DNA from: Candidatus Falkowbacteria bacterium | GTDB taxonomy: Bacteria > Patescibacteriota > Patescibacteriia > Patescibacteriales > WJLG01 | Direction: 5' to 3' | Length of the DNA stretch: 64,000 bases | NCBI GenBank assembly: GCA_963747695.1 | Contig: CAVVFV010000008.1 | Span: 267,592-331,591, forward strand | Shown: positions 1-64,000 of the stretch, piece by piece | Numbering within the stretch: position 1 is the first letter of the stretch | How the letters are laid out: each line of letters opens with the position of its first letter | Notes under the pieces: model-generated | What the model was told of the DNA's origin: nothing | Seen by the model: the letters and a program-made list of their open reading frames with translations, nothing else | Databases searched by the model: none | Made by a program: the position numbers and the translations under genes

Positions 1-2
1 TA

Positions 3-80
3 GAGGAAACTGAAAAGGAAATGAAAAAAACGCCGCCGAATTTCGATTATGAGAATAGTTTGGAGCCTGAATTGGAATAA
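3..80 (+). CDS. 3' end of a gene starting upstream of the window (partial)
   Basis: Frame open from window edge (...EETEKEMKKTPPNFDYENSLEPELE*) ending at TAA 78-80; too short to assign. Confidence 0.25.
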   Translation, partial: EETEKEMKKTPPNFDYENSLEPELE

Positions 81-226
81 AAAGCTAACAGTTGACCCGG
101 GCATTGCTTTTCTCCGTCGTTATGTCAGGCTTGTTTAAATAATTTCGGCCCGCCAAGTACGCCGCTAAGCGGAGACAATTTGTTTTTTAATTTTTGGTTT
201 GAGTTTATCTAAATATTTATTTCGCG

Positions 227-3088
227 ATGGAAGAAAAAAAGATAAAAAATAAGAATTTATTTTCCTTGCCGAGCAAGACGATTTTTATTGTTACCTTGTT
301 TTTGCTGATTGGCTTATTTTTTGCCGGCCATTCTATCCTCGCCCAGATTCCAACTGCCCAACAAACCGCGGGCCTTCCTAATGTCACGGGCGGTCAAACT
401 GCAAGCGGAGGTACCGGTAGTACCGCTGCCACCGCTGCCAAGGCCGATGGCACCTGCGGCATTCTTGATTTTTCCTGTCAGATTCCCATGATTCTTACCA
501 GTATAGAAAGACTAATATTAAATGTTTCGGGAGATATCCTTGCTCTCTTGATGCCGGCGCTGATCTTTGTCGCCGAGTATAACGCTTTTACCACTTCCCC
601 TCCGGTTACCGACGGCTGGGTGATCGTCCGCGATCTCTGCAATATGTTTTTCATCTTGATCCTCCTGCTGATCGCTTTTGCCACGATCTTGCGCGTCGAA
701 GGATATGATATCAAAAAAATGGTGCCCAAGCTGGTCATTATGGCGATCCTCATCAATTTTTCCAAAACCATCTGCGGACTGATCATTGATTTTGCCCAGG
801 TCATTATGAATACCTTCATCAGTCCGTTTGCCGGAATCGGTTCGATCAGCATGACGACCATGCTCGGGTTAAATACGATGTCCGGTTTTTCTTCTTCCGG
901 CGTTGCCGCCACTCAATGGTCGATTTTTGCCGCTTATGCCTTTGCGCTTATTTATACATTGATCGCGGCCGTAGTCTTGGTGGTTATTTTCGTCGTCTTA
1001 GTCGTCAGGGTCGTGATGCTTTGGATCTACATCGTCCTTTCACCGCTTTCTTATTTGTTGGCGACTTTTCCGCAAGGGCAGCGATATGTTTCGCAATGGT
1101 GGGAAGAATTCACCAAGAATGTTATCGTCGGCCCGGTACTGGCCTTTTTCCTCTGGCTGTCTTTCGTTTCCCTGGGCACTACCAATTCCGGAACCAGTCT
1201 TTTGGGCAACGGCGCGCCGACCGATAATTTGATTAAAGATATGCCCCCCGTTCTTACCGGCGCAATGACGCTTGATCAGTTGATCAAGTTCACCGTTTCC
1301 ATCGGTATGCTCGTCGGCGGCTTAATAGTCACTCAGCAGATGGGCGGGTATATGGGGAAGATCGCCGGCCAGGGCATGGCCAAAATCCAAGGCGGCGCCA
1401 AGATCTTGGGCGGTGGAGTGAAGCGGATCGCGACTGCGCCTCTGGGCGCTGCGAAATGGGCAGGGGGCGTGGGCGTAGACGCGCTTCAGCATCGAGGCAT
1501 CGTTGATTTGAATGTGGGCAGGGTTTGGAAAGGATTCCAAGAAAGAAGACAGGAAAAGAAAGCATCGCTTTATAATTTGGGCCAAAAAAAGGCCTCGGAA
1601 CGTTTGCAACAGACCGGTAGGTTCGGCGGCGCCTTGGCTTTGACGGCCATGCCTCGCGATGCCTATAACCAACTTAACAGCCGGGAAGGATTAACGGAAA
1701 GATTCTGGCGGGGCGGTAAGGGAACGGCGAAATTGAGAGGTGAAGCCGGTGATCAGCTGAAGGTGGAGGAAGATAAATTAGGGGTAGCCCAAGGCATAAA
1801 GGATATTAACTCCCGGACGGATATCAGTTTAGCTAAACAGCAAGAAGCTAACTATAAAGCTGGGGTCGCAGGGACAGATCATTCTGCTCGCAAGAACGCA
1901 ATTAAAACTACCGAAGCCGACATTTTGTCTGATAGAAATAATATCAGGGTCGGCGAAGCCAACGGTACGCTTAAGGGTCCGGTTTTGGATCAAGCTAAAA
2001 TTAATTTAGCCGGCAAAGAGAAAGAATTAAGCTGGATCAAAGAGGTTGACCAAGATATTGGCGACGAGAAAAAAGGTAACAAGTTGGATGTTGATCAGAA
2101 AAAGCAAAATTATGCCCAAGCGCCTCAGCAATTAATTAATGAGCGAAATGAGGATCAGGCCAAGAGGCTAAAACTAGTGTCGCAATTGAGCCCTGATGAT
2201 TGGAACGCTTTCAAAAATAGCGAAACCGGTACCGAACCTTTTGAAGACAGGGTTAAAGCGGCTAAGGATGAGCAGGGTAAATACGCGCCTGTCTACAATG
2301 CTGAAGCCAGAGCAGCCGGGCAGCAAGCCGAGGCGGTGGAAGGGGCGAAGACCAAAGATATTACTGATTCCGATGAAAAATTAAGAATGCTTATTTCGGC
2401 AATTAAAAATAAAAACCAGCCGGCAATCAGGGCGATTCTTAAGCAAATGGCGATGAACGGGGATGATAACGAAGCTTTGCAGCCTTTGGTCGGCGATACT
2501 TCCGCTTTTGGCATCCAAAAGCTGATGTCGGCTTTATCCGGTAAACTAACCGCGCAAGAATTAGCTTCCAATCCCCAATTAAAGGATCTTAACGCCGGTT
2601 TCTCCGAACAGGATGCCATGGCTTTGGGCTCCGAGATCGGTATGATTAATAAGCAGACCAATCATTGGAACGCCACTGCGCCTTATAAGATGCGAGGCGG
2701 CGTTTGGGAGAAAAGTACGGAAAAAGATATGTCGGATTTCCGCAGCGCGGAAATATCCAAGATGGATCCCCAGGTGATAACCAGAGCTTTCAACCGGTTG
2801 GCTTACGGCCGTGAAGATTCCAAGAGAAAATTTCATTTGGATGCCGCCGGTGTGATCAGCTTGAGGTTATTGGATAATGCTAATGGTATAAATCAGATTG
2901 GTAGTAGAATGACGCAAAATACGGCGGAGAAGCTGACAAAAGGTGACGCGGGTGAAAAGCTGCGTGATTTGGTTAAGAATGGAATTTTATCCCAGCAAAT
3001 TGTTGATGTGCTTTTCCAGCGGGCGAAATCTTCGGCTAAAAATCCAACGGCCGATTTGCAGCAAATCCATGACGTTTTGGGAGAATAA
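227..3088 (+). CDS. VirB6/TrbL-like polytopic membrane protein with long charged C-terminal tail (T4SS-like cluster)
   Basis: 953-aa ORF. It has an N-terminal signal/TM segment, a Gly/Thr/Ala-rich linker with a Cys pair, and about 6 or more hydrophobic helices (aa ~90-370). A ~550-aa Lys/Glu/Gln-rich tail follows. It heads a cluster with PrgI-like and VirB4-like genes. Family call rests on architecture and context only. Confidence 0.5.
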   Translation: MEEKKIKNKNLFSLPSKTIFIVTLFLLIGLFFAGHSILAQIPTAQQTAGLPNVTGGQTASGGTGSTAATAAKADGTCGILDFSCQIPMILTSIERLILNVSGDILALLMPALIFVAEYNAFTTSPPVTDGWVIVRDLCNMFFILILLLIAFATILRVEGYDIKKMVPKLVIMAILINFSKTICGLIIDFAQVIMNTFISPFAGIGSISMTTMLGLNTMSGFSSSGVAATQWSIFAAYAFALIYTLIAAVVLVVIFVVLVVRVVMLWIYIVLSPLSYLLATFPQGQRYVSQWWEEFTKNVIVGPVLAFFLWLSFVSLGTTNSGTSLLGNGAPTDNLIKDMPPVLTGAMTLDQLIKFTVSIGMLVGGLIVTQQMGGYMGKIAGQGMAKIQGGAKILGGGVKRIATAPLGAAKWAGGVGVDALQHRGIVDLNVGRVWKGFQERRQEKKASLYNLGQKKASERLQQTGRFGGALALTAMPRDAYNQLNSREGLTERFWRGGKGTAKLRGEAGDQLKVEEDKLGVAQGIKDINSRTDISLAKQQEANYKAGVAGTDHSARKNAIKTTEADILSDRNNIRVGEANGTLKGPVLDQAKINLAGKEKELSWIKEVDQDIGDEKKGNKLDVDQKKQNYAQAPQQLINERNEDQAKRLKLVSQLSPDDWNAFKNSETGTEPFEDRVKAAKDEQGKYAPVYNAEARAAGQQAEAVEGAKTKDITDSDEKLRMLISAIKNKNQPAIRAILKQMAMNGDDNEALQPLVGDTSAFGIQKLMSALSGKLTAQELASNPQLKDLNAGFSEQDAMALGSEIGMINKQTNHWNATAPYKMRGGVWEKSTEKDMSDFRSAEISKMDPQVITRAFNRLAYGREDSKRKFHLDAAGVISLRLLDNANGINQIGSRMTQNTAEKLTKGDAGEKLRDLVKNGILSQQIVDVLFQRAKSSAKNPTADLQQIHDVLGE

Positions 3089-3107
3089 TAAAATTTTAAT
3101 CTGAATT

Positions 3108-4115
3108 ATGGCCACAGATTCCTTGCTAAAAAATAAAATCAACTATCGAGACCCTTCGTTTTTGGCTTTGGTCGGGGATTTTTTAAATTCCGCCGCGGCC
3201 GAAGACGATTCGAAACAGGCACTTAATTTAAGCCGAATCATCGGTAATTTTTTGGCGCGGAAAAAAAGTGAAATGGAGCAAAACCCGGATCTTTATGATT
3301 TTTATCGGAAGGCTCTGATAAAAGCGCAATTCATCGCTTTGCCGCTTTTGGATAACAACGTTGCGATTGATCTACTTAAAAATCATTTCATTACTCAATT
3401 TGAGATCGATTTCTACGATCTACTGGATAAATTCCGCACAAAATTGATCAACATTCCGGTTTACGAGGACCGCGACGCTTTGCGTAGGGAAATCGGGAAA
3501 ATTCTTTTGGATAGCGGCCAACTCTTGACCGGCGGGGCAATGCCGCCGCGGACGGTGGGCGAGTGGATCAAAGATTACAGCGCCAAATTAGGCATTGGCC
3601 GAGCGGATAGCTTGAAAAGAACCCAATATTTTTTGGATCTGGGTCGGGAGAGGAAGCTAAGCGAAAAAGACCAGAGAAAGTTAAAAGCCCTGTTCGATCT
3701 TTATGAGGAGACCAAGATATCCAGTTTAGAACCTTTTGGTTATGATTATGACGTTCCGATAATCGTCGACGGGAAATATTTTATTTTCAAAAGAGGTATT
3801 CTGGAAAAATTAGAAGGCAATGAAAATGAATTTAATCGAATCAACGGGCTATTAAAAACCGGGGAAGAAGAAGCCGCGGCTGCGGCAGGACAAAAGCCGG
3901 CCATTGCTCCTGGCGCGCCGAGGGCCAAGGGAATTCCAGTCTCACCCAGAGGAGTGCCTGCTTCGTCTTCCGCCACCGGTTTCGCGGCGCTTTCGGCGGC
4001 CGATAAGCAAATCGACGATTTAAAACAAACCGCCGCAAAATATCGTCCCGGCAGTCTCCAAAGAAAAGCGGTGGAAGCGGAAATAAAGAAGTTAGAAGGC
4101 AGAAGTCAGAAGTAA
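3108..4115 (+). CDS. hypothetical protein (T4SS-like cluster)
   Basis: 335-aa ORF 19 nt after the previous stop, same strand. Ala/Pro-rich segment near the C-terminus. The last codons (KKLEGRSQK*) are encoded by the heptamer array that follows. Confidence 0.75.
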   Translation: MATDSLLKNKINYRDPSFLALVGDFLNSAAAEDDSKQALNLSRIIGNFLARKKSEMEQNPDLYDFYRKALIKAQFIALPLLDNNVAIDLLKNHFITQFEIDFYDLLDKFRTKLINIPVYEDRDALRREIGKILLDSGQLLTGGAMPPRTVGEWIKDYSAKLGIGRADSLKRTQYFLDLGRERKLSEKDQRKLKALFDLYEETKISSLEPFGYDYDVPIIVDGKYFIFKRGILEKLEGNENEFNRINGLLKTGEEEAAAAAGQKPAIAPGAPRAKGIPVSPRGVPASSSATGFAALSAADKQIDDLKQTAAKYRPGSLQRKAVEAEIKKLEGRSQK

Positions 4116-4147
4116 GAAGCCAGAAGTTAGAAATCAGAAGTTAGAAA
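4088..4147. repeat. left arm of cassette 1: tandem heptamers GAAGNNA (~8.5 units)
   Basis: gaagtta gaaggca gaagtca gaagtaa gaagcca gaagtta gaaatca gaagtta gaaat; reverse-complementary to the CTTCTTA array at 4542-4574. Confidence 0.9.
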
Positions 4148-4166
4148 TATTCAACAATGATTTAAT

Positions 4167-4541
4167 ATGAGGGAGGGAAGTTATCAGGACATTGATCAGA
4201 GGACGTTTAATTTTGCCAATAGGGTTATTAAGATGATTCCGCAATTACCTAACAATGTGACAACTTGGAAAATAGGCGCTCAAGTAATTGATTCGGCCAC
4301 GTCAGTTAATTCTAATATTGTTCAAGCCCGCGGTGGATTATCAAAAAAGGATTTTACGCATCATCTAAGGATTTCTTTGAAAGAAGCGCGGGAAACCAAA
4401 AGATGGCTGGAAATGATCATTGCTGTCGGTTTGGCTCCTGAAGAAAAAATGTGCTGGCTGTTGGCGGAAAACGAAGAAATAATTTGTATTTTGGTTACAA
4501 TGATAAAAAATTCACAAGATGAAAGTTTGAACAAGGAGTAA
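4167..4541 (+). CDS. four-helix-bundle protein (23S rRNA intervening-sequence protein / Avd-like family)
   Basis: 124 aa. Motifs FNFANRVIKM...SATSVNSNIVQARGG.SKKDFTHHLRISLKEARETKRWLEMI are typical of the PF05635/TIGR02436 family as I recall it. No SD upstream. Confidence 0.85.
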   Translation: MREGSYQDIDQRTFNFANRVIKMIPQLPNNVTTWKIGAQVIDSATSVNSNIVQARGGLSKKDFTHHLRISLKEARETKRWLEMIIAVGLAPEEKMCWLLAENEEIICILVTMIKNSQDESLNKE

Positions 4542-4574
4542 TTTCTTACTTCTTACTTCTTACTTCTTACTTCA
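4542..4574. repeat. right arm of cassette 1: tandem heptamers CTTCTTA (~4.5 units)
   Basis: tttctta cttctta cttctta cttctta cttc directly after stop 4539-4541; next gene starts (GTG) at 4578. Confidence 0.9.
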
Positions 4575-4577
4575 ACC

Positions 4578-5396
4578 GTGTTGGAATATTTAGAAAAATT
4601 TAATAATTTGCCTGATGTCGTGAAACAGAAAATTTCCGCGCCGGTGGTAATGGCCGCACTGGAAGAGCTGGAAGGCGAGTACGGCGTGGAACTGGCCGGT
4701 TTCGTGATGCGCGTCATGGTGGGTGATTTGTATTATAAAAATTTGACCGCTAATCTGATCATCGAATATAATTTGGCGCCGGAAGTCGCCGGCAGATTGG
4801 CGCAAGATTTGCAAAATAGAATCTTTGATCAGGTAATGGACTATTTAAGCCAGCCCAAGGCGGCACCGGCTTCCCAATCGGCCGAAGCCGATGCTTCTTT
4901 TTTTGGCAGCCGAGGTACACCGATTCCATCGGCTGTTCCGGCGGCAGCGGCTGTTTTGTCCGTGCCGGGTCCGGCCAAGTCCGCCTACGCTGAAGCCACG
5001 GCGGACAAGCCGGTCCCGCCGGCGGTGCGCCGCGCGCCGGTGACTAACGTAGGAACGCAAAATCTTGCGTTCCTACAAAATAGAAATTATTTGGAAGAAG
5101 ACAAGGCTGACATTACGGCGGCGGGAAAAATATCCACGACGATGAAAGCAGTGCCGCAAGAAAAGGTGGAGGCGATGCTGGCGGCGGTAATTGCGGAAGC
5201 CAAAGTCAGTTTTGCCAGCTCCAGCCTGCTCAAAAGATTTCGGGAAATCCTGCTTTCTTATTTACGCGGCGTGCGGACCAAAGTCGAAGTCCGGGAAAAC
5301 TTGCTGAAAGATTTTGCCTCCGGCGGAGTGAAAATGTCGGAAGCGGAAGCGGATCGGATTTTGAATATCGCCCAAAAGAAATTGAACCGACGATGA
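4578..5396 (+). CDS. hypothetical protein (T4SS-like cluster)
   Basis: 272-aa ORF with a GTG start 3 nt after the repeat arm. Contains an Ala/Pro-rich middle and two embedded perfect or near-perfect hairpins (4982-5010, 5048-5075). Confidence 0.7.
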   Translation: MLEYLEKFNNLPDVVKQKISAPVVMAALEELEGEYGVELAGFVMRVMVGDLYYKNLTANLIIEYNLAPEVAGRLAQDLQNRIFDQVMDYLSQPKAAPASQSAEADASFFGSRGTPIPSAVPAAAAVLSVPGPAKSAYAEATADKPVPPAVRRAPVTNVGTQNLAFLQNRNYLEEDKADITAAGKISTTMKAVPQEKVEAMLAAVIAEAKVSFASSSLLKRFREILLSYLRGVRTKVEVRENLLKDFASGGVKMSEAEADRILNIAQKKLNRR

Positions 5397-5712
5397 AGAA
5401 AAGATTCGCCGGTTCCGGCAAGGTCACGGCCAAAAGCACGGCTAACGGCACCAATTTCATTTTTAACGAGGGCAGAGATAAAACAAGCTCTGGCGCGCGT
5501 AATGCTTCGCCTCAAAGGTTAGCCGGCGGTAACTTCCGGTCTGGGCAGGCGATCGCGATGTCGGTTATGATCTCACGGCTTTAAAAAATACCTCCGCCGC
5601 TAAGACTTCCGCCTACGCTAAGGCTTTGGCGGACAAGTCGGAGGCAGCAAGACCTTGCGGGCTGACCGCCGGATAACAAAATATTCCGCCAGCTCAGCCG
5701 GAAAAGGCCGAA

Positions 5713-6189
5713 ATGCAAAATACTGCCCCTGCGGCGGCGATTCCAGTCAATCCGCCCCCCATGGAAGCTGCGGTTCCGGTAAAAACAATCAATCACGAAC
5801 CAAAGCGGACGGCCGCGGTGATGGGAAATAAAAAACGGATGGAAGATATCAAACCTTCGCCGCGCACGATGAGCCCGATCGATGAATTGGCCTATATGGA
5901 TCTGGTAAATTTCCGCCGGCTTGATCCGTCGCCGGCCGCGCGCATCACCAAGATCGAAGCCAAGATCGCTTTGTTGGAAAAAGAAGGGATCGATAAAAAG
6001 ATCGAAGGCATCCGGGTCTGGCGGCTCAATCCCGTCAATAAGACTTATTTGTCGATGGGGCAGGAAAGCATTGCCGGCGGGAAGAGTATTGATGATATAA
6101 TCAAAGAGCGCAAGGAGCAGGGGTTGAATTATCTTTCCCAGGAAGAATTCGAAGCGGTGATGGATCTTAACAATAATCTCAGATTCTAA
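5713..6189 (+). CDS. hypothetical protein (T4SS-like cluster)
   Basis: 158-aa ORF with the first ATG after an in-frame stop at 5674-5676. The stop TAA 6187-6189 abuts the next heptamer array. Confidence 0.7.
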   Translation: MQNTAPAAAIPVNPPPMEAAVPVKTINHEPKRTAAVMGNKKRMEDIKPSPRTMSPIDELAYMDLVNFRRLDPSPAARITKIEAKIALLEKEGIDKKIEGIRVWRLNPVNKTYLSMGQESIAGGKSIDDIIKERKEQGLNYLSQEEFEAVMDLNNNLRF

Positions 6190-6221
6190 TCGCATAACGC
6201 ATAGCGCGTAACGCATAACGG
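6190..6221. repeat. left arm of cassette 2: tandem heptamers CGCATAA/CGCGTAA
   Basis: cgcataa cgcatag cgcgtaa cgcataa cgg; reverse complement of 6570-6600 with few mismatches. Confidence 0.92.
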
Positions 6222-6224
6222 TTT

Positions 6225-6569
6225 ATGGATTTTCATGAAGAATTAAAATTGCTTATTCATCAATATGTAAAGTTCGTTTATAGAGTGACAAAAAATTTCC
6301 CCAAGGATGAATTATATGGCGTAGTTTCACAATTCAGAAGAGCCACAATGTCCATAATGTTAAATTACGTCGAAGGTTATGCCAGAAGAACGGGAGATGG
6401 TTGCAAGGTATACAATAATTTTTTAAATATTTCCTATGGATCGCTGAAAGAATCAAAATATTTGTTATTTTTTTCCTTGGATGAAAAATATATTTCAGAA
6501 GAAGAATATAAAACAGGTTTTGAGTTATGTGATAGGATTGGAAAAATGATTTGGAGTTTGATAAATTAG
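6225..6569 (+). CDS. four-helix-bundle protein (23S rRNA IVS protein / Avd-like family)
   Basis: 114 aa; YVKFVYRVTKNFPKDELYGVVSQFRRATMSIMLNYVEGYARRT...SYGSLKESKYLL matches family hallmarks. Confidence 0.85.
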   Translation: MDFHEELKLLIHQYVKFVYRVTKNFPKDELYGVVSQFRRATMSIMLNYVEGYARRTGDGCKVYNNFLNISYGSLKESKYLLFFSLDEKYISEEEYKTGFELCDRIGKMIWSLIN

Positions 6570-6600
6570 CCGTTACGCGTTATGCGTTACGCGTTATGCG
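6570..6600. repeat. right arm of cassette 2: tandem heptamers CGTTACG/CGTTATG
   Basis: ccgttacg cgttatg cgttacg cgttatg cg directly after stop 6567-6569; next ATG at 6607. Confidence 0.92.
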
Positions 6601-6606
6601 AAAACG

Positions 6607-7059
6607 ATGCAGATGTTCACTGTTCCTCAATTCATCGATGTTGAGGATAAAATTATCGGTCCGATTACGACGAGGCAATTCATCATTTGCCTAGTCGGCT
6701 TGGGCTTTCTGGTCCCGGCTTGGAAACTGTTTGATCTGCTCTGGTTCATCCTGTTTGGTTTGCTTGATTTCGTGATCGTCGGCGCCTTCGCCTTTACCAA
6801 GATCAATGGCCGGCCGTTCCATTATTTTGTCTTGAACGTCATCCAGACGATGAAGAAGCCGAATTTGCGGGTTTGGAATAATCGTAATCCGTTGAAAGAC
6901 CTGCTCTCGCAAGAAGAATCGGCCGCCGAGGAAGTGCCGAAGGTGACCAAATCGACCGCCACGAGAGAGCGCCTGGTCAGCTCGCATCTGAAAGAATTAT
7001 CATTGATCGTCGATACCAAAGGGGTCTATAAGGGGGAAGAAGGGGAGGAAATAGTTTGA
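6607..7059 (+). CDS. PrgI/VirB3-like small T4SS membrane protein
   Basis: 150 aa. N-terminal VPQFIDVEDKIIGPITTRQF followed by two TM helices, as I recall for the PrgI family (PF12666). Located upstream of the VirB4-like ATPase. Confidence 0.6.
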   Translation: MQMFTVPQFIDVEDKIIGPITTRQFIICLVGLGFLVPAWKLFDLLWFILFGLLDFVIVGAFAFTKINGRPFHYFVLNVIQTMKKPNLRVWNNRNPLKDLLSQEESAAEEVPKVTKSTATRERLVSSHLKELSLIVDTKGVYKGEEGEEIV

Positions 7060-7094
7060 TTAGTATTAAGTATTTGGTATTAAGTATTTAGTAT
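7060..7094. repeat. left arm of cassette 3: tandem heptamers NAGTATT
   Basis: ttagtatt aagtatt tggtatt aagtatt tagtat, starting 1 nt after stop TGA 7057-7059 and ending at the ATG 7095. Confidence 0.9.
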
Positions 7095-7460
7095 ATGAGT
7101 GAAAAGATCAGGTCGTTCGCTGATTTGGTTGCCTGGCAAGAAGCTCATCGTTTAGTTATCATTATTTATCGAATAACCAACGATTTTCCGAGAGAGGAAA
7201 TTTTCGGATTAACCAATCAAATGAGGCGGGCAGTTATTTCTGTTTCCTCGAATATTGCAGAAGGCTTTGGTCGAGAAACAAATAAAGATAAAAGTCATTT
7301 TTACGTGATGGCCCGAACTTCCGTGGTAGAAATCCAGAATCAATTATTGGCGGCCAGAGATATCGGATATTTGAATCAAAAAAATTTTGATTTTGCCGCC
7401 AATAAGACTATCAAAGTTCATAAATTAATCAACGGACTTATCAAAAAAGTAAAATACTAA
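7095..7460 (+). CDS. four-helix-bundle protein (23S rRNA IVS protein / Avd-like family)
   Basis: 121 aa; LVAWQEAHRLVIIIYRITNDFPREEIFGLTNQMRRAVISVSSNIAEGFGRET...FYVMARTSVVEIQNQL is a textbook family pattern. Confidence 0.88.
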   Translation: MSEKIRSFADLVAWQEAHRLVIIIYRITNDFPREEIFGLTNQMRRAVISVSSNIAEGFGRETNKDKSHFYVMARTSVVEIQNQLLAARDIGYLNQKNFDFAANKTIKVHKLINGLIKKVKY

Positions 7461-7490
7461 ATACTTTATACTAAATACGAAATACTAATC
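7452..7490. repeat. right arm of cassette 3: tandem heptamers AAATACN
   Basis: aaatact aaatact ttatact aaatacg aaatact aatc. Overlaps the last codons and stop of the 4HB gene. The next ATG is at 7492. Confidence 0.9.
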
Positions 7491-7491
7491 T

Positions 7492-8181
7492 ATGGCAGAA
7501 AAGACTAATCAATTAGCCAAAGGGAAAATCAGCGTCTCCACCCAGCAGTATTTGGATATTGCCGAGATCAAGGATGATGTCGTGGTGATGCGCGACGGCA
7601 CTTTGCGGGCCGTGCTTTTGGTTTCCAGCATCAATTTCGCTTTGAAAAGCGAAGACGAGCAGGAAGCGATCGTTTCTTCTTATGTCGGCTTTTTAAATAA
7701 TATCAATTTCCCGGTGCAGATCGTCATCCAGTCGCGTAAGCTGAATATCGAAGGATATCTGGCCGAATTAAAACAAAAAGAAAAAGAACAGCTGAACGAG
7801 CTGTTGAAAATCCAGACTCATGAATATATCGAATATATCCAAGAATTGGTATCGCTCGGAGAAATTATGAGCAAAAGTTTTTATGTCGTCGTGCCGTACA
7901 ATCCTTTATCCGACAAGCATAAAGGTTTCTTTTCTTCGATCAATGAGGTCTTGAAACCGGCGACTTTGGTCAGGATGAAAGGGAAAAGATTTGATCGCTA
8001 CAAGAAAGAACTGGACCGGCGTTTGGAGTCGATCGCCTCCGGTCTTGCCTCGGCCGGGTTGAAAACCGTGCAGCTGGACACCCAAGGTTTGATCGAATTG
8101 TACTATAATACTTATAATCCGGTAACCGCGGAAAATGAAGAATTGACCGAGATGAAGAATTTGCAGATCACCGAACCATAA
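7492..8181 (+). CDS. hypothetical protein, T4SS-cluster associated (possibly a detached VirB4 N-terminal-like module)
   Basis: 229-aa ORF directly upstream of VirB4. The segment IAEIKDDVVVMRDGTLRAVLLVSSINFALKSEDEQEAI resembles the N-terminal region of monoderm VirB4/TraE ATPases from memory. Not verified. Confidence 0.6.
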   Translation: MAEKTNQLAKGKISVSTQQYLDIAEIKDDVVVMRDGTLRAVLLVSSINFALKSEDEQEAIVSSYVGFLNNINFPVQIVIQSRKLNIEGYLAELKQKEKEQLNELLKIQTHEYIEYIQELVSLGEIMSKSFYVVVPYNPLSDKHKGFFSSINEVLKPATLVRMKGKRFDRYKKELDRRLESIASGLASAGLKTVQLDTQGLIELYYNTYNPVTAENEELTEMKNLQITEP

Positions 8182-8274
8182 CGCATAACGCATAACGCAT
8201 AACGCATAACGCATAACGCATAACGCATAACGCATAACGCATAACGCATAACGCATAACGCATAACGCATAACG
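8177..8274. repeat. 14 perfect tandem copies of CATAACG (left arm of an empty stem)
   Basis: Counted unit by unit, 8177-8274. The array begins inside the last codons and stop of the upstream gene. Confidence 0.97.
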
Positions 8275-8337
8275 ATTATGCTTTAACGGGTGTGATAAAG
8301 GGAAAGAAAAATTAATTTGTCAACATAATTTACAGCA

Positions 8338-8368
8338 CCGTTACGCGTTGCGCGTTACGGGTTACGCG
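8338..8368. repeat. right arm of the empty stem: CGTTACG-type heptamers
   Basis: ccgttacg cgttgcg cgttacg ggttacg cg. It is the reverse complement of the CGCGTAA/CGCATAA family. The VirB4 ATG follows at 8374. Confidence 0.88.
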
Positions 8369-8373
8369 AATAC

Positions 8374-10296
8374 ATGATAGATATAAGAAAATCAAATTTG
8401 GAAACCAAACGACCTCCGACCGAAGAGGAAGTGCTGAACGCCCAAGGCGGCAATGAAAATATTGCCGTTGTCCAGGAATTGGTCGAGGAAGAAAAGGCAT
8501 TTCGCCGCGGCGTTCTGTCGGTTTTGGATTTGATCGCTCCGGCGGCGATGCAGATGTTTCCCGATCATCTTCGCCTTGGCGACAAGTTTGTCCGGACGAT
8601 TTTCATTATCGGTTATCCGCGCTATATCAGCGTCGGCTGGTTCGCGCCGGTCATCAATCTGAACGAAGTTTTCGACGTGGCGATGTTTTTCTATCCGGTC
8701 AATACGGCGATAATCCTGAAGCAGCTGAAGAAAAAAGTCGGCGCGCTCGAAGCCCAGATAATTTCGGACGCGGAAAAAGGCGCGGCCCGCGATCCGCTGC
8801 GGGAAACCGCTTTGAAAGATATCGAATACTTGCGCGACGCCCTGACGCAGGGGATTGAGAAATTTTTCCAATTTTCTCTTTATGTCACCATTTATTCCAA
8901 CACCAAAGAAGATCTGGATAAGCTGTCCAATCAGGTCGAGGATATTTTCGGCTCGCGCCTGGTTTATTCCAAAAAAGTATTTTTCCAATCCGAGCAGGGT
9001 TTTAATTCCACTCTGCCGTTATGTAACGATGAATTGTACATCACTTTCAATATGAATTCTTCCCCGGCCGCTTCCTCTTTTCCTTTTATTTCGAGCGATC
9101 TGACGAGCGACCATGGAATCTTGTATGGCATCAACCGCCATAACAACAGCCTGATCCTCTTTGATCGGTTCAGTTTGCAGAACGCCAACAACGTCGTTTT
9201 CGCCACTTCCGGCGCGGGCAAGAGTTACGCGATCAAATTGGAAATATTGCGTTCGCTGATGATGGGCACGGACGTGATCATCATCGACCCGGAATATGAA
9301 TATAAGCATTTGTCCGAATCGGTCGGCGGCACTTACATCAACATCTCGCTAGCGAGCGAGGAAAAGATCAATCCGTTCGATCTGCCGCGCTCGATCGGCG
9401 GCGAATCCAAACCGGCCGACATCATCCGCGGCGCGGTGATTACCGTCAAAGGCTTGGTCCGCTTGATGCTGGGCGATCTTAACCATACCGAAGATTCGAT
9501 CGTCGATCGCGGCCTTTTGGAAACTTATGCCAAGAAAGATATCACTCCCGATGCCGACCTCTCGACGGTCGAAGCGCCGGTGATGCAGGATTTTCAGGAA
9601 GTTTTGGAAGGGATCGAGGGCGGCGCCGATCTGGCGATGCGTTTGCGCAAATATACCGAAGGGACTTTTGCCGGAATCTTGAACAACCCGACCAATGTCA
9701 AACTGGACAATCAATTGGTTTGTTTTTCCGTCCGCGACTTGGAAGATGAATTGCGGCCGCTCGCGATCTATACCATCATCAATTATATCTGGAATATCGT
9801 CCGGTCGGAATTGAAGAAAAGGATTCTGGTGATCGACGAGGCTTGGTGGCTGATGCAGAACGATGACAGCGCCAAATTCATCTATGCCCTGGTCAAACGC
9901 TGCCGCAAATATTATCTGGGCGTCACCACCATTACCCAGGACGTCAATGATTTCTTGCGTTCGCCTTATGGCCAGGCGATCGTGACCAACTCCTCGCTGC
10001 AATTATTGCTGAAGCAATCGCCGGCGGCGATCGATCTGATCCAAAAGACTTTCGTGCTGACTGAAGGAGAAAAATATCTGCTGTTGGAATCGGGCGTGGG
10101 CGAGGGGATTATTTTTGCCGGCAACAAGCACGCGGCGATCAAGATCGTCGCTTCCTACAGCGAGGATCAATTGATCACCTCGGATCCGCGGCAATTGCTG
10201 GAAATCGAGGAAGCCAAAAAAGAATTCGCCGCTTCAATGGATCAATCAGGCGGCCAGCCGGCCGCCGCTCCCGCCTTGCCGGATATGGAAATTTGA
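8374..10296 (+). CDS. virB4: VirB4/TrbE-family type IV secretion ATPase
   Basis: 640 aa. Walker A is ATSGAGKSY and Walker B is ILVIDEAWWLM. The N-terminal GYPRYISVGWFAPVINL...FFYP region is typical of VirB4/TraE (AAA_10). Confidence 0.85.
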   Translation: MIDIRKSNLETKRPPTEEEVLNAQGGNENIAVVQELVEEEKAFRRGVLSVLDLIAPAAMQMFPDHLRLGDKFVRTIFIIGYPRYISVGWFAPVINLNEVFDVAMFFYPVNTAIILKQLKKKVGALEAQIISDAEKGAARDPLRETALKDIEYLRDALTQGIEKFFQFSLYVTIYSNTKEDLDKLSNQVEDIFGSRLVYSKKVFFQSEQGFNSTLPLCNDELYITFNMNSSPAASSFPFISSDLTSDHGILYGINRHNNSLILFDRFSLQNANNVVFATSGAGKSYAIKLEILRSLMMGTDVIIIDPEYEYKHLSESVGGTYINISLASEEKINPFDLPRSIGGESKPADIIRGAVITVKGLVRLMLGDLNHTEDSIVDRGLLETYAKKDITPDADLSTVEAPVMQDFQEVLEGIEGGADLAMRLRKYTEGTFAGILNNPTNVKLDNQLVCFSVRDLEDELRPLAIYTIINYIWNIVRSELKKRILVIDEAWWLMQNDDSAKFIYALVKRCRKYYLGVTTITQDVNDFLRSPYGQAIVTNSSLQLLLKQSPAAIDLIQKTFVLTEGEKYLLLESGVGEGIIFAGNKHAAIKIVASYSEDQLITSDPRQLLEIEEAKKEFAASMDQSGGQPAAAPALPDMEI

Positions 10297-10360
10297 GACG
10301 GATAAAAAACTCAGTAAACAATATAAATTTACATATAAATATTAATTCGGCTTTGAATTT

Positions 10361-10393
10361 ATTGTCATATTGTTATATTGCCATATTGTTGTG
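10361..10393. repeat. left arm of an empty stem: tandem octamers ATTGNNAT
   Basis: attgtcat attgttat attgccat attgttgt g. Confidence 0.85.
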
Positions 10394-10450
10394 CGATGGG
10401 TTAAATAGTAAAAGACAATGATTTGATGAACAAGATTGGAAAATTGTTTC

Positions 10451-10483
10451 TAACAATATAACAATTTAGCAATATAACAATTT
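10451..10483. repeat. right arm of the empty stem: tandem octamers (reverse complement of ATTGNNAT)
   Basis: taacaatat aacaattt agcaatat aacaattt; next ATG at 10491. Confidence 0.85.
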
Positions 10484-10490
10484 AAAATCT

Positions 10491-11102
10491 ATGAACAAAC
10501 GAACATTAAGGATAATAATTTTGGTCGTCGTGATAATTTTATTGCTGCTCATCGTCGCTTATTTCCTGTTTATGTATAAATTCCCGGGCAGCGCCGTTAT
10601 TCCGATTGCGAACAAGCCGACCGCCGCAGTGACGACTAATAATATCGGACAGAATTCAACCGTCGCGCCGACCACGCCGACTCCGGCTAAACCGAGCGTT
10701 CCGCCGGCGTCAAACGACACGATCACCAAAACTAACCTGGTGAAGATCGCCGAATCGTTCGCGGAGCGTTTGGGCAGTTATTCCAATCAATCCAACTTCA
10801 GCAATATCAGCGATCTGAAGCTGCTGATGACCCCATCGATGCAATCCTGGGCGGACAAATATATCGTCGCCAACCAATCCGGGGCGTATTCCGGCGTTTA
10901 CCAGGGTGTAACCACTCAAGCGATTACGGCGGCGATCATTGATTTTGACGATGCCAAAGGCCAGGCCGATATTTTGGTGCACACCCAGAAGGCGACGCAG
11001 ACCGGTTCAAGCAGCCCGGTGGTCACTTACCAAGACATTACCATCACTTTCGTTAAACAGAAAAATATCTGGCTGGTAGACAATGCAGTTTGGAAGAAGT
11101 AA
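10491..11102 (+). CDS. membrane-anchored hypothetical protein
   Basis: 203 aa. N-terminal TM helix (IIILVVVIILLLLIVAYFLF), a Pro/Thr-rich linker, then a globular C-terminal part. Confidence 0.75.
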   Translation: MNKRTLRIIILVVVIILLLLIVAYFLFMYKFPGSAVIPIANKPTAAVTTNNIGQNSTVAPTTPTPAKPSVPPASNDTITKTNLVKIAESFAERLGSYSNQSNFSNISDLKLLMTPSMQSWADKYIVANQSGAYSGVYQGVTTQAITAAIIDFDDAKGQADILVHTQKATQTGSSSPVVTYQDITITFVKQKNIWLVDNAVWKK

Positions 11103-11182
11103 AATTAGGTAATTAGGATTTTCCCTTAGCGACTAAGATTGAAGGCAATCGCCCAAGTCCTAATCCCTAAGTTCCTAATTAT
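11103..11182. repeat. imperfect inverted repeat (AATTAGG units) with nested hairpin
   Basis: Left arm aattaggtaattagga versus right arm tcctaatccctaagttcctaatt. Inner perfect hairpin cttag-cga-ctaag at 11125-11137. Confidence 0.6.
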
Positions 11183-11219
11183 TAATATCATTATATTGAA
11201 AAGTTCAGAATGTTCGAGT

Positions 11220-12569
11220 ATGTCAGGTAAAACAAAGAATGTATATATTTGCACTAATTGCGGCGCCCAATCCATCAAATGGAGCGGGCGTTGTTTGGAA
11301 TGCGGCGGCTGGGGAACTTTGCAGTTGGAAACGGTCAATACCGAGGAAGGTAAAGCGGGAAATATCAATGCCGCCGTTCCGGCGCAAATTATCGATTTGG
11401 GAAAGATTGCCGACGAAAAGTTGGTCCGCTTGAAAACCGGCATCGAGGAATTTGACCGGGTTCTGGGCGGCGGTATCGTGCCCGGCTCTTTGGTGCTTCT
11501 TTCCGGCGAACCGGGAATCGGCAAGTCGACGATCGTGGCGCAAGTCGCCGATAAGATCGGATTGAATGGCAAAGGACAAGTGTTTTATGTTTCCGGCGAA
11601 GAATCGGCCGCGCAAGTTAAGGCGCGGCTGGATCGCCTTAATTGCGGTTTGGAAAATATCAAATTCATCAGCGAAACCGAGGCGGATAAAATTTGCGCCG
11701 CGCTGGTTAAAGAAAAACCGGCCTTGGCGATCATTGACTCGATCCAAACCGTTTATTGTCCGGAGATCGCCTCCGAGGCCGGCGGGTTAAGCCAGATCCG
11801 CGCCGCGGCGGTAAAATTTTTGGAAGTCGCCAAAAAAGATGGCGTAGCAATCTTGCTTATCGGCCACATCACCAAAGACGGCCAGATCGCCGGACCGAAA
11901 TCTTTGGAGCATATCGTCGATACGGTGATTTATCTGGAAGCGGATACGACTAATGATTATCGCGTCTTGCGGGCGATGAAAAATCGTTTCGGTTCGGTTA
12001 ATGAATTAGGAATTTTCGAGATGACCGGCGCGGGGTTTAAAGAAATCGTTAATCCATCGCTCGTTTTTGTGGAAACCGGCTTGGAAAATATTTCCGGCTC
12101 GGTCTTGTCGGCGGTAATGGAAGGCACCCGGCCGTTCATCGTCAATGTCCAGGCGCTCGCCACCAAAACCGTTTTCGGTTATCCGCAGCGCCGCGCTTCG
12201 GGATTCGATCTGAACCGTTTGCAAGTGCTCGCGGCAGTACTCACCAAAAAAGCCAAAATAAATCTGATGGCGGAAGATGTGGTCTTGAATATCGTCGGCG
12301 GTTTGAAATTGAACGATCCGGCGATGGACTTGGCGGTCTGTCTGGCAATCATTTCTTCTTTATTGAACAAGGTGATTGATAATAAGACGATCGTTTTGGG
12401 GGAGGTTGGTTTGGGCGGGGAAGTGCGCTCGGTGCCGAAGCTGGCCGAGCGTTTGAAGGAAGCGGAAAAACTCGGCTTCACCCGCGCCATCATTCCCGAT
12501 GCCAAAGTTTCCGGCGGCAAGATGAAATTGACTAAGGTCAAAAGCGTTTCCGAATTGCTGAGCGTCTAA
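11220..12569 (+). CDS. radA: DNA repair protein RadA/Sms
   Basis: Zn-ribbon CTNCGAQSIKWSGRCLECGGWG, Walker A GEPGIGKST, the KNRFG motif and a Lon-like C-terminal domain. ATG 11220 is preferred over the track start 11139, because the canonical RadA N-terminus begins at MSGKTK. Confidence 0.93.
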   Translation: MSGKTKNVYICTNCGAQSIKWSGRCLECGGWGTLQLETVNTEEGKAGNINAAVPAQIIDLGKIADEKLVRLKTGIEEFDRVLGGGIVPGSLVLLSGEPGIGKSTIVAQVADKIGLNGKGQVFYVSGEESAAQVKARLDRLNCGLENIKFISETEADKICAALVKEKPALAIIDSIQTVYCPEIASEAGGLSQIRAAAVKFLEVAKKDGVAILLIGHITKDGQIAGPKSLEHIVDTVIYLEADTTNDYRVLRAMKNRFGSVNELGIFEMTGAGFKEIVNPSLVFVETGLENISGSVLSAVMEGTRPFIVNVQALATKTVFGYPQRRASGFDLNRLQVLAAVLTKKAKINLMAEDVVLNIVGGLKLNDPAMDLAVCLAIISSLLNKVIDNKTIVLGEVGLGGEVRSVPKLAERLKEAEKLGFTRAIIPDAKVSGGKMKLTKVKSVSELLSV

Positions 12570-12648
12570 TCGGTAACGGATAAATTCATTATAAATAAAA
12601 AAACCGACGGTTAAATCGGCTTTTGGGACAGATTGCGACGCTGGGCGC

Positions 12649-12771
12649 TTACTTGCGGGTTTCTTTGGTTTCTCGCTTTATTCTTTCCATGATGAGTTTC
12701 GCGCGGGCGATCCGGTTGGGCTGGTTGTTGATCTTTTTGTAATCAAACTTTTCGGGATGGGAATTATTCAT
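12649..12771 (-). CDS. small basic protein, 40 aa (not in ORF track)
   Basis: MNNSHPEKFDYKKINNQPNRIARAKLIMERIKRETKETRK*. AGGAG lies 7 nt upstream of the ATG. A sigma70-like promoter (TTGACA-17-TAATAT) lies upstream on the same strand. Confidence 0.45.
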   Translation of the reverse strand: MNNSHPEKFDYKKINNQPNRIARAKLIMERIKRETKETRK

Positions 12772-12828
12772 GGCTTGCTCCTGGGCGGTTAAAGGACTGG
12801 GTATTTTGACTATCGTGGACGTGGTACT

Positions 12829-12857
12829 ATATTAGCAAATAATCGAGATATTGTCAA
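12829..12857 (-). promoter_or_regulatory. sigma70-like promoter for the 40-aa ORF
   Basis: Minus strand: TTGACA (12857-12852), a 17-nt spacer, then TAATAT (12834-12829). Confidence 0.5.
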
Positions 12858-12864
12858 ATTACTA

Positions 12865-12893
12865 TTGACTTAATTGTTAAATTATGATATAGT
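12865..12893 (+). promoter_or_regulatory. sigma70-like promoter for the 62-aa ORF
   Basis: TTGACT (12865-12870), a 17-nt spacer, then TATAGT (12888-12893). A second candidate, TTGACT-16-TATATT, lies at 12806-12833. Confidence 0.5.
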
Positions 12894-12941
12894 ATAGATA
12901 TCCTTAATAATGAAGAAAAGCACCTTTTAATAGGAGGAATC

Positions 12942-13130
12942 ATGCTATTAGGAATGGATTTCGCTTCGCCGGTGATGGTAGTCTGGTGCCGGAATGTCAA
13001 ATTAAAAAGCGCCATCGTCAGGTTGATCAAGTTCAATCTGTCCCTCGCGCTCGCCAGCGTCCTGATCATTTCGACCGCTATCTGGGTTGTTCTCGCTTTG
13101 TGGGGAACGGGCGGGTTACTGGTACGCTGA
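12942..13130 (+). CDS. small hydrophobic membrane protein, 62 aa
   Basis: AGGAGG lies 5 nt upstream of the ATG. One clear TM helix (LALASVLIISTAIWVVLALW). A strong terminator follows. Confidence 0.55.
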   Translation: MLLGMDFASPVMVVWCRNVKLKSAIVRLIKFNLSLALASVLIISTAIWVVLALWGTGGLLVR

Positions 13131-13148
13131 ATCAATTTTTTTTCAAAT

Positions 13149-13184
13149 GAGGCTCGTTCAATCGGACGAGCCTCGAATTTTTTT
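13149..13184. terminator. bidirectional rho-independent terminator
   Basis: gaggctcgt/acgagcctc 9-bp perfect stem (extendable), T-run 13178-13184, A/T-run on the other side; sits between convergent 12942 ORF and recG. Confidence 0.85.
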
Positions 13185-13233
13185 CAAAAATATTTTAACT
13201 TCGCAGGAATGTAATATCTTGCGCTTCTACCGG

Positions 13234-15408
13234 TTATTCCAAATGGATTTTTTCTTCGAAAATTTCCATTTCCTGCTTCAGGGCGGGATTTTTTTTAAGG
13301 TCAGGATCAGAATCAAGCAGCCTGACCGCTTCGGTCCGCGCTTCTTTCATTAATTCATAATCCCAAAGCGTAGCAATCTTCAATTCGGGAAAACCGGATT
13401 GGGCCGTGCCGAAAATTTCTCCTGAACCGCGCAATTTCAAATCCATTTTGGCTAAAGCAAAACCGTCGGAAATCTTTTCCATGGCCGACAACCGCTGCAA
13501 GGTTTTTTGGTCAAAAGAAGACGGGAAGAGAAAACAATATGATTGTTCCGCCCCGCGCCCGACCCGGCCGCGGAATTGGTGCAACTGCGCCAAGCCGAAC
13601 CGATCGGCGCCTTCAATCATCATAATCGTCGCATTGGGAACGTCAACTCCGACTTCGATAACGGAAGTCGAAACTAAGATTTTATATTCATTATTCAAAA
13701 AGCCGCGCATAATTTCTTCTTTGGCTTTGGCTTTAAGCCGTCCGTGCAGGGCGGCCATTTTTATTTCCGGAAAAACCGCTTTATCCAGCTTGAAAAATTC
13801 CTCCTTGACTGATTTTACTCCATAAAGATCCGATTCTTCGATCAGCGGGCAGATGACGAAAGCTTGACGCCCGGCATTTATCTGTTGGCGGATGAAATTA
13901 TAGGCCGCGGCGCGTTTTTCTTCCGGTACGATCCGAGTCATGATCGGCCGGCGGCCGGCCGGCATTTGCTTGATGACGGAAATATCCAGGTCGCCGAACA
14001 AAGCGATGGCAAGCGAGCGGGGAATCGGCGTCGCCGTCATTGATAATAAATGCGGCGTCAAATTACCCCTCCTTTCGAAGGACCCCCCTCCTTTTAAAGG
14101 AGGGGTTGGGGTGGTTTCGGGGGTGGTTCCGCCGGATTTGGTCATTAAAGCCTTCCTTTGCTCAACGCCGAAGCGGTGCTGTTCATCGATCACGGCCAAG
14201 GCCAGATTCTTGAATTTTACATCTTCACCCAATAAGGCATGGGTGCCGATGACGATATCGATTTCTCCCGCCTTGATCATTTTCAAAATTTCCGCTCGTG
14301 AAATTTTTTTGTCATCCTGAGCGGAGGCCGCCTCGGCCGGAGTCGAAGGACCGCTTAAGGTCGAATTTAATAAACGATAGTTATTTGTCAGTAAGGCGAT
14401 GCGCAGAGGGAAATTCCCTAATAATTTGCTAATCGTATTAAAATGCTGCTGCGCCAGAATTTCTGTCGGCGCCATCAGCACGCCCTGCTTATTATTCAAA
14501 GCGGCATTTAACAAGGCGATCACTGCCACCACAGTCTTTCCCGATCCCACATCGCCGTTCAAGAGGCGCGACATTGGCCGGGATTTGGCCAGATCGCCCA
14601 AGATCGCCCAGGCGGCTTGCCGCTGATCTTCGGTCAATTTGAACGGCAATCCGGCGACGAATTCTTTGGTATCTTTTTCCTTGAATTCAATGGTTTCCGC
14701 CCGCGCCAAATCGCGGTCTTTTTTTACCAATTGCGATTTCAATTGGAGCAAAAATAATTCGTCAAAAGCCAGCCGGCGGCGCGCCGCTTCGACATCAGCC
14801 CATTTTTGCGGAAAATGGATCAAACGCACCGCTTCCTCCAGTGTCAACAGATTAAGCCTGGTTCTGATCTCTAGGGGTACGGCATCGGACAGATTTTTGC
14901 TTTGGTCGATAATCTGGCTGATCAAAAATCGCAATTGTTTTTGAGTGATTTTCTCGGTCAGATGATAATTAGGCACCAGGCCGGCCGTGTGGATCAGCTT
15001 GCCGTAATTGACTTTTTCATAAACCGGCGAAGCCATCGTCAAGACTCCCTGATCTTCGGCGCGGCCGGCCAGCGAAACCGTATCGCCGACCCGCAAAGTT
15101 TTGCCGATGAACGGCTGGTTGAACCAGATGACTTTCAGCGTTTCCGTGCCGTCATTGACGAGCGCTTCGGTAATATTCATCCGGCGGTGATGGGCGCGGC
15201 GGTTTTCAATCAATTCGATCTGGCCGACGACATTGGCGGCCAGGCCGGCTTGTAAATCTTTGATCTTGGTCAGATGCGTAAAATCATCATAGCGATAAGG
15301 AAAATACCAAAGCAGATCTTCGACATAGTTGAGATCGATTGACGCCAGGCGTTTGCTGATACTGGCGCCCACGCCTTTGAGTTGGGTTAGGGGAGTGGAT
15401 AGTTCCAT
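13234..15408 (-). CDS. recG: ATP-dependent DNA helicase RecG
   Basis: 724 aa; GDVGSGKT, DEQHRFG, MTATPIPR, QLHQFRGRVGRG motifs. Contains two in-frame insertions derived from palindromic repeats (see findings). Confidence 0.93.
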   Translation of the reverse strand: MELSTPLTQLKGVGASISKRLASIDLNYVEDLLWYFPYRYDDFTHLTKIKDLQAGLAANVVGQIELIENRRAHHRRMNITEALVNDGTETLKVIWFNQPFIGKTLRVGDTVSLAGRAEDQGVLTMASPVYEKVNYGKLIHTAGLVPNYHLTEKITQKQLRFLISQIIDQSKNLSDAVPLEIRTRLNLLTLEEAVRLIHFPQKWADVEAARRRLAFDELFLLQLKSQLVKKDRDLARAETIEFKEKDTKEFVAGLPFKLTEDQRQAAWAILGDLAKSRPMSRLLNGDVGSGKTVVAVIALLNAALNNKQGVLMAPTEILAQQHFNTISKLLGNFPLRIALLTNNYRLLNSTLSGPSTPAEAASAQDDKKISRAEILKMIKAGEIDIVIGTHALLGEDVKFKNLALAVIDEQHRFGVEQRKALMTKSGGTTPETTPTPPLKGGGSFERRGNLTPHLLSMTATPIPRSLAIALFGDLDISVIKQMPAGRRPIMTRIVPEEKRAAAYNFIRQQINAGRQAFVICPLIEESDLYGVKSVKEEFFKLDKAVFPEIKMAALHGRLKAKAKEEIMRGFLNNEYKILVSTSVIEVGVDVPNATIMMIEGADRFGLAQLHQFRGRVGRGAEQSYCFLFPSSFDQKTLQRLSAMEKISDGFALAKMDLKLRGSGEIFGTAQSGFPELKIATLWDYELMKEARTEAVRLLDSDPDLKKNPALKQEMEIFEEKIHLE

Positions 15409-15477
15409 AGTTTGATCTTATCCTTTTTAAGGTCTTTTTTCAAATTAAATCCCGCCATCTTTAATATAGACGCGGGA

Positions 15478-15506
15478 TAAAAAAAGCCCGGTCGGATCGA
15501 CCAGGC
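15478..15506 (-). terminator. rho-independent terminator after the 15513 gene
   Basis: Stem gcccggtcg/cgaccaggc with one mismatch; T-run on the minus strand (A-run 15478-15485 on plus). Confidence 0.55.
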
Positions 15507-15512
15507 TTAGGC

Positions 15513-16577
15513 TTATTGATGAGGAAAGATACTGAAGAAACCTTTTTTTTCCGCTTTCGCAATTTTCTTTTCCGGCCGTAGCGATACTGGTTTGATTTTT
15601 GTCGGAGGAACCGGCTTTTTTTCCGGTTTGGCAGGCGCCACAGCCGGCTTGGGGACCTCGACGGAAATTTTGATCCGGCTCTTTTTTTCCAGCGCCACGA
15701 TAATTTCCGTCTTGATTTTTTCCGCCTCTTTCTCCATCGATGATCCTTTGGGAGGTTTGAGTATTGCCTCCTCGATCAGCAAATAGGTAGCGCCGGAATT
15801 GATCGCCGCGGTGGGACTTATCGCCACAGAACTGTTCAGCGGGGCTTTAGGATCGACGCCGCTGACCAGCTTTTTGACATGGTCATAGATGCTCCGATGA
15901 TAACGGGTTAACTTATTCGGAGCGCAGATCACGCCATCCACGCCGCCCTTTTCGACGATATAGTCATAAGATCTCATCCGGTCATCGTAGTTGCCGATCG
16001 CCGGTCCGGAAGTGCTATGCGTAAATCGATTGGGAACGGTCACGGCAAAGATCAAAGGGCGGATGATCGGCTCACTGATCGACCTTTTGGCCAGCCTTTC
16101 GCGCACGGCTTTTAATCCGTCGTCCTCCGCATTTTCTTCGATTTTTTTCGCCGTATCCTTCGCCGGTACCGCGATTGACTCCGTTTTCGTTTCCGGCACA
16201 GGCACATCCCAGGTTTCCCGGAAGGGTTGGGAATCTTTGTTCATCGCCTTGACGAATTTTTTAATCGATTCGATTCCTGAACTGCACTGGACACTGACCA
16301 TGCTCGCCCGACTTTTCCGGAGCAGGGTTCCCATCCGTTCCGCGTCGAGAAGTTCCAGGTTAAGGTTAAGATCAAGGAATGTTTTGGTCTGCAAATCCTG
16401 GCCGGCCATTAAGATTGAAAAGTAGGCGGTCAGGCAAGTCGTCGGGCCGAAGTAAAACCCCCCGACGACAGGGGAGAGTAACTTCATAATCGGATGCGCA
16501 TCGAGAAAAGACTCAAAACTGGACAGATCGACGATAATGACGCCTCTACCTTGTTGTTTCAGAGTGGCTTCATCCAT
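15513..16577 (-). CDS. hypothetical protein with Lys/Pro-rich C-terminal tail; weak OMP-decarboxylase-like (ribulose-phosphate-binding barrel) resemblance
   Basis: Start moved to ATG 16577 (MDEATLKQ), which has AAGGA 8 nt upstream. GVDGVICAPNKL...SPTAAINSGATYLLIEEAIL recalls the PyrF-type barrel C-terminus. The tail is KPAVAPAKPEKKPVPPTKIKP. Function not established. Confidence 0.6.
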   Translation of the reverse strand: MDEATLKQQGRGVIIVDLSSFESFLDAHPIMKLLSPVVGGFYFGPTTCLTAYFSILMAGQDLQTKTFLDLNLNLELLDAERMGTLLRKSRASMVSVQCSSGIESIKKFVKAMNKDSQPFRETWDVPVPETKTESIAVPAKDTAKKIEENAEDDGLKAVRERLAKRSISEPIIRPLIFAVTVPNRFTHSTSGPAIGNYDDRMRSYDYIVEKGGVDGVICAPNKLTRYHRSIYDHVKKLVSGVDPKAPLNSSVAISPTAAINSGATYLLIEEAILKPPKGSSMEKEAEKIKTEIIVALEKKSRIKISVEVPKPAVAPAKPEKKPVPPTKIKPVSLRPEKKIAKAEKKGFFSIFPHQ

Positions 16578-16805
16578 GGCAATATCCTTTTTTGGGGTGT
16601 TTAAAGGGCATTCTAAGTTTCCACCTAAAATACCATAAATACTAAAATAAATCAATAGATAGTTGCGCTTAATGGGCTTAGCCCCAAAAATGTGTATCTA
16701 ACGGCCAAAAAGTGATATAATTTGATAGTTAGAAGCGATAATGCCGGCGATAAAATTAAACCATCAGCGCGGTGATTTTATCGTCAGATTAATCAATAAT
16801 AATTG

Positions 16806-19800
16806 ATGAAAAATAATTTCGGATCATTTTTGTTTTCTCGCGAACATAAATTTTTTAACAAAAAATTATTCTTCGTTGTCGCTGCCGCTATGATTTTATC
16901 CGGCGGCTTTTTTGTGGCTCCCGCTCAAGCTACTCCTCCCGGTCTCCCTTTAGGCTTTTATGGGACTGGTAACGCTCCGAATTCCGTAGTCGCGGCCGAT
17001 TTTAATAATGATACCTTTTCTGATTTTGCGGAGACAAATTACAGCGATGACGATGTTTCAGTCTTCATAAACGACCAAAATGGAATTTTTGCTTCCCGCG
17101 TAAATTATCCAGTCGGGGAACAGCCCTGGTCGGTGGTTGCCGCGGATTTCAATAAGGACGGAAAGATTGATTTAGCCACGGCAAATTTCGTGGGCAATAA
17201 TATTTCGGTGCTTATGGGGAATGGCGATGGCACTTTTGTTTCGGCGGTGGATTATCCTGTTCTCTACGCTCCCGATTCAATCATCACAGCAGATTTTAAC
17301 GGCGATGGCTATCCTGATCTGGCGGTCACCACTTATTCCAGCAATCAATTATACATTTTACTTAATAACGGCGATGGCACTTTTACGGTTTCGAATATTT
17401 ATGACACGGGCATTACTCCCTGGTATCTTGCCACGGGCGATTTTGACGGCGACGGCCACGCCGATCTGGCATTGATAAATCGCTCGGATGGCAGTTTTTC
17501 AATTTTTCTTGGCGCGGGCGACGGAACTTTCGGTCCGCCGATAACTTCTGATTTGGGAGAAGCCGGGAGAGGGATCTTTACTTATGATTTCAATGGCGAC
17601 GGTAAGGACGATTTGGCTATCGGCAGTTTTAATGACGGCTATATTTCAATTTATTTGAGTACTGGCAGCGGTAATTTCGCTTCGCCAATGGCTTACAGTG
17701 TCGGCTCGGGCAATCAGGCGATCGTCGGAGGAGATTTTAACAATGATGGATTCCTGGATTTGGCCACGGCTAATTGGAATGATAATGATATTTCCGTCAT
17801 CCTGGGTAGCGGCGGAGGAAATTTTGGCGACGCTACGAATTATTCAGTCACCGTTGATCCGGCAGCGATCACTGCGGCCGATTTTGATAACGACGGCCAG
17901 AAGGATTTAGTAGAGGTGAACCAGGACTCAAATACCGCCGATGTTTTTTTTAATACCGACGGTGTTTTTAACATTATCGGGCCGGCGCCGATCGTTTATC
18001 CGATTACCAATTGCCAAGACTTGCAGGACATTGATTCGCTGATCAATGATAATCCAGACGCTGCCTACGCAGATTTTGAAATCGTTACTTCTTCCCCGAC
18101 TATTGATTGCGGCGCGGTAAACGGCACCGGAATTTTTGCGCCGATCAGTAATTCTTTTTATGGCACTCTGAACGGCAATAACATTAAGATTACCAATTTT
18201 AATATCAGCGACGATAGCGATGTTAGTGTCGGACTGTTTGGCGATCTGGAAAGCGGCGCCACGATAGAAAATTTGACTTTGTCCGGCGGCGATGTTTCCT
18301 CAGCTAACGGGGGCAATATCGGCGTTCTGGCCGGCTATGCCTATGGCAATGTGACAATTCAAAATGTCACCAGCACGGTTTCCACTTTAACCGGAGATGA
18401 TGAATTGGCAGTCGGCGGCTTAATCGGATATTACGAAGATGATGATATCGGACCAGGACTTATTTTAAATAACGTTAAATTGTCGACGAATATTTCCGCC
18501 GAAAATAATGGACAAGATGTCGGCGGGCTGATCGGCGATTTTGAACTTGATGGAAGCTCGGCGGCTACCATAACAGGCTGCAATTTTTCCGGCAACATCG
18601 ACAGTGTTGGCAGCCAAATCACCGGAGGCTTGATCGGATATATTGGTTCTGTAGCTCAAGACGCAATTTCAATCGTTAATAGTTCGGTTAGCAGTGACAC
18701 ATTATCAGGTAGTGGCAATACCGGTGGGTTGATCGGAAGTTATTATTTTGAAGGTGATCCGAAATTAACGATCACTAAAAGTTATTTTTCCGGCGGTCAG
18801 GTTAGCGGCGTTTTCAATGTCGGTGGCTTACTGGGTTCTTTCGAGAATAATTCCCAGGATTATTCGCAAATCGACATCATTAGTCAAAGCTATTCCACCG
18901 GACAAATTTTCGGGAGCGACTTTGCCGTCGGCGGTTTAATCGGAGAATTGGTCGACGATGAACAATGTGGAACCGGCACTGATTGTCCCGGCGGATTGAT
19001 AATTTCAAAAAGCTATTACAAAGGTTACAACATCACCGGCCTAAATGGTTACGTGGGCGGATTGGTGGGGCGAATGGCGGATGGAAATTTTTCCATTGCC
19101 GACTCTTATTCCTCGGGCGTGATTGCCAGTGCTGGTGATGATACCGGCGGTTTGGTAGGCGACATGCAAAGCTATATGCCGATTATGTCGATTGACCGAT
19201 CTTATGCCTCTGGCACGGTTTGGGGTGACGATAATTATAACGGTGGACTCGTGGGCTATTTGGAAAACGACAGTACCTTAACTAACTCTTTCAGCACGAG
19301 CGATGCTAATCACGGCACCAATACTGTTGGCGGGTTAGTCGGCTATGCCGATAATGAGAATAATCTGGTCAACGATTATTGGTTTGATTCTCAGGACAAT
19401 GGAACGGGTGATGGATTGGAAAACAGCATCGCCGGCCATTTTGTCAAAGCTGATTCGGCCGAGTCTTTCCAAAATAACAGCACTACTCCGCCGCTTAATC
19501 AGTGGAATTTTTCCGATCCTAATCCGATTTGGCTATCTCAAGCAGCGGATTACCCTGCCTTTAACCCCGATTATGTTTCCACCACCACTGTCCATACACT
19601 CAATTATTCCGCTGGTACCGGTGGATCAATAGCCGGTGGTTCGGGGCAATATGTTTTCGCCGGCGCCGACGGAGCGGCCGTGACCGCCGTGCCTAATTCG
19701 GGTTATGAATTCGTTAATTGGGACGATGATTCGACGGATAACCCCAGAACCGACACTAATGTTACCGATGATATTTCGGTCACCGCCAATTTTTCCTTCG

Positions 19801-22800
19801 TTCAGCAAATCACCAGCTGCCAAGATTTGCAGGACATTGATTCGCTGATCAATGATAATCCGGACGCTGCCTACGGAGATTTCGAAATCGCCACTGATAC
19901 TATTATCGATTGCAGTGATGTTAATGGAACGGGAGTTTTTGCGCCGATAATGAACCAGTTCTACGGTACGCTGAACGGCAACGGCGTTAAGATCACCAAT
20001 TTTAATATCAGCGATGATAGCTATGGAAATGTCGGCCTGTTTGCGAATCTGGAAAGCGGCGCGACCATCAAGAATTTAAGCTTGTCTGGCGATGCGATTT
20101 CTTCCGGTTCTGGCGGCAATGATGGAATTTTGGCTGGATATGCCAATGGCAATATAACCATTGAAAATGTTACCAGCACCGTTTCCGATTTATCAGCAGA
20201 TTATGCTTACGAGGCTGGAGGGCTGATCGGATTCTATGAAGATGATGGCGGATCAACCCTGATTATCAGCAACGTTCACTTGTCTACTGCCATTTCCTCC
20301 ATTGTTAATAACGATCAAGACGTTGGCGGGCTGATCGGTTATATTGAAAGCTCTGGCGATGGAGAATATTCTATTACGGACAGCGATTTTTCCGGCAGCA
20401 TCAGCGCCGCTGGCAGCGAATCGGCCGGTGGTTTGATCGGCTGGGTCGAGGGCGATGGGAATGATAATTTTTCGATTGCCACCAGTTCCGCCAGCGGCGA
20501 GATTGAGGGAGGTGATGACGACGGTAATGCCGGCACCGGCGGCTTGATTGGCTATTATAATATGGAGGGAGATGCGGCATTAACAATCTCCCAAAGCCAT
20601 TATTCCGGCAGCCAGATCAGCGATGGCGACGGCGACAGCTACAATGATTCCGTGGGTGGTTTACTGGGAATTTTCGACAATGAGTCCAGTGATTATTCCC
20701 AGCCCAATATTATTGATCACAGTTATTCGAGCGGAAGTATCAATTCTTTCGGTGATAATAATTTTGTCGGCGGTTTGATCGGGCAATTATATAATTCGGG
20801 AAATTGCGGCGGTGATTGTTCCGGCAGCTTTGCCATAACCGACAGCTATTCCAGCGGCGATGTCACCGGCGATCCAAACGATTCGGACGGATTCGTGGGC
20901 GGCCTGGTCGGAGCAGTCGGGAGCAATTACATAAATGAAAATTTTTCCGTGGCCTCTTCTTCGGTGTTCGGCGCGGTCAGCGGCGGCTATGAAGTTGGCG
21001 GCTTGGTCGGATTTGCCTATGGCAGTGTCAGTCTGCAAAATATCACCAGCAGCGCTCCCACTGTATCCGGGGATAATGATTCCTATGGAATCGGCGGGTT
21101 GGTCGGAGAATATTATAATGATGATCCAGGAATCGGACTTAGTCTGGACGGCGTCCACGTTTCTTCGATTATTTCTGGAGATGATAGCGGCAACAGCCCT
21201 GATGTCGGCGGCCTGGTCGGTTATTTTTACAGCGATGGCGGCGCGGAAAATTCCATTAGCGGTGGCGGTTTTTCCGGCAGTATTAGCAATAATGCGGATG
21301 GCGATAGCACCGGCGGCGTGTTCGGCTATCTGGAAGCCGATAGCAATGAAAATATTTCGTTCAGCAATGTCAATGTCAGCGGTGACATATTATCAGGCAG
21401 TGCCGACACCGGCGGCCTGATCGGCTATTATTATTTTACCGGAGATCCTAAATTATCCATCCTTAACAGCCGTTTTTCCGGCAGCGAGATCAATGGCGGA
21501 ACCGATCTCGGCGGCCTATTGGGTTTTTTTGAAAATGGTTCCGCGGCATATTCGCAGATTGATGTCATCAGTCAGAGCTATTCGACCGGGGCGATAAATT
21601 CGAGTGGCTACAATGCCGGCGGCTTAATTGGCGAATTACAGGATGATGGATATTGCGGTACTGCCTGTTTAGGCGGTCTGATCATCTCGGAAAGTTATGC
21701 TTCGGGCGATGTTAATGCGGCCAGCGATTCGGCCGGCGGTCTGGTGGGAGGAATGCTTAGCGGAAATTTTTCCCTGGTAAATTCTTACGCCTCGGGTAAT
21801 GTCAGCGGCGGCAACTTTGTCGGCGGCTTAGTCGGCAATATGGCTCCGAATTTACCGGTAATGTCGGTTGTTCGATCGTATTTTTCCGGCTCGGTTACCG
21901 GAGACGGTTCTTATGTCGGCGGTTTGGTCGGATATTTGGAGGGATCGAGCGTTTTATCCAATTCTTTTAATGTCGGTGAAGTTAGCAACAGCGATATCGA
22001 TGGCGGCTTAGTTGGCAATGCGGACAACGAAAATAATCTCACCAATGATTATTGGTATAACTCCCTTGATAATGGCATTGGCAACGGCGCTGAAGATACG
22101 AGCGACGGACATTTCGTCAAAGCCGACTCGGCCGAGTCTTTTCAGGGTAACAGCGCTAATCCTCCGCTTGATCAATGGGATTTTTCCAGCGGCAACCCGA
22201 TCTGGTCGGTCCAAGCCGGGGAATACCCCGCCTTTAATCCCGACCATACTTCTTCCGCCACCGCTTATCTACTGCAATATTCTTCGGGCGGCAACGGCAC
22301 GATCAGCGGCAGCGCGAATCAATTTGCCATTTCCGCCTCTGACGGCACCCCGGTTACCGCCATACCGGACGATGGTTATGTTTTCGTGAATTGGAGCGAT
22401 AACTCGACAGCCAATCCCAGAACGGACACCGCCGTGAGCGGCGATATTTCCGTCACCGCCAATTTTTATTTTGATCCTTTCCAGGAGATTACTACCTGTC
22501 AGGAATTGCAAGATATCGATTCGCAGATCAACGATAATATGGACGCCGCTTTTGATTATTATCAGATTGCCACTTCTTCCACTCTTGATTGCAGCACGGT
22601 AAATGGTACAGGAATTTTTGCCCCGATCAATAATACTTTTTACGGCACGCTGGATGGCAACGGCGCGAAGATCATCAATCTTAATTTTGCCGATGACGAC
22701 AGCGCCAGCGTCGGGATCTTCAGCGATCTGGGCGACGGAGCCGCGGTAAAGAACATCAGCTTGTCCGGCGTTTCTCAATCGGTTAATGCCACCTATATCG

Positions 22801-25800
22801 GCGCCATTGCCGGAGTGGCCACCGGTAATATCACCATCCAAAATGTTACCAGCACGGTTTCTAATTTGACCGGCGAAGAAGTCGGCGGTTTGATCGGCGA
22901 TTATGAATATAATACCGAAGAATCGGATTCCGGGGCGGGATTTTCAATGGATAACGTCCACGTTTCTTCGGATATTTTAGTCGATGGCAGCGACGCCGGA
23001 GGTTTGATCGGCGATTTTGATAGCGCCGGAACAGTCCAGCATTCCATCACGAATAGCGGTTTTTCGGGGAATTTCAGCGGTAGCAACGGTTCTTACGTCG
23101 GCGGTCTCATCGCTGTAATTTCGAGTGACTACCAAGATAATTTTCTGATTGATAATTGTTCCTCGACCGGTGACATATTGGCACCGAGTTATCAGGCGGG
23201 CGGTTTGATCGGCGGTTTTTACACCGGCGATGATTCCCAATTGACGATTTCGCACAGCCATTTTTCGGGAAGCGAGATCGATGGCGCCGGTCCAACCGGC
23301 GGCATATTGGGCTATGCCGAAAATGATTCCTCTAATCCGACCAGGATCAGCGTCATCAGCCAGAGTTATTCCCAAGGAACCATAAATTCCACTGCCGGCG
23401 ACGCGGGCGGATTGATTGGTGAAATAGTTGGCTCAGTCAACTGCGGCGATTCCTGCATAAGCGGTTTTGTCATTTCGAATAGTTATTCCTCGGCCGACGT
23501 CAACGCGGTTGATAGCGATCTGGCCGGCGGTTTGGTCGGCGAAATGAATGGTCCGAATGCGGCAATTATGAATTCATATGCCTCGGGCAATGTTACCGGC
23601 GGTAGCTACATCGGCGGTTTGGTGGGCGATATGTATCAGACTTTACCGGTGATGTCGGTTAACCGGTCATATTTTTCCGGATCAGTGACGGGCGACGGCA
23701 GTTTTGTCGGCGGCCTGGTCGGCGATTTGGAAGGCACGAGCGTCCTGGCTAATTCTTTCAATGTCGGAGAAATTAGCAGTAGCGGCATACCCGGAGCTTT
23801 AGCAGGCAGCGCTGATGACGAAAATAATCTTATCAATGATTATTGGTTCGATTCTTTGGCTAACGGCGTCGGCAATGGCGCCGAAGACACCAGCCCCGGC
23901 CATTTTATCAAAGTCGATTCGGCTGATTCTTTTCAGAATAACGACACTAATCCGCCGCTTGATAAATGGAATTTCTCCGGACTAAATCCGAATTGGGTTT
24001 CAGCCGACGGGCTTTATCCCGCTCTCAACCCCGACCATAATTCCAACACCAGCGTTTACGTTCTTCAATATTCCGCCGGCTCTAACGGATCAATAACCGG
24101 CGCTGCCACCCAATTTGTTTTATCCGGAACCGATGGAATCGCCGTTACGGCCGTGCCCGATGATGGTTATCGTTTTGTGAACTGGAGCGATGATTCAACT
24201 GATAATCCCCGGACTGACACTAATGTCACTCAAGATATCTCGGTTACCGCTAATTTTGAACTTAATTCAGTTATTCAATATACTTTAACCTACACCGCCG
24301 GAGATAACGGTTCGATCGATGGCGATTCGCCCCAAACGGTGGATTCGGGGGCTGACGGTACGCCGGTCACCGCTGCACCGGCTGACGGTTATCATTTTGT
24401 GAATTGGAGCGATGATTCAACTGATAATCCCCGGGCTGATCTGGCTGTTACTCATGACATTTCGGTTACCGCCAATTTCTCGGCTAACGCAGTGACTCAA
24501 TATACTTTAACCTACAGTGCCGGCGATAACGGTTCGATCGATGGCGACTCGCCGCAGACCGTGGATTCCGGTTCGAATGGCACGGCCGTGACCGCGGTGC
24601 CGGCTACCGGTTATCATTTTGTCGATTGGAGCGATGCCTCGACCACCAATCCGCGGACTGATTATAACGTTACCCAAGATATTTCCGTCACCGCTAATTT
24701 TGCCATCGATACTTACACACTGACCTATACGGCCGGCGCCAACGGTTCGATTGACGGTGATTCGCCGCAGACGGTAGCTTACGGCGCTGATGGCACCGCG
24801 GTCATTCCTACTGCCGACGATGGTTATCATTTTGTAAACTGGAGTGATAATTCGACCGATAATCCTCGAACTGACACCGGAATCACCGGAGATATTTCGG
24901 TTACCGCTAATTTTGCCGCCGACTTGGCCGGTCAATTTACTTTGGCTTATGCCGCCGGAGCCAATGGCTCCCTTACCGGCAGTTCGACTCAAATAGTTAA
25001 TTCCGGCGCCGACGGAACAGCGGTAACCGCCGAACCGGATAGCGGCTATCATTTTGTGAATTGGAGCGACAACTCGACCGATAATCCTCGAACTGATCTG
25101 GCAGTGGGGGGAGATATTTTCGTTACGGCTAATTTCGCGGCTAATCCAGCCACCCAATATACTTTGACTTATTTTGCCGGGGCTCACGGCTCGATAACGG
25201 GAAGCTCAACGCAGATTGTCGCTCCCAGTTCCAACGGAACAGCCGTAACTGCTGAACCGGATAGTGGTTATCATTTTGTCGATTGGAGCGATGCCTCGAC
25301 CACCAATCCGCGGACTGATTACAATATCATTCAAGATATTTCCGTTACCGCCAACTTCGCGGCTAATCCGGTTACTCAATATACCTTAACTTACTCAGCC
25401 GGAGCGCACGGTACAATCACGGGTAGCAGTCCTCAAAACGTGAATTCCGGTTCAGATGGTACGGCGGTCACGGCTGTGCCGAATTCCGGCTATCGATTTG
25501 TCAATTGGAGCGATAATTCTACGGTTAATCCGAGAACCGATCGAAATGTTTCCGGCGATATTTCAGTTACTGCGACTTTTGAAATTATTCCCGCTCAATC
25601 TGGCGGCGGCGGAGGCGGCAGTGCACCAATTTCCATCCCGGCTTGTTCGGCGGTCGTCTACGGTAATTGGGGAAGCTGCGTCAACGGCCTTCAATATCGG
25701 GATATTTTAAGCCAGTCTTCGGCCAACTGCCCGTTAACACCCGCCCAGCAGGCAGCCCGATCAATGGTTTGCGGCATTGTTCCGACTACCCCGATCGTTA

Positions 25801-26444
25801 CTTCGACAATCCCGACAATTCCGCTAGCCCCGATTATTCCCAGCCCGCCGCCAACTATTTTGGAAGTCATTGCCAATGAAGCAGGGATCATCAGCGCCGA
25901 GAATCTCCAGAACCTCTTGGCTTATTTAGGGAAAACAGCTGACCCGGCAGGGGAGCAGGCCAGTCTCTTAAAATACCAAATTATTCTGGGCTTAGACAAA
26001 ACGCTCACTGACGCCGGAAAAATGGCCGTCAATGATTTTATCGTTTATGGCACTCCCGCCACTTATCGCTTGGGTTCGGGCGAACGGGCCGGCGTGATCA
26101 ATTCCTATTTCCAGGCTTATGGCAAGCTGCCCAGTTCGGAATCAGACTGGTCAGATGTGATCAAGATCGCCAACGGCCGCTGGCCGAGCGAGCGCAATGC
26201 AGCCGCGGAGGATCAGGCCAAGCTGGAATTCAGGAAAGTTTATGGCCGCTATCCGGTGCTTTCCAATACTTATGATCAAAACGCCGTCATAGTTATCGCC
26301 TATGGCTTGATACCGTCGCAGCGCCGTTTATCGAGTGAAGCGGTGGCCATTAAAATTTTTGGCCTTCATTATGGGCATGCCCCGGCCGATGCTTTAGCTT
26401 GGAACGTTGTCCGCGCCATCGCTTATTCCGGCGCAATCAGATAA
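16806..26444 (+). CDS. giant surface protein: signal/TM, FG-GAP/VCBS propeller, three GLUG-motif modules, nine InlB-B/Listeria-Bacteroides-type repeats, conserved C-terminal domain
   Basis: One 9.6-kb ORF. It has about 8 repeats of the type DFNxDGxxDLA...GDGTF (FG-GAP), dozens of VGGLIG/TGGLIG units (GLUG motif), and repeats YTLTYSAG..GSI.G...Q.V..G..GT.VTA.P..GYHFV.WSD.ST.NPRTD..V..DISVTANF. ATG 16806 is preferred to TTG 16803. Confidence 0.9.
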   Translation: MKNNFGSFLFSREHKFFNKKLFFVVAAAMILSGGFFVAPAQATPPGLPLGFYGTGNAPNSVVAADFNNDTFSDFAETNYSDDDVSVFINDQNGIFASRVNYPVGEQPWSVVAADFNKDGKIDLATANFVGNNISVLMGNGDGTFVSAVDYPVLYAPDSIITADFNGDGYPDLAVTTYSSNQLYILLNNGDGTFTVSNIYDTGITPWYLATGDFDGDGHADLALINRSDGSFSIFLGAGDGTFGPPITSDLGEAGRGIFTYDFNGDGKDDLAIGSFNDGYISIYLSTGSGNFASPMAYSVGSGNQAIVGGDFNNDGFLDLATANWNDNDISVILGSGGGNFGDATNYSVTVDPAAITAADFDNDGQKDLVEVNQDSNTADVFFNTDGVFNIIGPAPIVYPITNCQDLQDIDSLINDNPDAAYADFEIVTSSPTIDCGAVNGTGIFAPISNSFYGTLNGNNIKITNFNISDDSDVSVGLFGDLESGATIENLTLSGGDVSSANGGNIGVLAGYAYGNVTIQNVTSTVSTLTGDDELAVGGLIGYYEDDDIGPGLILNNVKLSTNISAENNGQDVGGLIGDFELDGSSAATITGCNFSGNIDSVGSQITGGLIGYIGSVAQDAISIVNSSVSSDTLSGSGNTGGLIGSYYFEGDPKLTITKSYFSGGQVSGVFNVGGLLGSFENNSQDYSQIDIISQSYSTGQIFGSDFAVGGLIGELVDDEQCGTGTDCPGGLIISKSYYKGYNITGLNGYVGGLVGRMADGNFSIADSYSSGVIASAGDDTGGLVGDMQSYMPIMSIDRSYASGTVWGDDNYNGGLVGYLENDSTLTNSFSTSDANHGTNTVGGLVGYADNENNLVNDYWFDSQDNGTGDGLENSIAGHFVKADSAESFQNNSTTPPLNQWNFSDPNPIWLSQAADYPAFNPDYVSTTTVHTLNYSAGTGGSIAGGSGQYVFAGADGAAVTAVPNSGYEFVNWDDDSTDNPRTDTNVTDDISVTANFSFVQQITSCQDLQDIDSLINDNPDAAYGDFEIATDTIIDCSDVNGTGVFAPIMNQFYGTLNGNGVKITNFNISDDSYGNVGLFANLESGATIKNLSLSGDAISSGSGGNDGILAGYANGNITIENVTSTVSDLSADYAYEAGGLIGFYEDDGGSTLIISNVHLSTAISSIVNNDQDVGGLIGYIESSGDGEYSITDSDFSGSISAAGSESAGGLIGWVEGDGNDNFSIATSSASGEIEGGDDDGNAGTGGLIGYYNMEGDAALTISQSHYSGSQISDGDGDSYNDSVGGLLGIFDNESSDYSQPNIIDHSYSSGSINSFGDNNFVGGLIGQLYNSGNCGGDCSGSFAITDSYSSGDVTGDPNDSDGFVGGLVGAVGSNYINENFSVASSSVFGAVSGGYEVGGLVGFAYGSVSLQNITSSAPTVSGDNDSYGIGGLVGEYYNDDPGIGLSLDGVHVSSIISGDDSGNSPDVGGLVGYFYSDGGAENSISGGGFSGSISNNADGDSTGGVFGYLEADSNENISFSNVNVSGDILSGSADTGGLIGYYYFTGDPKLSILNSRFSGSEINGGTDLGGLLGFFENGSAAYSQIDVISQSYSTGAINSSGYNAGGLIGELQDDGYCGTACLGGLIISESYASGDVNAASDSAGGLVGGMLSGNFSLVNSYASGNVSGGNFVGGLVGNMAPNLPVMSVVRSYFSGSVTGDGSYVGGLVGYLEGSSVLSNSFNVGEVSNSDIDGGLVGNADNENNLTNDYWYNSLDNGIGNGAEDTSDGHFVKADSAESFQGNSANPPLDQWDFSSGNPIWSVQAGEYPAFNPDHTSSATAYLLQYSSGGNGTISGSANQFAISASDGTPVTAIPDDGYVFVNWSDNSTANPRTDTAVSGDISVTANFYFDPFQEITTCQELQDIDSQINDNMDAAFDYYQIATSSTLDCSTVNGTGIFAPINNTFYGTLDGNGAKIINLNFADDDSASVGIFSDLGDGAAVKNISLSGVSQSVNATYIGAIAGVATGNITIQNVTSTVSNLTGEEVGGLIGDYEYNTEESDSGAGFSMDNVHVSSDILVDGSDAGGLIGDFDSAGTVQHSITNSGFSGNFSGSNGSYVGGLIAVISSDYQDNFLIDNCSSTGDILAPSYQAGGLIGGFYTGDDSQLTISHSHFSGSEIDGAGPTGGILGYAENDSSNPTRISVISQSYSQGTINSTAGDAGGLIGEIVGSVNCGDSCISGFVISNSYSSADVNAVDSDLAGGLVGEMNGPNAAIMNSYASGNVTGGSYIGGLVGDMYQTLPVMSVNRSYFSGSVTGDGSFVGGLVGDLEGTSVLANSFNVGEISSSGIPGALAGSADDENNLINDYWFDSLANGVGNGAEDTSPGHFIKVDSADSFQNNDTNPPLDKWNFSGLNPNWVSADGLYPALNPDHNSNTSVYVLQYSAGSNGSITGAATQFVLSGTDGIAVTAVPDDGYRFVNWSDDSTDNPRTDTNVTQDISVTANFELNSVIQYTLTYTAGDNGSIDGDSPQTVDSGADGTPVTAAPADGYHFVNWSDDSTDNPRADLAVTHDISVTANFSANAVTQYTLTYSAGDNGSIDGDSPQTVDSGSNGTAVTAVPATGYHFVDWSDASTTNPRTDYNVTQDISVTANFAIDTYTLTYTAGANGSIDGDSPQTVAYGADGTAVIPTADDGYHFVNWSDNSTDNPRTDTGITGDISVTANFAADLAGQFTLAYAAGANGSLTGSSTQIVNSGADGTAVTAEPDSGYHFVNWSDNSTDNPRTDLAVGGDIFVTANFAANPATQYTLTYFAGAHGSITGSSTQIVAPSSNGTAVTAEPDSGYHFVDWSDASTTNPRTDYNIIQDISVTANFAANPVTQYTLTYSAGAHGTITGSSPQNVNSGSDGTAVTAVPNSGYRFVNWSDNSTVNPRTDRNVSGDISVTATFEIIPAQSGGGGGGSAPISIPACSAVVYGNWGSCVNGLQYRDILSQSSANCPLTPAQQAARSMVCGIVPTTPIVTSTIPTIPLAPIIPSPPPTILEVIANEAGIISAENLQNLLAYLGKTADPAGEQASLLKYQIILGLDKTLTDAGKMAVNDFIVYGTPATYRLGSGERAGVINSYFQAYGKLPSSESDWSDVIKIANGRWPSERNAAAEDQAKLEFRKVYGRYPVLSNTYDQNAVIVIAYGLIPSQRRLSSEAVAIKIFGLHYGHAPADALAWNVVRAIAYSGAIR

Positions 26445-26466
26445 TGATCAAGAAAAATAGAATATT

Positions 26467-26496
26467 AAAAACGTCAGCCCCAGGCTGGCGTTTTTA
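26467..26496 (+). terminator. rho-independent terminator of giant gene 1
   Basis: acgtcagcc-cca-ggctggcgt stem plus TTTTT; a near copy of the terminator at 33570-33599. Confidence 0.8.
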
Positions 26497-26590
26497 AGCT
26501 GCCGACGTTAACAAAATTGGTCGTCGTGCTATAATTAAGATGCTTTAAGCGGATTAAATTCACGGCAGATACCGCGAAATCAATAAAAAA

Positions 26591-29500
26591 ATGAAAAAGA
26601 CATTTTTAGTTTTATCAATTGTCCTGGTAACTTTTTTGTTTTTTCTAAGCACGGGCCATGCGGCTCGGGCGGTGAGCATTTCCTATACTTACGTCAGCAG
26701 CACCCGGGATATTTACAATAGCGGCGGCGCGGCGGTTAACGGCGTCACCGGCGTTCCGGTCAGCGGTAATCAAGCGGTCAATGAATCGATTGACAGCGTC
26801 GCGTCGGACGGTTCCGGCGGTTGGTATATCGGCGGAGATTTTACTCAAGTCGGATCTTACGCTCGCGATCATCTTGCCCATATTTTTTCCGATGGTTCGG
26901 TAGACCCTGACTGGAACCCCGGCGCCGATCAGGCGGTTGACGCTCTGGTAGCCAGCGGTTCAACGCTCTATGTCGGCGGTTATTTTACCGCCCTCGGCGG
27001 CCAACCCCGAAATCATCTCGGGGCCCTAGACGCGGCCACTGGTAATATTATCATGGGCTGGGACCCTAATGCCGATAATTATGTTTACGCTCTGGCGGTC
27101 GACGGTTCAACCGTTTATGCCGGCGGCAGATTTACTTCAGTCGGCGGCACAAGCGGTGGAATGGTTGCCCTGGATGCCGCCACGGGCAATGTTAAGAATA
27201 GTTGGACTTATAGCCCCGGAGGTTATATTTTTTCTCTGGCCGCCACCAGTTCAATTATCTATGTTGGCGGAACCTTTACCACTTTCAACGGCCAATCTCG
27301 AGCGAGAATTGCCCGAATTTTATCCGATGGCTCGGTCGATCCTGATTGGAATCCTGGTTCTGCCAGCGAAGTCGATGCTTTAACGATTGGCGATGGAACC
27401 CTCTATGTTGGTAACTACGACGCCAGCGTCGCCTTTAACGCTATTACCGGTGAACAAACCGGCTGGGATCCGCTGGCAAATTGCACTGGAGGCGGCAACA
27501 GTATTAAAGCTTTGGCAATCAGCGGTTCGACTGTTTATGCCGGCGGCTTATTTGAAGACAATTCTGGCTTACAAAGCCAAAATGTTATCGCTTTGGATGC
27601 TGTTACCGGCGCTTGCGTCACCTGGGGTCCTAAAACTAATGGGAATGTTAAGGCTTTGGCAACCGGCGGCGAAAATGTTTATGTTGGCGGTGATTTTAAT
27701 AGCCTGGTCGATGATAATCCAAACCTCACCGCGCCGATTAACCCTCAATTAGTGATCGCTTATGATAACGAACCCGATCCTGGCCTAGGCAACATCGAAA
27801 TCTATGATTATTCCAATGATTCGCTGGTAGAAACCATCCCGGCGGCAAGCGACCAGGTAATCACCAGTCCGTATCCATTGGTAGTCATCACCCCGTCCCA
27901 ATTAGGGGGGAGCACTAAATATTATGTTCTGGTCGACGGTAACGCATTTTTTGATGACAACACGGAAGCCAATGCTGACGGCATTACCGACAAAAATGAA
28001 TTTACTTTTACTACGATAGAAGCATCCGACCTTAGCACTCTGACGGATGACATCGCGACAGCTCAAGGATTATTGGACGACGCCACCGTCGGTACCGATC
28101 CCGGCGATTATCCGCAATCGGCTGTCGATGCTTTACAAGCCGAAGTTGATACGGCCAATGGATTTGACTATACCTATTCTCAGGCCGCGGTTGATGCCGA
28201 AGATGCGGTATTATTATCCGCGATCGATGATTTTAACAATAGCGTTGTTGCCGATTTAAGCACTCTGACTGACGACATCGCGACAGCCAAAAGTTGGCAT
28301 GATCATGCGGTTGCCGGCACGGCGCCCGGCCGCTATCCAGCGCAAGCGATTACCGATCTCGAGAACTCCATTATTACCGCGTCGTCTTTTACATCTAGCG
28401 ATCAACAAAGCGATGTTAATTCAGCCGATTCGGATTTGAACGACGCTGTTACCGTGTTTTTGGATTCGGTAAACGTCGCAAGTCCGTCGGCGAATTTTGC
28501 CGCTCCCGCGGCCATTGATTCTTATTATTACCCGACGGCAATCGTGGCAGCGGATTTTAATAATGATGGCTATGCTGATTTTGCTTCGATCGATTTCGGT
28601 TCCGCCTCCATCTTTCTGAATAATAAGGATAGCACCTTTAGCTCCAGCGGTAATTTTGACGTGGGTCGCATACCGAGCGGTGTGGTGGCGGCGGATTTTG
28701 ATCAGGACGGAAAGATTGATTTACTTACGGCTAATTCTGATGACCGGAATCTCACCTTTCTTAAGGGTAATGGCGACGGGACTTTCGGCGACCCGACAAT
28801 CATTACTGTCGGCAGCGGCAGCGTGACTCCTTCCGCCATCGCCACCGGTTATTTTAATGCTGACGCGTATCCGGATCTGGCGGTTACGGATTCCCTTAAC
28901 GGTAAACTTTATATTTTGATCAATCAGGGCGACGGCACCGGCACTTTTACCGAGACTGACTATGATCTCGATGGTTCTAACCCGACGGATATAGTCGTCG
29001 CTGACTTTAACAATGATGGTCACCCGGATTTAGGAATAGTGAATAAGGATTCCAACAATTTTTCAATTATGCTGGGCGCGGGTGATGGGACTTTTTCCGA
29101 TGATTCCGACGAAAGCGACTTCGACACCAACGGCACGGGACCGAGGGGAATTTTCGCCTACGATTTTAACGGCGACGGCAAGATCGATCTGGCCATCGCG
29201 AATACGGGTGAAAATAATGTTTCGATTTACGATAATGACGGCAGTGGAAATTTTACCTGGTCGGCCGACTATGCGGTTGGTACTGATCCGGAAGCGATCA
29301 CCGGGGCTGACTTCGACGGCGATGGTACGCTGGATTTGGCCATTGCTAACCATACCAGCAATAATATTTCCGTGTTGCTGGGAAATTCCAACGGCACTTT
29401 TCAAGCGGCCAGAAATTACGCCGCGGGCGTCAGCCCTACTGGCATTGCGACGGCCGATTTTAATCACGATGGTTATCCTGATTTGGTGGAAACAAATTTT

Positions 29501-32500
29501 TCCGATAGCAACGAAGTTGAAGTTTTTTTCAACTTAGGAGAAGCGCCGGCGCCGGCGGATTTAAGTACGCTAACCACCGATCTGGGAATCGCGCAAAATT
29601 TGATCATTAATTCCGTGGTCGGTAATGCGGTCGGCCAATTTACCGCCCCGGCCGTGGCCGACTTGCAAGCCGCTTTTGATACGGCTGACGCGATTACGGA
29701 AAGCGATTCCCAGGCAACGGTTGACGCCGCCGACGCGGCTTTGAATCTTGCCATCACTAATTTCGAAAATAGCGCGAATCCCGTGGCAATTCACGATATT
29801 ACCAGCTGCCAAGACTTACAAGACATTGATGCTGAAATCAATGCTGATTCCTCCGCCGCTTATGATGATTACGAGATCACTGTCCCGATAATTGATTGCG
29901 CTGGGATAAACGGCGGAAATGGGTTCTACCCCATCTCCTATGCTTTTTACGGAACATTAAACGGCAATGGCGCCAAGATCATTAATTTTAATGTTACCCA
30001 TGGTAATGATACGACCACCGGCTTATTCGAAGATCTGGAGAGCGGCGCGATTTTAAAAAATCTGACCTTATCCGGCGATTTATTTTCCGCGCCCACCGGC
30101 AGCTACATCGGCGTCTTGGCCGGATTTGCCGAGGGAAATATAACTATTCAAAATGTCACCAGTACGATTTCCAATTTAGACGGTACCGGTAATGTCGAAG
30201 TCGGCGGCTTGATCGGCGAGTATGAGGATAGTGCTTCGGGACCGGGATTAACCCTCAGCAACGCTCACGTTTCCTCGACAATCATTGCTAATTCGGTTTT
30301 AGTTCCCGATGCCGGCGGGCTGGTCGGCATTCTGAATACTGGCGGCGGCGGAGAACAATCCATTTCTGACAGCAGTTTTTCCGGTTCGATCAGCGCTTTT
30401 GGCGGCTTAACGGCCGCTGGACTGATCGGTTTTCTAGAGGCCGATGGCGCTGATGATATTTCGATTAGCAGCAGTTCCGCCAGCGGCGATATCTTGGGCG
30501 GCTCTAATTACGGCTATTCTCTTATCGGCTATGGCTTTTCCGGCACCGGGGGTTTGATCGGCCATTTTTATTTTACCGGTGATCCGACTTTGACGATTTC
30601 CAACTGTCATTATTCGGACGGCCAGATCACTGACGGTGATAGCGGCAGCAGTAATGATTCGGTGGGTGGGTTGTTGGGTATTTTTGATAATGAATCGAGC
30701 GCTTATACGCAAGCCAACATCATCAGCCAAAGCTATTCTACCGGAAATATTTTTTCTTATGGCGCATCAAATTCTGTCGGTGGTTTGGTCGGCCAAGTGA
30801 TTAATGCCGGAAATTGCAGCGGCAATTGCACAGGCAGTTTTAATATCTCCCAAAGCTCGGCGGGGGGCAATGTCACCGATGATCCGTCAGATTTAGGCGG
30901 CCTGGTCGGCGGCCTGGTCGGAGCAATCGCTAATGACGGAACTATTGAAAATTTTTCAGTGGCCTCTACTTCGGTCAGCGGGTCGGTCAGCGGCGACGGG
31001 CAAGTTGGCGGTTTGTTTGGAATTGCCTACGGCGATATTGATATCCGAGATGTGACCAGCACCATCACCAGTTTACAGGGTGATGCGGATAGCTCGGAAA
31101 TTGGCGGCTTAATCGGGCAATATTATGATGATAATTCAGGAAACGGACTCAATATAGATGATGTTTATGTGTCCTCGACGATTTCCGGCGCCGAGAGTGA
31201 TAATAATCCTAATGTCGGAGGAATGATTGGTGGTTTTATCAGCGATGGCGGCGCGCGGCATTCCGTGACCGGCAGTAATGTTTCCGGTAAGATTTTGAGC
31301 AATGGCGATAGCACCGGCGGCGTAATCGGTTTTGCCGGCATCAGCAGCGATGAAGTTATTTCACTTGGCAATAATAATATCAGCAGCACAATTTCCGGCG
31401 GTGACGATACCGGCGGGTTGATTGGCTATTTTTATTCCGATGGCAATCCGATTTTAACGATCACTAAAAGCAATTTTGTCGGCAGCGAGATCGACGGCGG
31501 AACCTATGTCGGCGGTTTGTTGGGAATTTTTGAAAACGCCTCGTCGGCTTATTCGCAAATCGATGTCATCGGCCAAAGCTATTCCACTGCGAAAATTAAT
31601 GCTACCGGCAACGGTGTCGGCGGTTTGTTCGGAATAATGGAAGATGATGAGCAGTGCGTCGCCGGTTGCTCCGGGGGTCTGGTCGTTTCGGAAAGTTATC
31701 ACCAAGGTGATGTTAGCGGTGACGACGGTTCTGTCGGCGGTTTGGTCGGAGTAATGATCGACGGAAATTTTTCCCTTAAAAATTCTTATGCTTCGGGCAA
31801 TGTCAGTGGCAGTGATACCGTCGGCGGTTTGGTGGGTGCCATGGAAATGTATGCGCCGATAATGTCAATCGACCGATCATATGCTTATGGCGCCATTTCC
31901 GCCGTAACCGACGATGCCGGCGGTCTGGTCGGCGATTTGGAAAGCGGAAACATGACTAACTCATTCAGTACAAGCGATGTTAGCGGCGGCGGATCGAATA
32001 TCGGTGGCTTAGTTGGCATTGTGGGCAACGAAAACTATTTGATAAATGATTATTGGCATGACTCACTCGATAATGGCGTTGGGAATGGAGCCGAAGATAC
32101 CAGCGCCGGTCATTTTGTCAAAGTCGGTTCAGCTGCTTCTTTTCAGAATAACAGCTCTAACCCGCCGCTTGATCAATGGAATTTTTCCGGACCCAATCCG
32201 ATTTGGCTGACAGCTGTTTCGGCTTATCCGGCCTTGAATCCTGATTATCTCGCCAATACCACGGTTTATAACCTTAACTATTCAGCTGATGCCAACGGAT
32301 CGATAACCGGCGCTGCCGCGCAATTTGTCTTATCCGGCACTGATGGCTCATCCGTGACCGCCATGCCTAATGATGGTTATCATTTCGTCAATTGGAGCGA
32401 TAGTTCAACTGATAATCCTCACACTGATATTAATGTTACTCAAGACATTTCCGTCACCGCCAACTTCGCGGCTAACTCAATCACCCAATATACTTTGACT

Positions 32501-33544
32501 TACTCAGCCGGAGCGCATGGAACAATCATGGGTAGCAGTCCTCAGACCGTGAATTCCGGCGACACCGGAGCAGCCGTGACTGCCGTGCCGAATTCCGGTT
32601 ATCAGTTTGTCGTTTGGAGTGATAGTTCCACGGTCAATCCTCGCACCGATATCAATGTCACCTCCGATATTTCAGTTACCGCAACTTTCGAAATTATTCC
32701 TGTCCAATCCGGCGGTGGCAGCGGACCAATTTCCATCCCGGCTTGTTCGGCGGTTGTTTACGGTAACTGGGGAAGCTGCGTCAATGGCATCCAATATCGC
32801 AATATTTTAAGCCAGTCTCCCGCCAGCTGTCCGTTAACACCCGCTCAGCAGGGTGCAAGATCAATGGCTTGCGGCATAGCTCCGATTACCCCGATCGTCA
32901 CCTCGACAATCCCGGTACCCCCGGTCACTCCGGTAATTCCCAGCCCCCCGTCGACCGCATTGCAAATTATCGCCAGCGAAGCCGGAATTATCAGCGCGAA
33001 TAATCTTCAAAGTTTATTAATTTATTTAGGAGTAAAGGCTGATCCGGCGGCGGAGCGGACCAGTTTGAAAAAATATCAGACAATCCTTAGCCAAGACAAA
33101 AAGATCACGGCGGCTGAAAAAATTGTTATCAATTATTTCATCGTCTATGGCACGCCAACCACCGCGCATCTGGGATCGGGACAACGGGCCGGATTGATCA
33201 ATTCTTATTTCCAGGCGTATGGTAAATTGCCCAATTCCAAAGCCGAATGGTCGGATGTGATCAAGATCGCCAATGGCCGCTGGCCGAGCGAACGCAGTGT
33301 GTCCGCGGAGAACCAAGCGAAGATAGAGTTTAGAAAAGTTTATGGCCGTTATCCGGTTTTGACTAATACTCATGACCAGAGCGCGGTCATTATTATCGCT
33401 TACGGTTTATTGCCTCTACAGCGTCATTTGGCCAGTGAAGCGGCGGCCATTAAAATTTTTAGCCTTCATTATCGGCACGCCCCGGTCAATGCTTTAGCTT
33501 GGAACGTCGTCCGCGCCATCGCTTATTCGGGTGCAACCAGATGA
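26591..33544 (+). CDS. giant surface protein paralog: signal peptide, beta-propeller repeats (DUF5122/delta-60-like), helical linkers, FG-GAP/VCBS propeller, two GLUG modules, two InlB-B-type repeats, same C-terminal domain
   Basis: 2317-aa ORF. The N-terminal repeats are DGSVDPDWNPG...V.AL...GSTLYVGG.FT..GG. Otherwise it shares the module grammar of gene 1, including the CQDLQDID module start and the NDYW.DS.DNG.GNG...HF.K module end. Confidence 0.9.
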   Translation: MKKTFLVLSIVLVTFLFFLSTGHAARAVSISYTYVSSTRDIYNSGGAAVNGVTGVPVSGNQAVNESIDSVASDGSGGWYIGGDFTQVGSYARDHLAHIFSDGSVDPDWNPGADQAVDALVASGSTLYVGGYFTALGGQPRNHLGALDAATGNIIMGWDPNADNYVYALAVDGSTVYAGGRFTSVGGTSGGMVALDAATGNVKNSWTYSPGGYIFSLAATSSIIYVGGTFTTFNGQSRARIARILSDGSVDPDWNPGSASEVDALTIGDGTLYVGNYDASVAFNAITGEQTGWDPLANCTGGGNSIKALAISGSTVYAGGLFEDNSGLQSQNVIALDAVTGACVTWGPKTNGNVKALATGGENVYVGGDFNSLVDDNPNLTAPINPQLVIAYDNEPDPGLGNIEIYDYSNDSLVETIPAASDQVITSPYPLVVITPSQLGGSTKYYVLVDGNAFFDDNTEANADGITDKNEFTFTTIEASDLSTLTDDIATAQGLLDDATVGTDPGDYPQSAVDALQAEVDTANGFDYTYSQAAVDAEDAVLLSAIDDFNNSVVADLSTLTDDIATAKSWHDHAVAGTAPGRYPAQAITDLENSIITASSFTSSDQQSDVNSADSDLNDAVTVFLDSVNVASPSANFAAPAAIDSYYYPTAIVAADFNNDGYADFASIDFGSASIFLNNKDSTFSSSGNFDVGRIPSGVVAADFDQDGKIDLLTANSDDRNLTFLKGNGDGTFGDPTIITVGSGSVTPSAIATGYFNADAYPDLAVTDSLNGKLYILINQGDGTGTFTETDYDLDGSNPTDIVVADFNNDGHPDLGIVNKDSNNFSIMLGAGDGTFSDDSDESDFDTNGTGPRGIFAYDFNGDGKIDLAIANTGENNVSIYDNDGSGNFTWSADYAVGTDPEAITGADFDGDGTLDLAIANHTSNNISVLLGNSNGTFQAARNYAAGVSPTGIATADFNHDGYPDLVETNFSDSNEVEVFFNLGEAPAPADLSTLTTDLGIAQNLIINSVVGNAVGQFTAPAVADLQAAFDTADAITESDSQATVDAADAALNLAITNFENSANPVAIHDITSCQDLQDIDAEINADSSAAYDDYEITVPIIDCAGINGGNGFYPISYAFYGTLNGNGAKIINFNVTHGNDTTTGLFEDLESGAILKNLTLSGDLFSAPTGSYIGVLAGFAEGNITIQNVTSTISNLDGTGNVEVGGLIGEYEDSASGPGLTLSNAHVSSTIIANSVLVPDAGGLVGILNTGGGGEQSISDSSFSGSISAFGGLTAAGLIGFLEADGADDISISSSSASGDILGGSNYGYSLIGYGFSGTGGLIGHFYFTGDPTLTISNCHYSDGQITDGDSGSSNDSVGGLLGIFDNESSAYTQANIISQSYSTGNIFSYGASNSVGGLVGQVINAGNCSGNCTGSFNISQSSAGGNVTDDPSDLGGLVGGLVGAIANDGTIENFSVASTSVSGSVSGDGQVGGLFGIAYGDIDIRDVTSTITSLQGDADSSEIGGLIGQYYDDNSGNGLNIDDVYVSSTISGAESDNNPNVGGMIGGFISDGGARHSVTGSNVSGKILSNGDSTGGVIGFAGISSDEVISLGNNNISSTISGGDDTGGLIGYFYSDGNPILTITKSNFVGSEIDGGTYVGGLLGIFENASSAYSQIDVIGQSYSTAKINATGNGVGGLFGIMEDDEQCVAGCSGGLVVSESYHQGDVSGDDGSVGGLVGVMIDGNFSLKNSYASGNVSGSDTVGGLVGAMEMYAPIMSIDRSYAYGAISAVTDDAGGLVGDLESGNMTNSFSTSDVSGGGSNIGGLVGIVGNENYLINDYWHDSLDNGVGNGAEDTSAGHFVKVGSAASFQNNSSNPPLDQWNFSGPNPIWLTAVSAYPALNPDYLANTTVYNLNYSADANGSITGAAAQFVLSGTDGSSVTAMPNDGYHFVNWSDSSTDNPHTDINVTQDISVTANFAANSITQYTLTYSAGAHGTIMGSSPQTVNSGDTGAAVTAVPNSGYQFVVWSDSSTVNPRTDINVTSDISVTATFEIIPVQSGGGSGPISIPACSAVVYGNWGSCVNGIQYRNILSQSPASCPLTPAQQGARSMACGIAPITPIVTSTIPVPPVTPVIPSPPSTALQIIASEAGIISANNLQSLLIYLGVKADPAAERTSLKKYQTILSQDKKITAAEKIVINYFIVYGTPTTAHLGSGQRAGLINSYFQAYGKLPNSKAEWSDVIKIANGRWPSERSVSAENQAKIEFRKVYGRYPVLTNTHDQSAVIIIAYGLLPLQRHLASEAAAIKIFSLHYRHAPVNALAWNVVRAIAYSGATR

Positions 33545-33569
33545 TTTATTTTTAAATTTTCTGAATATC

Positions 33570-33599
33570 AAAAACGTCAGCTCAAGGCTGACGTTTTTA
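33570..33599 (+). terminator. rho-independent terminator of giant gene 2
   Basis: acgtcagc-tcaag-gctgacgt perfect 8-bp stem plus TTTTT. Confidence 0.85.
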
Positions 33600-33600
33600 A

Positions 33601-33613
33601 TTTGTGCTCTCGA
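33601..33613. repeat. 13-bp duplicate of the tRNA-Arg(CCG) 3' acceptor end
   Basis: tttgtgctctcga at 33601-33613 is identical to 33759-33771 (3' end plus flank of the intact tRNA). Confidence 0.8.
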
Positions 33614-33726
33614 TCCGCCCGAGGCGGACAAGCAGGAAATCGGCGCGGTGCATAAAAGAATCGCGGTATGCCGATTTGGGAATTATTTTAGGTTCCCCAA
33701 ACCCCTCCCGTTCGATTCCTGTCGGA

Positions 33727-33751
33727 CAAAACAAAAACGGGCCAGGGGCCC
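33727..33751 (-). terminator. short GC hairpin plus T-run downstream of tRNA-Arg(CCG)
   Basis: Minus strand gggcc-cct-ggccc followed by gtttttgtttt. Confidence 0.5.
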
Positions 33752-33763
33752 ATTTTCGTTTTG

Positions 33764-33835
33764 TGCTCTCGACAGGAATCGAACCTGTATCGCAAGCTTC
33801 GGAGGCCTGCGTCCTATCCGTTGAACGACGAGAGC
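33764..33835 (-). tRNA. tRNA-Arg (anticodon CCG)
   Basis: Hand-folded cloverleaf: acceptor GCTCTCG/CGAGAGC, D arm GTTC-AACGGATA-GGAC, anticodon arm CAGGC-CTCCGAA-GCTTG, T arm ACAGG-TTCGATT-CCTGT, discriminator A. No encoded CCA. Confidence 0.88.
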
Positions 33836-33873
33836 TTTCTGATATGATTTTTTTGGCTATTTCTAAAATCAGC

Positions 33874-33962
33874 GATTTATCCGTTGCCCGCTACGTCGGC
33901 CATAGGCCGCGAGCGGGTCCGCGCACGCCGCCGAGCGGCGATGCCGCGGAAACGACGAGAGC
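33874..33962 (-). pseudogene. tRNA-Arg 5' fragment (acceptor and D-loop) interrupted by a ~65-nt GC-rich insert
   Basis: Minus strand GCTCTCGTCGTT [65-nt GC-rich insert] CAACGGATAAAT repeats the first ~25 nt of the adjacent tRNA. No T arm or 3' acceptor follows. Confidence 0.55.
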
Positions 33963-34032
33963 GGAAAATAATTATAAATTACAAATTATTAATTAAAAAT
34001 TATCGGTATAATAATGCAGTTAGATTTATTTA

Positions 34033-34791
34033 CTAGTCTATCTTCCTTAACGAATTTAAAGACCACCAAAAAATCAGCGACATCAGCAAAAACATGATCA
34101 CAAATCCGACACCAACATCCATGCTCATAAAATTGCCGGCGAACAAGGCGCGTGAAGCGCTGACGGCATAATAGAAAGGGTTTACTTTGGCAGCGTCTTG
34201 CAGCCAAAGCGGGGCGAGCGCTAACGGCAACATAATGCCGGACATCAGAAAGATCGGCAGAGTGATGGTGTTCAAAGTCGGGGCCAGCGGATCCTCAGTG
34301 CGATAGATTAAGGCGAAAGAATAGGAGATGGAGGCCATGGTGATTGCGACCATCGCATATAATATCAGAGAGATCAAAAAACCGCCGACGCTGACGTTGA
34401 GTCCGAAAGGGAGGGCGACCAGCGTAATTAAGACGCATTGGATTATCAGAACGATCGCGTCGCGCAAAACGCGGCCCAGGAGGATGGCCGAGCGATGGAC
34501 GGGCGTGACCAGGAATCTTTCGATCACTCCGGATTTGATATCATCGATCAGATTGAAACCGACAAAGGCCGAACCGAACAGCGCCATCATCACTAAAAGT
34601 CCGGGAATGAAGATCTGAACGGTTTTTCCGGCCGGCAGTCCCGGCACGCCGCCCAGATTCTGCAGCAGCGGCATAAATAAAAATAAATATAAGAGCGGCT
34701 GGAACAAGCTGACAAAAATAAAAATCGGACTGCGCAGCGTCTGCCGCATATTCCGGATGAACATTAATTTTACCTCTCGCAATAGTTTCAT
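34033..34791 (-). CDS. ABC-2 type transporter permease
   Basis: 252 aa, 6 predicted TM helices, immediately downstream of the ATPase (1-nt gap). Confidence 0.85.
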   Translation of the reverse strand: MKLLREVKLMFIRNMRQTLRSPIFIFVSLFQPLLYLFLFMPLLQNLGGVPGLPAGKTVQIFIPGLLVMMALFGSAFVGFNLIDDIKSGVIERFLVTPVHRSAILLGRVLRDAIVLIIQCVLITLVALPFGLNVSVGGFLISLILYAMVAITMASISYSFALIYRTEDPLAPTLNTITLPIFLMSGIMLPLALAPLWLQDAAKVNPFYYAVSASRALFAGNFMSMDVGVGFVIMFLLMSLIFWWSLNSLRKID

Positions 34792-34792
34792 A

Positions 34793-35770
34793 TTATTTAT
34801 CTTCTCTCAATGAACGCCCGGTATATTTCAAGAAGACGTCATCAAGGCTTGGCTTGGACAAGACGATACTCTGCGCCTCAAATCGATTGGCATCGAGTAG
34901 CCGTAAAATTTCCGGCATCGAGTGATCGCCGTCCTTAATATAGATCCGGATAGTACTGTTTTCCAGTGCTATCTTGTTAGGATGGAATTTTTCCGCTAAC
35001 AGATTCTGCGCTTGGCCGGCAATCTTCTCATCGGCAAATCCGAAAACTATGATATCAGCGCCGATGCTATTTTTTAATTCGTGCGGCGTTCCCTGGATGA
35101 TGATCGTGCCGTTGTCGATGATGGCGATCGTATCACAAAGTTTATCCGCTTCATCCATATAGTGCGTCGTCAGGAAAATCGTCACGCCGTCGGCTTTCAA
35201 TTTTTTTATCTCTTCCCACATATAAACGCGGCTCTGCGGATCAAGACCGGTGGTCGGTTCATCAAGCAAGAGAAGCTGCGGCCGATGCGTCATTCCCAGC
35301 GCGACATCCAAGCGGCGTTTCTGTCCGCCGGAATAGGTGGCGGCCGGACGATCGGCGAAAGAGTTCATTTGGAAACGGCTGACCAATTCCTCGGCATGTT
35401 TTTTGGCGGTCCGGTCATCGATGCCGTAAAGTTGCGCTTGGAGAATCAGATTTTCATAACCGGTAGCGCCGGCATCCGTGCCGCCGGCTTGGCTGACATA
35501 GCCGATATTTTTCCGGATCTTATCTTGCTGTTTGGATAGATCAAATCCCGCAATCATCGCTTTACCGGCCGTCGGGATCAATAAGGTGGAAAGCATTTTT
35601 TGGGTGGTGGATTTACCGGCGCCATTCGGGCCGAGAAAACCGAAAATTTCTCCCTGGCGCACCGTTAAATCGACGCCGCGCACGGCTTCCACTTCTTCTT
35701 GCTTGCCTTTGACCTTAGAAACAAAAGTTTTCTTGAGACCCTTTGTTTCGATAGTGAATTCTTCCGCCAT
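34793..35770 (-). CDS. ABC transporter ATP-binding protein (DrrA/ABC-2 exporter type)
   Basis: Walker A GPNGAGKST, signature YSGGQKRRL, Walker B LLLLDEPTTGLD. Confidence 0.92.
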   Translation of the reverse strand: MAEEFTIETKGLKKTFVSKVKGKQEEVEAVRGVDLTVRQGEIFGFLGPNGAGKSTTQKMLSTLLIPTAGKAMIAGFDLSKQQDKIRKNIGYVSQAGGTDAGATGYENLILQAQLYGIDDRTAKKHAEELVSRFQMNSFADRPAATYSGGQKRRLDVALGMTHRPQLLLLDEPTTGLDPQSRVYMWEEIKKLKADGVTIFLTTHYMDEADKLCDTIAIIDNGTIIIQGTPHELKNSIGADIIVFGFADEKIAGQAQNLLAEKFHPNKIALENSTIRIYIKDGDHSMPEILRLLDANRFEAQSIVLSKPSLDDVFLKYTGRSLREDK

Positions 35771-35810
35771 ATAAATAAATTATCGGTTAAAAATTATGAG
35801 TTGTCAACTT

Positions 35811-35840
35811 AAAAAAGCTCCGATTTCCGGAGCTTAATTT
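35811..35840 (-). terminator. rho-independent terminator after the 35856 gene
   Basis: agctccg/cggagct 7-bp stem flanked by an A-run and a T-run. Confidence 0.6.
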
Positions 35841-35855
35841 TAATGAAAGCGATAA

Positions 35856-36305
35856 TTATTTAATTATTTGGATCACCCAAATCAAGATGATCAGGGCATA
35901 GGCATTGATCAATAAAGTCCTGATCCAATGCGTCTCCAAGATTTTGGCAAGATAAGGACTCGCAGAACCAAGCGGATCACGCGATAGCTTGCCTTGCCAT
36001 TGACCCCACATAAAAATAGTCAGGATAAGCGAAAGCCAAAGGCAGATGGTCGCGCCGTAGATTGCCCAAAAAGGCGAACCGGCGGGATGATACCAGACAA
36101 GCGCGGTTGAACCGGCCAGCTCCAAGCCCCAAGGAAACAAAACCCAATAAGGAAGTTTTTTCCAATGGACTTCCTGGATGCGTTGAAAATCATTTCTTCC
36201 AATGAGCTTCCAAGAGCGGAAGATATCGACTTCATTTGCCCAGATCGTCCCGACGTTATAATAACCTACGGCCAGATTGAGAAGTAGAAAGATGGTAGTA
36301 TTCAT
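35856..36305 (-). CDS. integral membrane protein (DUF1772/anthrone-oxygenase-like, tentative)
   Basis: 149 aa, 4 TM helices, Trp-rich loops; family guess from topology and size only. Confidence 0.6.
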   Translation of the reverse strand: MNTTIFLLLNLAVGYYNVGTIWANEVDIFRSWKLIGRNDFQRIQEVHWKKLPYWVLFPWGLELAGSTALVWYHPAGSPFWAIYGATICLWLSLILTIFMWGQWQGKLSRDPLGSASPYLAKILETHWIRTLLINAYALIILIWVIQIIK

Positions 36306-36333
36306 AATTTTTTTTGAATACCTTTATAAGATG

Positions 36334-36405
36334 TGCACCCGGCAAGAATCGAACTTGCGTTACAAGCTCCGCAAGCTTGTGTCCTATCCGTTGAACGACG
36401 GGTGC
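36334..36405 (-). tRNA. tRNA-Arg (anticodon GCG)
   Basis: Hand-folded: acceptor GCACCCG/CGGGTGC, D arm identical to the CCG isoacceptor, anticodon arm CAAGC-TTGCGGA-GCTTG, T arm GCAAG-TTCGATT-CTTGC, discriminator A. Confidence 0.8.
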
Positions 36406-36417
36406 CCGATATTCTCT

Positions 36418-36455
36418 AAAATAAATCCTTGGCCAAGTGCGAAATATGGCCAAGG
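36418..36455 (-). terminator. rho-independent terminator after the 36479 gene
   Basis: ccttggcca/tggccaagg 9-bp perfect stem; T-rich run on the minus strand. Confidence 0.65.
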
Positions 36456-36478
36456 CCCGAACCGGTATCTCTATGATG

Positions 36479-37054
36479 CTACAGTTTGAATAGTTTTGTC
36501 AACTGCTCGGAGAGGGGAACGGTAGTCCGATCCAGGTCTTCCTTGACGTATTTAAGCAGATTCCGGCGGATGACGATCGGATTCATATCCTCTAAAGGAA
36601 TCGCAAAACGGGTGCGGGCGAAATTAACCAGCCAAAAAAGCCAACTGTAATGGGCGGGTTCGTTATCCGGCAAGGTCGGCCGGGCAAATCGGCTGAATTC
36701 CAGATACAGATTTTTTACGCCGCTATCCGGTTCATAAATGATGAAAAAACTCCTGATTTGATCATAACTATAAAATTCTTTACCGACTGCCACGCCCTGG
36801 TCACTCAAGACGACGTCCAATTTTCCCGGCATACCGCCGTCAAAGATGACGATCAGGACCGCCGCAAAAATGATAATTATGGCAAAAATAAAATCTTGCG
36901 TAAAAAACGCGTAAACCAAGAGCGCGATGGCGATAACCGAATAGATCGCATACCACATTTTCGTTTTTTCCGAGCTCTGATATTCGGGAATTTGCCAGGT
37001 GATCACGTCGGTTTCGGATTTGATGTCTTGAGTAGGTGTATGTTCTTCGGCCAT
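36479..37054 (-). CDS. membrane protein, hypothetical
   Basis: 191 aa with two adjacent TM helices (aa ~35-80) followed by a soluble domain. Confidence 0.75.
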   Translation of the reverse strand: MAEEHTPTQDIKSETDVITWQIPEYQSSEKTKMWYAIYSVIAIALLVYAFFTQDFIFAIIIIFAAVLIVIFDGGMPGKLDVVLSDQGVAVGKEFYSYDQIRSFFIIYEPDSGVKNLYLEFSRFARPTLPDNEPAHYSWLFWLVNFARTRFAIPLEDMNPIVIRRNLLKYVKEDLDRTTVPLSEQLTKLFKL

Positions 37055-37208
37055 ATTGTTTGACAGTCAATTTTTTATCTTATATTATGATTATATCATA
37101 TTTGTAAAATATAATCCAAATTAACGAATTCATCCATATCTACGAATATAATTCTGATTATTTAAATTTGGATGTCTCATTCGTAGCATTTGTAGTATGG
37201 AGAGGTGG

Positions 37209-37380
37209 CAGACAACCGCTCGCAAGCGGGGCCCCGCCAACGGCGGTGGGTGGCTGAAGTTATTCAAAGTATAAAATTTAAAAATTTTTTGGAGAGGTGG
37301 CTGAGCGGGCCGAATGCGACCGAAGGGAGCATCGGCGGGCGGCAAAGAGCCGCACAGGCAGACGCTCAGCACGATTTTTT
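37209..37380 (+). other. two partial copies of the tRNA-Ser 5' end, each extended into GC-rich hairpins; the second ends in a T-run
   Basis: GGAGAGGTGGC at 37209 and GGAGAGGTGGCTGAGCGG at 37301 match the 5' end of the tRNA at 37407. No T arm or acceptor 3' strand is present. 37309-37316 pairs with 37373-37380, followed by TTTTTT. Confidence 0.6.
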
Positions 37381-37406
37381 GTTCGAGGCACTGCCGAGTA
37401 AAATAT

Positions 37407-37493
37407 GGAGAGGTGGCTGAGCGGCTGAAAGCAGCACACTGCTAATGTGTTAACCTAGTAATAGGTTCATGGGTTCGAATCCCATCCTCTCCG
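37407..37493 (+). tRNA. tRNA-Ser (anticodon GCU)
   Basis: Acceptor GGAGAGG/CCTCTCC, anticodon arm GCACA-CTGCTAA-TGTGT, long variable arm, T arm ATGGG-TTCGAAT-CCCAT, discriminator G. Confidence 0.92.
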
Positions 37494-37557
37494 CAGAGAC
37501 AATTTAGTATCGTGCAAACCCGAATTACTCGTGATCGTTAGCCAAATTTCGGTGAAG

Positions 37558-37587
37558 GAGTGACAACTTTTTATCGTGTAAACCCGA
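37558..37587 (+). repeat. island-proximal 30-bp direct repeat
   Basis: gagtgacaactttttatcgtgtaaacccga; a shorter third copy (tatcgtgcaaacccga) lies at 37508-37523. Confidence 0.85.
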
Positions 37588-37697
37588 AAAGCCGAGAGTT
37601 TTGAGTAACTCAATCTGGTTTCGGTTTTTGTTTGCTGACCACTATTTTTTTGCTAGTTAGTACAAGTGTCGTCGGTTTAAACTTTAATGTTCAAAAA

Positions 37698-38501
37698 ATG
37701 GATTACATAAAACGCCAAAGTAAAGAAAATAGTAAAATAGCCGCAAAATATAGGGGGTGGTATAAGGCTGATAGTGGCGTTTGGGGGGATCGGTATATGA
37801 AAGAAAAACATGGTGTCCTGACTGAAAAGCGCGACATAAAAGAGGTGAATATTATTCTTAAATATTTGCCTAAACATTGTGAAAAAATTCTTGATGCGCC
37901 ATGCGGCTATGGCAGAATTTCTAATATTTTAGCAGATAAGGGGTTTGATGTAACCGGCATAGATATCAGCAAGTATTTTGTTAACATAGCGAAAAAAGCA
38001 GCAAATGAAAAGAAACTGAAGGTTAAATATGAGGTCGGTAATATTTTGAAAAAGAGGTTGGCCGGAAAGTTTGACGCTGTTTTAAATATTTTTACTTCCA
38101 TTGGCTATCTTGAGAGCGATAGAGAAAACGAATTATTTATAAAACGTTTATGTGATTATGTAAAAACAGGCGGTAGATTAATTATCGAAACTATTAATCC
38201 GATATTCCTCCTCTCTAATTATCAAAGCAAAGACAGTATTATTAAAGAAGATGGAACGAAAATAAATTTTGAGAGGTTTTACGATATTAATACAGCCACG
38301 AATATCACTCGGGTAAAGGAAACGGACCCAAATGGAAAAATTCGAACACTAGTACACACTATCAGGCTTTATTATCCCCACGAACTTATTAATATCTGCG
38401 AGAAGTATGGTTGCCGCCTTGTTTTTTTGTTAAACCAGGAGGCTCAAAAGAAAAATATCATTAACTCTTATCGAATATGGTTAATATTCCAAAAAAAATA
38501 A
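37698..38501 (+). CDS. class I SAM-dependent methyltransferase
   Basis: SAM motif I ILDAPCGYGRISNILADKGFDVTGIDIS. ATG 37698 is preferred over TTG 37632. Confidence 0.85.
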   Translation: MDYIKRQSKENSKIAAKYRGWYKADSGVWGDRYMKEKHGVLTEKRDIKEVNIILKYLPKHCEKILDAPCGYGRISNILADKGFDVTGIDISKYFVNIAKKAANEKKLKVKYEVGNILKKRLAGKFDAVLNIFTSIGYLESDRENELFIKRLCDYVKTGGRLIIETINPIFLLSNYQSKDSIIKEDGTKINFERFYDINTATNITRVKETDPNGKIRTLVHTIRLYYPHELINICEKYGCRLVFLLNQEAQKKNIINSYRIWLIFQKK

Positions 38502-38920
38502 TAGAGCGCGCACGAGCCATTATTATTGCCGATAGAAAAATATTATTAATTAATCGTGTTAAGTCCGACGAATCTTATTGGGTTATACCGGGTGGACGAG
38601 TAGAACCGGGCGAATCAAAAAAGGAAGCAGTTCAGCGCGAATGTTCCGAGGAACTGGGTATTAAAGTTAATGTTAAAGATTTATTCCTTAAAAGAATATC
38701 TGATAAGCCCGAAACGATTGGGCATTGCGAATATTTTTATTTATGTGAAATAGCCGGGGGGGTAATCGGCACAGGGCAAGGGCCAGAGTTTCGGCCGGGG
38801 AGAGACGAGTATAAAGGACAATATAATATCAGATGGGTGGATTTAAGAAAGTTGCCCGATTTGAATCTGAAACCGGAAGAGTTAAAAAATAAAATCGTTG
38901 AAAAGTACGTCATTAATTAG
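38477..38920 (+). CDS. NUDIX hydrolase
   Basis: Nudix box GGRVEPGESKKEAVQRECSEELGI; overlaps the previous gene by 25 nt. Confidence 0.88.
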   Translation: MVNIPKKIIERARAIIIADRKILLINRVKSDESYWVIPGGRVEPGESKKEAVQRECSEELGIKVNVKDLFLKRISDKPETIGHCEYFYLCEIAGGVIGTGQGPEFRPGRDEYKGQYNIRWVDLRKLPDLNLKPEELKNKIVEKYVIN

Positions 38921-38937
38921 TATCGTTAAATTAATTT

Positions 38938-40089
38938 ATGTTTGATATTAAAAGTATTCTCGATAAAATCAATAAATCGATTGTTGACGAAGAGGATATC
39001 AATAGGGTGGCCGATGTGATGCGAAGCGGGTTTCTCTCAAAACCTGATGGCGGACCGCTTGTTACCCAATTCCAAGAATTAATGTCAAGAGCTCACGGCA
39101 TGAAATATGCTTTCGCGGTAAATTCCGGCACATCCGCGTTGCATTGTGCCATTGCCGCCTTAGAATTGAAGGAAGGTGATGAAGTAATTGTTCCCGCCCT
39201 AGCAAATATTGCAGACGCTTCTGTGATTATTCAAAGTGGTGGTAAACCGGTTTTCGCGGACATTGATTCAAACGATTTTAACATTAGCCCTGAAAAAATC
39301 GAGGAAAAGATTACCGGGAAAACAAGGGCAATTATTTTAGTTCATATGTACGGTCAACCCGGGAAGATTAATGAAATAAAAAAAATTGCCAAGGAAAATA
39401 ACTTGATTCTCATTGAGGATTGCGCGCAGGCTGCAGGTGCAAAGTATCAGGGGAAATACGTTGGATCTTTCGGCGATATCAGTTGCTTTAGTCTTTACCA
39501 AACAAAGCATATTATCTGCGGCGAAGGGGGAGTGGTGGCAACAAATAATAAGGGGTTTGCCCAAATAATAACATCAATAGCAAACAATGGGATTATGAAA
39601 AGTAATCTCGACGCCTACGACTACGACCGGATAGGATTTAATTATCAGTTAACTGAAATACAAGCCGCATTGGTGATTGGCCAATTTAATAAATTAGACA
39701 AAAATAATGCCAAAAGACGGCAAAATGTCCAAAAGTTTAAAGAGTTATTAAGGGATGTTGATATTAAATTTCAGCGCAGTGAAGATAATACTGAAAATTC
39801 TTATTTTTATCTGACGGCTTTGTTGCCAGAAAATATGGCCGATAAGAGAGATGAATTTATTAAACAGGTTCAGGGTTTACAGTCGCCGATTAAAAAATTG
39901 TACCCATTAGCTTTGACTGAAATGACTTTATTTAAAGATAAAGTCAAACAAGATTGTTTGGTAGCGCAGAACATAACCAAAAGAATTTTTAATCTTTATG
40001 TTAATCCCGGTTTGGGTGATGAAGAAATTGCTTTTATGGCGGAGGCCGTAAAAAATGCGCATAAGTCAATTTTTGATAAATATAAGTAG
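38938..40089 (+). CDS. DegT/DnrJ/EryC1/StrS-family PLP-dependent sugar aminotransferase
   Basis: 383 aa; FAVNSGTSALHCAIAAL and CFSLYQTKHIICGEGG (PLP lysine) motifs. Confidence 0.88.
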   Translation: MFDIKSILDKINKSIVDEEDINRVADVMRSGFLSKPDGGPLVTQFQELMSRAHGMKYAFAVNSGTSALHCAIAALELKEGDEVIVPALANIADASVIIQSGGKPVFADIDSNDFNISPEKIEEKITGKTRAIILVHMYGQPGKINEIKKIAKENNLILIEDCAQAAGAKYQGKYVGSFGDISCFSLYQTKHIICGEGGVVATNNKGFAQIITSIANNGIMKSNLDAYDYDRIGFNYQLTEIQAALVIGQFNKLDKNNAKRRQNVQKFKELLRDVDIKFQRSEDNTENSYFYLTALLPENMADKRDEFIKQVQGLQSPIKKLYPLALTEMTLFKDKVKQDCLVAQNITKRIFNLYVNPGLGDEEIAFMAEAVKNAHKSIFDKYK

Positions 40090-40095
40090 AAATTT

Positions 40096-40803
40096 ATGAA
40101 GCGGGTGTTGATAACCGGAAGTCAAGGTTCGCTGGGAAGCATTTTGCGGCAAGGATTACGAGATTCATTTTTGCTATCATGTATCGATGTTGTTGCGAGT
40201 GGCGAAACGACTATTACAATAGATCTTGCCAGGGAATACAACAAGTTAAAAAAAATCGCTAAAAATCAGGATGCCATTGTTCACTTGGCGTGGGACACGA
40301 GGGAGGATTATCCAAACGAAAATATTGTTCCGGCGAATAAAACTATGGCGGAAAATATGTATCGAGCTGCCGTGGAAGTAGGTGTCCCACGGGTTATTGT
40401 TGCTAGTTCGGTACATGCTAATGATTACTCGAAAGTCAATGCCGGCGATGAGCTCTCAGCCAGTGCCGAAAGTTATCCAGACACGCCTTACGGAGCAACG
40501 AAAAAATACATTGAATCGTTGGGTCGTTTTTACGCCAATAAGTATAGTCTCGAAGTCATTTGTCCTCGTTTTGGCGGTATTAATAAAAACAATGAAGTTC
40601 GTTTTGAAGAAGACCCATTGTATGATAAAGTTCTCTTCTATAAAGAAGATTTTGTTAATTTAGTTTCTCATTGCCTGACCATTAAAGCAGTGCCCAATAA
40701 TTTTTGCGTTTTTTATGCTGTTTCCAATGTCAAAGGACGCTTGCATTCGTTAGAAAATTCTTTAAATTGGAAACCAAGCTTCTTCATTAATGAAACAAAT
40801 TAA
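40096..40803 (+). CDS. NAD-dependent epimerase/dehydratase (short-chain dehydrogenase family)
   Basis: VLITGSQGSLGS Rossmann motif and YGATKKY catalytic YxxxK. Confidence 0.82.
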   Translation: MKRVLITGSQGSLGSILRQGLRDSFLLSCIDVVASGETTITIDLAREYNKLKKIAKNQDAIVHLAWDTREDYPNENIVPANKTMAENMYRAAVEVGVPRVIVASSVHANDYSKVNAGDELSASAESYPDTPYGATKKYIESLGRFYANKYSLEVICPRFGGINKNNEVRFEEDPLYDKVLFYKEDFVNLVSHCLTIKAVPNNFCVFYAVSNVKGRLHSLENSLNWKPSFFINETN

Positions 40804-41539
40804 TACAATTATTATAGCCGTCGGCGGGAAAGGAAGGCGCATATCGGCAGATTTAAAAAAGGCTGGGTTTAATAGTTCGAAAGTTTTACTGCTTGTTGAT
40901 GGCAAACCTATCCTCGAGCGCCTTATTGATAATGCATTAAAAGAAAATTTTAAGCGCATTTTTTTATTGGTCAGTTATTATGAAACAGAGCTGCGAAATT
41001 TTTTGAACCAAAAATATAGTGGTAACAAAAAAATTATACCTGTTTACGGGGGAAGGAAAGGAATGGATCTGGGTGTTCCTTTTTTAATTCATGGCCTTAA
41101 AAAGAGACTACGAGATCCGTTTATATATTCCGATGGTAATATTTTGTACAAACAAAGTCTTCTTCACCGAATGAAATCAATAAAAAAAAGGAAGAAATAT
41201 TTGGTATATTTGGCTTTAAGTAGTAGGGATCATGCGCCGACTCACTCGCAAGTGATAAAGGTTCGCAATAAATTGTTCGCGGTCAACACTAGATTATCAT
41301 CGGAAATGAGTGGTTTAAGAAAGTCTAAACGCATGCGATCATATTATAGTCTTGGCTTAATGGCCTTGAGCCCTGCCGTTTTTTCGCTAGTACCGAAATT
41401 CGCCTATCTAAACGATCTTGATTATGTTGTTAAGGATATTTTTGATTGCAATAAAGATTTAGTTAAGGGCATTGTTTATGCTGGCCAGTGGCTTAGTTTG
41501 CATACAGTTAGTGACCTTGACAGATTTGAAATTAGGTGA
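40790..41539 (+). CDS. sugar-phosphate nucleotidyltransferase-like protein
   Basis: N-terminal IIAVGGKGRRI...SKVLLLVDGKPILERLI matches the GxGxR...K...G(K/R)P signature; overlaps the previous gene by 14 nt. Confidence 0.65.
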   Translation: MKQINTIIIAVGGKGRRISADLKKAGFNSSKVLLLVDGKPILERLIDNALKENFKRIFLLVSYYETELRNFLNQKYSGNKKIIPVYGGRKGMDLGVPFLIHGLKKRLRDPFIYSDGNILYKQSLLHRMKSIKKRKKYLVYLALSSRDHAPTHSQVIKVRNKLFAVNTRLSSEMSGLRKSKRMRSYYSLGLMALSPAVFSLVPKFAYLNDLDYVVKDIFDCNKDLVKGIVYAGQWLSLHTVSDLDRFEIR

Positions 41540-41599
41540 TAATTTGAACCGTTAAGGTTCTTTCAAAAATAAATAGCAACATTTATCAGGAGGTCGATT

Positions 41600-42370
41600 A
41601 TGATTATAATGGACGAGAACTTCCTGGTAGACGCAGGAAGTAGGTATCGAATTGATAAAAACTTACCCTACCGATTACAAAAAAGGGAATTAGCGAGGAC
41701 TTTAGGTTTTCCTTCGAACGATAGGTTAAAGGCTTGTAACTCATCTGAACACGAGAGAGTCGAGGAGCTTATTGCGGAGTGTTGTGCCCTGGGGTATCCG
41801 TTTCTAATCATAGTATCGGAAAAACCAATGGCAACTTTAGTGCCACCATTGTTTACCGTGAATGGTGTTAACTCCGTAAACTGGCGTGATTGTCGAGGCG
41901 AGAAGTGTCGGATAACCGTTGATGCAGCAAGCCGGATTATTCGAGATTATCCTAAAGATACCTGGCTGGAATTTTCGCCGCTTCTTTGGAACCCTCTAAC
42001 AATAGCTGGTCGATTAGCTTATATGTCTTCAGTGAGACAGGTACTTGAGATACAGCAGGGTACCCTTCCAGCAAAGCTTATCGATGATAAAAAGCTATTG
42101 ACCTATATGGGGGAATTAAATTTCCTGGATCTTGAGAGGTGTCAATACCTTGAAAGTAGAAGGTGGCTTGAGTCGCGCGGATATCCTGTCTGTCCTTTTA
42201 ATATCGTTAGATTTGTTTGTAAAAGGCTGCAGCCTCTGTTCAGCGGTCTTGAAGCGCTGCTCGACATTGCCAAAATCCCTACCCTGGAATTTGCGTTAAC
42301 AGAAACAAACCAACTGATTGTGGTTGACATTGATTGGCCGGAACAATTTATTGAAAAGGAGGCGATTTAA
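41600..42370 (+). CDS. hypothetical protein
   Basis: 256 aa; AGGAGG lies 7 nt upstream of the ATG; no recognisable motif; visibly higher GC than neighbouring island genes. Confidence 0.75.
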   Translation: MIIMDENFLVDAGSRYRIDKNLPYRLQKRELARTLGFPSNDRLKACNSSEHERVEELIAECCALGYPFLIIVSEKPMATLVPPLFTVNGVNSVNWRDCRGEKCRITVDAASRIIRDYPKDTWLEFSPLLWNPLTIAGRLAYMSSVRQVLEIQQGTLPAKLIDDKKLLTYMGELNFLDLERCQYLESRRWLESRGYPVCPFNIVRFVCKRLQPLFSGLEALLDIAKIPTLEFALTETNQLIVVDIDWPEQFIEKEAI

Positions 42371-42371
42371 C

Positions 42372-43352
42372 ATGGGTGCAATTGAAACGTCAATGTTGGT
42401 CGTTAAGCCTGATGGGGTTAAGAAAAATTTAGTTGGCCCTATTCGGGAGATTCTCGTCAATCGAGGGCTCAGGATTAAACAAGAACTTACAAAAAACCTC
42501 AAGCCCGGCACAGTGGAGACCTTGTATTGGGGGATTAGCGACGTTAGGCATCGCGACTATTTTCCTGGACTGGTAAGTTTTATGTCGTCATCTCCCGTCC
42601 ACGTTTTTATTATTGAAGGCTATGAGGCGGTATTTAAAACGCGTCAGATTATTGGAAAGCGCGTTCCCGCGTCTGGTATTCGGGCCAAGTGGGCTGCCAG
42701 CATTATTGAAAATGTCGCACACGGTCCCCATAATGCTGCGCGGGCAAAATGGGAAATTGATCTTTTGGTAAATGAACAACCGGCGCGAAAGGTATTCATG
42801 ATCGGAGGTATGAGCGAGTCGGGTAAGAGCACCTTCGGGCGATACTTAGATCAATGCGGCATCAAACGCTTGAAGATAACCTTTTTCCTTAAGCGGGTAA
42901 TGGAGCGCGAAGGTGTTTGTAGTGACTTTGCGGAGTGGAATTCTCGGAACGTGAAAGAACGCCCCGATTGGGTGTATAAAGTATTTGCCGATGAATTCAT
43001 TAAATGGACCGAAGAACAAGGCATTGTATTTTGTTGCCTCGAAAGTCTCTATGGGCCAGATCTCGGCGTTTATATGCGTAATCGACTCGGTGCAGAACGC
43101 GTGGTGATTACGTATGTCAACATGGAAGAAGAGATACGGCTTCAGCGGCAGATGATTCGTCAAAACCTCACTTCGCTAGACGCGGCCAAACAACTCATGT
43201 TACCCCGTGATCAAATAAAAAGAGAGTGGCGGGTGCCAGCGATCGCGGACGTTGCTGATGTTATCGTGGACAACTCTGGATCTTTGGAAAATTTGACCGG
43301 AATTGCAGACGCAATGATCGGAAAATATTGCCCCGAACTGCTCATTCTTTAA
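42372..43352 (+). CDS. nucleoside-diphosphate-kinase domain fused to a P-loop kinase-like domain
   Basis: ATG 42372 with AGGAGG upstream. The N-terminal half (MLVVKPDG...NVAHGP) follows the NDK pattern. The C-terminal half has Walker A GGMSESGKST. Confidence 0.75.
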   Translation: MGAIETSMLVVKPDGVKKNLVGPIREILVNRGLRIKQELTKNLKPGTVETLYWGISDVRHRDYFPGLVSFMSSSPVHVFIIEGYEAVFKTRQIIGKRVPASGIRAKWAASIIENVAHGPHNAARAKWEIDLLVNEQPARKVFMIGGMSESGKSTFGRYLDQCGIKRLKITFFLKRVMEREGVCSDFAEWNSRNVKERPDWVYKVFADEFIKWTEEQGIVFCCLESLYGPDLGVYMRNRLGAERVVITYVNMEEEIRLQRQMIRQNLTSLDAAKQLMLPRDQIKREWRVPAIADVADVIVDNSGSLENLTGIADAMIGKYCPELLIL

Positions 43353-43371
43353 CAAGCACGTTTCAGTTTTT

Positions 43372-43404
43372 TATAGGGGTCTAATTAGGCCCCTATATTT
43401 TTTT
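43372..43404 (+). terminator. rho-independent terminator
   Basis: tataggggt/ggcccctata stem followed by TTTTTTT. Confidence 0.7.
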
Positions 43405-43462
43405 AAAATCATTTTTTAACATTTAATAAAAGATACCAAAATATTTATTAATTACGAACGAT

Positions 43463-44290
43463 ATGTCAAATATTGTGATTTCTAATTTAGCCTGGAATGA
43501 ATCAGTGGATCAGCAGGTATTTCAATTAATGAATCAGTTAGGTGTTTGTAATTTAGAAATCAGTCCCTTCAGGGATTCGGCTGAAATATCAGAGGTCAAC
43601 AATAGGATTGGTGGCAAAACATTTAATTTATTGAATCATTACGGTATACGGATCGTCGCCCTTCAATCCCTGTTGTTTAGATTCCCGGAAATTTCTATTT
43701 TTAAAGACGCGATAGCACGTAATGAAATATATGAGCGCCTGGTCGATGTTTTAAAGTTCTCAAATAAAATTTGTTCCAGCGTGGTCGTATTTGGATCGCC
43801 AAAAAATAAAAAAAGAGATGGTATGAGATATAAAAATGCATTTGGTATTGCAGTCGATTTTTTCAGTGGATTAGCTAAGGTAGCGGAAGATTTAAATGTT
43901 GTATTTTGCATTGAACCGACGCCGGCTGTATACGGGGCTGACTTTATTACAAATACGAGTGAAGCAATTGATTTGATTAAAGCCGTTGGCCGTAAATCAT
44001 TTAAATTAAACTTTGATGTTGGGGCATCGATTCTGAATAAGGAAAGATTTGAGGGTATCATTCTCGATAATATCGAGCAAATCGGGCATTTTCACATTAG
44101 CGAACCATATCTAAAGATTATTAATCAAAATAAATTTTTTCATAACAATATATCGGAGTTGCTGAAGAAGGGGGCATACAATAAATTTGTTTCTATTGAA
44201 ATGAAATCCGCGCCAGATATTGATGTCGCAAAAATTGCCGAAATAATTTCGTTTGTGAAAAATATTTATGATATTCGTTACGATCAATAA
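43463..44290 (+). CDS. sugar phosphate isomerase/epimerase (xylose-isomerase-like TIM barrel)
   Basis: 275 aa; pattern ...VVFGSP...FCIEP...NFDVGA...IGHFHISEP typical of the AP-endonuclease-2/TIM family. Confidence 0.6.
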   Translation: MSNIVISNLAWNESVDQQVFQLMNQLGVCNLEISPFRDSAEISEVNNRIGGKTFNLLNHYGIRIVALQSLLFRFPEISIFKDAIARNEIYERLVDVLKFSNKICSSVVVFGSPKNKKRDGMRYKNAFGIAVDFFSGLAKVAEDLNVVFCIEPTPAVYGADFITNTSEAIDLIKAVGRKSFKLNFDVGASILNKERFEGIILDNIEQIGHFHISEPYLKIINQNKFFHNNISELLKKGAYNKFVSIEMKSAPDIDVAKIAEIISFVKNIYDIRYDQ

Positions 44291-44293
44291 GAT

Positions 44294-45442
44294 ATGCTAA
44301 TTAAAAAAGATAAAAACATCCGAATAAAAGTAGATTGCATTATAATTGGTGCGGGAATTTTTGGATTATATGCTGCTTCGATTTTGGTTAAAAGAGGCAA
44401 GAGGGTCGCAATAATTGAAAAGAGTTTAAAACCATTTTCACGCGCTAGTTCTATAAATCAAGCAAGAGTCCATAATGGATATCATTATCCACGCAGCTAT
44501 GTCACCGCTAAAAAAGTGGCAAATTATTACGATAGATTTACAAAAGATTTCGATTTTGCAATCAATGATTCTTTCGAGCAAATATACGCCATTGCAAACA
44601 AAGGATCGAAAACATCAGCCGAACAATTTATTAATTTTTGCCAAGAAGTCGATATACCTTTGCGTGAAATTGATTCTAATATTTATTTTAAAAAAAATTC
44701 AGTGGAGGCATCATTTTTGACCCGAGAATGCGGCTTTGATTTTTTAAAAATTAAAAACTATTTACTTCGCGAGGTGGGAGAATCGGTACTATTTTTTTAT
44801 GGAACTAGCATTGATTTAGTTAATATTGATAATTCGTTATATGTGCTCACGCTCACAAATGGTAAAAAGTTGGAATCACCACTTGTTATAAATGCCGCGT
44901 ATTCGGGAATAAACGAAGTCATCGAAAAGTTTAATCAAGATTTATTCGAAATTAAATATGAGCTATGCGAAGTGGCGTTTTGTAGAGTTCCCAAAGATTT
45001 TCGAAATATTGGCATTACTGTAATGGATGGTAATTTTTTTTCAGTTATGCCTTTTGGTAATAATAAATTGCATACTCTTACATCCGTAAGTCATACTCCT
45101 CACCAAGTGTCCCATGATAAAATTCCCAAATTTTCCAATGAAATTAAAGAATCGGTATGCAAAATGCATAAAGTTAAAAATTGTATCGTTTGTTTTTGTG
45201 GTTTATCAACTGCTTGGACAAAAATGTATAAATTGAGCCAGCAATTTTTAAATTTTAAAATGAACTATAGACATTCTTGGTTTGAAATAAAACCTATATT
45301 AGCAAAATCGGAGAACGATGATTCACGGCCAACAATTATAAAACAACATACTTCTAAGCCGACTTTTATTAGCATTTTGTCCGGAAAGTTAAGCACTATT
45401 TATGATCTGGAGAAGGTATGTGATCAATTGGATGATATGTGA
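44294..45442 (+). CDS. FAD-dependent oxidoreductase
   Basis: N-terminal dinucleotide-binding motif DCIIIGAGIFGLYAASILVKRGKRVAIIEK. Confidence 0.8.
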   Translation: MLIKKDKNIRIKVDCIIIGAGIFGLYAASILVKRGKRVAIIEKSLKPFSRASSINQARVHNGYHYPRSYVTAKKVANYYDRFTKDFDFAINDSFEQIYAIANKGSKTSAEQFINFCQEVDIPLREIDSNIYFKKNSVEASFLTRECGFDFLKIKNYLLREVGESVLFFYGTSIDLVNIDNSLYVLTLTNGKKLESPLVINAAYSGINEVIEKFNQDLFEIKYELCEVAFCRVPKDFRNIGITVMDGNFFSVMPFGNNKLHTLTSVSHTPHQVSHDKIPKFSNEIKESVCKMHKVKNCIVCFCGLSTAWTKMYKLSQQFLNFKMNYRHSWFEIKPILAKSENDDSRPTIIKQHTSKPTFISILSGKLSTIYDLEKVCDQLDDM

Positions 45443-45510
45443 CGCAGAATAAATTTAGTTACTGCAAGGATTTTGTTAAACAAATATAAAATTAGCTAAT
45501 ATTAAAAATA

Positions 45511-45540
45511 GAGTGACAACTTTTTATCGCACAAACCCGA
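45511..45540 (+). repeat. island-distal 30-bp direct repeat
   Basis: gagtgacaactttttatcgcacaaacccga (differs from the proximal copy only at tgt/cac). Confidence 0.85.
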
Positions 45541-45566
45541 GTGGTTCAAATCGCTTACTCTCCGCT
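45541..45566 (+). other. tRNA-Ser 3'-end-like remnant (candidate displaced att half-site)
   Basis: GGTTCAAATCGCTTACTCTCCGC versus tRNA GGTTCGAATCCCATCCTCTCCGC (19 of 24 identical), same orientation. Confidence 0.55.
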
Positions 45567-45569
45567 CAA

Positions 45570-45606
45570 AATAAAATCCCGACATAGAGTCGGGATTTTA
45601 TTTTTA
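45570..45606. terminator. bidirectional rho-independent terminator
   Basis: aaaatcccgac-atag-agtcgggatttt stem flanked by an A-run and a T-run. Confidence 0.8.
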
Positions 45607-45634
45607 ATAAACAGTAGCCGTCGAAAGTATTCGG

Positions 45635-46744
45635 CTATTTGATCAGAGTTTTTATCGCCCATTCTCCCGGGCCGATCCGGTACCAGCCGTTTTTATCTTC
45701 CAAGGCTTGGATGGCCGCGCCTTTGGTTAAATGCGTAACGATCGGATATTTGGTGCCCGGACCTGAGCGCACGTTCATAGTTTTGGCCGTCACAACGCCG
45801 CGCGCCACAATAGTCTTAGCGCCCATCAAGAGCGGTAATGAACGAGACGGCTCGACAAAGAATTGCCCGGGTAAATTGTAGCCGCAGGAAGCGCTGCCGC
45901 CGCCGTCGGCTTCCAGTTGATGATCGATGGAAACGCCCGCCGCCGCTAAAGCGTCACTGGCTTCTTTGACCGTTGCCAACTGGCTGCAATAAATCACCAA
46001 CTCTTGGCCGTTGTTGGAAACGCCCAAAAATAAGCGCGCCGCGCCGCCGCCGGCCGTATCGGATTTGGCGATTGTCGGGGCGAAACCTTCAACCGCCTGA
46101 TCGCCGCTCTTGGGGTTCGTAAAGACAGCCGAATCAAAATCTTTGATTGAAGACGTGCCGATCTTATTATTGATGATCAGCATGCGGCGCGCGAGCGCCA
46201 GATCAGGAATCGACCGGCTGCCGGAGGAGATAAACGTCGAAGTGCCGATGGTATATTTTGTCGCCATACTCAAATCGGTGAAAGGTGATTTCATATTGAA
46301 GAAAGAAACATCCCAGAGGAATTTTATCGAGGGGTCGATAGCCTTGGCGGTCTCCGCCACCAGTCTTCGGAAGGATAAATTCTGGAAAGCGCCGATGTCG
46401 GTAGCCGCGGCGTTGGCCGGGGCAATCACTGGCAGACCGGAAGTCGCCGTGCCGGAAGAGAAACTAGGATCATTTGAACCAATATCCAGCGGCGTGCTGG
46501 TGGAAAGGATAAAATTAATCTGATTCTGCGGCAGATAGATCCGCGTCAGAAAATCGATTGCCCCGTTATCCGCCGGCGCTTTATAGAAAGAAGCGATTCC
46601 CGGCGCGGCGGCCCAGGTGATCGGGGAATAGCCGGCAGGAGTTGCCGGTTTCCAGGCGGTTTTTGCCGGAGCCGCGGGTGCCGCCATTGCCGGAACGGCC
46701 GATAAGGCGAAGATGATCAACAAGCCTAAATAAATTTTTTTCAT
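45635..46744 (-). CDS. secreted protein with C-terminal bacterial SH3 domain (middle part possibly phosphodiester-glycosidase/DUF2233-like)
   Basis: Signal peptide MKKIYLGLLIIFALSAVPAMA. SH3b-like VTAKTMNVRSGPGTKYPIVTHLTKGAAIQALEDKNGWYRI. The EADGGGSASCGY motif recalls the NAGPA family. Confidence 0.7.
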   Translation of the reverse strand: MKKIYLGLLIIFALSAVPAMAAPAAPAKTAWKPATPAGYSPITWAAAPGIASFYKAPADNGAIDFLTRIYLPQNQINFILSTSTPLDIGSNDPSFSSGTATSGLPVIAPANAAATDIGAFQNLSFRRLVAETAKAIDPSIKFLWDVSFFNMKSPFTDLSMATKYTIGTSTFISSGSRSIPDLALARRMLIINNKIGTSSIKDFDSAVFTNPKSGDQAVEGFAPTIAKSDTAGGGAARLFLGVSNNGQELVIYCSQLATVKEASDALAAAGVSIDHQLEADGGGSASCGYNLPGQFFVEPSRSLPLLMGAKTIVARGVVTAKTMNVRSGPGTKYPIVTHLTKGAAIQALEDKNGWYRIGPGEWAIKTLIK

Positions 46745-46892
46745 AGCCGATAAAATTAATTGTTATATGCTATATTATAAAGTTAAAACGCGCCCTTGGC
46801 AACCAATGGCCGCTCTGGACTAAGGTGCCTAAAACGCTTATGATTATGGTATAACAGGGCACTAAACCCAAGCGTCCCGCCCGATTTTCCAA

Positions 46893-48575
46893 ATGAAAAA
46901 ATATATTTTTGGCACAATAATCATCCTTTTGCTGGCGGCCGGCGTTTGGTACGCCTGGTCTTTTCGAAAAAATAATGAACCGGCGGCATCGATCGCGAGC
47001 GTGAAAGATGCGACTTATATTATTGACGGCCAGCCGGTAACTTTGGTTAACGGTACGGCCGAAACCGAAATCGCTCCCGGTTCCGCCTCCCAACAAATTA
47101 CCAAATATTTCGGCAACGAAGCGACCGGAGATTTTAATTTTGACGGTAAAGCAGACGTTGCTTTTTTGCTGACGCAAGATAACGGCGGCAGCGGAACTTT
47201 TTATTATCTTGCCGTTGCTCTTGGAACCGATAAGGGGTACCGGGGGACGAATGCGATGCTTATCGGCGATCGGATAACTCCAAAATCCGTTGAATTCCAA
47301 AACGACGAAATTGTCGTCAATTATTCCGATCGAAATCCCGGCGAACCGTTTAGCGTCGCGCCGTCGCTCGGAATGACCAAATATTTTGAAATTGTCTGCG
47401 ACCAGCTGGTGGTTCCGGGCCAAGATCCGATGCCGACCTGCCCGGCGACTTACGCCCCGGTCGGCAATGACGCGGCTACCACTACCACCTCGACCGCACC
47501 AATGCTGATTTATCATAATTCTAAATATAATTATTCTTTCCAATACCCGGTCAAAGCTCTTCCCGGACCTTATCAAGATGATCTAGCGACAAATACGCCC
47601 GGTTACCCATTGGTGAATTATACAATCTTCGAACAGGACAACGATGTTTATCTTCGGCCGAAAGATTATCATGAATTTAATCAGGATATTGTCCGACACC
47701 AAGCGATAAATCGCGATGGCACTAATTGGTGCGTGGAAATACAACCGATTGACGACTTAATTCAGCTGACAACTTTTGTCAGAAATGAATACGGCTTGCT
47801 CTGCAAGTTTACTTTGGCAAAAGCCGGAACTTCTTCGGATACTTATGACGTAAAATTTATTTATGACCAGGGAGGCATTGAAACGTCCGGTTGCTTTCCT
47901 TATCAAACTTATGTAGTGAAATATAGTCCGACCGATAAAGAAGTAGCTTTTTGGAGCGCCGGACAGGAATGCCAACTAGCCTTGGATAATAATTGGCCTC
48001 ATAACGGCTGTTTTGATCAGAAGATTGCCGATTCCTTCGCCTTCGGGCCAAGCACCTCGACCGCGCCTCGGGCAAACTCAATAGCCAGCTCGACGATCTA
48101 TGGCAAACTGGCCGCCTCGCCTTATTCGGCTTCGACGACTTTTGCGGAAATAAATTCCGTGGTCATCGACCAAACTGATTGGCAGGCTTATTCCAATGAT
48201 CAATTTAGTTTTCAAATCTATACTCCTCCGGATTGGGTGTTTAGCGGCGAGCTTGCTCCTCTTGGCAGCTCTTTATCGTTGCAGCCGCAGAATGCCGGCG
48301 ATTCATTTTTTTCCCCGATTTTTTTGGGAATCCAGGAAAATACTTCGACGGCCTCGGCTTGGTTGAAGCAAAATAATGTGGGGGAAAGCGCGGTCATTAT
48401 CATTCCCGGAAGCGACGGCGCGGTAGCCGAAATCATCAACGACGGGACTTTGGTTGTTGTCGTTAAAAAAGGGGATAAAGAATTTGATTTTACCGCGCAA
48501 TATCCGGCCGCCAACATTCTTAATCAGGATGCTATGCTCGAAGCGGTCGCGAAAACGATTAGATTTACTAATTAA
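46893..48575 (+). CDS. membrane-anchored/secreted hypothetical protein
   Basis: 560 aa with an N-terminal TM/signal (IFGTIIILLLAAGVWYAW); no recognised domain. Confidence 0.8.
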   Translation: MKKYIFGTIIILLLAAGVWYAWSFRKNNEPAASIASVKDATYIIDGQPVTLVNGTAETEIAPGSASQQITKYFGNEATGDFNFDGKADVAFLLTQDNGGSGTFYYLAVALGTDKGYRGTNAMLIGDRITPKSVEFQNDEIVVNYSDRNPGEPFSVAPSLGMTKYFEIVCDQLVVPGQDPMPTCPATYAPVGNDAATTTTSTAPMLIYHNSKYNYSFQYPVKALPGPYQDDLATNTPGYPLVNYTIFEQDNDVYLRPKDYHEFNQDIVRHQAINRDGTNWCVEIQPIDDLIQLTTFVRNEYGLLCKFTLAKAGTSSDTYDVKFIYDQGGIETSGCFPYQTYVVKYSPTDKEVAFWSAGQECQLALDNNWPHNGCFDQKIADSFAFGPSTSTAPRANSIASSTIYGKLAASPYSASTTFAEINSVVIDQTDWQAYSNDQFSFQIYTPPDWVFSGELAPLGSSLSLQPQNAGDSFFSPIFLGIQENTSTASAWLKQNNVGESAVIIIPGSDGAVAEIINDGTLVVVVKKGDKEFDFTAQYPAANILNQDAMLEAVAKTIRFTN

Positions 48576-48580
48576 ATTTT

Positions 48581-48964
48581 ATGAAAATTATTAAGCAGAC
48601 ATACAATATCAAAGCGCCGGTGGAAAAAGTTTGGCAGGCTCTGGTTGACCCGAAAATTATCAATAAATGGGGCGGCGGTCCGGCCGCCAAGATGGATGAC
48701 AAGGTCGGCACCGAATTTAAATTGTGGGGCGGGGATATCCGCGGCAAAAATACTAAAGTTGTCAAAAAAGTGGAGTTGGCGCAAAATTGGATATCAGGGG
48801 ATTGGCCCACGCCTTCTAAGCTTGTTTTCAAGCTTTCGGCCGTCAAAGGCGGCACGCAAGTTGATTTGATTCAGACGGGTGTTCCAGCCGAAGATATCGA
48901 TGATATTGCCGACGGTTGGAAAGAATACTATCTTGGCCCGCTCAAGGATTTTTTAGAAAAATAG
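48581..48964 (+). CDS. SRPBCC-superfamily protein (AHSA1/START-like)
   Basis: 127 aa; YNIKAPVEKVWQALVDPKIINKW...GG pattern. Confidence 0.75.
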   Translation: MKIIKQTYNIKAPVEKVWQALVDPKIINKWGGGPAAKMDDKVGTEFKLWGGDIRGKNTKVVKKVELAQNWISGDWPTPSKLVFKLSAVKGGTQVDLIQTGVPAEDIDDIADGWKEYYLGPLKDFLEK

Positions 48965-48991
48965 TTTTATCATTCTTAAGTTTATTTTTTC

Positions 48992-49117
48992 GTCATCCCG
49001 AAGCGGCTCGCGAGGGATCTGTCTCAGCGGATTTCAATATTCATCGAATAATCCTATGATCTCCGTTAATCTCGCTTGGATTGAAAGAGATTCCTGGCGA
49101 GCCGCTTCAGAATGACT
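48992..49117. mobile_element. 126-bp MITE-like element with ~29-bp terminal inverted repeats (GTCATCCCGAAGCGGCTCGCGAGGGATCT)
   Basis: The left end and the reverse complement of the right end match at 25/29 positions. Sits between two SRPBCC paralogs. Confidence 0.75.
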
Positions 49118-49139
49118 AATTATTATTAACTTTAATAAT

Positions 49140-49634
49140 ATGCCAAACAATCAGACAAAATTTGTCGCCCAACCGGGCAAGCAGGAGGTGATTGTGACGC
49201 GAGAATTCGACGCGCCCAGAGAGTTAGTTTTTAAAGCCTACACCGAACCGGAAATGGTCAAGCAATGGCTTGGTCCGAAAGGTTTTGAAATGACGATTGA
49301 TAAATGGGATGCTATTGACGGCGGATCGTGGCGTTACATCCATACCGACACAGCCGGCAATAAATTCGCTTTTCATGGCGTCTTCCACGAAATTTTGCCG
49401 CCAGAGCGTGCCATCCAGACTTTTGAATACGAAGGCTTGCCGGAAAAAGGCCATGTTAATTTAGATACTGCTAAATTCGAATCCTTGCCTGATAACCGCA
49501 CTCGCGTAACGATCCTGACTGTCTTCCAAGACGTCGCCAGCCGCGACGGCATGGTCAGTACCGGAATGGAGCGCGGTATGACCGAAGGCTTTGAACGCCT
49601 GGACGAATTGCTGGCGAAAGAATTAAGTAAATAA
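49140..49634 (+). CDS. SRPBCC-superfamily protein (AHSA1 domain)
   Basis: 164 aa; VTREFDAPRELVFKAYTEPEMVKQWLGPKGF... Confidence 0.8.
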   Translation: MPNNQTKFVAQPGKQEVIVTREFDAPRELVFKAYTEPEMVKQWLGPKGFEMTIDKWDAIDGGSWRYIHTDTAGNKFAFHGVFHEILPPERAIQTFEYEGLPEKGHVNLDTAKFESLPDNRTRVTILTVFQDVASRDGMVSTGMERGMTEGFERLDELLAKELSK

Positions 49635-49643
49635 ATATTCCGC

Positions 49644-50312
49644 ATGAAAATTAACATAATATTTATTCCGAATAACGATTCTGTTCCGAATAAAGATTTA
49701 GAATTCGTTAAGAAGCTGATTGCTAAGCACGCCAAGAAGGCGGCGGCTTTGCTGCCGTTTAAGATTAAGAATTTTACTTTTACAGTTTATGCTTGGCAGA
49801 AAGACGGTGTCAGCGGTTTTACCAAGGCGATCGACTGGGTGCTGCTGAATATTAATTATAAGCAATTTTTCCGAGGCGGTTCAGTCAATCAGAAATTATT
49901 TGATCAGCTGATTTATATCATTTATCACGAGATGCATCATGCCTGCCGGGGTTATGCGGAATTTATGCCCAAAAATAAAGAGCATATCTTGATCAACTCG
50001 ATTGTCTCCGAAGGGTTGGCTGACCATTTTGCGATCGAGCGCTATCCGGTTCCCTTCGTATTGAAAACAAAAAGCTATGACCTTTCGGAAATTTTGCCTT
50101 GGATCAAAAAGCTCGGCAAAGTGATGTGGCAAAAAGAAAGTCTCGATGATTCCTGGCTCTACGGCGGAAAAGGCAAGCCAAAGCTGCTGGGATACCAGAT
50201 CGGCCGTTATATTATCGAGAAAGTTAAAGAAAATAATTCTAAATTAAATGCGATTAATTTGGTAAATGCCGATCCTGAGAAAATACTTAAATTAAGTAAA
50301 ATAGCTTTTTAG
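49644..50312 (+). CDS. putative zinc metalloprotease (DUF2268-like)
   Basis: HExxH motif in IYHEMHHACRG; 222 aa. Confidence 0.6.
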   Translation: MKINIIFIPNNDSVPNKDLEFVKKLIAKHAKKAAALLPFKIKNFTFTVYAWQKDGVSGFTKAIDWVLLNINYKQFFRGGSVNQKLFDQLIYIIYHEMHHACRGYAEFMPKNKEHILINSIVSEGLADHFAIERYPVPFVLKTKSYDLSEILPWIKKLGKVMWQKESLDDSWLYGGKGKPKLLGYQIGRYIIEKVKENNSKLNAINLVNADPEKILKLSKIAF

Positions 50313-50334
50313 CAACATAACCTCATCACTTTAT

Positions 50335-50709
50335 ATGAAAAATTATCAGGCAAAAAATGTTGATGATTACATTGCCGGTTCAGCCAAAGAATCCCGGGCG
50401 AAACTGGAAGAACTCCGCAAAGTGATAAAATCGGCTGTGCCCAAGGCCGAAGAGACGATCAGTTGGGGAATCCCTTTTTACAAGTATCAAGGAATTCTCG
50501 CTGGATTTGCCGTCTTCAAGAATCACGTCAGCTTTGGCCTGTCGTACGCGCTGGATAGCAAGCTCCGCGAGGATCTAGCCAAGAAAGGATACCCAACCGG
50601 CAGCAAAACCATCCAGATCAGATTTGATCAAAAAGTTCCGGCCACGGCGATCAAAAAAATGCTAAAAGAACGGGCAAAAATTAATGAAGCCAAAAGAAAG
50701 ATGAAATAA
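50335..50709 (+). CDS. DUF1801 (YdhG-like) domain protein
   Basis: VDDYIAG....AKLEELRKVIKSAVPKAEETISWGIPFYKYQG pattern. Confidence 0.7.
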   Translation: MKNYQAKNVDDYIAGSAKESRAKLEELRKVIKSAVPKAEETISWGIPFYKYQGILAGFAVFKNHVSFGLSYALDSKLREDLAKKGYPTGSKTIQIRFDQKVPATAIKKMLKERAKINEAKRKMK

Positions 50710-50726
50710 ATTTTGACCATTCTGAT

Positions 50727-51332
50727 ATGTTTAACTACGAAATTGTTATCCTAATAAGTTGGGGAACCCTAATACTCGTGTGGGTGGTCGGCGCGTTCAC
50801 CGCCAAGAGCGATACCAAGGGCGTCGGTATGTTGTCTTCCTGGGCGAGAAGCTGGCTGCTTCGGCTGGTCGGGGTTGCGCTTGTCGCGTCGGTCATCTGG
50901 AGTATCGCCACGGGCAGGGCGCCGTTCAAGAATTTTCCGCGAACGTTTTCTCGCGCCGTCTTTTTTACGCCACCTCTTTTGCTCGGCTGGGTGGCCGCCG
51001 TCCTGGTCGTCCTTGGCATCGCCTTGGCGATCTGGGCCAGAGTGTATCTTGGACGCAACTGGAGCGCCGCTGTAGTAAAGAAAGAGGATCATAAACTCGT
51101 AACCGGCGGACCTTACGAGCTGGTGCGCCATCCGATCTATGCCGGCATAATGCTTGCTGTGCTCGGTTTAGCCCTTACCGGCTCCTATTTCGGCCTTGCC
51201 TTATTGATCATCGCCCCGCTTATGCTCTACCCGCGCCTAGAGAAGGAAGAACGCCTGATGCGTGAGCTGTTTCCCGACACCTATCCTGCCTATCAGTCCC
51301 GCACTAAACGCCTCATCCCGTTCGTTTGGTAG
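50727..51332 (+). CDS. isoprenylcysteine carboxyl methyltransferase (ICMT/PEMT) family membrane methyltransferase
   Basis: LVTGGPYELVRHPIYAGIMLAVLG motif and 4-5 TM helices. Confidence 0.82.
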   Translation: MFNYEIVILISWGTLILVWVVGAFTAKSDTKGVGMLSSWARSWLLRLVGVALVASVIWSIATGRAPFKNFPRTFSRAVFFTPPLLLGWVAAVLVVLGIALAIWARVYLGRNWSAAVVKKEDHKLVTGGPYELVRHPIYAGIMLAVLGLALTGSYFGLALLIIAPLMLYPRLEKEERLMRELFPDTYPAYQSRTKRLIPFVW

Positions 51333-51358
51333 GAAGTAAACTAATAAATTACAATTCT

Positions 51359-51385
51359 GTCATTCCCGCGCAGGCGGGAATCCAG
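51359..51385. repeat. solo copy of the GTCATTCCCGC...GCGGGAATCC palindromic repeat
   Basis: gtcattcccgcgcaggcgggaatccag. Confidence 0.75.
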
Positions 51386-51442
51386 AAAATTGTATGGTCG
51401 ACATTTTTGCCACTATTTGAAAAATGGTGTAAATAAATTATT

Positions 51443-52075
51443 ATGATTAAATTGATAATCAACGCGGACGATTTCGGCTACAGAAAGCTTTATAATAAGA
51501 TGATCTTGGAATTGATCGAAGAAAATGCAGTCACTTCCACCTCGGTTATGGTTGATGAAATTGATTCCAGTCAAAGTGATCAAGTAGAAAAGCTGATCGA
51601 TATTGCCCAAAGGCACAAGGCAAGCGTTGGGCTGCATATTTATTTCAAGAATACTAATTTCACCTCAGAAATCGAGAGACAATTTGATAAATTTAAGAAA
51701 ATATTTGGATTCGATCCGAACTATCTCGATATTCATAAAGATGATTATCTTGAAGATGGATATCCGGTAATTAAGAAATTTTGTGAAGACAAAAAAATTC
51801 CCTGCAAAGAAGTAAAAAAGCCGGAGATATTTGCCAATGCCACTTTTTTTAGCGGTACGAAAAAATCTTTCGATCGGATTAAAGAATGGCTCGCTTCATT
51901 GCAAGAAGGTTTTTATGTGATCAATTTTCATCCTGGATATTTTGATCCTGAATCGAAATCCAGTTTAAATAAAGAAAGAGAAACCGACGCGGAAAATATC
52001 AGAAAAATGATGCCAATATTGCCTGTTTATAATATTCAACTGGCAAATTTCAATGATTTGGCTTCTCTAAAATAA
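51443..52075 (+). CDS. ChbG/YdjC-family carbohydrate deacetylase
   Basis: N-terminal LIINADDFGY and overall size. Confidence 0.75.
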   Translation: MIKLIINADDFGYRKLYNKMILELIEENAVTSTSVMVDEIDSSQSDQVEKLIDIAQRHKASVGLHIYFKNTNFTSEIERQFDKFKKIFGFDPNYLDIHKDDYLEDGYPVIKKFCEDKKIPCKEVKKPEIFANATFFSGTKKSFDRIKEWLASLQEGFYVINFHPGYFDPESKSSLNKERETDAENIRKMMPILPVYNIQLANFNDLASLK

Positions 52076-52150
52076 AATTAATTCTAAACGCAGCATAGTC
52101 CTGCGATAAAGACTCTGCCGGAGCCAAAAAGTGGCAAAGATTTGATTATT

Positions 52151-53209
52151 ATGGAAAATAATAAATTGGGTAATAGAATAACGGATAACGCATTAGGCGC
52201 GGATAATGGGAAGGATTTGATCGACAAAGGCTTGAATTTTATTAATGATAAATTTAGCTGGCGGGCTGTTGAAGAGAAAATTTTATTTCGAGGTGTATAT
52301 TATGACAGTCAAAAAGTTGGCAGCCACATTATTAAGGTAGTCAATGATCACGGCGAAAAAGCAGTTTTGAAATTACAATTGCGGCCGCTGCCATTTGATG
52401 AAGGATTTATAATTAGGCACATCAACCAATCCAATCGAAGTATAAAAATCAGAACACTTAAAATATTAAACGACCTTCCTTGGAACAAGGAGCTCGGTTT
52501 CGGTTTTTTAATTTTTGAAGATGTTTCTGATTTGAATAATTTATGGAAAGCAAATGTAACCGATGAAAACGATCGTCATTTGCACAAACAATTTTTGAAA
52601 GAATTTTTAAATGATACTTTACCAGTTAAATCTTGGCTGGAGTTGCCCAAACATGATTTAAAAGGCGTTTACAAAGATACTTTTGAACATTTTCAGGAGA
52701 TAGCCGAACGCAGTGCTCATCGTCATATAGATTTGTCAGCCGTTGAAGTATATAAAGATTCTTATTTTAAAATAATTGATAATTTTAAATTTGAAGAAGT
52801 CCATTTTACGCACGGCCATCTGTCCGGATTGGATATCAAATATTACCAAAAAAATGACATGTTTGTGTTGATGGCTAATCTGTATTGGTCGTATCGACCA
52901 CAGTTTCATGAATTAACTTTTCCGATGTGGGTAGATATAATGCATTTGAGAAATAAAAATTTAATATTTGCAGAAGTTTTGGAAAGAATAAATGCTTGGG
53001 GATCGGAATGGAAAAACGAAATTTATGATTTTAATCCGCTGGAGCGCCGGCAATACTGGTTTAATCTGTTGGAGAGAGCGATAATGACTATTATGTTGGA
53101 TTTGGGCGCAAGTGAATGGCTGTCGGATGAAATTGCGGAAAAGCAAAGCTTACTGGAAGCTTGGCAAGAACTATTTAACTGGATAATTAAAGAAAAATTT
53201 ACTAATTAG
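52151..53209 (+). CDS. hypothetical protein, possibly a kinase-fold (APH-like) phosphotransferase
   Basis: 352 aa from ATG 52151. VHFTHGHLSGLDIKY weakly recalls the HGDLxxxN catalytic loop. Low-confidence function. Confidence 0.6.
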   Translation: MENNKLGNRITDNALGADNGKDLIDKGLNFINDKFSWRAVEEKILFRGVYYDSQKVGSHIIKVVNDHGEKAVLKLQLRPLPFDEGFIIRHINQSNRSIKIRTLKILNDLPWNKELGFGFLIFEDVSDLNNLWKANVTDENDRHLHKQFLKEFLNDTLPVKSWLELPKHDLKGVYKDTFEHFQEIAERSAHRHIDLSAVEVYKDSYFKIIDNFKFEEVHFTHGHLSGLDIKYYQKNDMFVLMANLYWSYRPQFHELTFPMWVDIMHLRNKNLIFAEVLERINAWGSEWKNEIYDFNPLERRQYWFNLLERAIMTIMLDLGASEWLSDEIAEKQSLLEAWQELFNWIIKEKFTN

Positions 53210-53220
53210 GTAAAAATTTT

Positions 53221-53622
53221 ATGGACTCAGTCGTTCACTTTAATATGCCGGTCGAAGATCGGAAGAGGGTAAGTGATTTTTACTCCAAGGTTTTTGGCTG
53301 GACGATGAAGCAGTACGGCCCGGAGATGGGCAATTACATTTTGGCCTGGACGGCGGAAACTGATGAGCAGGGGATGATCAAGAAACCCGGCGCGATCAAC
53401 GGCGGATTTTTTGAGAAGAGCGAACGGGATAAAGTCACCAAGCTGACCATCGCCGTCGATGATATCGAAGCGGCGATGAAAAAAGTCGTTGAGGCCGGCG
53501 GAACGATCATCGGAGGAACAAAACCCGGCCAAGTTGAAGTATCACCCGGCCTGGGAAAATTCATCGACATCCGCGACAGCGAAGGGAATATTGTCAATCT
53601 GATGCAGCCGGAAAGAAAATAA
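53221..53622 (+). CDS. VOC (glyoxalase/bleomycin-resistance) family protein
   Basis: 133 aa; HFNMPVEDRKRVSDFYSKVFGW...DSEGNIVNLMQ. Confidence 0.82.
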   Translation: MDSVVHFNMPVEDRKRVSDFYSKVFGWTMKQYGPEMGNYILAWTAETDEQGMIKKPGAINGGFFEKSERDKVTKLTIAVDDIEAAMKKVVEAGGTIIGGTKPGQVEVSPGLGKFIDIRDSEGNIVNLMQPERK

Positions 53623-53697
53623 CGGCTTTGAATTTCAAATTGATCTTCACACACCCCGCCTCGCAGGGCTCGGCACCCCTCTCGAGAGGGGAATATT

Positions 53698-54120
53698 ATG
53701 AAATCACTTCAAAAACAATACGATGAATTGTCTTACTATACGCTGGAGAAGCGCGACCCGGAATTCATCCATCAATATATCGTGGATGCTTTTGCGGCCC
53801 AGACAGCCGATGCCAAAACCAAGCCGATCACTTTGGCGTTCGCGCTGATCGGGCTTTATCTGCATCTGGAAAAGGATTACACTGGAAAGGAAGTCCAGCA
53901 GGCGCATATGGTTTTGGGCAAGACGAAAAAAGCCTGGCCGAAATTCGAATTGCCTGTCGAGCGCGGCGACTTTACCGTGGTCGATGTCCTGGCCGCTCCC
54001 TTCGGTGCGCCCCGCGACGAGGCCATTAATAAATGGTCACAATCAGTTTGGCAAGCATATAAAAACGTGCATCAGCCAGTAAAATATTTAATGGAAAAGG
54101 AGCTTCTGAAAAAATATTAA
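53698..54120 (+). CDS. hypothetical protein
   Basis: 140-aa ORF preceded by a perfect 16-nt palindrome, cccctctcgagagggg (53676-53691). Confidence 0.7.
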   Translation: MKSLQKQYDELSYYTLEKRDPEFIHQYIVDAFAAQTADAKTKPITLAFALIGLYLHLEKDYTGKEVQQAHMVLGKTKKAWPKFELPVERGDFTVVDVLAAPFGAPRDEAINKWSQSVWQAYKNVHQPVKYLMEKELLKKY

Positions 54121-54352
54121 GCATAAATTTAAAATTGACAAAAATATCCAAAAGTTGTAAGGTTTTGGATGCGAAAAGTTAACGCAATTTCTCAATCGAA
54201 TGAACCTTGAAAATCAATAAATATTAAACAGCTCTTCCTATTAACCCGGAAGGGGGCGCACCATAGCCCAGGACCACTAAATTTTGCAGATTTATTCTGC
54301 CAGGATTCGTGATTCTTTGGTCGAAAAAACCTTTTCATTTTCAGGAGGACTT

Positions 54353-56425
54353 ATGAAGTCGAGATCATTGCTGATGACCATTCTAGCCGTCGTGATGTCA
54401 ATCACGTTAAACGTGTCCGCGCAAAGCAATTGGACGCTGCGCAATCCTACGATCACCGGCGCCACTTTGAGTAAAGTCATTTGGGCTGGTAATCAATTTG
54501 TCGCGGTGGGCGGATTGGATAGCAGTGCGATTCTTTCTTCCTCTAACGGGATTATTTGGACAAAGCATCCCGTGAAGAATACGAATAATCTTAACGGAAT
54601 TGCTTGGACGGGAACAAAGCTGGTGGCGGTCGGTAACTATGGAACAATACTGGCTTCCGTTGACCAAGGATTCTCTTGGACCCCTTGTTCTTCCGGGGTG
54701 TATGGGAATCTTAAAGGGATTGCCTGGAGCGGTCAGAAATTCATTGCTACCGGGTATAACGGGATTGTTCTGTCTTCACCCGACGGAAATAAATGGACTT
54801 CCAATTCGCTGGGTGCGACTACTTATCTCAACGGGATTATTTGGGCTGACTCGCAGTTTGTGATCGTCGGATACGCGGCTGATAGTGCCAAGATCTTTAC
54901 GTCAGCTGACGGAATCTCTTGGACGACGCGCTACTCCGGACCGCTTTCTCCAGGCGGAGTATCTCCCGTATTGATTAGCGTTGCTTGGAACGGCAAACTT
55001 TTTGCCGCAGCCGGGTATGGCGGAATCATCTCGTCTCCCGATGGGATAACTTGGTCGGTAAGCCAGAATACAAATTACTTGCTCTCTGGAATCGCCTGGA
55101 ACGGCAGCAGATTTGCGGCCGTAGGATTTACGACAGCGTATTACAAAGAAATTTTGACTTCGACCGACGGTATCACTTGGGACACGGTGTCATCAGGTGT
55201 GATGGAAGGGCTATTCGATGTGGCTTCCAACGGTTCAATATTTGTAGCCGTGGGAGTCGTTGGGACGGTAATAACTTCGAGTGATGGAGTTTCCTGGAAA
55301 AAAAGTTCTTCAGGCATCGCCAGGAATTTGTTTGACATCGCCTCGAACGGATTTATAATGGTGGCGGTGGGCGGAGACGGCCAGGTTGCAGCTTCCCTTG
55401 AGGGGACAATTTGGTTGCCTGAATCGTCCCTAATCGTGAGTTATGCCCGAGTTGTTTCGAACGGCCAGCAGTTTCTGGCTTCCAGTGATAACGGTTTATC
55501 AATTTCCGCTGATGAAGGAATGAATTGGAAGCCGGATAACAATGCCAGCACCGTTTATTATCAGGGAAGCGATATGGTTTGGGCCGGAACAAAGTATGTT
55601 GCCGTAGGAACTGGAAAGAAAATGGCAACTTCGGTTGATGGAGTTACTTGGACGCCGTGCTCATCGCAGGTTGCTGCGCGTTTGTCTGCCGTCGCTTGGA
55701 ACGGGACGCAGATAGTCGCGGTGGGTGATAGCGGTACGATTATTTCTTCAACCGACGGTGTAAGTTGGGCGAATCATTCTTTGGTAACGGTTGCCAATTT
55801 GCATTGCATCGTTTGGGCCGGAACAAAGTTCGTGGTGTCAGGGACGAATACGGCAGTTGATACGGTCTGGACTTCGCCGGACGGCGCGGTCTGGACAAAA
55901 AATAATCCGGGAACAAGCGTGCTGACCAAAATGATTTGGTCGGGCAAGCAGATCGTGGCTTTAAGTCCGGCCGCTGGCAGAATTTATTCATCACGCGATG
56001 GATCAAATTGGTCCGTGCGGGCTTCTGGCGGCAGTCTTAGTTCAGCTAACAGTATTATTTGGTCAGGTTCGTTATTCGTGCTGGTTGGCGGGAGTGGTTT
56101 GATTATGACGGCGCCGGAAGATTTTCCCGATGCCAATAACTCCCGGCTGCTTTCAGCGGCTTTATCGAAATTTCCGCAGGCCGTGTCGGTTATTTCGACT
56201 GCGAAGGATCGCTTGGTTCTTTCTTGCACTTTGGCGCAGCCGTCGCCACTTTCGGTCCGCTTGCATGATGTCGCTGGCAGGATAATTTTTTCGGCCGCGG
56301 ATAATGCGAGTTCAGCCGGAACGCGGATAATCAGGATGCCGGCGAAAATCGTCGCCCCGGGAATTTATTTTCTTGAGCTTAGGACCAATGCGACGGTGAA
56401 TTATCAAAGGATCTTGATTAAATAA
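54353..56425 (+). CDS. secreted BNR/Asp-box repeat beta-propeller protein with T9SS-type (Por_Secre_tail-like) C-terminal domain
   Basis: ATG 54353 with AGGAGG upstream. Signal peptide MKSRSLLMTILAVVMSITLNVSAQS. At least 10 SxDGxxW(T/S) Asp-boxes at ~45-aa spacing. C-terminus reads VRLHDVAGRIIFS...APGIYFLELRTN...QRILIK. Confidence 0.8.
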   Translation: MKSRSLLMTILAVVMSITLNVSAQSNWTLRNPTITGATLSKVIWAGNQFVAVGGLDSSAILSSSNGIIWTKHPVKNTNNLNGIAWTGTKLVAVGNYGTILASVDQGFSWTPCSSGVYGNLKGIAWSGQKFIATGYNGIVLSSPDGNKWTSNSLGATTYLNGIIWADSQFVIVGYAADSAKIFTSADGISWTTRYSGPLSPGGVSPVLISVAWNGKLFAAAGYGGIISSPDGITWSVSQNTNYLLSGIAWNGSRFAAVGFTTAYYKEILTSTDGITWDTVSSGVMEGLFDVASNGSIFVAVGVVGTVITSSDGVSWKKSSSGIARNLFDIASNGFIMVAVGGDGQVAASLEGTIWLPESSLIVSYARVVSNGQQFLASSDNGLSISADEGMNWKPDNNASTVYYQGSDMVWAGTKYVAVGTGKKMATSVDGVTWTPCSSQVAARLSAVAWNGTQIVAVGDSGTIISSTDGVSWANHSLVTVANLHCIVWAGTKFVVSGTNTAVDTVWTSPDGAVWTKNNPGTSVLTKMIWSGKQIVALSPAAGRIYSSRDGSNWSVRASGGSLSSANSIIWSGSLFVLVGGSGLIMTAPEDFPDANNSRLLSAALSKFPQAVSVISTAKDRLVLSCTLAQPSPLSVRLHDVAGRIIFSAADNASSAGTRIIRMPAKIVAPGIYFLELRTNATVNYQRILIK

Positions 56426-56459
56426 GATCTATTTTTCAAAGGAGTAAAATAGCTTGATC

Positions 56460-56490
56460 AGGCGGGTTTAACAGAACCCGCCTTTTATTA
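56460..56490 (+). terminator. rho-independent terminator
   Basis: ggcgggtt/aacccgcc stem followed by TTTTATTA. Confidence 0.75.
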
Positions 56491-56650
56491 TCAAGCGAAG
56501 TGACTGAAATCTGCCTGCCCGTAGGCCGGTAATCCCGCTTCAGCATTCGTGATTTTTTTGGTATAATTAAATAAAATCAGCTGTCGGAAAGTTCAATAAC
56601 TTCAATTAAGTGACCGAGAGCTGCAATTTATTAATCCATATCCTAATCTT

Positions 56651-56974
56651 ATGGACAAAGCTAACATCACCACGGCCTTCGAGCTGCATGGCCAGAAAAT
56701 CACAAAAAATCTGGGTTTAGTCAGAGGTATCACCGTGCGTTCGCGTTCTATAGTCGGTTCAATCGGCGGCGCTCTGCAGACCATCTTGGGCGGCAACATT
56801 TCGCTTTTCACCCATCTGTGTGAAAAATCCCGGGAAGAAGCATTTGAACTGATGATCAAGCACGCCGAAGAACTTGGCGCCAACGCCGTGATCAGTGTGC
56901 GCTATGACGCCAACGAAGTTATGAGCGGCGTCACCGAAGTGCTCTGCTACGGCACGGCGGTTAAAGTAGAATAA
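56651..56974 (+). CDS. YbjQ (UPF0145) family protein
   Basis: 107 aa; [27 protein letters not shown]...[11 protein letters not shown]. Confidence 0.85.
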
Positions 56975-56984
56975 ATTTTCAGCG

Positions 56985-57749
56985 ATGACTAAAAAAGTAA
57001 AAAAATTTTTGTTTTGGGGCGCGCCCGCGGTAATTATTTTAATTATTACCTGCTGGGTTATTTTTGAATTTACGCTTGATGATCCTAAAGGAGAAGAGAA
57101 TGTGATGAAAACGGTCGTTAAACAAACTTATTACAAGATCGCTCTGGCGGCCGCGCCGACACCCAAAGGGGCCGTTCGTTTAAATGTGCCTTATCACCGC
57201 CAGCAGCACGCGCTTTCCTGCGAAGTCGCTTCACTCTTGATGGCTTTGCAATATCGCGGCGTCACTACAACCGAGAATGAATTGATCGCGCAATTGCCGG
57301 TTTCTGATCCGGGACCGCGCAGCCCGGGGAATATCTGGGGTGATCCGAATTTGGGATTTGTCGGCAACATCAACGGTTCGATGCCGAACACCGGTTATGG
57401 CGTCTACGAACAGCCGATCGATGACTTGGCGACTAAATACCGTCCGGCCAAAATTATCGCGAGCGGCACGCTGGCCGATTTGATCGACGCTTTGACTAAT
57501 AATGATCCGGTCGTGGTTTGGGGCGTAATCGGAAACGGATCAGATATTTCCTGGAAAACTTCCGCCGGGCTGGTCGTTAAAGCGCAGCTGAATGAACATG
57601 CGCGAACATTGATCGGCTATACCGGCACCTCGGACAATCCGCAGCAATTGATACTTTTGGATCCCATCTACGGCGAAATCAGAATGAAGGTCGCGGATTT
57701 TTTGGCAAATTGGGGGAAACTGGATGATCGAGCAGTCGTTATTTATTGA
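56985..57749 (+). CDS. C39-like cysteine peptidase domain protein, membrane anchored
   Basis: N-terminal TM helix; VPYHRQQHALSCEVASLLMAL contains the catalytic-Cys context of peptidase_C39_2. Confidence 0.7.
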   Translation: MTKKVKKFLFWGAPAVIILIITCWVIFEFTLDDPKGEENVMKTVVKQTYYKIALAAAPTPKGAVRLNVPYHRQQHALSCEVASLLMALQYRGVTTTENELIAQLPVSDPGPRSPGNIWGDPNLGFVGNINGSMPNTGYGVYEQPIDDLATKYRPAKIIASGTLADLIDALTNNDPVVVWGVIGNGSDISWKTSAGLVVKAQLNEHARTLIGYTGTSDNPQQLILLDPIYGEIRMKVADFLANWGKLDDRAVVIY

Positions 57750-57790
57750 TTTTCACCCAGTTTCAAGAGGGAATATGCTATAATAAGAAT

Positions 57791-58000
57791 ATGGCTTTTA
57801 CCGAACAGGTTAAAAGATCGCTGGTCAAGTCCATCACTTTCCGGGTGCTGGTCATCACTTCGGATTTTATTATTATTTGGCTGATCACGCGGCGTTATGA
57901 TGTTGCCGCTCTGGTAACCATCCTGACCAATTCCGCCGCTTTTTTGATCTATTATCTTCATGAACGAGTTTGGAATAAAATAAATTGGGGTAAACAATAA
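57791..58000 (+). CDS. DUF2061 membrane protein
   Basis: RSLVKSITFRVLV...YYLHERVWNKI pattern. ATG 57791 is preferred over the track start 57746. Confidence 0.7.
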   Translation: MAFTEQVKRSLVKSITFRVLVITSDFIIIWLITRRYDVAALVTILTNSAAFLIYYLHERVWNKINWGKQ

Positions 58001-58005
58001 AAAAA

Positions 58006-58650
58006 ATGTTCAAAATTTTTCGCTTAAACATCAATCTGGTCACGCGCATCTTGGTTCTTTCCGATTTCTTTTTATTCCTTTCGTCCGGTTTATTGTCGCC
58101 GATCTACGCGGTTTTCGTGCTGGACAAGATCCATGGCTCGAGTTTGGAAATAATCGGCATCGCTACCGCCATCTATTGGACCTCGCGAGTCGCTGCCGTA
58201 ATCCCTTTGAGCCATCTGATGGATCGGATCAAAGGAGAAAAGGACGAATATTATTTTATGCTGGTCGGAACTTTGCTGATCGCCACGCTGCCCTTGGGTT
58301 ATATTTTTGCGACCGAGCCTTGGCATATATATGTGATCCAGGCGCTGAACGGCATCGCTTTCTCGATGATCATTCCGGCTTGGCGGGTGATCTTCACCAA
58401 GAATCTCAATCACGATCACGTCAGCTATGAATGGTCGCTTGATGATGTGGGCGTCGGTATCGCGACGGCGATTAGCGCTGCCTTGGGTGCTTTGATCGCC
58501 CAAACCTTCGGCTTTGATGCTTTGTTCATCTTTATCTACCTCGTCGGCTTGGTGAGCGTTTTGGTTTTATTACTCATCTATAAAGGTGAGGGTTCGTTTT
58601 TGGAATGGCTGAAAATGCGCCGGGACGGCCATGCGAAAAAAGGGTTATGA
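58006..58650 (+). CDS. six-TM membrane protein (half-size MFS-like)
   Basis: 214 aa, 6 hydrophobic helices; family call tentative. Confidence 0.6.
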   Translation: MFKIFRLNINLVTRILVLSDFFLFLSSGLLSPIYAVFVLDKIHGSSLEIIGIATAIYWTSRVAAVIPLSHLMDRIKGEKDEYYFMLVGTLLIATLPLGYIFATEPWHIYVIQALNGIAFSMIIPAWRVIFTKNLNHDHVSYEWSLDDVGVGIATAISAALGALIAQTFGFDALFIFIYLVGLVSVLVLLLIYKGEGSFLEWLKMRRDGHAKKGL

Positions 58651-58752
58651 AGGAATGGGTTGCGGCGCGATATTTTGCGCTCCTTGACGGTCGCTTTATT
58701 GTGATATATACTAAGTATATATAATGTATATATTAAGATTTAAAGAAAAAAT

Positions 58753-59028
58753 ATGAATTCCACGGTTATCAACATTAAAACCGAGATAAAAGTGAAAAAA
58801 GAGGCGCAAAAAGTGGCGTCGGATTTGGGCTTAAGTTTAAGCGGCGCTATCAATGGATTTTTACGCCAGCTTATCCGCGATAAAAAAGTTTTATTCACTT
58901 TAAGCGAAGGCGAGCCCAGCGAATATTTAAAGTCGGCTATCAAAGAGGCGGAAGACGATAGAAAAAACGGGCGAGTACATTCTTTTAAAAGTAATCGCGA
59001 GGCAATTGATTTTTTGAAAGACCAATAA
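58753..59028 (+). CDS. type II antitoxin, RelB/DinJ family
   Basis: 91 aa; INIKTEIKVKKEAQKVASDLGLSLSGAINGFLRQLI ribbon-helix-helix pattern; 3 nt upstream of the toxin gene. Confidence 0.8.
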   Translation: MNSTVINIKTEIKVKKEAQKVASDLGLSLSGAINGFLRQLIRDKKVLFTLSEGEPSEYLKSAIKEAEDDRKNGRVHSFKSNREAIDFLKDQ

Positions 59029-59031
59029 ATT

Positions 59032-59295
59032 ATGCGAATTGAATATTCCCATAAGTTCATTAGGGAATTCAAAAAATGTCCGGTCAAAATAAAATCCGCA
59101 TTTTTTAAAAGGCAGGAATTATTTATTAATGAGCGGTATTCGTTAATTTTAAATAATCATCCGTTGAGCGGAGAATATAAAAATTATCGAAGTATAAATA
59201 TTACCGGCGACTGGCGCGCTATTTTCAAAGAAACCGATGATGGCGCGATAATTTATTTTATCGCCATCGGCACGCATAGCCGATTATATTGTTAA
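59032..59295 (+). CDS. type II toxin, RelE/ParE superfamily
   Basis: 87 aa; ...LSGEYKNYRSINITGDWRAIFKETDDGAIIYFIAIGTHSRLY. Confidence 0.82.
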   Translation: MRIEYSHKFIREFKKCPVKIKSAFFKRQELFINERYSLILNNHPLSGEYKNYRSINITGDWRAIFKETDDGAIIYFIAIGTHSRLYC

Positions 59296-59654
59296 TGGAA
59301 AAATTTATGCCCGTTCTGCTTAAAACAATTTTTTCGATCAATTATTTCTACTGGCTGCTCCTTTCGATGGTTTTTTACGCCGGCGGAGAATTTTTTTCCA
59401 AAAAATTCGCCTTGAGCCCGAAAGTAAGTTTCGTAGTTTTTCTTTTGCTGTTTTACGCGCTCGGCGCGCTGGCCTGGATCGTGGCGCTTTGGGGCAAAGA
59501 TGAATTGGCGGATGTCGGGGCGATGTGGGCGGTCTTGAGTTTGCTCACCACCGTCTCGATCGGCATTTTCGTTTTTCGGGAGCGATTAAATATTTATGGC
59601 GTCTTGGGCATAATTTTGGCCGCGGCCGCGATCGCTTTGTTATCAAAATCTTAA
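59295..59654 (+). CDS. small four-TM membrane protein (SMR/EamA-like)
   Basis: ATG overlaps the toxin stop (TAATG); four hydrophobic helices. Confidence 0.6.
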   Translation: MEKFMPVLLKTIFSINYFYWLLLSMVFYAGGEFFSKKFALSPKVSFVVFLLLFYALGALAWIVALWGKDELADVGAMWAVLSLLTTVSIGIFVFRERLNIYGVLGIILAAAAIALLSKS

Positions 59655-59658
59655 TCAT

Positions 59659-59736
59659 GTCATCCCCGCGGAAGCGGGGATCCGGAAAATTAATTTTAAA
59701 GATATTAAACTGGATTCCGTTCTGTCCCGGAATGAC
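59659..59736. mobile_element. 78-bp MITE-like copy of the GTCATCCCCGCGGAAGCGGGGATCC family
   Basis: Left end gtcatccccgcggaagcggggatccgg; right end tggattccgttctgtcccggaatgac. Confidence 0.7.
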
Positions 59737-59757
59737 GAATAAATAATTATAAATCTT

Positions 59758-60324
59758 ATGAATTTGTTTTTTAAAAAAATAATTTTTGTCGCGGTAATTC
59801 TGGCTTTGGTTTTTGGCTTTGCTTATTCTGTTTCACAGCAGGTTTTGCGGCAATCAGCCAACGATCCGCAGATCCAGATCGCCGAAGATTCCGCCGCCAA
59901 GCTGGCGGTCGGGGAGTTGCCGGATTTTTTGCGCAGCAATGTTTATGGCTCCGTTGATGCGGCCAAAAGTCTGGCGCCTTTTTTGATCACTTTTGACGGC
60001 TCGGGAAAGATGCTCGCTTCGAGCGTGACTTTGAATGGCACGACACCGCTGCCGCCGACCGGAGTTTTTACTTATGCCAAAGCGCACGGAGAGGACCGGA
60101 TTAGCTGGCAACCGGCTAAGGGTGTCCGCGTCGCGGCGGTGATAGTCCATTACTCTGGAGTGGGGGAAGGCTATGCGTTGAGCGGACGATCATTGACCGA
60201 AGTGGAAAAACGCGAAAGCAATCTGGAATTTTTAACTTTTTGGGCTTGGCTTTTTTCGGTCTTGATTGCGGCGGTTCTCATTTTTGTCAGTGAAAAAATC
60301 AGCCCATCGAAAAGATTTAATTAG
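59758..60324 (+). CDS. membrane-anchored hypothetical protein
   Basis: 188 aa with N- and C-terminal TM helices. Confidence 0.7.
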   Translation: MNLFFKKIIFVAVILALVFGFAYSVSQQVLRQSANDPQIQIAEDSAAKLAVGELPDFLRSNVYGSVDAAKSLAPFLITFDGSGKMLASSVTLNGTTPLPPTGVFTYAKAHGEDRISWQPAKGVRVAAVIVHYSGVGEGYALSGRSLTEVEKRESNLEFLTFWAWLFSVLIAAVLIFVSEKISPSKRFN

Positions 60325-60344
60325 TCGTTAATTTATTTATCAAT

Positions 60345-60662
60345 ATGAAAAATTCTAAATTAGCGATTTTAGCCCTGTATAATTCCTTGGGAATCGTCGT
60401 TTATGTCGCCATCGTCGTGTTTCTTATCCAAAACGGCGGAAAAATTTTTGGCCAGATGAACGATTTGCTCGGACCAATTGCCTTTTTACTTTTATTCGTT
60501 TCGTCAGCCGCGATTACGGGAGCCTTGGCGCTCGGCCGTCCGATTTTGCTTTTCCTGGAAAACCGCAAAGTTGAGGCCATAAAGATGTTTCTTTATACGA
60601 TTGGTTGGCTTTTTTTGATCATGGTTTTGATTTTTGTTATCAGGGTTTTGCATATCGTATAA
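60345..60662 (+). CDS. small three-TM membrane protein
   Basis: 105-aa hydrophobic ORF. Confidence 0.65.
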   Translation: MKNSKLAILALYNSLGIVVYVAIVVFLIQNGGKIFGQMNDLLGPIAFLLLFVSSAAITGALALGRPILLFLENRKVEAIKMFLYTIGWLFLIMVLIFVIRVLHIV

Positions 60663-60675
60663 AGAATGTTAAAAA

Positions 60676-60721
60676 CGACCGCCATGCCGTGTTAACTTTA
60701 TGCGGCTAAGGCGGTTTTTTG
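60676..60721 (+). terminator. rho-independent terminator
   Basis: accgcc...ggcggt outer stem with an inner hairpin, followed by TTTTTT. Confidence 0.6.
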
Positions 60722-60748
60722 ATAGGTAAAGGCTGGTCGGTATTTCTG

Positions 60749-60777
60749 TTGACTTTTTATTTGTTTTATGCTATTAT
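60749..60777 (+). promoter_or_regulatory. sigma70-like promoter
   Basis: TTGACT (60749-60754), a 17-nt spacer, then TATTAT (60772-60777). Confidence 0.5.
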
Positions 60778-60837
60778 CAAAAATCGATTATTAATGGTTT
60801 GTTATTTTATTAAAAACAATTTTCAAAGGAGTTTCTA

Positions 60838-61413
60838 ATGTTAAGGCAAAGCGTCTCGATGTTGACCCTGGCTTCGGTCGTCCTGTTAGCGTTTGTCGGT
60901 TGTAAAAATTCTTCTGAAAAAAGCGCGGTCAAGGATCAAACCAAGATTGCGATTCATCTTCAGCAGCCGAATTCGCTCAAACCCGTGGGAGCAAAGTCTG
61001 CACACGACGACTCGCTGACCAATGGCTTAATTGATACAAATCATATTGGAAACGTCGACATCCGGGTAAATGTGCCCAAAGCTCCGAAGGCGGTTTCTTG
61101 CCTGCTGTTCATCGACGGTTTTGCCCGGGATTATAAGAAATTCCCCAAGCATTCTCACACCGCAGTTGAATTGCGCGATAGCACTGTTGAAGCAACATAT
61201 AACGGGCGTTCACATTCGGTGAAATTGGAAATTCACTGCCAAGATTACAATTCTTTTGTCGGAGAAATGAATGTTGTCGCTTTTACTAATCCGGCGCGAG
61301 CAACTGAAACATCCCAGCTGGAACTGATAAAACAAATTCCGGAAAGATTGAGTAAGACGCCAAAATTAACGCCGATCAAGGTTGTGATAGAAAAAATTCC
61401 GCGCCCGCAATAA
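60838..61413 (+). CDS. putative lipoprotein
   Basis: Signal peptide ending in a lipobox-like LAFVGC; AAGGAG lies upstream. Confidence 0.7.
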   Translation: MLRQSVSMLTLASVVLLAFVGCKNSSEKSAVKDQTKIAIHLQQPNSLKPVGAKSAHDDSLTNGLIDTNHIGNVDIRVNVPKAPKAVSCLLFIDGFARDYKKFPKHSHTAVELRDSTVEATYNGRSHSVKLEIHCQDYNSFVGEMNVVAFTNPARATETSQLELIKQIPERLSKTPKLTPIKVVIEKIPRPQ

Positions 61414-61768
61414 AGCGGAATCAATAGTTATATCCCGGGGTTGTCATTACAATCCCGGGTATTATTTTACTAAAATAGGCCATTATTTTTGATAATCAGC
61501 TGATTAGGTTGACAGGATATTTTATCTGTGCTACAATGATATCACTAATAAATTAGGCTTATCTTTTTAGATAGCCTTGATTCGATCTCATTGCGTTTGC
61601 ATCTCTCTCTATAAAGAAAGGCGACCATTGCTGAACTCGGGTCACCTTTATTTATATTGTCTTTCCGATCCCGCCTAAGCGGGAGAAGAATCCCTTCAAG
61701 CCCTATCATCGCATAGCTACGGTTATCGATAATAGGATTTTTCGATGAATTTTTACGTTCCTCTAAAT

Positions 61769-61796
61769 AGATCCCTCGCTAAACGCTCGGGATGAC
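61769..61796. repeat. solo right-end copy of the GTCATCCC... repeat family
   Basis: agatccctcgctaaacgctcgggatgac, ending 17 nt before the helicase ATG and abutting its AAGGAGG. Confidence 0.65.
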
Positions 61797-61813
61797 AAAA
61801 GGAGGGTTTCCGG

Positions 61814-63589
61814 ATGACAACAAAATTATTTATGTCAGAACAAAAAAACGAGACGTTGAGTTTCAATGGCCTTGGCATTGCCGAGAAGCTTTTGGAAACT
61901 CTCAACAAATTGGGCATGTCAATACCGACGCCCATTCAATTTAAGTCTATTCCTGTCGCTGTCGAAGGAAAGGATATTATCGGTGTAGCTCAGACCGGAA
62001 CTGGCAAGACTTTAGCTTTCGCTATCCCCATGATTCAGCGTTTAGCTTTGTATAAAGGTAAAGGATTAGTGCTTTTGCCGACTCGCGAACTGGCTTCGCA
62101 GGTTGACGAAAATATCCGCGCTTATGGCGCGTCGATCGGATTACGTACCGCAGTTATTATTGGCGGCGAATCGATCAACCGCCAGCGCGAAATGGTGCGC
62201 CGCAATCCTCATGTCTTGATTGCGACGCCCGGTCGGATGAATGATTTCATCCAGAGAGGCTGGATCAATTTGAGTGATGTCAAAGTATTAGTATTGGATG
62301 AAGCCGATATGATGTTGGATATGGGATTTGCTCCGCAGATCGAAACCATCATCAGAAAAATTCCGAAGGAACGGCAAACCATGCTTTTTTCCGCGACCAT
62401 GCCGAATGAAATTGTTAAATTAGCTGCCAACCACATGGCCGAACCGGTCAGAGTGGAGGTGGCCAATCCGGGTGAAACGGCGGCCGGCATCAATCAGGAG
62501 ATTTTTATCATCCATAAAGATGCCCGTTTGGGACAATTGGAAAAACTCTTGCAAGAATCAACCGGTTCAGTTTTGATTTTCTGCCGCACTAAGCGGGGAG
62601 TGAAAAAACTGACCGAACAAGTGGAGATGATGGGCCATCGCGCCGCGGAAATCCACTCGAACCGTTCGCTGGAACAGCGCCGCAAAGCGCTTGCCGGCTT
62701 TAAATCCCGTAAGTATCGCGTTTTGGTTGCTACTGACATTGCCGCTCGCGGCATTGATGTGAAAGACATCGAGTTGGTGGTAAATTTCGATTTACCGGAA
62801 GATCCGGGCGATTACGTGCACCGCATCGGCCGCACCGGACGCGCCGGAAAATTAGGCAAGGCGATTTCGTTCGCCGCTCCGGATCAGATCCGCGACGTGC
62901 GCATGATCGAACGGCTGATCAAAAAAACCATTCCCTTGACCAAATTAGCTGAGTATAACGAATCAAGTTCGTATTCTTCGGCTCCCTCCTATCGCGGCCG
63001 CAATCGCGGTTCGTCTCGGCCTTATAATAAACTTAACGATCGATTTGGAAATTCTGAAAGGAAATTCAATAAGCCGTACAGATCCAATGATCGTTTTGCC
63101 AATCGGGGACCGAAGAAATTCGGCGCTGATAAGTTTGCCCATTCGGGCGAGCGTTCCGCAACCGGTTATAGCAAATATAAATCTCACGACACCGGCTTTA
63201 ATTCCGGTTTCAGCAATGATAAATTCAAACCAAAACATGAAGGTTTCCGCTCTGATTTCGGCCACGACAAATTCAAGGCTACGCCGCAGTCCGCGGCGAG
63301 ACTGCGGCGCAACCAGGAGGGATTCCATTCTGCTTCAGGTTTTGATAAATTCAAGCATAAAAAAGAAGGCTTCCATTCCGATTCCGGCTACAACAAATTT
63401 GCGCCGAAGAAAGAAATAAAACGCGGCTTTGACCCGTTAGAATATTTTTCCAATCGTCCGGAAACCCGCATTATGACTGATAAAGAAAGATTCCGCGCCA
63501 GCTTAAGAGAAGGCGATGATCGCCCCTCATTCGGCCGCAAGAAGAATTTTTCCGGCAAGGGCCGCCGCGATAATCGATTTCATCGATAA
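61814..63589 (+). CDS. DEAD-box ATP-dependent RNA helicase with long basic C-terminal tail
   Basis: AQTGTGKT, DEAD, SAT and HRIGRTGRAG motifs. The ~200-aa tail has degenerate (D/N)KFK...EGF(R/H)SD repeats. Confidence 0.93.
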   Translation: MTTKLFMSEQKNETLSFNGLGIAEKLLETLNKLGMSIPTPIQFKSIPVAVEGKDIIGVAQTGTGKTLAFAIPMIQRLALYKGKGLVLLPTRELASQVDENIRAYGASIGLRTAVIIGGESINRQREMVRRNPHVLIATPGRMNDFIQRGWINLSDVKVLVLDEADMMLDMGFAPQIETIIRKIPKERQTMLFSATMPNEIVKLAANHMAEPVRVEVANPGETAAGINQEIFIIHKDARLGQLEKLLQESTGSVLIFCRTKRGVKKLTEQVEMMGHRAAEIHSNRSLEQRRKALAGFKSRKYRVLVATDIAARGIDVKDIELVVNFDLPEDPGDYVHRIGRTGRAGKLGKAISFAAPDQIRDVRMIERLIKKTIPLTKLAEYNESSSYSSAPSYRGRNRGSSRPYNKLNDRFGNSERKFNKPYRSNDRFANRGPKKFGADKFAHSGERSATGYSKYKSHDTGFNSGFSNDKFKPKHEGFRSDFGHDKFKATPQSAARLRRNQEGFHSASGFDKFKHKKEGFHSDSGYNKFAPKKEIKRGFDPLEYFSNRPETRIMTDKERFRASLREGDDRPSFGRKKNFSGKGRRDNRFHR

Positions 63590-63598
63590 AAATAAAAA

Positions 63599-63634
63599 AG
63601 GCGTTTAGCTCGTGCTAAGCGCCTTTTATGTTTG
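63599..63634. terminator. bidirectional rho-independent terminator
   Basis: ggcgtttagc/gctaagcgcc 10-bp stem, T-run after it and A-run before it; lies between convergent genes. Confidence 0.8.
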
Positions 63635-63646
63635 AAAGAAATGAGC

Positions 63647-63952
63647 TTAATTCGCTTTCGTTGCCACCTTTCCCCTTAAGACGGCGATTCCTTCTGCATA
63701 TTTCCGTTGAAGAAATCGTTTTTCCCCAAGTTGGAGAAGTCGCTCTTCAACGAGATTGATAAATGCAGAGGCATCACTCGGGGTTAAAGTGACGCTGAGC
63801 GAATGCGAACCTCCGTCGTGCGGGCAACCGGTCCATTCACCCTTTTTTAAAAGCGCTCCGATAACGTCACCGTAGAGAATGTCTTCTAAAACGTTGCCGG
63901 CTGGCGTATGTTGCGACGCGGAAAGTCTGAAAAACATTTCACGTTCTTTCAT
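63647..63952 (-). CDS. hypothetical protein
   Basis: 101 aa from ATG 63952, with AGGAG 8 nt upstream. Confidence 0.65.
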   Translation of the reverse strand: MKEREMFFRLSASQHTPAGNVLEDILYGDVIGALLKKGEWTGCPHDGGSHSLSVTLTPSDASAFINLVEERLLQLGEKRFLQRKYAEGIAVLRGKVATKAN

Positions 63953-64000
63953 GAGCAAGCTCCTTTTTGTATGTGTTTGTGTTGGGAAATAGCGATTATT

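Follow-up and report, generated by a model that had tools for sequence, protein, structure and literature searches.

Four-helix-bundle genes between inverted heptamer arrays at the gene junctions of a T4SS-like operon in a Candidatus Falkowbacteria bacterium

Three four-helix-bundle genes, each enclosed by a tandem heptamer array and its reverse complement, are located at gene junctions of a T4SS-like operon in the window, a 64,000-nucleotide stretch of contig CAVVFV010000008.1 from a candidate-phyla-radiation (CPR) bacterium. These cassettes are probably discrete, arm-bounded hairpin units of the type known as intervening sequences (IVS), recently gained in an mRNA operon and decaying to empty hairpins. 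The earlier note on this DNA described them as IVS-like, possibly mobile cassettes in an mRNA operon. This description is well founded because the same cassette type is found at different junctions, copies extend from arm to arm, and the same architecture is observed in the rRNA IVS of Azospirillum and Coxiella. No paper was found that describes hairpin cassettes between protein genes, or across bacterial phyla around PF05635 genes.

Cassettes and ORF-less elements in the operon

The features of the operon are as follows, with array limits from Tandem Repeats Finder (TRF) in brackets where they differ.

227–11102, + strand: T4SS-like host operon; radA comes after it
227–3088, + strand: g1
3108–4115, + strand: g2
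4087–4146, + strand: cassette 1 left arm, AGAAGTY x8.6 (TRF); holds the g2 stop (4113–4115) and codes for the last g2 residues
4167–4541, + strand: cassette 1 ORF (H1), four-helix bundle of 124 aa; PF05635 E 4.8e-18, TIGR02436 82.9 bits
4543–4573, + strand: cassette 1 right arm, TTCTTAC x4.4 (perfect), reverse complement of the left arm
4578–5396, + strand: g3, GTG start at 4578, 4 nt past the cassette 1 array end
5713–6189, + strand: g4, stop ends at 6189; cassette 2 array from 6190/6191
6190–6222 (TRF 6191–6220), + strand: cassette 2 left arm, CGCATAA-type heptamers, adjoining the g4 stop
6225–6569, + strand: cassette 2 ORF (H2), four-helix bundle of 114 aa; PF05635 E 6.5e-26
6569–6601 (TRF 6571–6600), + strand: cassette 2 right arm, CGTTAYG heptamers
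6607–7059, + strand: g5, PrgI-like, ATG at 6607, 6 nt past the cassette 2 array; stop ends at 7059, cassette 3 array from 7060
7058–7094 (TRF 7060/7062–7094), + strand: cassette 3 left arm, AAGTATT-type heptamers, from the g5 stop to the ORF ATG
7095–7460, + strand: cassette 3 ORF (H3), four-helix bundle of 121 aa; PF05635 E 2.9e-34
7452–7490 (TRF 7452–7488), + strand: cassette 3 right arm, AAATACT heptamers, 1 nt short of the g6 ATG
7492–8181, + strand: g6, TraC-like, ATG at 7492, 1–3 nt past the cassette 3 array
8177–8368, + strand: element 4, no ORF, between g6 and the VirB4-like gene
8374–10296, + strand: VirB4/TraG-type ATPase
10358–10487, + strand: element 5, no ORF, between VirB4 and g8, ends ~3–5 nt before the g8 ATG
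10491–11102, + strand: g8

The three cassettes, each an array, a PF05635 ORF and a reverse-complement array, are present where the earlier note placed them, and its junction distances agree with the gene and array coordinates. In cassette 3 the last codons of the ORF, its stop included, already lie within the right array. The proposed family membership was confirmed by HMM search: besides the PF05635 matches (E 5e-18, 6.5e-26 and 2.9e-34), H1, H2 and H3 match TIGR02436 with 83–114 bits (cut-off 24). Their mutual identity is only 15–29%. H3 is related to XCC0516 (PDB 2GSC; E 1.9e-18), a crystallised PF05635 member that is a homopentamer of four-helix bundles (PMC4990558) and has a heptamer array lying over its gene start. 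H2 is 61% identical to the ORF of a cassette at the g6|VirB4 junction of locus L056. The suggested link to Avd stands only as a distant one: weak matches exist, with 23–28 bits against cut-offs of 40 (Pfam bAvd) and 80 (NF033474), and no reverse transcriptase was detected in the 18 larger ORFs scanned against Pfam. The lack of a Shine-Dalgarno motif, previously regarded as a trait of the operon and its cassettes, turned out to be genome-wide (the motif is found in ~5 of the 37 long ORFs of the whole window). No excess of promoters or terminators was found at the cassettes.

Two further paired arrays without an ORF, overlooked in the first reading, were recognized in the same operon. The left arm of element 4 (8177–8274) consists of 14 perfect CATAACG units, the first of which provides the g6 stop codon, and is separated by a 64-nt loop from the CGTTACG right arm (8339–8368). 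Its unit family is that of cassette 2. Element 5 consists of inverted arrays of an 8-nt unit, TATTGTYA / TAACAATW (10360–10390 with 10451–10485, loop ~60 nt), and this unit family is also found at other junctions in L082, L054 and L008.

Inverted-repeat search paired the arrays of cassette 1 over 31–44 nt (77–88%), those of cassette 2 over 23–37 nt (84–96%) and those of cassette 3 over 69 nt (72%), and in minimum-free-energy folds the two arrays pair and close each cassette. As anticipated in the earlier note, the arms pair far better than dinucleotide-shuffled arms. The arm-arm duplex energies are −34.2, −49.9 and −37.8 kcal/mol for cassettes 1, 2 and 3 (z −4.4, −6.5 and −9.8), and in none of the three did any of 1000 shuffled arms reach the real energy; the z value for element 5 is −5.5 with the same type of control. 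Whole-cassette folds of cassette 1 and element 4 have weak z values (−0.73 and −1.28), and for these two the arm-arm test alone is clearly significant.

Gain, loss, relocation and decay

The synteny of the operon is kept across 80 metagenome loci. In the orthologous operons the median gap is 5 nt at g4|g5 (n = 60), 6.5 nt at g5|g6 (n = 68) and 21.5 nt at g6|VirB4 (n = 78), while the corresponding gaps of the window are 417, 432 and 192 nt. Since the same junctions are typically 5–22 nt in ~60–78 orthologous operons, the cassettes of the window are evidently insertions relative to them. The four-helix-bundle gene is found in only 7 of the 80 loci, at varying junctions. The orthologous operons show the presence/absence polymorphism with array-bounded limits that the earlier note had proposed to look for.

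The comparison of close relatives demonstrates that such cassettes have been gained, lost and relocated over short evolutionary times. L082 is the closest relative (VirB4 95%, g6 93% identical) and has only cassette 3 of the five elements in common; its remaining junctions hold other elements, including a different, decayed cassette at g6|VirB4, and four of the five junctions differ. L001 (VirB4 92%) has no ORF cassette and merely 7 nt at g6|VirB4. The H3-type cassette of L084, with the same AAGTATT arms and an 89% identical protein, is located at g6|VirB4, whereas the window and L082 have theirs at g5|g6; homology stops at the arm ends. In L086, copies A and C show one difference over the ~425 nt bounded by and including the two arms (99% identical), while outside the arms their upstream flanks are unalignable and the downstream genes are ~76% identical. 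From these alignments, cassettes have been copied between sites as arm-to-arm units. Instead of transposition, gene conversion between two sites that each already held a cassette could have produced the L086 pair. Neither a target-site duplication nor a recombinase was found, and therefore the term mobile rests on these comparative patterns.

Repeat-unit families are associated with particular proteins. AGAAGTT units pair with an H1-type protein in the window and in a truncated copy (L009:445–696), and CRCRTAA units with an H2-type protein in the window and L056, being empty in element 4. AATTTTT units accompany an ORF in L009 and L021 and are empty in L041, L082 and L084. TTCGTAT units are found three times in L086; L082, from the same genome, holds a decayed copy. 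Judged from these sets, each repeat-unit family moves together with a protein subfamily of its own. ORFs decay via internal deletion and leave empty hairpins, of which elements 4 and 5 are examples. The dN/dS of cassette ORFs is 0.03–0.10, and that of H3 is 0.03–0.04 against L082 and L084. The arms of cassette 3 are 92–95% identical to those of L082 and L084, compared with 42–45% at four-fold sites there. These values demonstrate strong purifying selection on the ORF and an arm sequence kept far above neutral sites.

The architecture is not restricted to this operon. In related loci, 15 of 15 four-helix-bundle ORFs are enclosed by inverted arrays with a 7- or 8-nt unit, and the loops measure 347–396 nt. 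In a wider sample of 81 homologues from 80 GTDB species, mostly CPR, complementary flanks were found for 80% of the homologues and 1.2% of displaced controls. The best-fitting period was 7 for 65 of the 81 upstream flanks and 66 of the 81 downstream flanks, and for 21 of 486 controls. Neighbour genes are co-oriented with the cassette gene 64:7 upstream and 66:9 downstream, at a median distance of 34–35 nt. Outside the CPR, inverted heptamer arms are present in ten of 15 examples, and the other five have direct, one-sided or no arrays. One non-CPR example, from Azospirillum lipoferum (L094), is a genuine 23S rRNA intervening sequence with arms CAGAGGA / CGGATGA. Cassettes of this type are found in unrelated surroundings, namely in 23S rRNA, before pilin genes, and between cas or between nrd genes.

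RNA processing and competing explanations

In the preferred interpretation, the unit is a promoterless PF05635 gene within two inverted arms of ~30 nt, each of roughly four to five tandem heptamers, and such units have landed in intercistronic junctions of the conserved T4SS-like operon. They would be transcribed sense-wise via read-through. The arms would close a stem of ~30 bp, with the upstream stop codon in its outer end and the start and stop codons of the cassette abutting its inner end. By analogy with rRNA intervening sequences, processing of this stem by RNase III is plausible, and cleavage would excise the cassette RNA and split the neighbouring cistrons. No RNase III gene was found in the sequence examined. 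As 7 is not divisible by 3, one array can show stops in all frames, so that any unit inserted at the end of a gene would stop the upstream ORF; stops in all three frames are present in 39% of left arms, against 25% of shuffled ones.

A rather unlikely alternative is an element acting at the DNA level. Its arms would be single-stranded DNA or cruciform hairpins recognised in trans by a host enzyme, as for REP/RAYT and attC, or products of slippage and template switching, and the RNA stem would be a by-product without a processing role. The complementarity is indeed strand-symmetric: the sense duplex is the more stable in 53 and the antisense duplex in 43 of 96 cassettes (p = 0.32), and no sense-strand G-U bias was detected over these 96. 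Pairing could thus equally be a DNA-level property, fitting creation and maintenance in DNA as well as an RNA function. Copy number is unequal between arms (14 vs 4.3 units in element 4, 8.6 vs 4.4 in cassette 1) and varies between orthologous copies, which is typical of replication slippage; the arm-bounded copying and the dispersal of ORF-less hairpins of shared unit families over other junctions are also consistent with this explanation. However, arm polarity strongly follows ORF direction, with a purine-rich 5′ arm (A 39%, G 21%, C 9%) and its mirror image, a pyrimidine-rich 3′ arm. Together with the co-orientation of ~90% of neighbour genes, this points to a single-strand, transcript-related constraint. 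The same architecture in rRNA is demonstrably processed as RNA (PMC4990558), and no recombinase or RAYT-like gene was detected among the ORFs scanned.

It is less likely still that the hairpins evolved in place as host regulators, either intercistronic mRNA stabilisers or translational-coupling stems, around ordinary host genes. The precise intercistronic position of the stable stems, whose outer part contains the stop codon and which end a few nt ahead of the next start, is consistent with such a role, and for Beggiatoaceae and Nostoc a regulatory function of heptamer arrays beside start codons has been proposed (PMC4679880; bioRxiv 10.1101/2022.06.06.494920). The few-nt junctions of most orthologous operons, the differences among close relatives, the recurrence of one cassette type at different junctions and in unrelated contexts, and the unrelated flanks of the near-identical L086 copies argue against it. 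Finally, three copies in one operon, the position of 7 of 8 metagenome-locus copies at g4 to VirB4 junctions, reports of the family within cas loci (PMC3936711; PMC10910872) and the weak Avd matches might suggest accessory subunits of the T4SS-like machine (as in the claimed CRISPR association) or the Avd of a diversity-generating retroelement, but this is very improbable given the sporadic presence at varying junctions, the low mutual identity, the sub-threshold scores, the lack of a reverse transcriptase among the 18 larger ORFs scanned, no match in PADLOC, and window–L081 differences in g3/g4 that are not adenine-specific.

Comparison with known systems

The preferred IVS-type interpretation can be set against several known systems. 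Avd of diversity-generating retroelements has a distantly related four-helix-bundle fold, but the cassette proteins score below its family cut-offs. Integron gene cassettes likewise combine a promoterless small ORF with an imperfect foldable inverted repeat and are expressed by read-through, as is presumed here. They differ in having one attC at the 3′ end instead of two arms around the ORF, an integrase and attI, and stacking in one array instead of scattering over operon junctions. REP/RAYT (REPINs) and MITEs resemble the cassettes in the single protein gene between inverted repeat copies, the many gene-less intergenic hairpins and the rapid turnover. In contrast, no catalytic activity is known for the cassette protein, a ~120-aa four-helix bundle, each arm is a tandem array and not one palindrome, and no target-site duplication was seen.

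The short tandemly repeated heptamers of bacteria (STRR of heterocystous cyanobacteria, GGGAATC of Xanthomonas, TAACTGA of Beggiatoaceae) are also intergenic, mostly with ~4 units. They are frequently convergent inverted pairs, with 70 pairs in X. campestris (PMC4692102), and their ends often lie beside a start codon or run across a stop codon (PMC4679880). These papers take a G-quadruplex or regulatory view and make no connection to four-helix-bundle genes. Each of these genomes has one dominant unit, whereas in the window each cassette family has its own.

The 23S rRNA IVS with an S23p ORF (Leptospira, Coxiella burnetii, Azospirillum lipoferum) share with the cassettes a length of ~400–450 nt, terminal inverted repeats forming a long stem with the PF05635 ORF in its loop, a sporadic distribution and the existence of ORF-less versions. 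The arms are tandem heptamers in Azospirillum and in Coxiella, where a heptamer arm (GACAGAT), the ORF and an inverted arm follow each other and the tandem heptamers lie at the RNase III site (PMC4990558). RNase III excision is documented for the rRNA IVS and is a plausible step for the cassettes of the window. The host also differs: the IVS interrupt rRNA at helix 25 or 45, and the cassettes of the window are located in a polycistronic mRNA, between a stop codon and the next start.

Paired arrays and four-helix-bundle genes in the operon

The earlier note had described three cassettes at gene junctions of a T4SS-like operon, each composed of a heptamer array, an ORF and the inverted array. 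All three were recovered by repeat, inverted-repeat and ORF searches, but two more paired arrays in the same operon, which contain no ORF, had been overlooked. The 64-kb window has five paired arrays in all, confined to 6.4 kb.

Paired arrays in the operon (cassette arrays have period 7, by Tandem Repeats Finder)
4087-4573: cassette 1; arrays 4087-4146 (8.6 units) and 4543-4573 (4.4 perfect units); ORF of 124 aa
6190-6601: cassette 2; arrays 6191-6220 and 6571-6600; ORF of 114 aa
7058-7490: cassette 3; arrays 7060/7062-7094 and 7452-7488; ORF of 121 aa
8177-8368: element 4; arrays 8177-8274 (CATAACG x14, perfect) and 8339-8368; 64-nt loop, no ORF; junction of g6 and the VirB4-like gene
10358-10487: element 5; arrays 10360-10390 and 10451-10485; 8-nt unit, no ORF; junction of the VirB4-like gene and g8

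The left array was matched to its own right array in every cassette. Five of the six cassette arms contain 4.3-5.3 units, the exception being the left arm of cassette 1. The junction distances reported earlier are correct, with the refinement that the ORF of cassette 3 runs into the right arm, which covers its last codons and stop. At two places in the window, the array furnishes the stop codon of the upstream gene.

The proteins H1, H2 and H3, encoded by cassettes 1, 2 and 3, were proposed earlier to be members of the PF05635/TIGR02436 family, and the profile searches place all of them there. The scores were 65.8, 91.1 and 117.9 bits against PF05635 (E-values 5e-18 to 3e-34; curated cut-off 33.8 bits), and 82.9, 88.1 and 113.5 bits against TIGR02436 (cut-off 24 bits). 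H3 is similar to the crystallised protein XCC0516 (PDB 2GSC) with the E-value 1.9e-18. The operon encodes PrgI-like, TraC-like and VirB4/TraG P-loop proteins, with radA and recG downstream; exact look-up of the VirB4-like protein gave no record. With Rfam, only three tRNAs were detected in the window, with neither rRNA nor an RNA family on the arms. PADLOC gave no match to a defence model. Promoters and terminators, scanned in 1-12600, were not in excess over shuffled sequences and none was positioned on the cassettes. A lack of Shine-Dalgarno sequences had been considered distinctive of the operon. It is not, as a Shine-Dalgarno-like motif precedes only about 5 of 37 long ORFs in the whole window, and translation in this genome is thus largely initiated without it.

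The arms were expected to pair better than dinucleotide-shuffled controls, and this is the case for all three cassettes. For cassettes 1-3 and elements 4 and 5, in this order, the arm-arm duplexes have energies of -34.2, -49.9, -37.8, -32.0 and -21.2 kcal/mol, with z-scores of -4.4, -6.5, -9.8, -2.1 and -5.5 against shuffled arms; 0, 0, 0, 36 and 1 per 1000 shuffles equalled the real duplex. Against random genomic partners, the z-scores were -4.1 to -11.2. Both the minimum free energy and centroid folds of all five elements are closed through array-array pairing. The z-scores of whole-element folds (-0.73, -3.54, -7.60, -1.28 and -2.24) are weakened because the long loops dilute the signal.

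Several other features of the window were recorded. The genes g3 (272 aa) and g4 (158 aa), at 4578-6189, correspond to a single 528-aa gene in the related locus L082; in the window, an in-frame TGA at 5394-5396 and a frameshift at about 5528-5554 interrupt the frame, which could reflect a sequence error, strain variation or a pseudogene. At 24161-25411, tandem repeats of 222 nt (76-81% matches) form two blocks inside a 3213-aa ORF (16803-26444), and a second giant ORF of 2317 aa is located at 26591-33544. At 33970-34003, an AATTATA heptamer array stands alone, with no inverted partner; its distance to the tRNA gene at 33764-33835 is about 135 nt.

Presence, absence and copying of cassettes

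A metagenome scan with the VirB4-like protein yielded 80 loci with the same gene order. The median gaps at the junctions g4/g5, g5/g6 and g6/VirB4 of these orthologous operons are 5, 6.5 and 21.5 nt, versus 417, 432 and 192 nt in the window. The closest relative, L082 (VirB4 95%, g6 93% and radA 87% identical), contains cassette 3 at the same junction. At its other junctions, it has an empty 8-mer hairpin (g2/g3), an empty AATTTTT hairpin (g4/g5) and a decayed cassette with TTCGTAT arms (g6/VirB4). Another relative, L001 (VirB4 92%), contains no ORF-bearing cassette; its g6/VirB4 gap is 7 nt, and g5/g6 is occupied by an empty heptamer hairpin with another unit. Cassettes 2 and 3 are base-for-base identical in L081, an independent assembly of the same organism, and therefore they are not assembly artefacts.

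In the locus L084, an H3-type cassette with the same AAGTATT arms and a protein 89% identical is found at g6/VirB4 instead of g5/g6, and its homology to the window ends at the outer ends of the arms. L086, from the same genome as L082, includes three cassettes with TTCGTAT arms, each ahead of a prepilin-like gene. Copies A and C differ at 1 position over about 425 nt, exactly from the left arm to the right arm; the flanks upstream of the left arm are unalignable, and the genes downstream share about 76% identity. To judge from these alignments, the unit that moves or is copied is the whole cassette, arm to arm. Presence/absence polymorphism with boundaries at the arrays, proposed as a check by the earlier note, was thus observed together with copies in different contexts, as expected for a mobile element, and the comparison supports its reading of the cassettes as IVS-type mobile cassettes in an mRNA operon. 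On the other hand, no recombinase, either encoded by the element or acting in trans, was found among the ORFs scanned, the only encoded protein being the four-helix bundle, and no target-site duplication is visible at the element ends in the window, L082 or L084.

The related loci contain further structures at operon junctions. At g2/g3 of L084 (1480-2020), a GxxExxY/PDDEXK_3 gene (TIGR04256, PF13366) is enclosed in long imperfect inverted repeats of its own, and therefore the four-helix-bundle gene is not the sole cargo of junction hairpins. The same locus has a solo AGAACAK heptamer array without an inverted partner (4170-4198). The large junction gaps of L048 and L026 were checked and contain no four-helix-bundle cassette. 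In the former, a small ORF may be present on the other strand, to judge by eye from the six-frame translation; the latter has ORF-less composite arrays of CCGAAT-type repeats and TTTTGAA heptamers (1020-1290). The three L086 copies form tandem units of a cassette followed by a prepilin-like gene (3035-5953), in which the right arm of each cassette reads as the prepilin leader peptide (MKVKKIRNTRYEIRDTNPG/FTLLE), the predicted target of removal by prepilin peptidase. An in-frame stop is present in copy B.

Distribution and constraints on the arms

In the window and the related loci, one protein subfamily corresponds to one repeat-unit family. AGAAGTT arms accompany H1-type ORFs in the window and in L009 (445-696), where the copy is reduced to 30 codons, and CRCRTAA arms accompany H2-type ORFs in the window and at g6/VirB4 of L056 (61% identical). 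AATTTTT arms bear ORFs in L009 and L021 and are empty in L041, L082 and L084. Element 4 has the arms of cassette 2 with a spacer of only 64 nt, and the same junction holds an intact H2-type cassette in L056. All 15 distinct four-helix-bundle ORFs of this set are flanked by inverted arrays of 7 or 8 nt with loops of 347-396 nt, and about 30 further paired arrays with loops of 2-153 nt were found there. Purifying selection on the cassette ORFs is strong, with dN/dS values of 0.03-0.10. Between genomes, the cassette 3 arms have 92-95% identity, far above that of the four-fold degenerate sites (42-45%); therefore, the arm sequence itself is constrained, beyond complementarity.

Screening of GTDB species revealed 81 homologues from 80 species, mostly CPR; the query was a closer alignment, since one of all nine divergent proteins proved too diverse. 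Displaced segments were used as the null for arm complementarity, replacing permutation with flanks of other loci, which is unusable because unrelated genomes share unit families. Complementary flanks were found for 80% of the homologues, compared with 1.2% of the displaced controls. Period 7 was the best in 65/81 upstream and 66/81 downstream flanks, versus 21/486 control segments, and its signal extends from about -25 to +4 relative to the ATG, and from -11 to +27 relative to the stop. Neighbouring genes are co-oriented (64:7 and 66:9) at a median distance of 34-35 nt, roughly one arm length. Outside CPR, 15 plasmid-borne genes were inspected: 10 have inverted heptamer arms, 4 have direct or one-sided arrays, and 1 has none.

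Inverted arms outside CPR
Riemerella
Picosynechococcus (cas10/cmr3 gap)
Geminocystis
Calothrix brevissima
Nostoc (three)
Anabaena sp. 90 (cas6/cas4 gap)
Stanieria (partial)
Azospirillum

On cyanobacterial plasmids (L089, L092, L176 and L181), cassettes are located at cas6/cas4 and at cas10/cmr2-cmr3, and antisense at nrdB/nrdA. In general, these sequences imply that inverted tandem-heptamer arms enclose PF05635 genes across phyla and that these genes colonise operon junctions.

The arms keep one polarity with respect to the ORF, with 39% A, 21% G and 9% C in the left arm and the mirror-image composition in the right arm. Outside CPR, the left units of the examples from Nostoc (CAGGAGT), Picosynechococcus (GGAGATA) and Azospirillum (GAGGACG) resemble Shine-Dalgarno sites. 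Together with the co-orientation, these two features suggest a constraint on a single strand, at the level of the transcript. Stops in all three frames are present in 39% of left arms versus 25% of shuffled ones; with a repeat length not divisible by three, the upstream stop can be supplied whatever the frame. The stability of sense and antisense arm duplexes, compared over 96 cassettes as a test of selection on RNA, showed no G-U bias of the sense strand (53:43, p = 0.32), and the unit copy number is unequal between arms and between orthologues. Complementarity is thus possibly created at the DNA level, and slippage combined with template switching within the hairpin may be responsible. RNase III processing of the cassettes is plausible by analogy; the regex search for the RNase III signature motif gave no match, which is uninformative as it covered genome fragments only.

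Relation to known systems

The earlier likening to the DGR accessory protein Avd does not extend to identity. Against NF033474 (cut-off 80 bits) and PF22296 bAvd (cut-off 40 bits), the scores were 25.5 and 23.4, and 28.3 and 27.1 bits, and H1 matched neither. A scan of the operon proteins and 10 additional ORFs of the window detected no reverse transcriptase domain. Between about 5800 and 8017, L081 and the window have 100% identity; upstream (from 4680), the identity is only about 80-86%, with many indels. This Logan assembly shows all substitution types in the divergent stretch, with no adenine specificity, and the pattern resembles a chimeric contig or a mosaic produced by recombination rather than adenine-specific mutagenesis. 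Integron cassettes have a single 3' attC and are arrayed by intI/attI, whereas two arms flank each ORF here, and no integrase was present among the scanned ORFs.

The heptamer arrays of Xanthomonas and the cyanobacterial STRR are similar in form. In X. campestris, such arrays mostly have four units and form 70 convergent pairs, and an array of four GGGAATC units spans the start codon of XCC0516 itself (PMC4692102). The cassettes share intergenic arrays of about four units in convergent pairs, but the likeness is structural only, as the units are unrelated. PF05635 genes linked to cas have been reported (PMC3936711; PMC10910872), and cassettes between cas genes may be the source of these "CRISPR-associated" calls.

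It is conceivable, although unlikely, that a PF05635 protein and its cognate heptamers propagate themselves as a system, by analogy with RAYT/REP but with no canonical transposase. The protein would recognise the unit of its own arrays, in the form of RNA or single-stranded DNA, and promote the formation, maintenance or insertion of inverted arrays. Bacterial ORF-less heptamer hairpins and solo arrays would then be non-autonomous progeny or relics, including the STRR, the Xanthomonas GGGAATC pairs, and helix extensions of rRNA and RNase P. If true, this would also explain the recurrent "association" of PF05635 with cas and other operons.

If the reading as IVS-type cassettes in an mRNA operon holds, the element type is not confined to rRNA, and would represent a general class of hairpin cassettes colonising intercistronic junctions in many phyla. 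The reports of CRISPR- or operon-associated genes (PMC3936711, PMC10910872) may then concern selfish insertions, not functional partners. Three unexplained observations would be joined: ORF-bearing rRNA IVSs, the excess of intergenic tandem heptamers, and the very large size of the PF05635 family.

In the open-access literature found, heptamer arrays are not linked to four-helix-bundle genes except in the Coxiella IVS, and an earlier description elsewhere is possible; PMC4990558, PMC4692102, PMC3936711 and PMC10910872 do not connect the arrays and the gene family outside that IVS itself.

Of the known systems, the ORF-bearing 23S rRNA IVS is the closest. In both, terminal inverted repeats close a long stem around the ORF, with duplexes of -34 to -50 kcal/mol in the cassettes, and the arms are tandem heptamers as in Coxiella and Azospirillum. 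The Coxiella IVS has GACAGAT tandem heptamers at its RNase III site (PMC4990558), and the Azospirillum locus is a genuine 23S rRNA IVS, the entire locus scoring 907 bits against the LSU rRNA model. In sequence features, the cassettes of the window differ from this system only in location, lying between protein-coding genes instead of in helix 25 or 45 of the 23S rRNA gene.

Follow-up and report, generated by a model that had tools for sequence, protein, structure and literature searches.

What is a palindrome without a gene, one arm of which is an uninterrupted run of 14 heptamers, doing between two protein-coding genes of a bacterial operon? At 3-11 kb, the window (the whole 64-kb stretch of DNA analysed here) carries a Patescibacteria T4SS-like operon that encodes a 335-aa protein, a frameshifted homologue of 523 aa, PrgI, a 229-aa TraC-N protein, a 640-aa VirB4 ATPase (VirB4-C), a 203-aa protein and RadA. 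The palindrome fills the TraC-N / VirB4-C spacer, and its parts and flanking genes are as follows.

7492..8181, + strand: stand-alone VirB4/TraC N-terminal domain protein (TraC-N), 229 aa, with weak TraC_F_IV and VirB4 N-terminal matches
8177..8274, no strand assigned: left arm, 14.0 perfect CATAACG units in the register CGCATAA, an expanded and homogenised array
8275..8337, no strand assigned: loop of 63 nt with no ORF
8338..8368, no strand assigned: right arm, about 4.3 units of CGTTACG/CGTTGCG/GGTTACG, the complement of CGCGTAA-type units
8374..10296, + strand: VirB4 C-terminal ATPase part (VirB4-C), 640 aa, matching P-loop_TraG and, with 348 bits, a CD1110-family VirB4-like ATPase model

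A sequence-only reading of this DNA had described 14 uninterrupted CATAACG copies beginning in the last codons of the upstream gene, and Tandem Repeats Finder reported exactly that: 14.0 perfect units at 8177-8274 (period 7, 100% matches, score 196). The upstream ORF ends in GAA CCA TAA, its last sense codon and stop (8179-8181) lying inside the first repeat unit. The same reading's four units of complementary heptamer at 8338-8368, its 63-nt loop without a gene and its VirB4 start codon 5 nt further on were likewise recovered. Tandem Repeats Finder called 8339-8368 as a period-7 array of 4.3 copies (82% matches, consensus CGTTACG); the ORF list holds no plus-strand ORF of at least 30 aa in the loop at 8275-8337; and the five nucleotides AATAC separate the right arm from the VirB4-C ATG at 8374. 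Directly after the right arm comes AATACATG. An ATG 3 nt past the left array opens a frame of two codons in the loop, and the minus-strand ORFs beginning 'MRYALCV...' were set aside as artefacts of the repeats. Between 8177 and 8373 we found neither a terminator-like site (a short G+C-rich stem followed by a T run) nor a promoter-like site. An Rfam scan of the window returned three tRNAs only, with no known RNA family at the element.

The element has company. Five consecutive spacers of the operon are filled by hairpins with tandem 7- or 8-nt arms, three of them enclosing a gene and two not, and the rest of the 64 kb has no hairpin with periodic arms of this kind. The other four are listed below.

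4087..4573, + strand: occupied cassette 1, AGAAGTN x8.6, HB1 gene at 4167-4541, TTCTTAC x4.4
6190..6600, + strand: occupied cassette 2, left arm at 6191-6220, HB2 gene at 6225-6569 (114 aa, PF05635), right arm at 6571-6600
7060..7488, + strand: occupied cassette 3, AGTATTA x4.7, HB3 gene at 7095-7460, AAATACT x5.3
10360..10485, no strand assigned: second ORF-less hairpin, in the spacer between VirB4-C and the next gene, octamer arms TATTGTYA x3.8 / TAACAATW x4.4

The three cassette genes belong to PF05635/TIGR02436, the four-helix-bundle (4HB) S23p/IVS-protein family; a PF05635 ORF, present in these three neighbours, is lacking from the loop of the window element. Among the related loci surveyed below, the gene and arms of cassette 1 recur in L001 and L042, and the octamer family of the second ORF-less hairpin borders a 4HB gene in L056.

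Of these neighbours it is cassette 2 that shares the repeats of the window element, as had been proposed. Allowing up to two mismatches, the family pattern CGCRTAACGCRTAACG gave 22 matches in the 64-kb window against 0.13 expected by chance, all of them confined to the two arms of cassette 2 (6191-6220 and 6571-6600) and to 8175-8274 and 8339-8368, which establishes the family relation. A search with HB2, followed by five context look-ups, found HB2-type genes (62-90% identity) in five operons unrelated to one another (T4SS, GatC/GatA, RecJ/RNase H, HTH/epimerase and pilus). Each of these genes is co-oriented with its neighbours and lies between a left arm of the type (NGCRTAA)n and a right arm of the type (TTAYGCN)n. 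Because HB2-type genes keep CGCRTAA arms across five operons, gene and arms must move as one unit. When compared with these five cassettes, the window element showed the same arm pattern, (NGCRTAA)n / (TTAYGCN)n, with a GCGAA end ahead of the downstream start, and it therefore belongs to the HB2 (CGCRTAA-armed) lineage.

The link between gene subfamily and arm sequence extends beyond HB2. Other 4HB subfamilies retain their own heptamers across distant genomes, and different junctions have a heptamer family in common in 35% of cases within genomes versus 18% between genomes (at least 6/7 matches, p = 0.009). A period of 7 prevails both in arrays near 4HB genes (37/54) and in those of ORF-less junction inserts (114/215). 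The median copy number of period-7 arms is 4.1 (IQR 3.4-4.4), and arms have a mean length of 30 nt on both sides. We therefore consider that the feature probably belongs to the IVS-type palindromic insertion elements of the HB2 lineage, as a copy that lacks an ORF.

How stable is such an element at its junction? We surveyed 165 sequences: the window plus 164 loci, each retrieved through its TraC-N homologue, of which genomes supplied 80, metagenomes another 80 and exact-protein look-ups the remaining 4. The operon and 4HB genes were mapped in all; exact-sequence look-ups with the window's own TraC-N protein gave no match. The TraC-N / VirB4-C junction could be compared in 155 loci. It is shorter than 45 bp in 115 of these (typically 3-20 bp), measures 45-300 bp without an ORF in 39, and is occupied by a 4HB gene in one, L086. 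The same three states recur at the neighbouring junctions, each of which is occupied in 2-8 loci. The following relatives illustrate the range of this junction.

L001, 97% TraC-N identity: 113-bp ORF-less hairpin with CCGTAAC arms
L085, 95% TraC-N identity: 97-bp hairpin with GCAAGTA-type arms
L002, 93% TraC-N identity: 159-bp hairpin with a 4HB N-terminal relic in its loop
L086, 88% TraC-N identity: 429-bp insert, the HB3 cassette, which in the window lies one junction upstream
L087, 87% TraC-N identity: 72 bp, a palindrome unrelated to the window's
L088, 86% TraC-N identity: 4 bp, no element
L089, 86% TraC-N identity: 67 bp, a decayed element

The survey also disposes of the idea that the element split VirB4 in two. 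Among the best 120 of 7164 TraC-N homologues, proteins are 210-243 aa long and carry PF26593; an N-terminal ORF of about 228 aa is thus conserved, and at 115 of 155 junctions the spacer is below 45 bp. The division of VirB4 into two ORFs is ancient and conserved.

The polymorphism of insertion is plain from these loci, and filled junctions show no visible target-site duplication when set against the empty L088 junction. L086 is especially informative. Its occupant of the TraC-N / VirB4-C junction has its own AGTATTT/AAATACT arms, unrelated to those of the window element, and its PrgI / TraC-N junction holds an ORF-less hairpin that can be aligned with the window element over the right arm, the GCGAAT tail and the 3' part of the loop. 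The right arm, GCGAAT tail and 3' half of the loop in the window are thus homologous both to L001, at the same junction, and to L086, at a different one. Since the HB3 cassette and the ORF-less hairpin sit in swapped spacers in the window and L086, the two elements are exchanged between adjacent junctions in the two strains. Taken together, these comparisons show that the elements are fast-turnover insertions rather than conserved parts of the operon: strains whose flanking protein is 86-97% identical differ by the gain, loss or replacement of an element.

Such turnover bears on the two origins that the sequence-only reading had offered, a landing pad awaiting a gene and a site from which a gene was deleted. 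According to the first, arms pre-exist as an empty, attC-like recombination site for a 4HB cassette. Although occupied and unoccupied versions of the same junctions do occur, the arms are subfamily-specific and move with the gene between operons, as the HB2-type genes in five operons illustrate; the L086 occupant brought unrelated arms of its own to this very junction; and most relatives are armless there. The ORF list and a domain search revealed no integrase, recombinase or transposase in the operon. A landing pad is thus extremely improbable, and an integron attC site was rejected on similar grounds, there being no integrase in the region and the arms co-varying with the gene.

The second origin would make the element an in-situ deletion scar, in which an HB2-type cassette at this junction lost its gene internally and left the arms, the start codon and a few dozen bases. 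Part of this proposal stood: elements with and without a 4HB gene occur at the same junctions, and a sibling with 88% TraC-N identity, L086, has a 4HB gene at exactly this one. The L002 loop, which scored 11.3 bits in a 4HB profile search against a shuffle maximum of 7.7, retains an N-terminal relic at this junction too, and in L089 a remnant of the right arm is all that is left at PrgI / TraC-N. The arms of the window element are HB2-type, an ATG follows its left array by 3 nt as in HB2 cassettes, and a comparable loss is known from the Coxiella strain AuQ01, in which the ORF of an rRNA IVS has a 176-bp deletion (PMC4990558). What did not hold was a relic in the window itself. When the loop was aligned at the DNA level with the three 4HB genes of the window in search of a deletion scar, 82, 697 and 1059 of 2000 shuffles scored at least as well, so that two cassettes were no better than shuffles and the third was marginal; a six-frame profile search of the loop gave at most 1.0 bit. 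As a group, 128 ORF-less loops yielded 471 4HB profile matches versus 2437 in a five-fold larger shuffle set, which is no excess, and the L002 loop alone rose above shuffles. Moreover, no surveyed relative has an HB2 gene at TraC-N / VirB4-C, and a homologous ORF-less element lies at another junction in L086. The ORF-less state is common to the window and to its 97% relative L001, and hence was already present in their common ancestor. We regard a scar formed in place as unlikely; gene loss remains tenable only for the lineage as a whole.

The ortholog of the left arm in L001 consists of 4 mixed CCGTAAC/TCGTAAC units that match the L001 right arm, and the right arm of the window still predicts CGCGTAA/CCCGTAA partners. 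Given these two observations, the 14-copy array is a derived, homogenised expansion of one variant unit. Only 5/151 period-7 arms surveyed reach 8 or more copies. These comparisons bear out the earlier suggestion of a recent expansion by slippage: the array is a recent, lineage-specific expansion from about 4 to 14 units, and slipped-strand mispairing is its most likely cause. The three other largest expansions are also left arms, namely CAAGTAA x15.4 in L067, an array of 12.6 copies at TraC-N / VirB4-C in L156, and one on plasmid pANA02 of Anabaena sp. 90, in which about 33 GTGACAG units on the left face 4.3 on the right.

Only one assembly provides the count of 14 copies, and the array could be real while its length is an assembly artefact. 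A near-identical Logan contig from another sample (L004) ends inside the array after 3.7 units, and many homologous 4HB genes are found on contigs shorter than 2 kb, which we read as assemblies breaking at repeats. Against this, a 98-bp array is shorter than common read lengths, and comparable expansions occur in the independent assemblies L067 and L156 and in the finished plasmid pANA02. We consider an artefactual length quite improbable. More generally, such arrays seem to break assemblies, and they inflate calls of intergenic 'structure' in Patescibacteria genomes.

Does the array serve the host? If the heptamers in the 5' leader of VirB4-C varied in number, they could tune or phase-vary its expression. 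The left array stops about 100 nt ahead of the ATG and the right arm 5 nt ahead of it; heptamer tracts are prone to slippage; and heptamer SSRs together with an RNase III-targeted 5'-UTR structure are described as governing hmw expression in Haemophilus influenzae (PMC12721329). In addition, L004 differs from the window by 3 bp at the edge of the array, where CCA is missing before TAA, and this variant is the sole hint of variation at the population level. However, the element is missing at this junction in 115/155 relatives and is replaced by unrelated sequences in close ones. Arms typically have 4 units, and expansions are rare and scattered. The element contains no promoter-like site, and the ORF-less elements show no strand asymmetry, as described below. 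A regulatory device is therefore very unlikely.

The expansion has weakened the pairing of the arms. The right arm had been described as complementary to the array, which is true with respect to CGCGTAA-type units but not to the expanded CGCATAA unit, to which it has one mismatch per unit; on the sense strand, this is an A.C mismatch in every paired unit. For arms of about 31 nt, the duplex was calculated at -31.9 kcal/mol, compared with -63.6 for a perfect complement and -49.9 for cassette 2. Thus, the 14-copy expansion halves arm pairing. The fold of the whole element was no better than that of shuffles on the plus strand (z = -1.2) and gave z = -4.1 on the minus strand, where the arm mismatch is G.U. 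In a first set of 79 elements, G.U pairs were commoner on the sense strand (p = 0.009), as might be expected if selection acted on the sense RNA. This signal was gone in a larger, de-duplicated set of 119 ORF-less elements with shuffle controls, in which neither the use of G.U pairs (p = 0.55) nor folding energy differed between sense and antisense, and which thus gave no support for selection on sense RNA. In view of the missing asymmetry across the 119 elements, a palindrome acting purely at the level of DNA fits the data equally well. A further candidate function, that the heptamers are modules providing stops in three frames, was also rejected, as stops in all three frames were present in 29% of left and 36% of right arms (p = 0.34).

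These results lead to the following picture. In each element, a loop lies between two inverted arms of about 30 nt, and each arm is built from about 4 tandem heptamers. The loop has either a promoter-less PF05635 gene, read in the same direction as the host operon, or nothing recognisable. Such elements occupy the intercistronic spacers, normally 3-20 bp, of compact Patescibacteria operons. In the window copy or a recent ancestor, slipped-strand mispairing most likely amplified the variant unit CGCATAA from about 4 to 14 copies, overwriting CGCGTAA/CCCGTAA units and leaving one mismatch per unit with the unchanged right arm. In the surveyed loci, every one of the 29 4HB genes points the same way as its operon and leaves no room for a promoter, so the element is likely to be co-transcribed with its host genes. 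By analogy with 23S rRNA IVSs, the arms may form a stem that RNase III can cleave, which would separate the TraC-N and VirB4-C messages; the stem of the window copy would be about half as stable as the ideal one. Most likely, the window copy is mere baggage, either neutral or slightly deleterious, and not a host device. In our best reading, it is a partly degraded copy of a selfish or neutral element that is tolerated only in the intercistronic spacers of a compact genome.

The 23S rRNA IVS of Coxiella burnetii resembles these elements in several ways. It is 428 nt long, its ends pair in a 28-bp stem, it contains an S23p (PF05635) ORF with 2-3 tandem GACAGAT heptamers, in a number that varies between strains, ahead of the ATG, and it is excised by RNase III (PMC4990558); 23S rRNA IVSs with an S23p ORF have also been reported for Leptospira and Brucella. 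Like the elements described here, it has inverted arms of about 28-30 nt with strain-variable tandem heptamers in the 5' arm, the number of which differs in our case between the window (14) and L001 (4). Like the occupied elements, it carries a sense-oriented, promoter-less PF05635 gene within a total of about 420-460 nt. Its ORF is likewise prone to decay and internal deletion, and its distribution is sporadic, suggesting mobility. By contrast, the Coxiella IVS lies in an rRNA helix and its excision by RNase III is established, whereas the window element sits between two protein-coding ORFs of an operon and not in a 23S or 16S rRNA helix. It also has no ORF, and one of its arms has 14 units that are mismatched to the other. 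The ORF-less IVSs in 23S rRNA of Salmonella, Campylobacter and Yersinia are closer in this respect, being short gene-less stem-loops that are sporadic among strains and harmlessly removable, but they lie in rRNA helices 25 and 45, and no heptamer-array arms figure in their description (PMC4990558).

The architecture also recurs around 4HB genes of three other phyla. We sampled 12 PF05635 genes from plasmids of Cyanobacteria (Nostocales and others), Riemerella and Azospirillum, and all 12 had arrays of 7-8 nt units on both flanks. The paired arrays were visibly complementary in most of them; in a few, the matching left array was about 100 nt upstream or could not be identified. Two of the 12 genes lie inside CRISPR-cas operons.

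Other small elements share some of these features. REP/REPIN sequences and MITEs are also small, non-autonomous intercistronic palindromes with presence/absence polymorphism and a gene-carrying relative in the same genome. Here, however, no Y1 (RAYT) or other transposase was found, the partner gene encodes a 4-helix bundle, there is no target-site duplication, and the two family members in 64 kb have their arm repeats in common while their inner sequences are unrelated. We rejected a MITE or REPIN, for want of many near-identical copies, a target-site duplication and a cognate transposase. Integron attC cassettes are similar in carrying promoter-less small genes between imperfect inverted repeats in the orientation of the host transcript; they differ in that no integrase is present here, the elements are dispersed in operon spacers instead of forming an array, and the arms are subfamily-specific tandem heptamers. 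The DGR accessory protein Avd (bAvd, PF22296) belongs to the same four-helix-bundle fold family, and HB2 and HB3 matched Avd below the family cut-offs. Yet no reverse transcriptase or TR/VR pair was identified in the operon region at ~0.2-12.6 kb, and DGRs use long direct repeats instead of inverted heptamer arrays.

The STRR sequences of Cyanobacteria and the TAACTGA repeats of Beggiatoaceae are, like the arms described here, intergenic tandem heptamers that often end just ahead of a start codon (PMC4679880). The Beggiatoaceae repeats are reported to differ in being direct repeats, with a single inverted case (PMC4679880). Intergenic tandem heptamers of this sort border the cyanobacterial 4HB genes that we sampled.

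Considered on its own, the locus is a case of ordinary decay, and the wider system of subfamily-specific arms across phyla is of more interest. What is new here is an IVS-type element outside rRNA, in ordinary operon spacers, without a gene and with one arm expanded. Close strains display presence and absence, gene loss, arm expansion and exchange between neighbouring junctions. The strict pairing of protein subfamily with heptamer leads to a testable hypothesis on the IVS-encoded proteins, that the protein recognises the repeats. Beyond the remark on heptamers in the Coxiella study (PMC4990558), we found no literature linking 4HB/S23p genes to heptamer arrays or to Patescibacteria.

A bolder generalisation, which we hold to be doubtful, is that 4HB genes and inverted arrays of about 4-5 heptamers form a universal module across phyla. 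In this module, a pentameric ring of 4HB proteins would recognise subfamily-specific heptamers in RNA or DNA, as TRAP does with triplets, and ORF-less hairpins would be acted on in trans by HB2, the gene for which lies 1.6 kb upstream of the ORF-less hairpin at 8177-8368. If this is true, the trans action of a 4HB protein could serve mobility or the processing of operon transcripts, and the module would join rRNA IVSs, cyanobacterial heptamer repeats and a protein family without known function.

The elements on either side of TraC-N differ in placement between related loci. In the comparison locus L086 (Ga0335071_10099317), whose TraC-N is 88% identical to that of the window, an ORF-less hairpin of the CGCRTAA type (1353-1493) and the HB3 cassette (2181-2609) occupy the two junctions flanking TraC-N, each at the junction that holds the other in the window. 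The window also contains the following repeats, hairpins and a promoter-like site.

8089-8118, promoter-like site TTGATC-18-TATAAT (10/12), inside the 3' end of TraC-N and about 60 nt upstream of the array
10360-10485, ORF-less hairpin, the second in the window, whose arms are octamer repeats (TATTGTYA / TAACAATW), between VirB4-C and a 203-aa gene
24161-24636 and 25012-25411, a 222-bp unit repeated in tandem in two arrays, with 76-81% matches
33970-34003, heptamer array AATTATA x4.9, separated by about 135 nt from the tRNA gene at 33764-33835
45500-45609, intergenic palindrome with non-periodic 30-nt arms, 73% complementary
48989-49119, intergenic palindrome with non-periodic 38-nt arms, 82% complementary

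The octamer family of the second hairpin recurs around a 4HB gene in another fetched locus, L056, and the window has no 4HB gene cognate to these arms. The palindrome at 48989-49119 appears to resemble a G+C-rich, GGGAATC-type palindrome at the PrgI–TraC-N junction of locus L042, a type that may form a separate element family. No inverted partner of the AATTATA array was detected, and the 222-bp arrays are probably repeated domains within a large protein. Across the whole region, promoter-like sites such as that at 8089-8118 are about as numerous as in shuffled sequence.

Cassettes carrying 4HB genes were also found on cyanobacterial plasmids. On Anabaena sp. 90 plasmid pANA02 (L171), a 4HB gene lies immediately 5' of cas4, and its locus carries two arrays.

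L171 1-232, left array of GTGACAG, about 230 bp and about 33 units
L171 745-774, right array of 4.3 units

On a plasmid of Picosynechococcus PCC 7003 (L174), a 4HB gene at 292-648 sits between cas10/cmr2 and cmr3. From these two positions, we conclude that 4HB cassettes invade the spacers of cyanobacterial CRISPR-cas operons.

The contig of L004 (Logan ERR11748453) is identical to the window over about 1.08 kb, except that it lacks CCA before TAA (L004 1070-1104, window 8170-8200), so that its protein has 228 aa rather than the 229 aa of the window. One end of this contig falls within the array and the other just within the HB3 gene, directly past the left arm of cassette 3; the placement of both ends at repeat arrays suggests that such repeats may interrupt assemblies. 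Breaks at flanking arrays would also fit the matches to the HB2 protein (P0121-P0240), where many HB2-type 4HB genes come from contigs of less than 2 kb. The window's own HB2 sequence was absent from these matches, the best of which was 90% identical.

Elsewhere in the operon, the 272-aa and 158-aa ORFs at 4578-6189 are two parts of a single gene, whose counterpart in the close relatives L001 and L002 is an uninterrupted ORF of 523-528 aa. The window copy is frameshifted, because its alignment with the L001 protein follows frame 1 as far as about 5498 and resumes in frame 2 at 5545; the copy is either a pseudogene or the product of a sequence error.

Follow-up and report, generated by a model that had tools for sequence, protein, structure and literature searches.

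The recG gene of a Patescibacteria (CPR) bacterium raises the question of how palindromic repeats come to stand inside the reading frame of a conserved helicase, and of whether they are inserted elements, functional sequences or products of local duplication. The window analysed here is a 64-kb stretch of a 331-kb contig from this host, whose relatives also carry the name Patescibacteria. A sequence-only reading of the window had proposed that repeat elements colonised surface loops of RecG at two places, which are referred to below as site A and site B.

Results

The recG product is a RecG helicase, with the wedge, the SF2 core motifs and the C-terminal RecG domain (Pfam domains RecG_wedge, DEAD, Helicase_C and RecG_dom3_C). 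Motifs I (GDVGSGKT), II (DEQH) and III (TATPIPR) are present, and their residues are invariant in the homolog alignment. The RecG structure 1gm5 is the top solved-structure match by sequence (phmmer, E 1e-143), and 1gm5_A is the top Foldseek match for the AlphaFold model of the protein (E 2e-46, TM 0.69). The translation contains ...KSGGTTPETTPTPPLKGGGSFERRGNLTPHLLSMTATPIPR... and ...SGPSTPAEAASAQDDKK... and, as had been proposed, the inserts leave the frame unbroken, with every helicase motif retained. Coordinates of the gene, the inserts and the related repeats are collected in Table 1.

Table 1. Positions of recG, its inserts and related repeats in the 64-kb window
Feature	Position	Strand	Description
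recG CDS	13234..15408	(-)	724 aa, intact ORF; host of both inserts
Site A insert	14062..14130	(-)	codons G427-N449 (GTTPETTPTPPLKGGGSFERRGN); delimited by DNA comparison with empty and filled relatives
Partial second arm of site A	14066..14082		CCCCTCCTT-TCG-AAGGA: the CCCCTCCTTT arm repeated in direct orientation, with a 5-bp hairpin
Core hairpin of site A	14085..14105		perfect 10+1+10 palindrome CCCCTCCTTT-T-AAAGGAGGGG
Two AACCACCCC boxes	14108..14128	coding strand (-)	conserved upstream box of the site A family
Site B insert	14311..14353	(+), antisense to recG	full-length GTCATCC-family element; encodes G353-D366 (GPSTPAEAASAQDD)
Degenerate GTCATCC-family inverted pair	48992..49116	arms 48992-49020 (+), 49088-49116 (-)	intergenic; forms a long hairpin
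Palindrome CCCCTC-TCGA-GAGGGG	53676..53691		intergenic, 6 nt upstream of the ATG at 53698
Degenerate GTCATCC-family copy	61769..61796	(-)	intergenic; R1 22.3 bits, E 2e-4

Site B lies after the LLTN strand and before the helix leading into IGTHAL. The insert is composed of a head (GTCATCCTGAGCGGAG), a central hairpin (GGCCG-CCT-CGGCC) and a tail (GGAGTCGAAGGACCG). The sequence GTCATCCTGAGCGGAGGCCGCCTCGGCCGGAGTCGAAGGAC is present at 14311-14351 as described earlier, but the element does not end there and runs on to 14353. It belongs to an unnamed family, defined here as the GTCATCC hairpin family by a head GTCATCCTGAGCG(R)AG, a variable central hairpin and a tail (S)AGTCGAAGGAYC. A covariance model (R1) was built from 40 copies in other organisms and phyla, none of them in recG, and cmsearch with this model recovered site B at 59.4 bits (E 4.4e-15) over model positions 1-43 of 43; thus, site B is a family member over its full length. 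It also carries the commonest family variants, GAG after the head and GGAG before the tail.

At least 150 copies of the family were recovered, spread over 120 or more genome contigs. Its ends, GTCATCCTGAGCG and AGTCGAAGGAC, are conserved across phyla around a variable hairpin showing 13-18 compensatory changes per pair, and the predicted structure consists of an outer stem, a tandem G-A motif and the variable hairpin. This RNA structure would not form in the recG mRNA, because site B is antisense to the gene. Family copies sit amid housekeeping genes, and no linked protein other than these recurred among 536 clustered neighbouring ORFs. Another in-frame insertion was found in a glycosyltransferase (locus L059); counts of copies embedded in ORFs were set aside for GC-rich loci of Acidobacteriota, where long ORFs often arise spuriously. 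The element is absent from Rfam 15. An Rfam scan of the window at gathering thresholds returned three tRNAs only and no family over either insert, and a scan of eight family-bearing loci (E<=0.1) likewise gave no family match over the two elements. The idea of a hammerhead-like ribozyme in CUGAGCG...GUCGAA was rejected, as it misfits the core consensus on inspection by hand and has no Rfam ribozyme match.

Site A is located between motif II (DEQHRFG) and motif III (TATPIPR), where 23 residues stand in place of three in relatives (net +60 nt, 20 aa); the closest relatives have KSG-HxD-LTPH only. An excess of roughly 20 residues over the canonical spacing of E. coli RecG had been proposed; the figure holds against the nearest relatives, and aligning the protein with RecG of E. 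coli and T. maritima also opens a gap here. The DNA comparison (P0011 and P0017 left aside) used the empty sites of L001, L003 and L004 and the homologous filled site of L002, and revealed that the empty-site GGC CAY NCN GAT TTG gives way to a 69-nt block in the window. The motif tcctt-tcg-aagga (14070-14082) and the adjoining perfect palindrome are present as described, but the element is larger than these palindromes and includes two boxes, which read GGGGTGGTT on the plus strand (14108-14116 and 14120-14128). The palindrome is one of nine perfect hairpins (stem >=9, loop <=6) in the window, compared with 0-6 in 20 Markov simulations. It has no second exact copy within the 64 kb; signs of more than one copy in this genome come from the site B family alone, in the form of degenerate copies.

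Elsewhere, the 22-mer palindrome of site A (as ACCCCTCCTTNNAAAGGAGGGG) occurs in at least 120 metagenome contigs, mostly with the same box upstream. We define these copies as a ACCACCCC-box / CCCCTCCTT hairpin family, also unnamed, in which a palindrome ACCCCTCCTT-NN-AAAGGAGGGG follows an ACC[AT]CCC box. Site A conforms to the definition, having the exact 22-mer and two copies of the box (the one also written ACCACCCC), located on the coding strand at 1 and 13 nt upstream of it. The ACC[AT]CCC box lies no more than 50 nt upstream in 81 of 126 metagenomic 22-mer copies, and 33 of these 81 show the short spacing seen in recG. About 100 of 133 site-A-type copies fall outside long ORFs, and L192 provides another in-frame case.

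An alignment of 120 CPR RecG homologs bears out the claim that the two segments are lineage-specific insertions rather than conserved RecG sequence. Site A is empty in the closest relative (P0002, 85% identity), and neither insert is present in P0017 and P0019-P0021. Insertions of at least 5 aa were found in 85 homologs at site B, in 50 at site A and in 33 after residue 134, a loop in the wedge domain that forms a third hot spot; no other position has them in more than four homologs. All insert-bearing homologs keep the frame and are free of stops, although database proteins are skewed to intact ORFs, so frame-breaking insertions would go unseen. The suggestion that the inserts fall in loops agrees with the AlphaFold model (mean pLDDT 83), where both coincide with low-confidence stretches flanked by well-predicted core: pLDDT is below 50 at residues 428-447 (site A) and 354-356 (site B), and the mean for site B is 49 over residues 351-360 and 59 over 361-370.

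The two carriers of the site A element, P0001 and P0004, were exclusive sisters in none of 100 bootstrap replicates. The smallest clade containing both also holds the empty-site proteins P0002, P0003, P0006, P0008 and P0009 (94-100 of 100 replicates), and the junctions differ between the two carriers. On this evidence, the element was gained at least twice, or transferred.

At site B, 43-44 of 45 nt are identical among the window, L001 and L003, and none of the 12 shared codons has changed synonymously, whereas elsewhere in the gene the four-fold sites are 43-59% identical (binomial P 2e-4 to 5e-4). This is not what a purely neutral passenger loop predicts. The element is decayed in L004 (30/45 nt) and replaced in other close relatives. 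In folding energy, the inserts do no better than shuffles of matched composition (as DNA, z -1.55 and -0.61; as RNA, -0.65 and -0.13); thermodynamic stability was therefore dropped as evidence, and the case rests on symmetry and family membership.

Within the window, GTCATCC copies other than site B do occur between genes, as the sequence-only reading had stated, but they are short and degenerate (22 and 18 bits versus 59 for the recG copy). The arms of the inverted pair score 17.7 and 7.6 bits with R1, and the pair folds as DNA at -27.5 kcal/mol (z -4.24). The minus-strand copy immediately precedes the ribosome-binding site and start codon (ATG) of an ORF starting at 61814. The degenerate head GTCATYCYGA occurs five times in the window, against about 0.5 expected by chance according to our estimate. 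A GTCATTCCGA head at 47377, which lies within an ORF, was rejected as a family member because the covariance model does not recognise it. The intergenic palindrome upstream of 53698, which had been considered related to site A, exists, but it is kin to site A in hairpin type only and differs in sequence.

In other genomes, inverted palindromes of the site A type also bound small cassettes that encode DUF559 endonucleases: in L218, L239 and L242, DUF559 ORFs lie between inverted copies, and truncated versions occur elsewhere. In some lineages, a whole PD-(D/E)XK (GxxExxY) domain occupies site A of RecG; in P0057 and six others it is a PDDEXK_3 domain flanked by ATGCGGAC / GTCCGCAT inverted units.

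Discussion

We propose, with a probability of roughly 0.8, that the inserts are two non-autonomous palindromic repeats of two different widespread families, inserted into recG at residue-tolerant places. In-frame colonisation of RecG loops is supported by the family matches, the empty sites, the low-pLDDT loops and the intact ORF. Both elements would have landed where RecG accepts extra residues and would be translated into flexible loops on the surface of a RecG that is otherwise normal; their translation is inferred from frame conservation, because the frame is kept with no stop codon. Site A, site B and one wedge loop appear to be the places where CPR RecG insertions survive, which would explain why unrelated hairpin elements and the GxxExxY domain share positions across lineages.

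The insertion mechanism we infer is more tentative. The short elements may be relatives of nuclease-associated hairpin cassettes, or derivatives of them that lack the ORF, because the DUF559 cassettes end in site-A-type palindromes and the GxxExxY domain at site A is flanked by inverted repeats; they could have spread by break-and-repair or by gene conversion from other copies.

Could the inserts instead be retained for a function, at the DNA or RNA level or as a new protein surface? Such retention, which is compatible with the insertion of repeats, might take the form of a nucleotide-constrained structure, a ribosome pause between the helicase-domain halves or an internal start giving a C-terminal RecG fragment. 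The near-identity of site B in the window, L001 and L003 without synonymous change speaks for it, as do the cross-phylum conservation of the GTCATCC head and tail and the predicted structure with its tandem G-A motif. Site A contributes two Shine-Dalgarno-like AAAGGAGGGG motifs, the second 6 nt before an in-frame TTG at L450. However, the homologous L002 insert has neither the TTG nor a strong Shine-Dalgarno motif, the decay and replacement of site B in close relatives and its antisense orientation fit poorly with a function, and gene conversion from other copies would likewise hold the sequence near consensus. A promoter and terminator scan detected no promoter-like or terminator-like site at either insert. 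We therefore regard retained function as unlikely.

Ordinary lineage-specific loop growth, through replication slippage or the local duplication of low-complexity stretches, would account for the internal direct repeats of site A (AACCACCCC, CCCCTCCTTT and AAAGGAGGGG, each twice) and for the variable length of both loops across many homologs. It would leave unexplained the full-length 59-bit match of site B to a model from unrelated genomes, the 22-mer with upstream box in at least 120 unrelated contigs and the presence of a homologous element at this site in a lineage that is not sister. This explanation is very improbable and already largely refuted by the family matches, which are not all RecG orthologs. 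Still less credible is removal of the inserts, as an intron, an intein or a hairpin bypassed in translation, to restore canonical RecG loop lengths. Stable hairpins do serve bypass elements such as those of T4 gene 60 and yeast mitochondria, and no finding here points to removal: at 43-69 nt the inserts are far below intein or known intron size, they match no Rfam family, they are in frame and stop-free in all homologs that bear them, and a take-off/landing codon pair is absent. As repeats are typical misassembly sites in metagenome-assembled genomes, chimeric joins or sequencing errors might also be suspected. The chance of such an artefact is negligible, given that a separate Logan assembly (run ERR11748453) matches the window over 2375 nt without difference, both inserts included, and that other samples show the same site B insert (L001, L003) and a homologous site A insert (L002).

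A wider and more doubtful reading is that hairpin-bounded selfish cassettes, and hairpin derivatives of them that lack an ORF, land repeatedly in the two RecG loops, and that the GTCATCC element is a structured element shared across phyla and nucleotide-constrained even within a coding sequence. The cassettes would carry GxxExxY or DUF559 PD-(D/E)XK nucleases, or 23S_rRNA_IVP genes, and would form a broad class so far undescribed. Their spread may be nuclease-driven and homing-like, with the insert left in frame and not spliced out.

If the inserts are palindromic repeats at residue-tolerant places, as we prefer, the closest known case would be that of the Rickettsia palindromic elements (RPEs). 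These were reportedly found by Ogata et al. in 2000 in frame inside conserved protein-coding genes. RPEs are palindromic repeats found between genes or in frame within conserved ones; in the latter case they are translated as part of the host protein, presumably at spots that its fold tolerates (PMC10969869). The recG inserts likewise lie in frame within a conserved gene whose ORF stays open. In contrast to RPEs, which are about 100-150 bp long and known only from Rickettsia, they are 43 and 69 nt long and occur in a Patescibacteria (CPR) bacterium; length and host set them apart from RPEs. They also belong to families that span many phyla and have conserved end motifs around a variable hairpin, and different families have hit two loops of one protein repeatedly.

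With REP/BIME sequences and MITEs (Correia, ERIC, Nezha, QMITE1), the elements have in common that they are short, hairpin-forming, non-autonomous, probably multi-copy and mostly intergenic. RAYT-associated REPs have a 5' GTAG next to an imperfect palindrome, are extragenic and occur in genomes with a RAYT gene, whereas the recG elements have no GTAG head and are intragenic here. MITEs are characterised by terminal inverted repeats, a target-site duplication and a related autonomous element encoding a transposase. The recG elements are inverted-repeat in character, but no target-site duplication was found at the junctions of either element, no parent transposase was seen, and neither element could be linked to a transposase or nuclease gene in the window; their longer relatives carry DUF559 or GxxExxY PD-(D/E)XK (PDDEXK_3) nuclease ORFs, not transposases. 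For MITEs, occasional in-frame gene fusions are known (PMC10969869).

Elements with homing endonucleases (inteins, group I introns) resemble the present case in that one conserved site of an essential gene for DNA metabolism is occupied repeatedly, and in the nuclease-fold ORF (GxxExxY) found at site A in some lineages, for which nuclease activity and homing are putative. The recG inserts differ in having no splicing apparatus or ORF of their own and in staying in the protein. Inteins and self-splicing introns possess a splicing domain or a catalytic RNA structure and are hundreds of nucleotides long; the recG inserts encode just 14 and 23 aa.

Palindromic repeats that colonise conserved genes in frame are best known from Rickettsia; their range would thus extend to the Candidate Phyla Radiation, with element families that are common to many phyla and usually intergenic. 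The two widespread families are not in Rfam and were not found in the literature searched: searches on the 13-mer, CPR palindromic in-frame insertions, GxxExxY, and DUF559 with inverted repeats returned nothing relevant. The tie of one family to small nuclease cassettes offers a route to how hairpin elements move. Three RecG loops accommodate additions of between 5 and more than 130 residues, which is useful for modelling, tagging and engineering of RecG, and annotation pipelines would be helped by an explanation for odd low-complexity peptides (AQDDK, TPPLKGGG, QPSPCKGEG).

The hairpin-flanked 23S_rRNA_IVP (four-helix-bundle) mini-genes have in common with the recG inserts that they are present in the same window, and heptamer-repeat peptides of that kind occur at site A of RecG in other lineages. 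They differ in belonging to other sequence families and in being, within the window, free-standing genes and not in-frame inserts. The window holds three 23S_rRNA_IVP genes, each with inverted short-repeat arrays on either side.

Two lineage-specific insertions in recG

The recG gene encodes a RecG protein with wedge, DEAD, Helicase_C and RecG C-terminal domains (Pfam), whose top match by sequence among solved structures is Thermotoga maritima RecG (1gm5, E 1e-143) and whose closest database proteins carry the label Patescibacteria RecG. Inspection of the sequence and the ORF confirmed the palindromes and the GTCATCC string, together with their translations, as described in the sequence-only reading. 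The sequence, both inserts included, is the same over 2375 nt in an independent Logan assembly of run ERR11748453, which, together with related contigs from other samples, excludes an assembly artefact.

In an alignment of 120 RecG homologs, site A (between helicase motifs II and III) is empty in P0002, the closest relative (85% identity), and in most of the next fifteen, which read KSG-H/R-x-D/S-LTPHLL, and the window protein has KSG-GTTPETTPTPPLKGGGSFERRGN-LTPHLL. At the DNA level, a 69-nt block replaces the empty-site GGC CAY NCN GAT TTG (net +60 nt). The 14 additional residues of site B are absent in the homologs P0017 and P0019-P0021, where LLTNxYxL runs directly into the helix before IGTHAL. 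Gaps also open at both sites in alignments with E. coli and T. maritima RecG. Based on these gaps and the empty sites, both segments are lineage-specific insertions and not conserved RecG sequence, as had been proposed; the site A element is larger than first reported.

The AlphaFold model of the window RecG (112 homologs, mean pLDDT 83, pTM 0.76) has RecG 1gm5_A as its top structural match (E 2e-46, TM 0.69). Its pLDDT falls below 50 at residues 428-447 (site A), 354-356 (site B) and 663-671, with means of 49 and 59 for the site B blocks 351-360 and 361-370. Site A is flanked by a helix after motif II (415-424) and a strand leading into motif III (453-458), and site B by the LLTN strand and helix 371-380. 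Given the low pLDDT and this placement, both inserts are predicted to be loops between well-predicted core elements.

Across the 120 homologs, insertions of 5 aa or more concentrate at three loops: site B (85 homologs), site A (50) and a wedge-domain loop after residue 134 (33); no other position has more than four. The additional residues in the wedge-domain loop number 5-26, and the window protein has none there. Many unrelated kinds of inserted peptide occur (e.g. QPSPCKGEG, THPSRGGDF, NRKSQIENRKSQ, IMNNGE...FIIHNS), each resembling a translation of palindromic or heptamer-repeat DNA; one case, site A of locus L246 from another assembly, was confirmed at the DNA level (CCCTCTCCTT-TAAA-AGGAGAGGG). 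Together, the alignment, the family matches described below and the model support the proposal that repeats have colonised RecG loops without breaking the frame. A GC-rich palindrome at 13944-13963 (TCGGCCGGCGGCCGGCCGG), found in the terminator-like scan only, lies within conserved recG codons (MPAGRRPI) and seems to belong to the native coding sequence rather than to an insert.

Hairpin families of the inserts

Scanning one genome per species with the pattern GTCATCCTGAGCG-N8-38-TCGAAGGA revealed at least 150 copies of the GTCATCC family in at least 120 contigs, with hosts among the matches listed including Acidobacteriota, Eremiobacterota, Verrucomicrobiota, Patescibacteria, Firmicutes, Actinobacteria and others. 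These elements have a constant head GTCATCCTGAGCG(R)AG, a central hairpin varying in sequence and length, and a constant tail (S)AGTCGAAGGAYC; in 114 of the 150 copies listed the central region folds with at least 4 bp. In the structure that RNAalifold predicted from 40 copies, UCCU pairs with AGGA in an outer stem; the further parts are a tandem G-A internal loop, a short GC stem and the variable hairpin, where each pair has 13-18 compensatory changes. R1, a covariance model built from the same 40 copies (none from recG), matched the site B element over all 43 positions (59.4 bits, E 4.4e-15). No matching family was found in Rfam 15, nor any discussion of the 13-mer of this family in the searchable literature. 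Copies among the matches listed usually sit between housekeeping genes, and no recurring protein family was found among their neighbours. The degenerate window copy at 48992-49020 pairs with an inverted arm at 49088-49116, the joint fold being a long hairpin (z -4.24). A Patescibacteria contig carries an inverted pair in frame in a glycosyltransferase, with the translations SVILSEV...KDL and DPSTSLHSAQDD. Between genes, CPR copies of this family seem usually to be paired; the recG copy is a single arm. Within 8 kb of a Komeilibacteria contig there are three inverted pairs in convergent orientation, 15-28 nt apart.

The coding strand of site A reads AACCACCCC-CGA-AACCACCCC-A-ACCCCTCCTTTAAAAGGAGGGG-GG-TCCTTCGAAAGGAGGGG. 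Searching metagenomes for ACCCCTCCTTNNAAAGGAGGGG identified at least 133 copies of this palindrome type in at least 120 contigs (GC 0.28 to 0.69 among the matches listed). An ACC[AT]CCC box lies at most 50 nt upstream in 81 of 126 copies listed; 33 of these 81 have the short recG-like spacing, and the others a small additional hairpin between. About 100 of the 133 copies listed are outside long ORFs and a few are clearly in frame in proteins, such as the copy read as TNLTTPQPLLEKEGGF within a 511-aa ORF (L192). The 64-kb window has no second copy of the exact site A palindrome. The palindrome at 53676, previously described as related, is indeed intergenic and of the same type, but differs in sequence.

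Coordinates of features in the window and in other loci and homologs
Feature	Location	Strand	Remark
recG	13234-15408	minus	724-aa RecG ORF
Site A insert	14062-14130		palindrome and boxes
Site B insert	14311-14353		GTCATCC family, antisense to recG
Palindrome CCCCTC-TCGA-GAGGGG	53676		6 nt before start codon
Degenerate GTCATCC-family copy	61769-61796		intergenic, R1 22.3 bits
Degenerate GTCATCC-family copy	48992-49020		intergenic, R1 17.7 bits
23S_rRNA_IVP (four-helix-bundle) genes	4167-4541, 6225-6569, 7095-7460		Pfam E 5e-18 to 3e-34
Glycosyltransferase-like ORF	L059 5269-6402	minus	inverted GTCATCC pair, R1 44.8 and 39.6 bits
GTCATCC-family inverted pairs	L020 1118-1208, 3178-3292, 6568-6636
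DUF559 ORFs between inverted ACCCCTCCTTCAAAAGGAGGGG copies	L218 1157-1733; L239 229-808; L242 487-1066
RecG homologs with PDDEXK_3 at site A	P0057, P0058, P0068, P0072, P0076, P0110, P0116		826-873 aa

History of the inserts and alternative explanations

The homolog P0004 (locus L002) has a homologous element at site A with 53 of 69 nt identical and different junctions. The two carriers of this element, P0001 and P0004, are exclusive sisters in none of 100 bootstrap trees, and in 94-100 replicates their smallest common clade includes the empty-site P0002, P0003, P0006, P0008 and P0009. SGHxxLT, the ancestral motif, is found at the empty sites as well as in deeper relatives, so two gains or a lateral transfer are more likely than several precise losses. 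The site B element is common to the window and loci L001 and L003 (43-44 of 45 nt identical, shared codons without synonymous change), whereas 4-fold degenerate sites elsewhere in these recG genes are only 43-59% identical (binomial P 2e-4 to 5e-4) and divergence returns immediately outside the element. This pattern would fit constraint on the nucleotide sequence, or gene conversion from other copies that homogenises the element. The L004 copy has decayed (30/45 nt) and is interrupted by other hairpin elements.

Slippage could be invoked for both segments, but does not account for full-length matches to families in unrelated genomes. Against splicing or bypass of the inserts stand their small size, the lack of an Rfam match and the frame kept in all homologs. 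A functional role would agree with the conservation of site B and with two Shine-Dalgarno-like motifs in site A, the second of which (AAAGGAGGGG on the recG mRNA, within 14062-14082 of the window) precedes an in-frame TTG (L450) by 6 nt, as a ribosome-binding site would precede its start codon. However, L002 and L004 do not conserve these features, the L002 insert in particular lacking the AAAGGAGGGG-TTG arrangement, and our scan placed no promoter-like or terminator-like sites at the inserts.

Nuclease domains and hairpin-bounded cassettes

Seven of the 120 homologs have a complete PD-(D/E)XK domain (Pfam PDDEXK_3, 'GxxExxY') in frame at site A, flanked in L245 (1030-3576) by inverted arrays of ATGCGGAC / GTCCGCAT units. 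In P0085, a short HKSAL remnant occupies the place of this domain. In the metagenome hits, inverted site-A-type palindromes (ACCCCTCCTTCAAAAGGAGGGG) also bracket small ORFs for DUF559 endonucleases (126-137 aa, Pfam E 1e-32 to 5e-34); loci L227, L161, L138, L157 and L193 are shorter, with the same ends and the ORF truncated or missing. In L232, such a pair brackets a PemK-like toxin gene. Each 23S_rRNA_IVP gene of the window lies between inverted repeats (loci 4086-4582, 6190-6601 and 7058-7490), two of the three made of heptamer units (AGAAGTN, CATAACG), and these loci look like hairpin-bounded mini-cassettes between larger genes. The bracketing of DUF559 ORFs and 23S_rRNA_IVP genes suggests that the short hairpins may be relatives or remnants of such mini-cassettes, some encoding nucleases. 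The recG inserts showed no target-site duplication, and neither a transposase nor a linked nuclease was found for them.

Rickettsia palindromic elements are a known case of such in-frame repeats (PMC10969869) and the same kind of phenomenon. In contrast to these, the recG inserts are in a different host phylum, are much shorter, belong to families common to several phyla, use the same RecG loops repeatedly and include a family linked to nuclease cassettes.

A perfect 12+4+12 palindrome at 5049-5076 (GTAGGAACGCAAAATCTTGCGTTCCTAC), read in frame as …VGTQNLAFLQNRNY… within ORF 4578-5396, may be a further hairpin insertion. The repeats at 6566-6600 have their complement in a tandem array of about 14 copies of CATAACG (8163-8295). 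The direct-repeat families of the window are dominated by a highly repetitive 3213-aa ORF (16803-26444) with FG-GAP-like DFNxDG repeats, GGLIG repeats and modules of about 74 aa, together with a second region of paralogous repeats at about 28500-33000.
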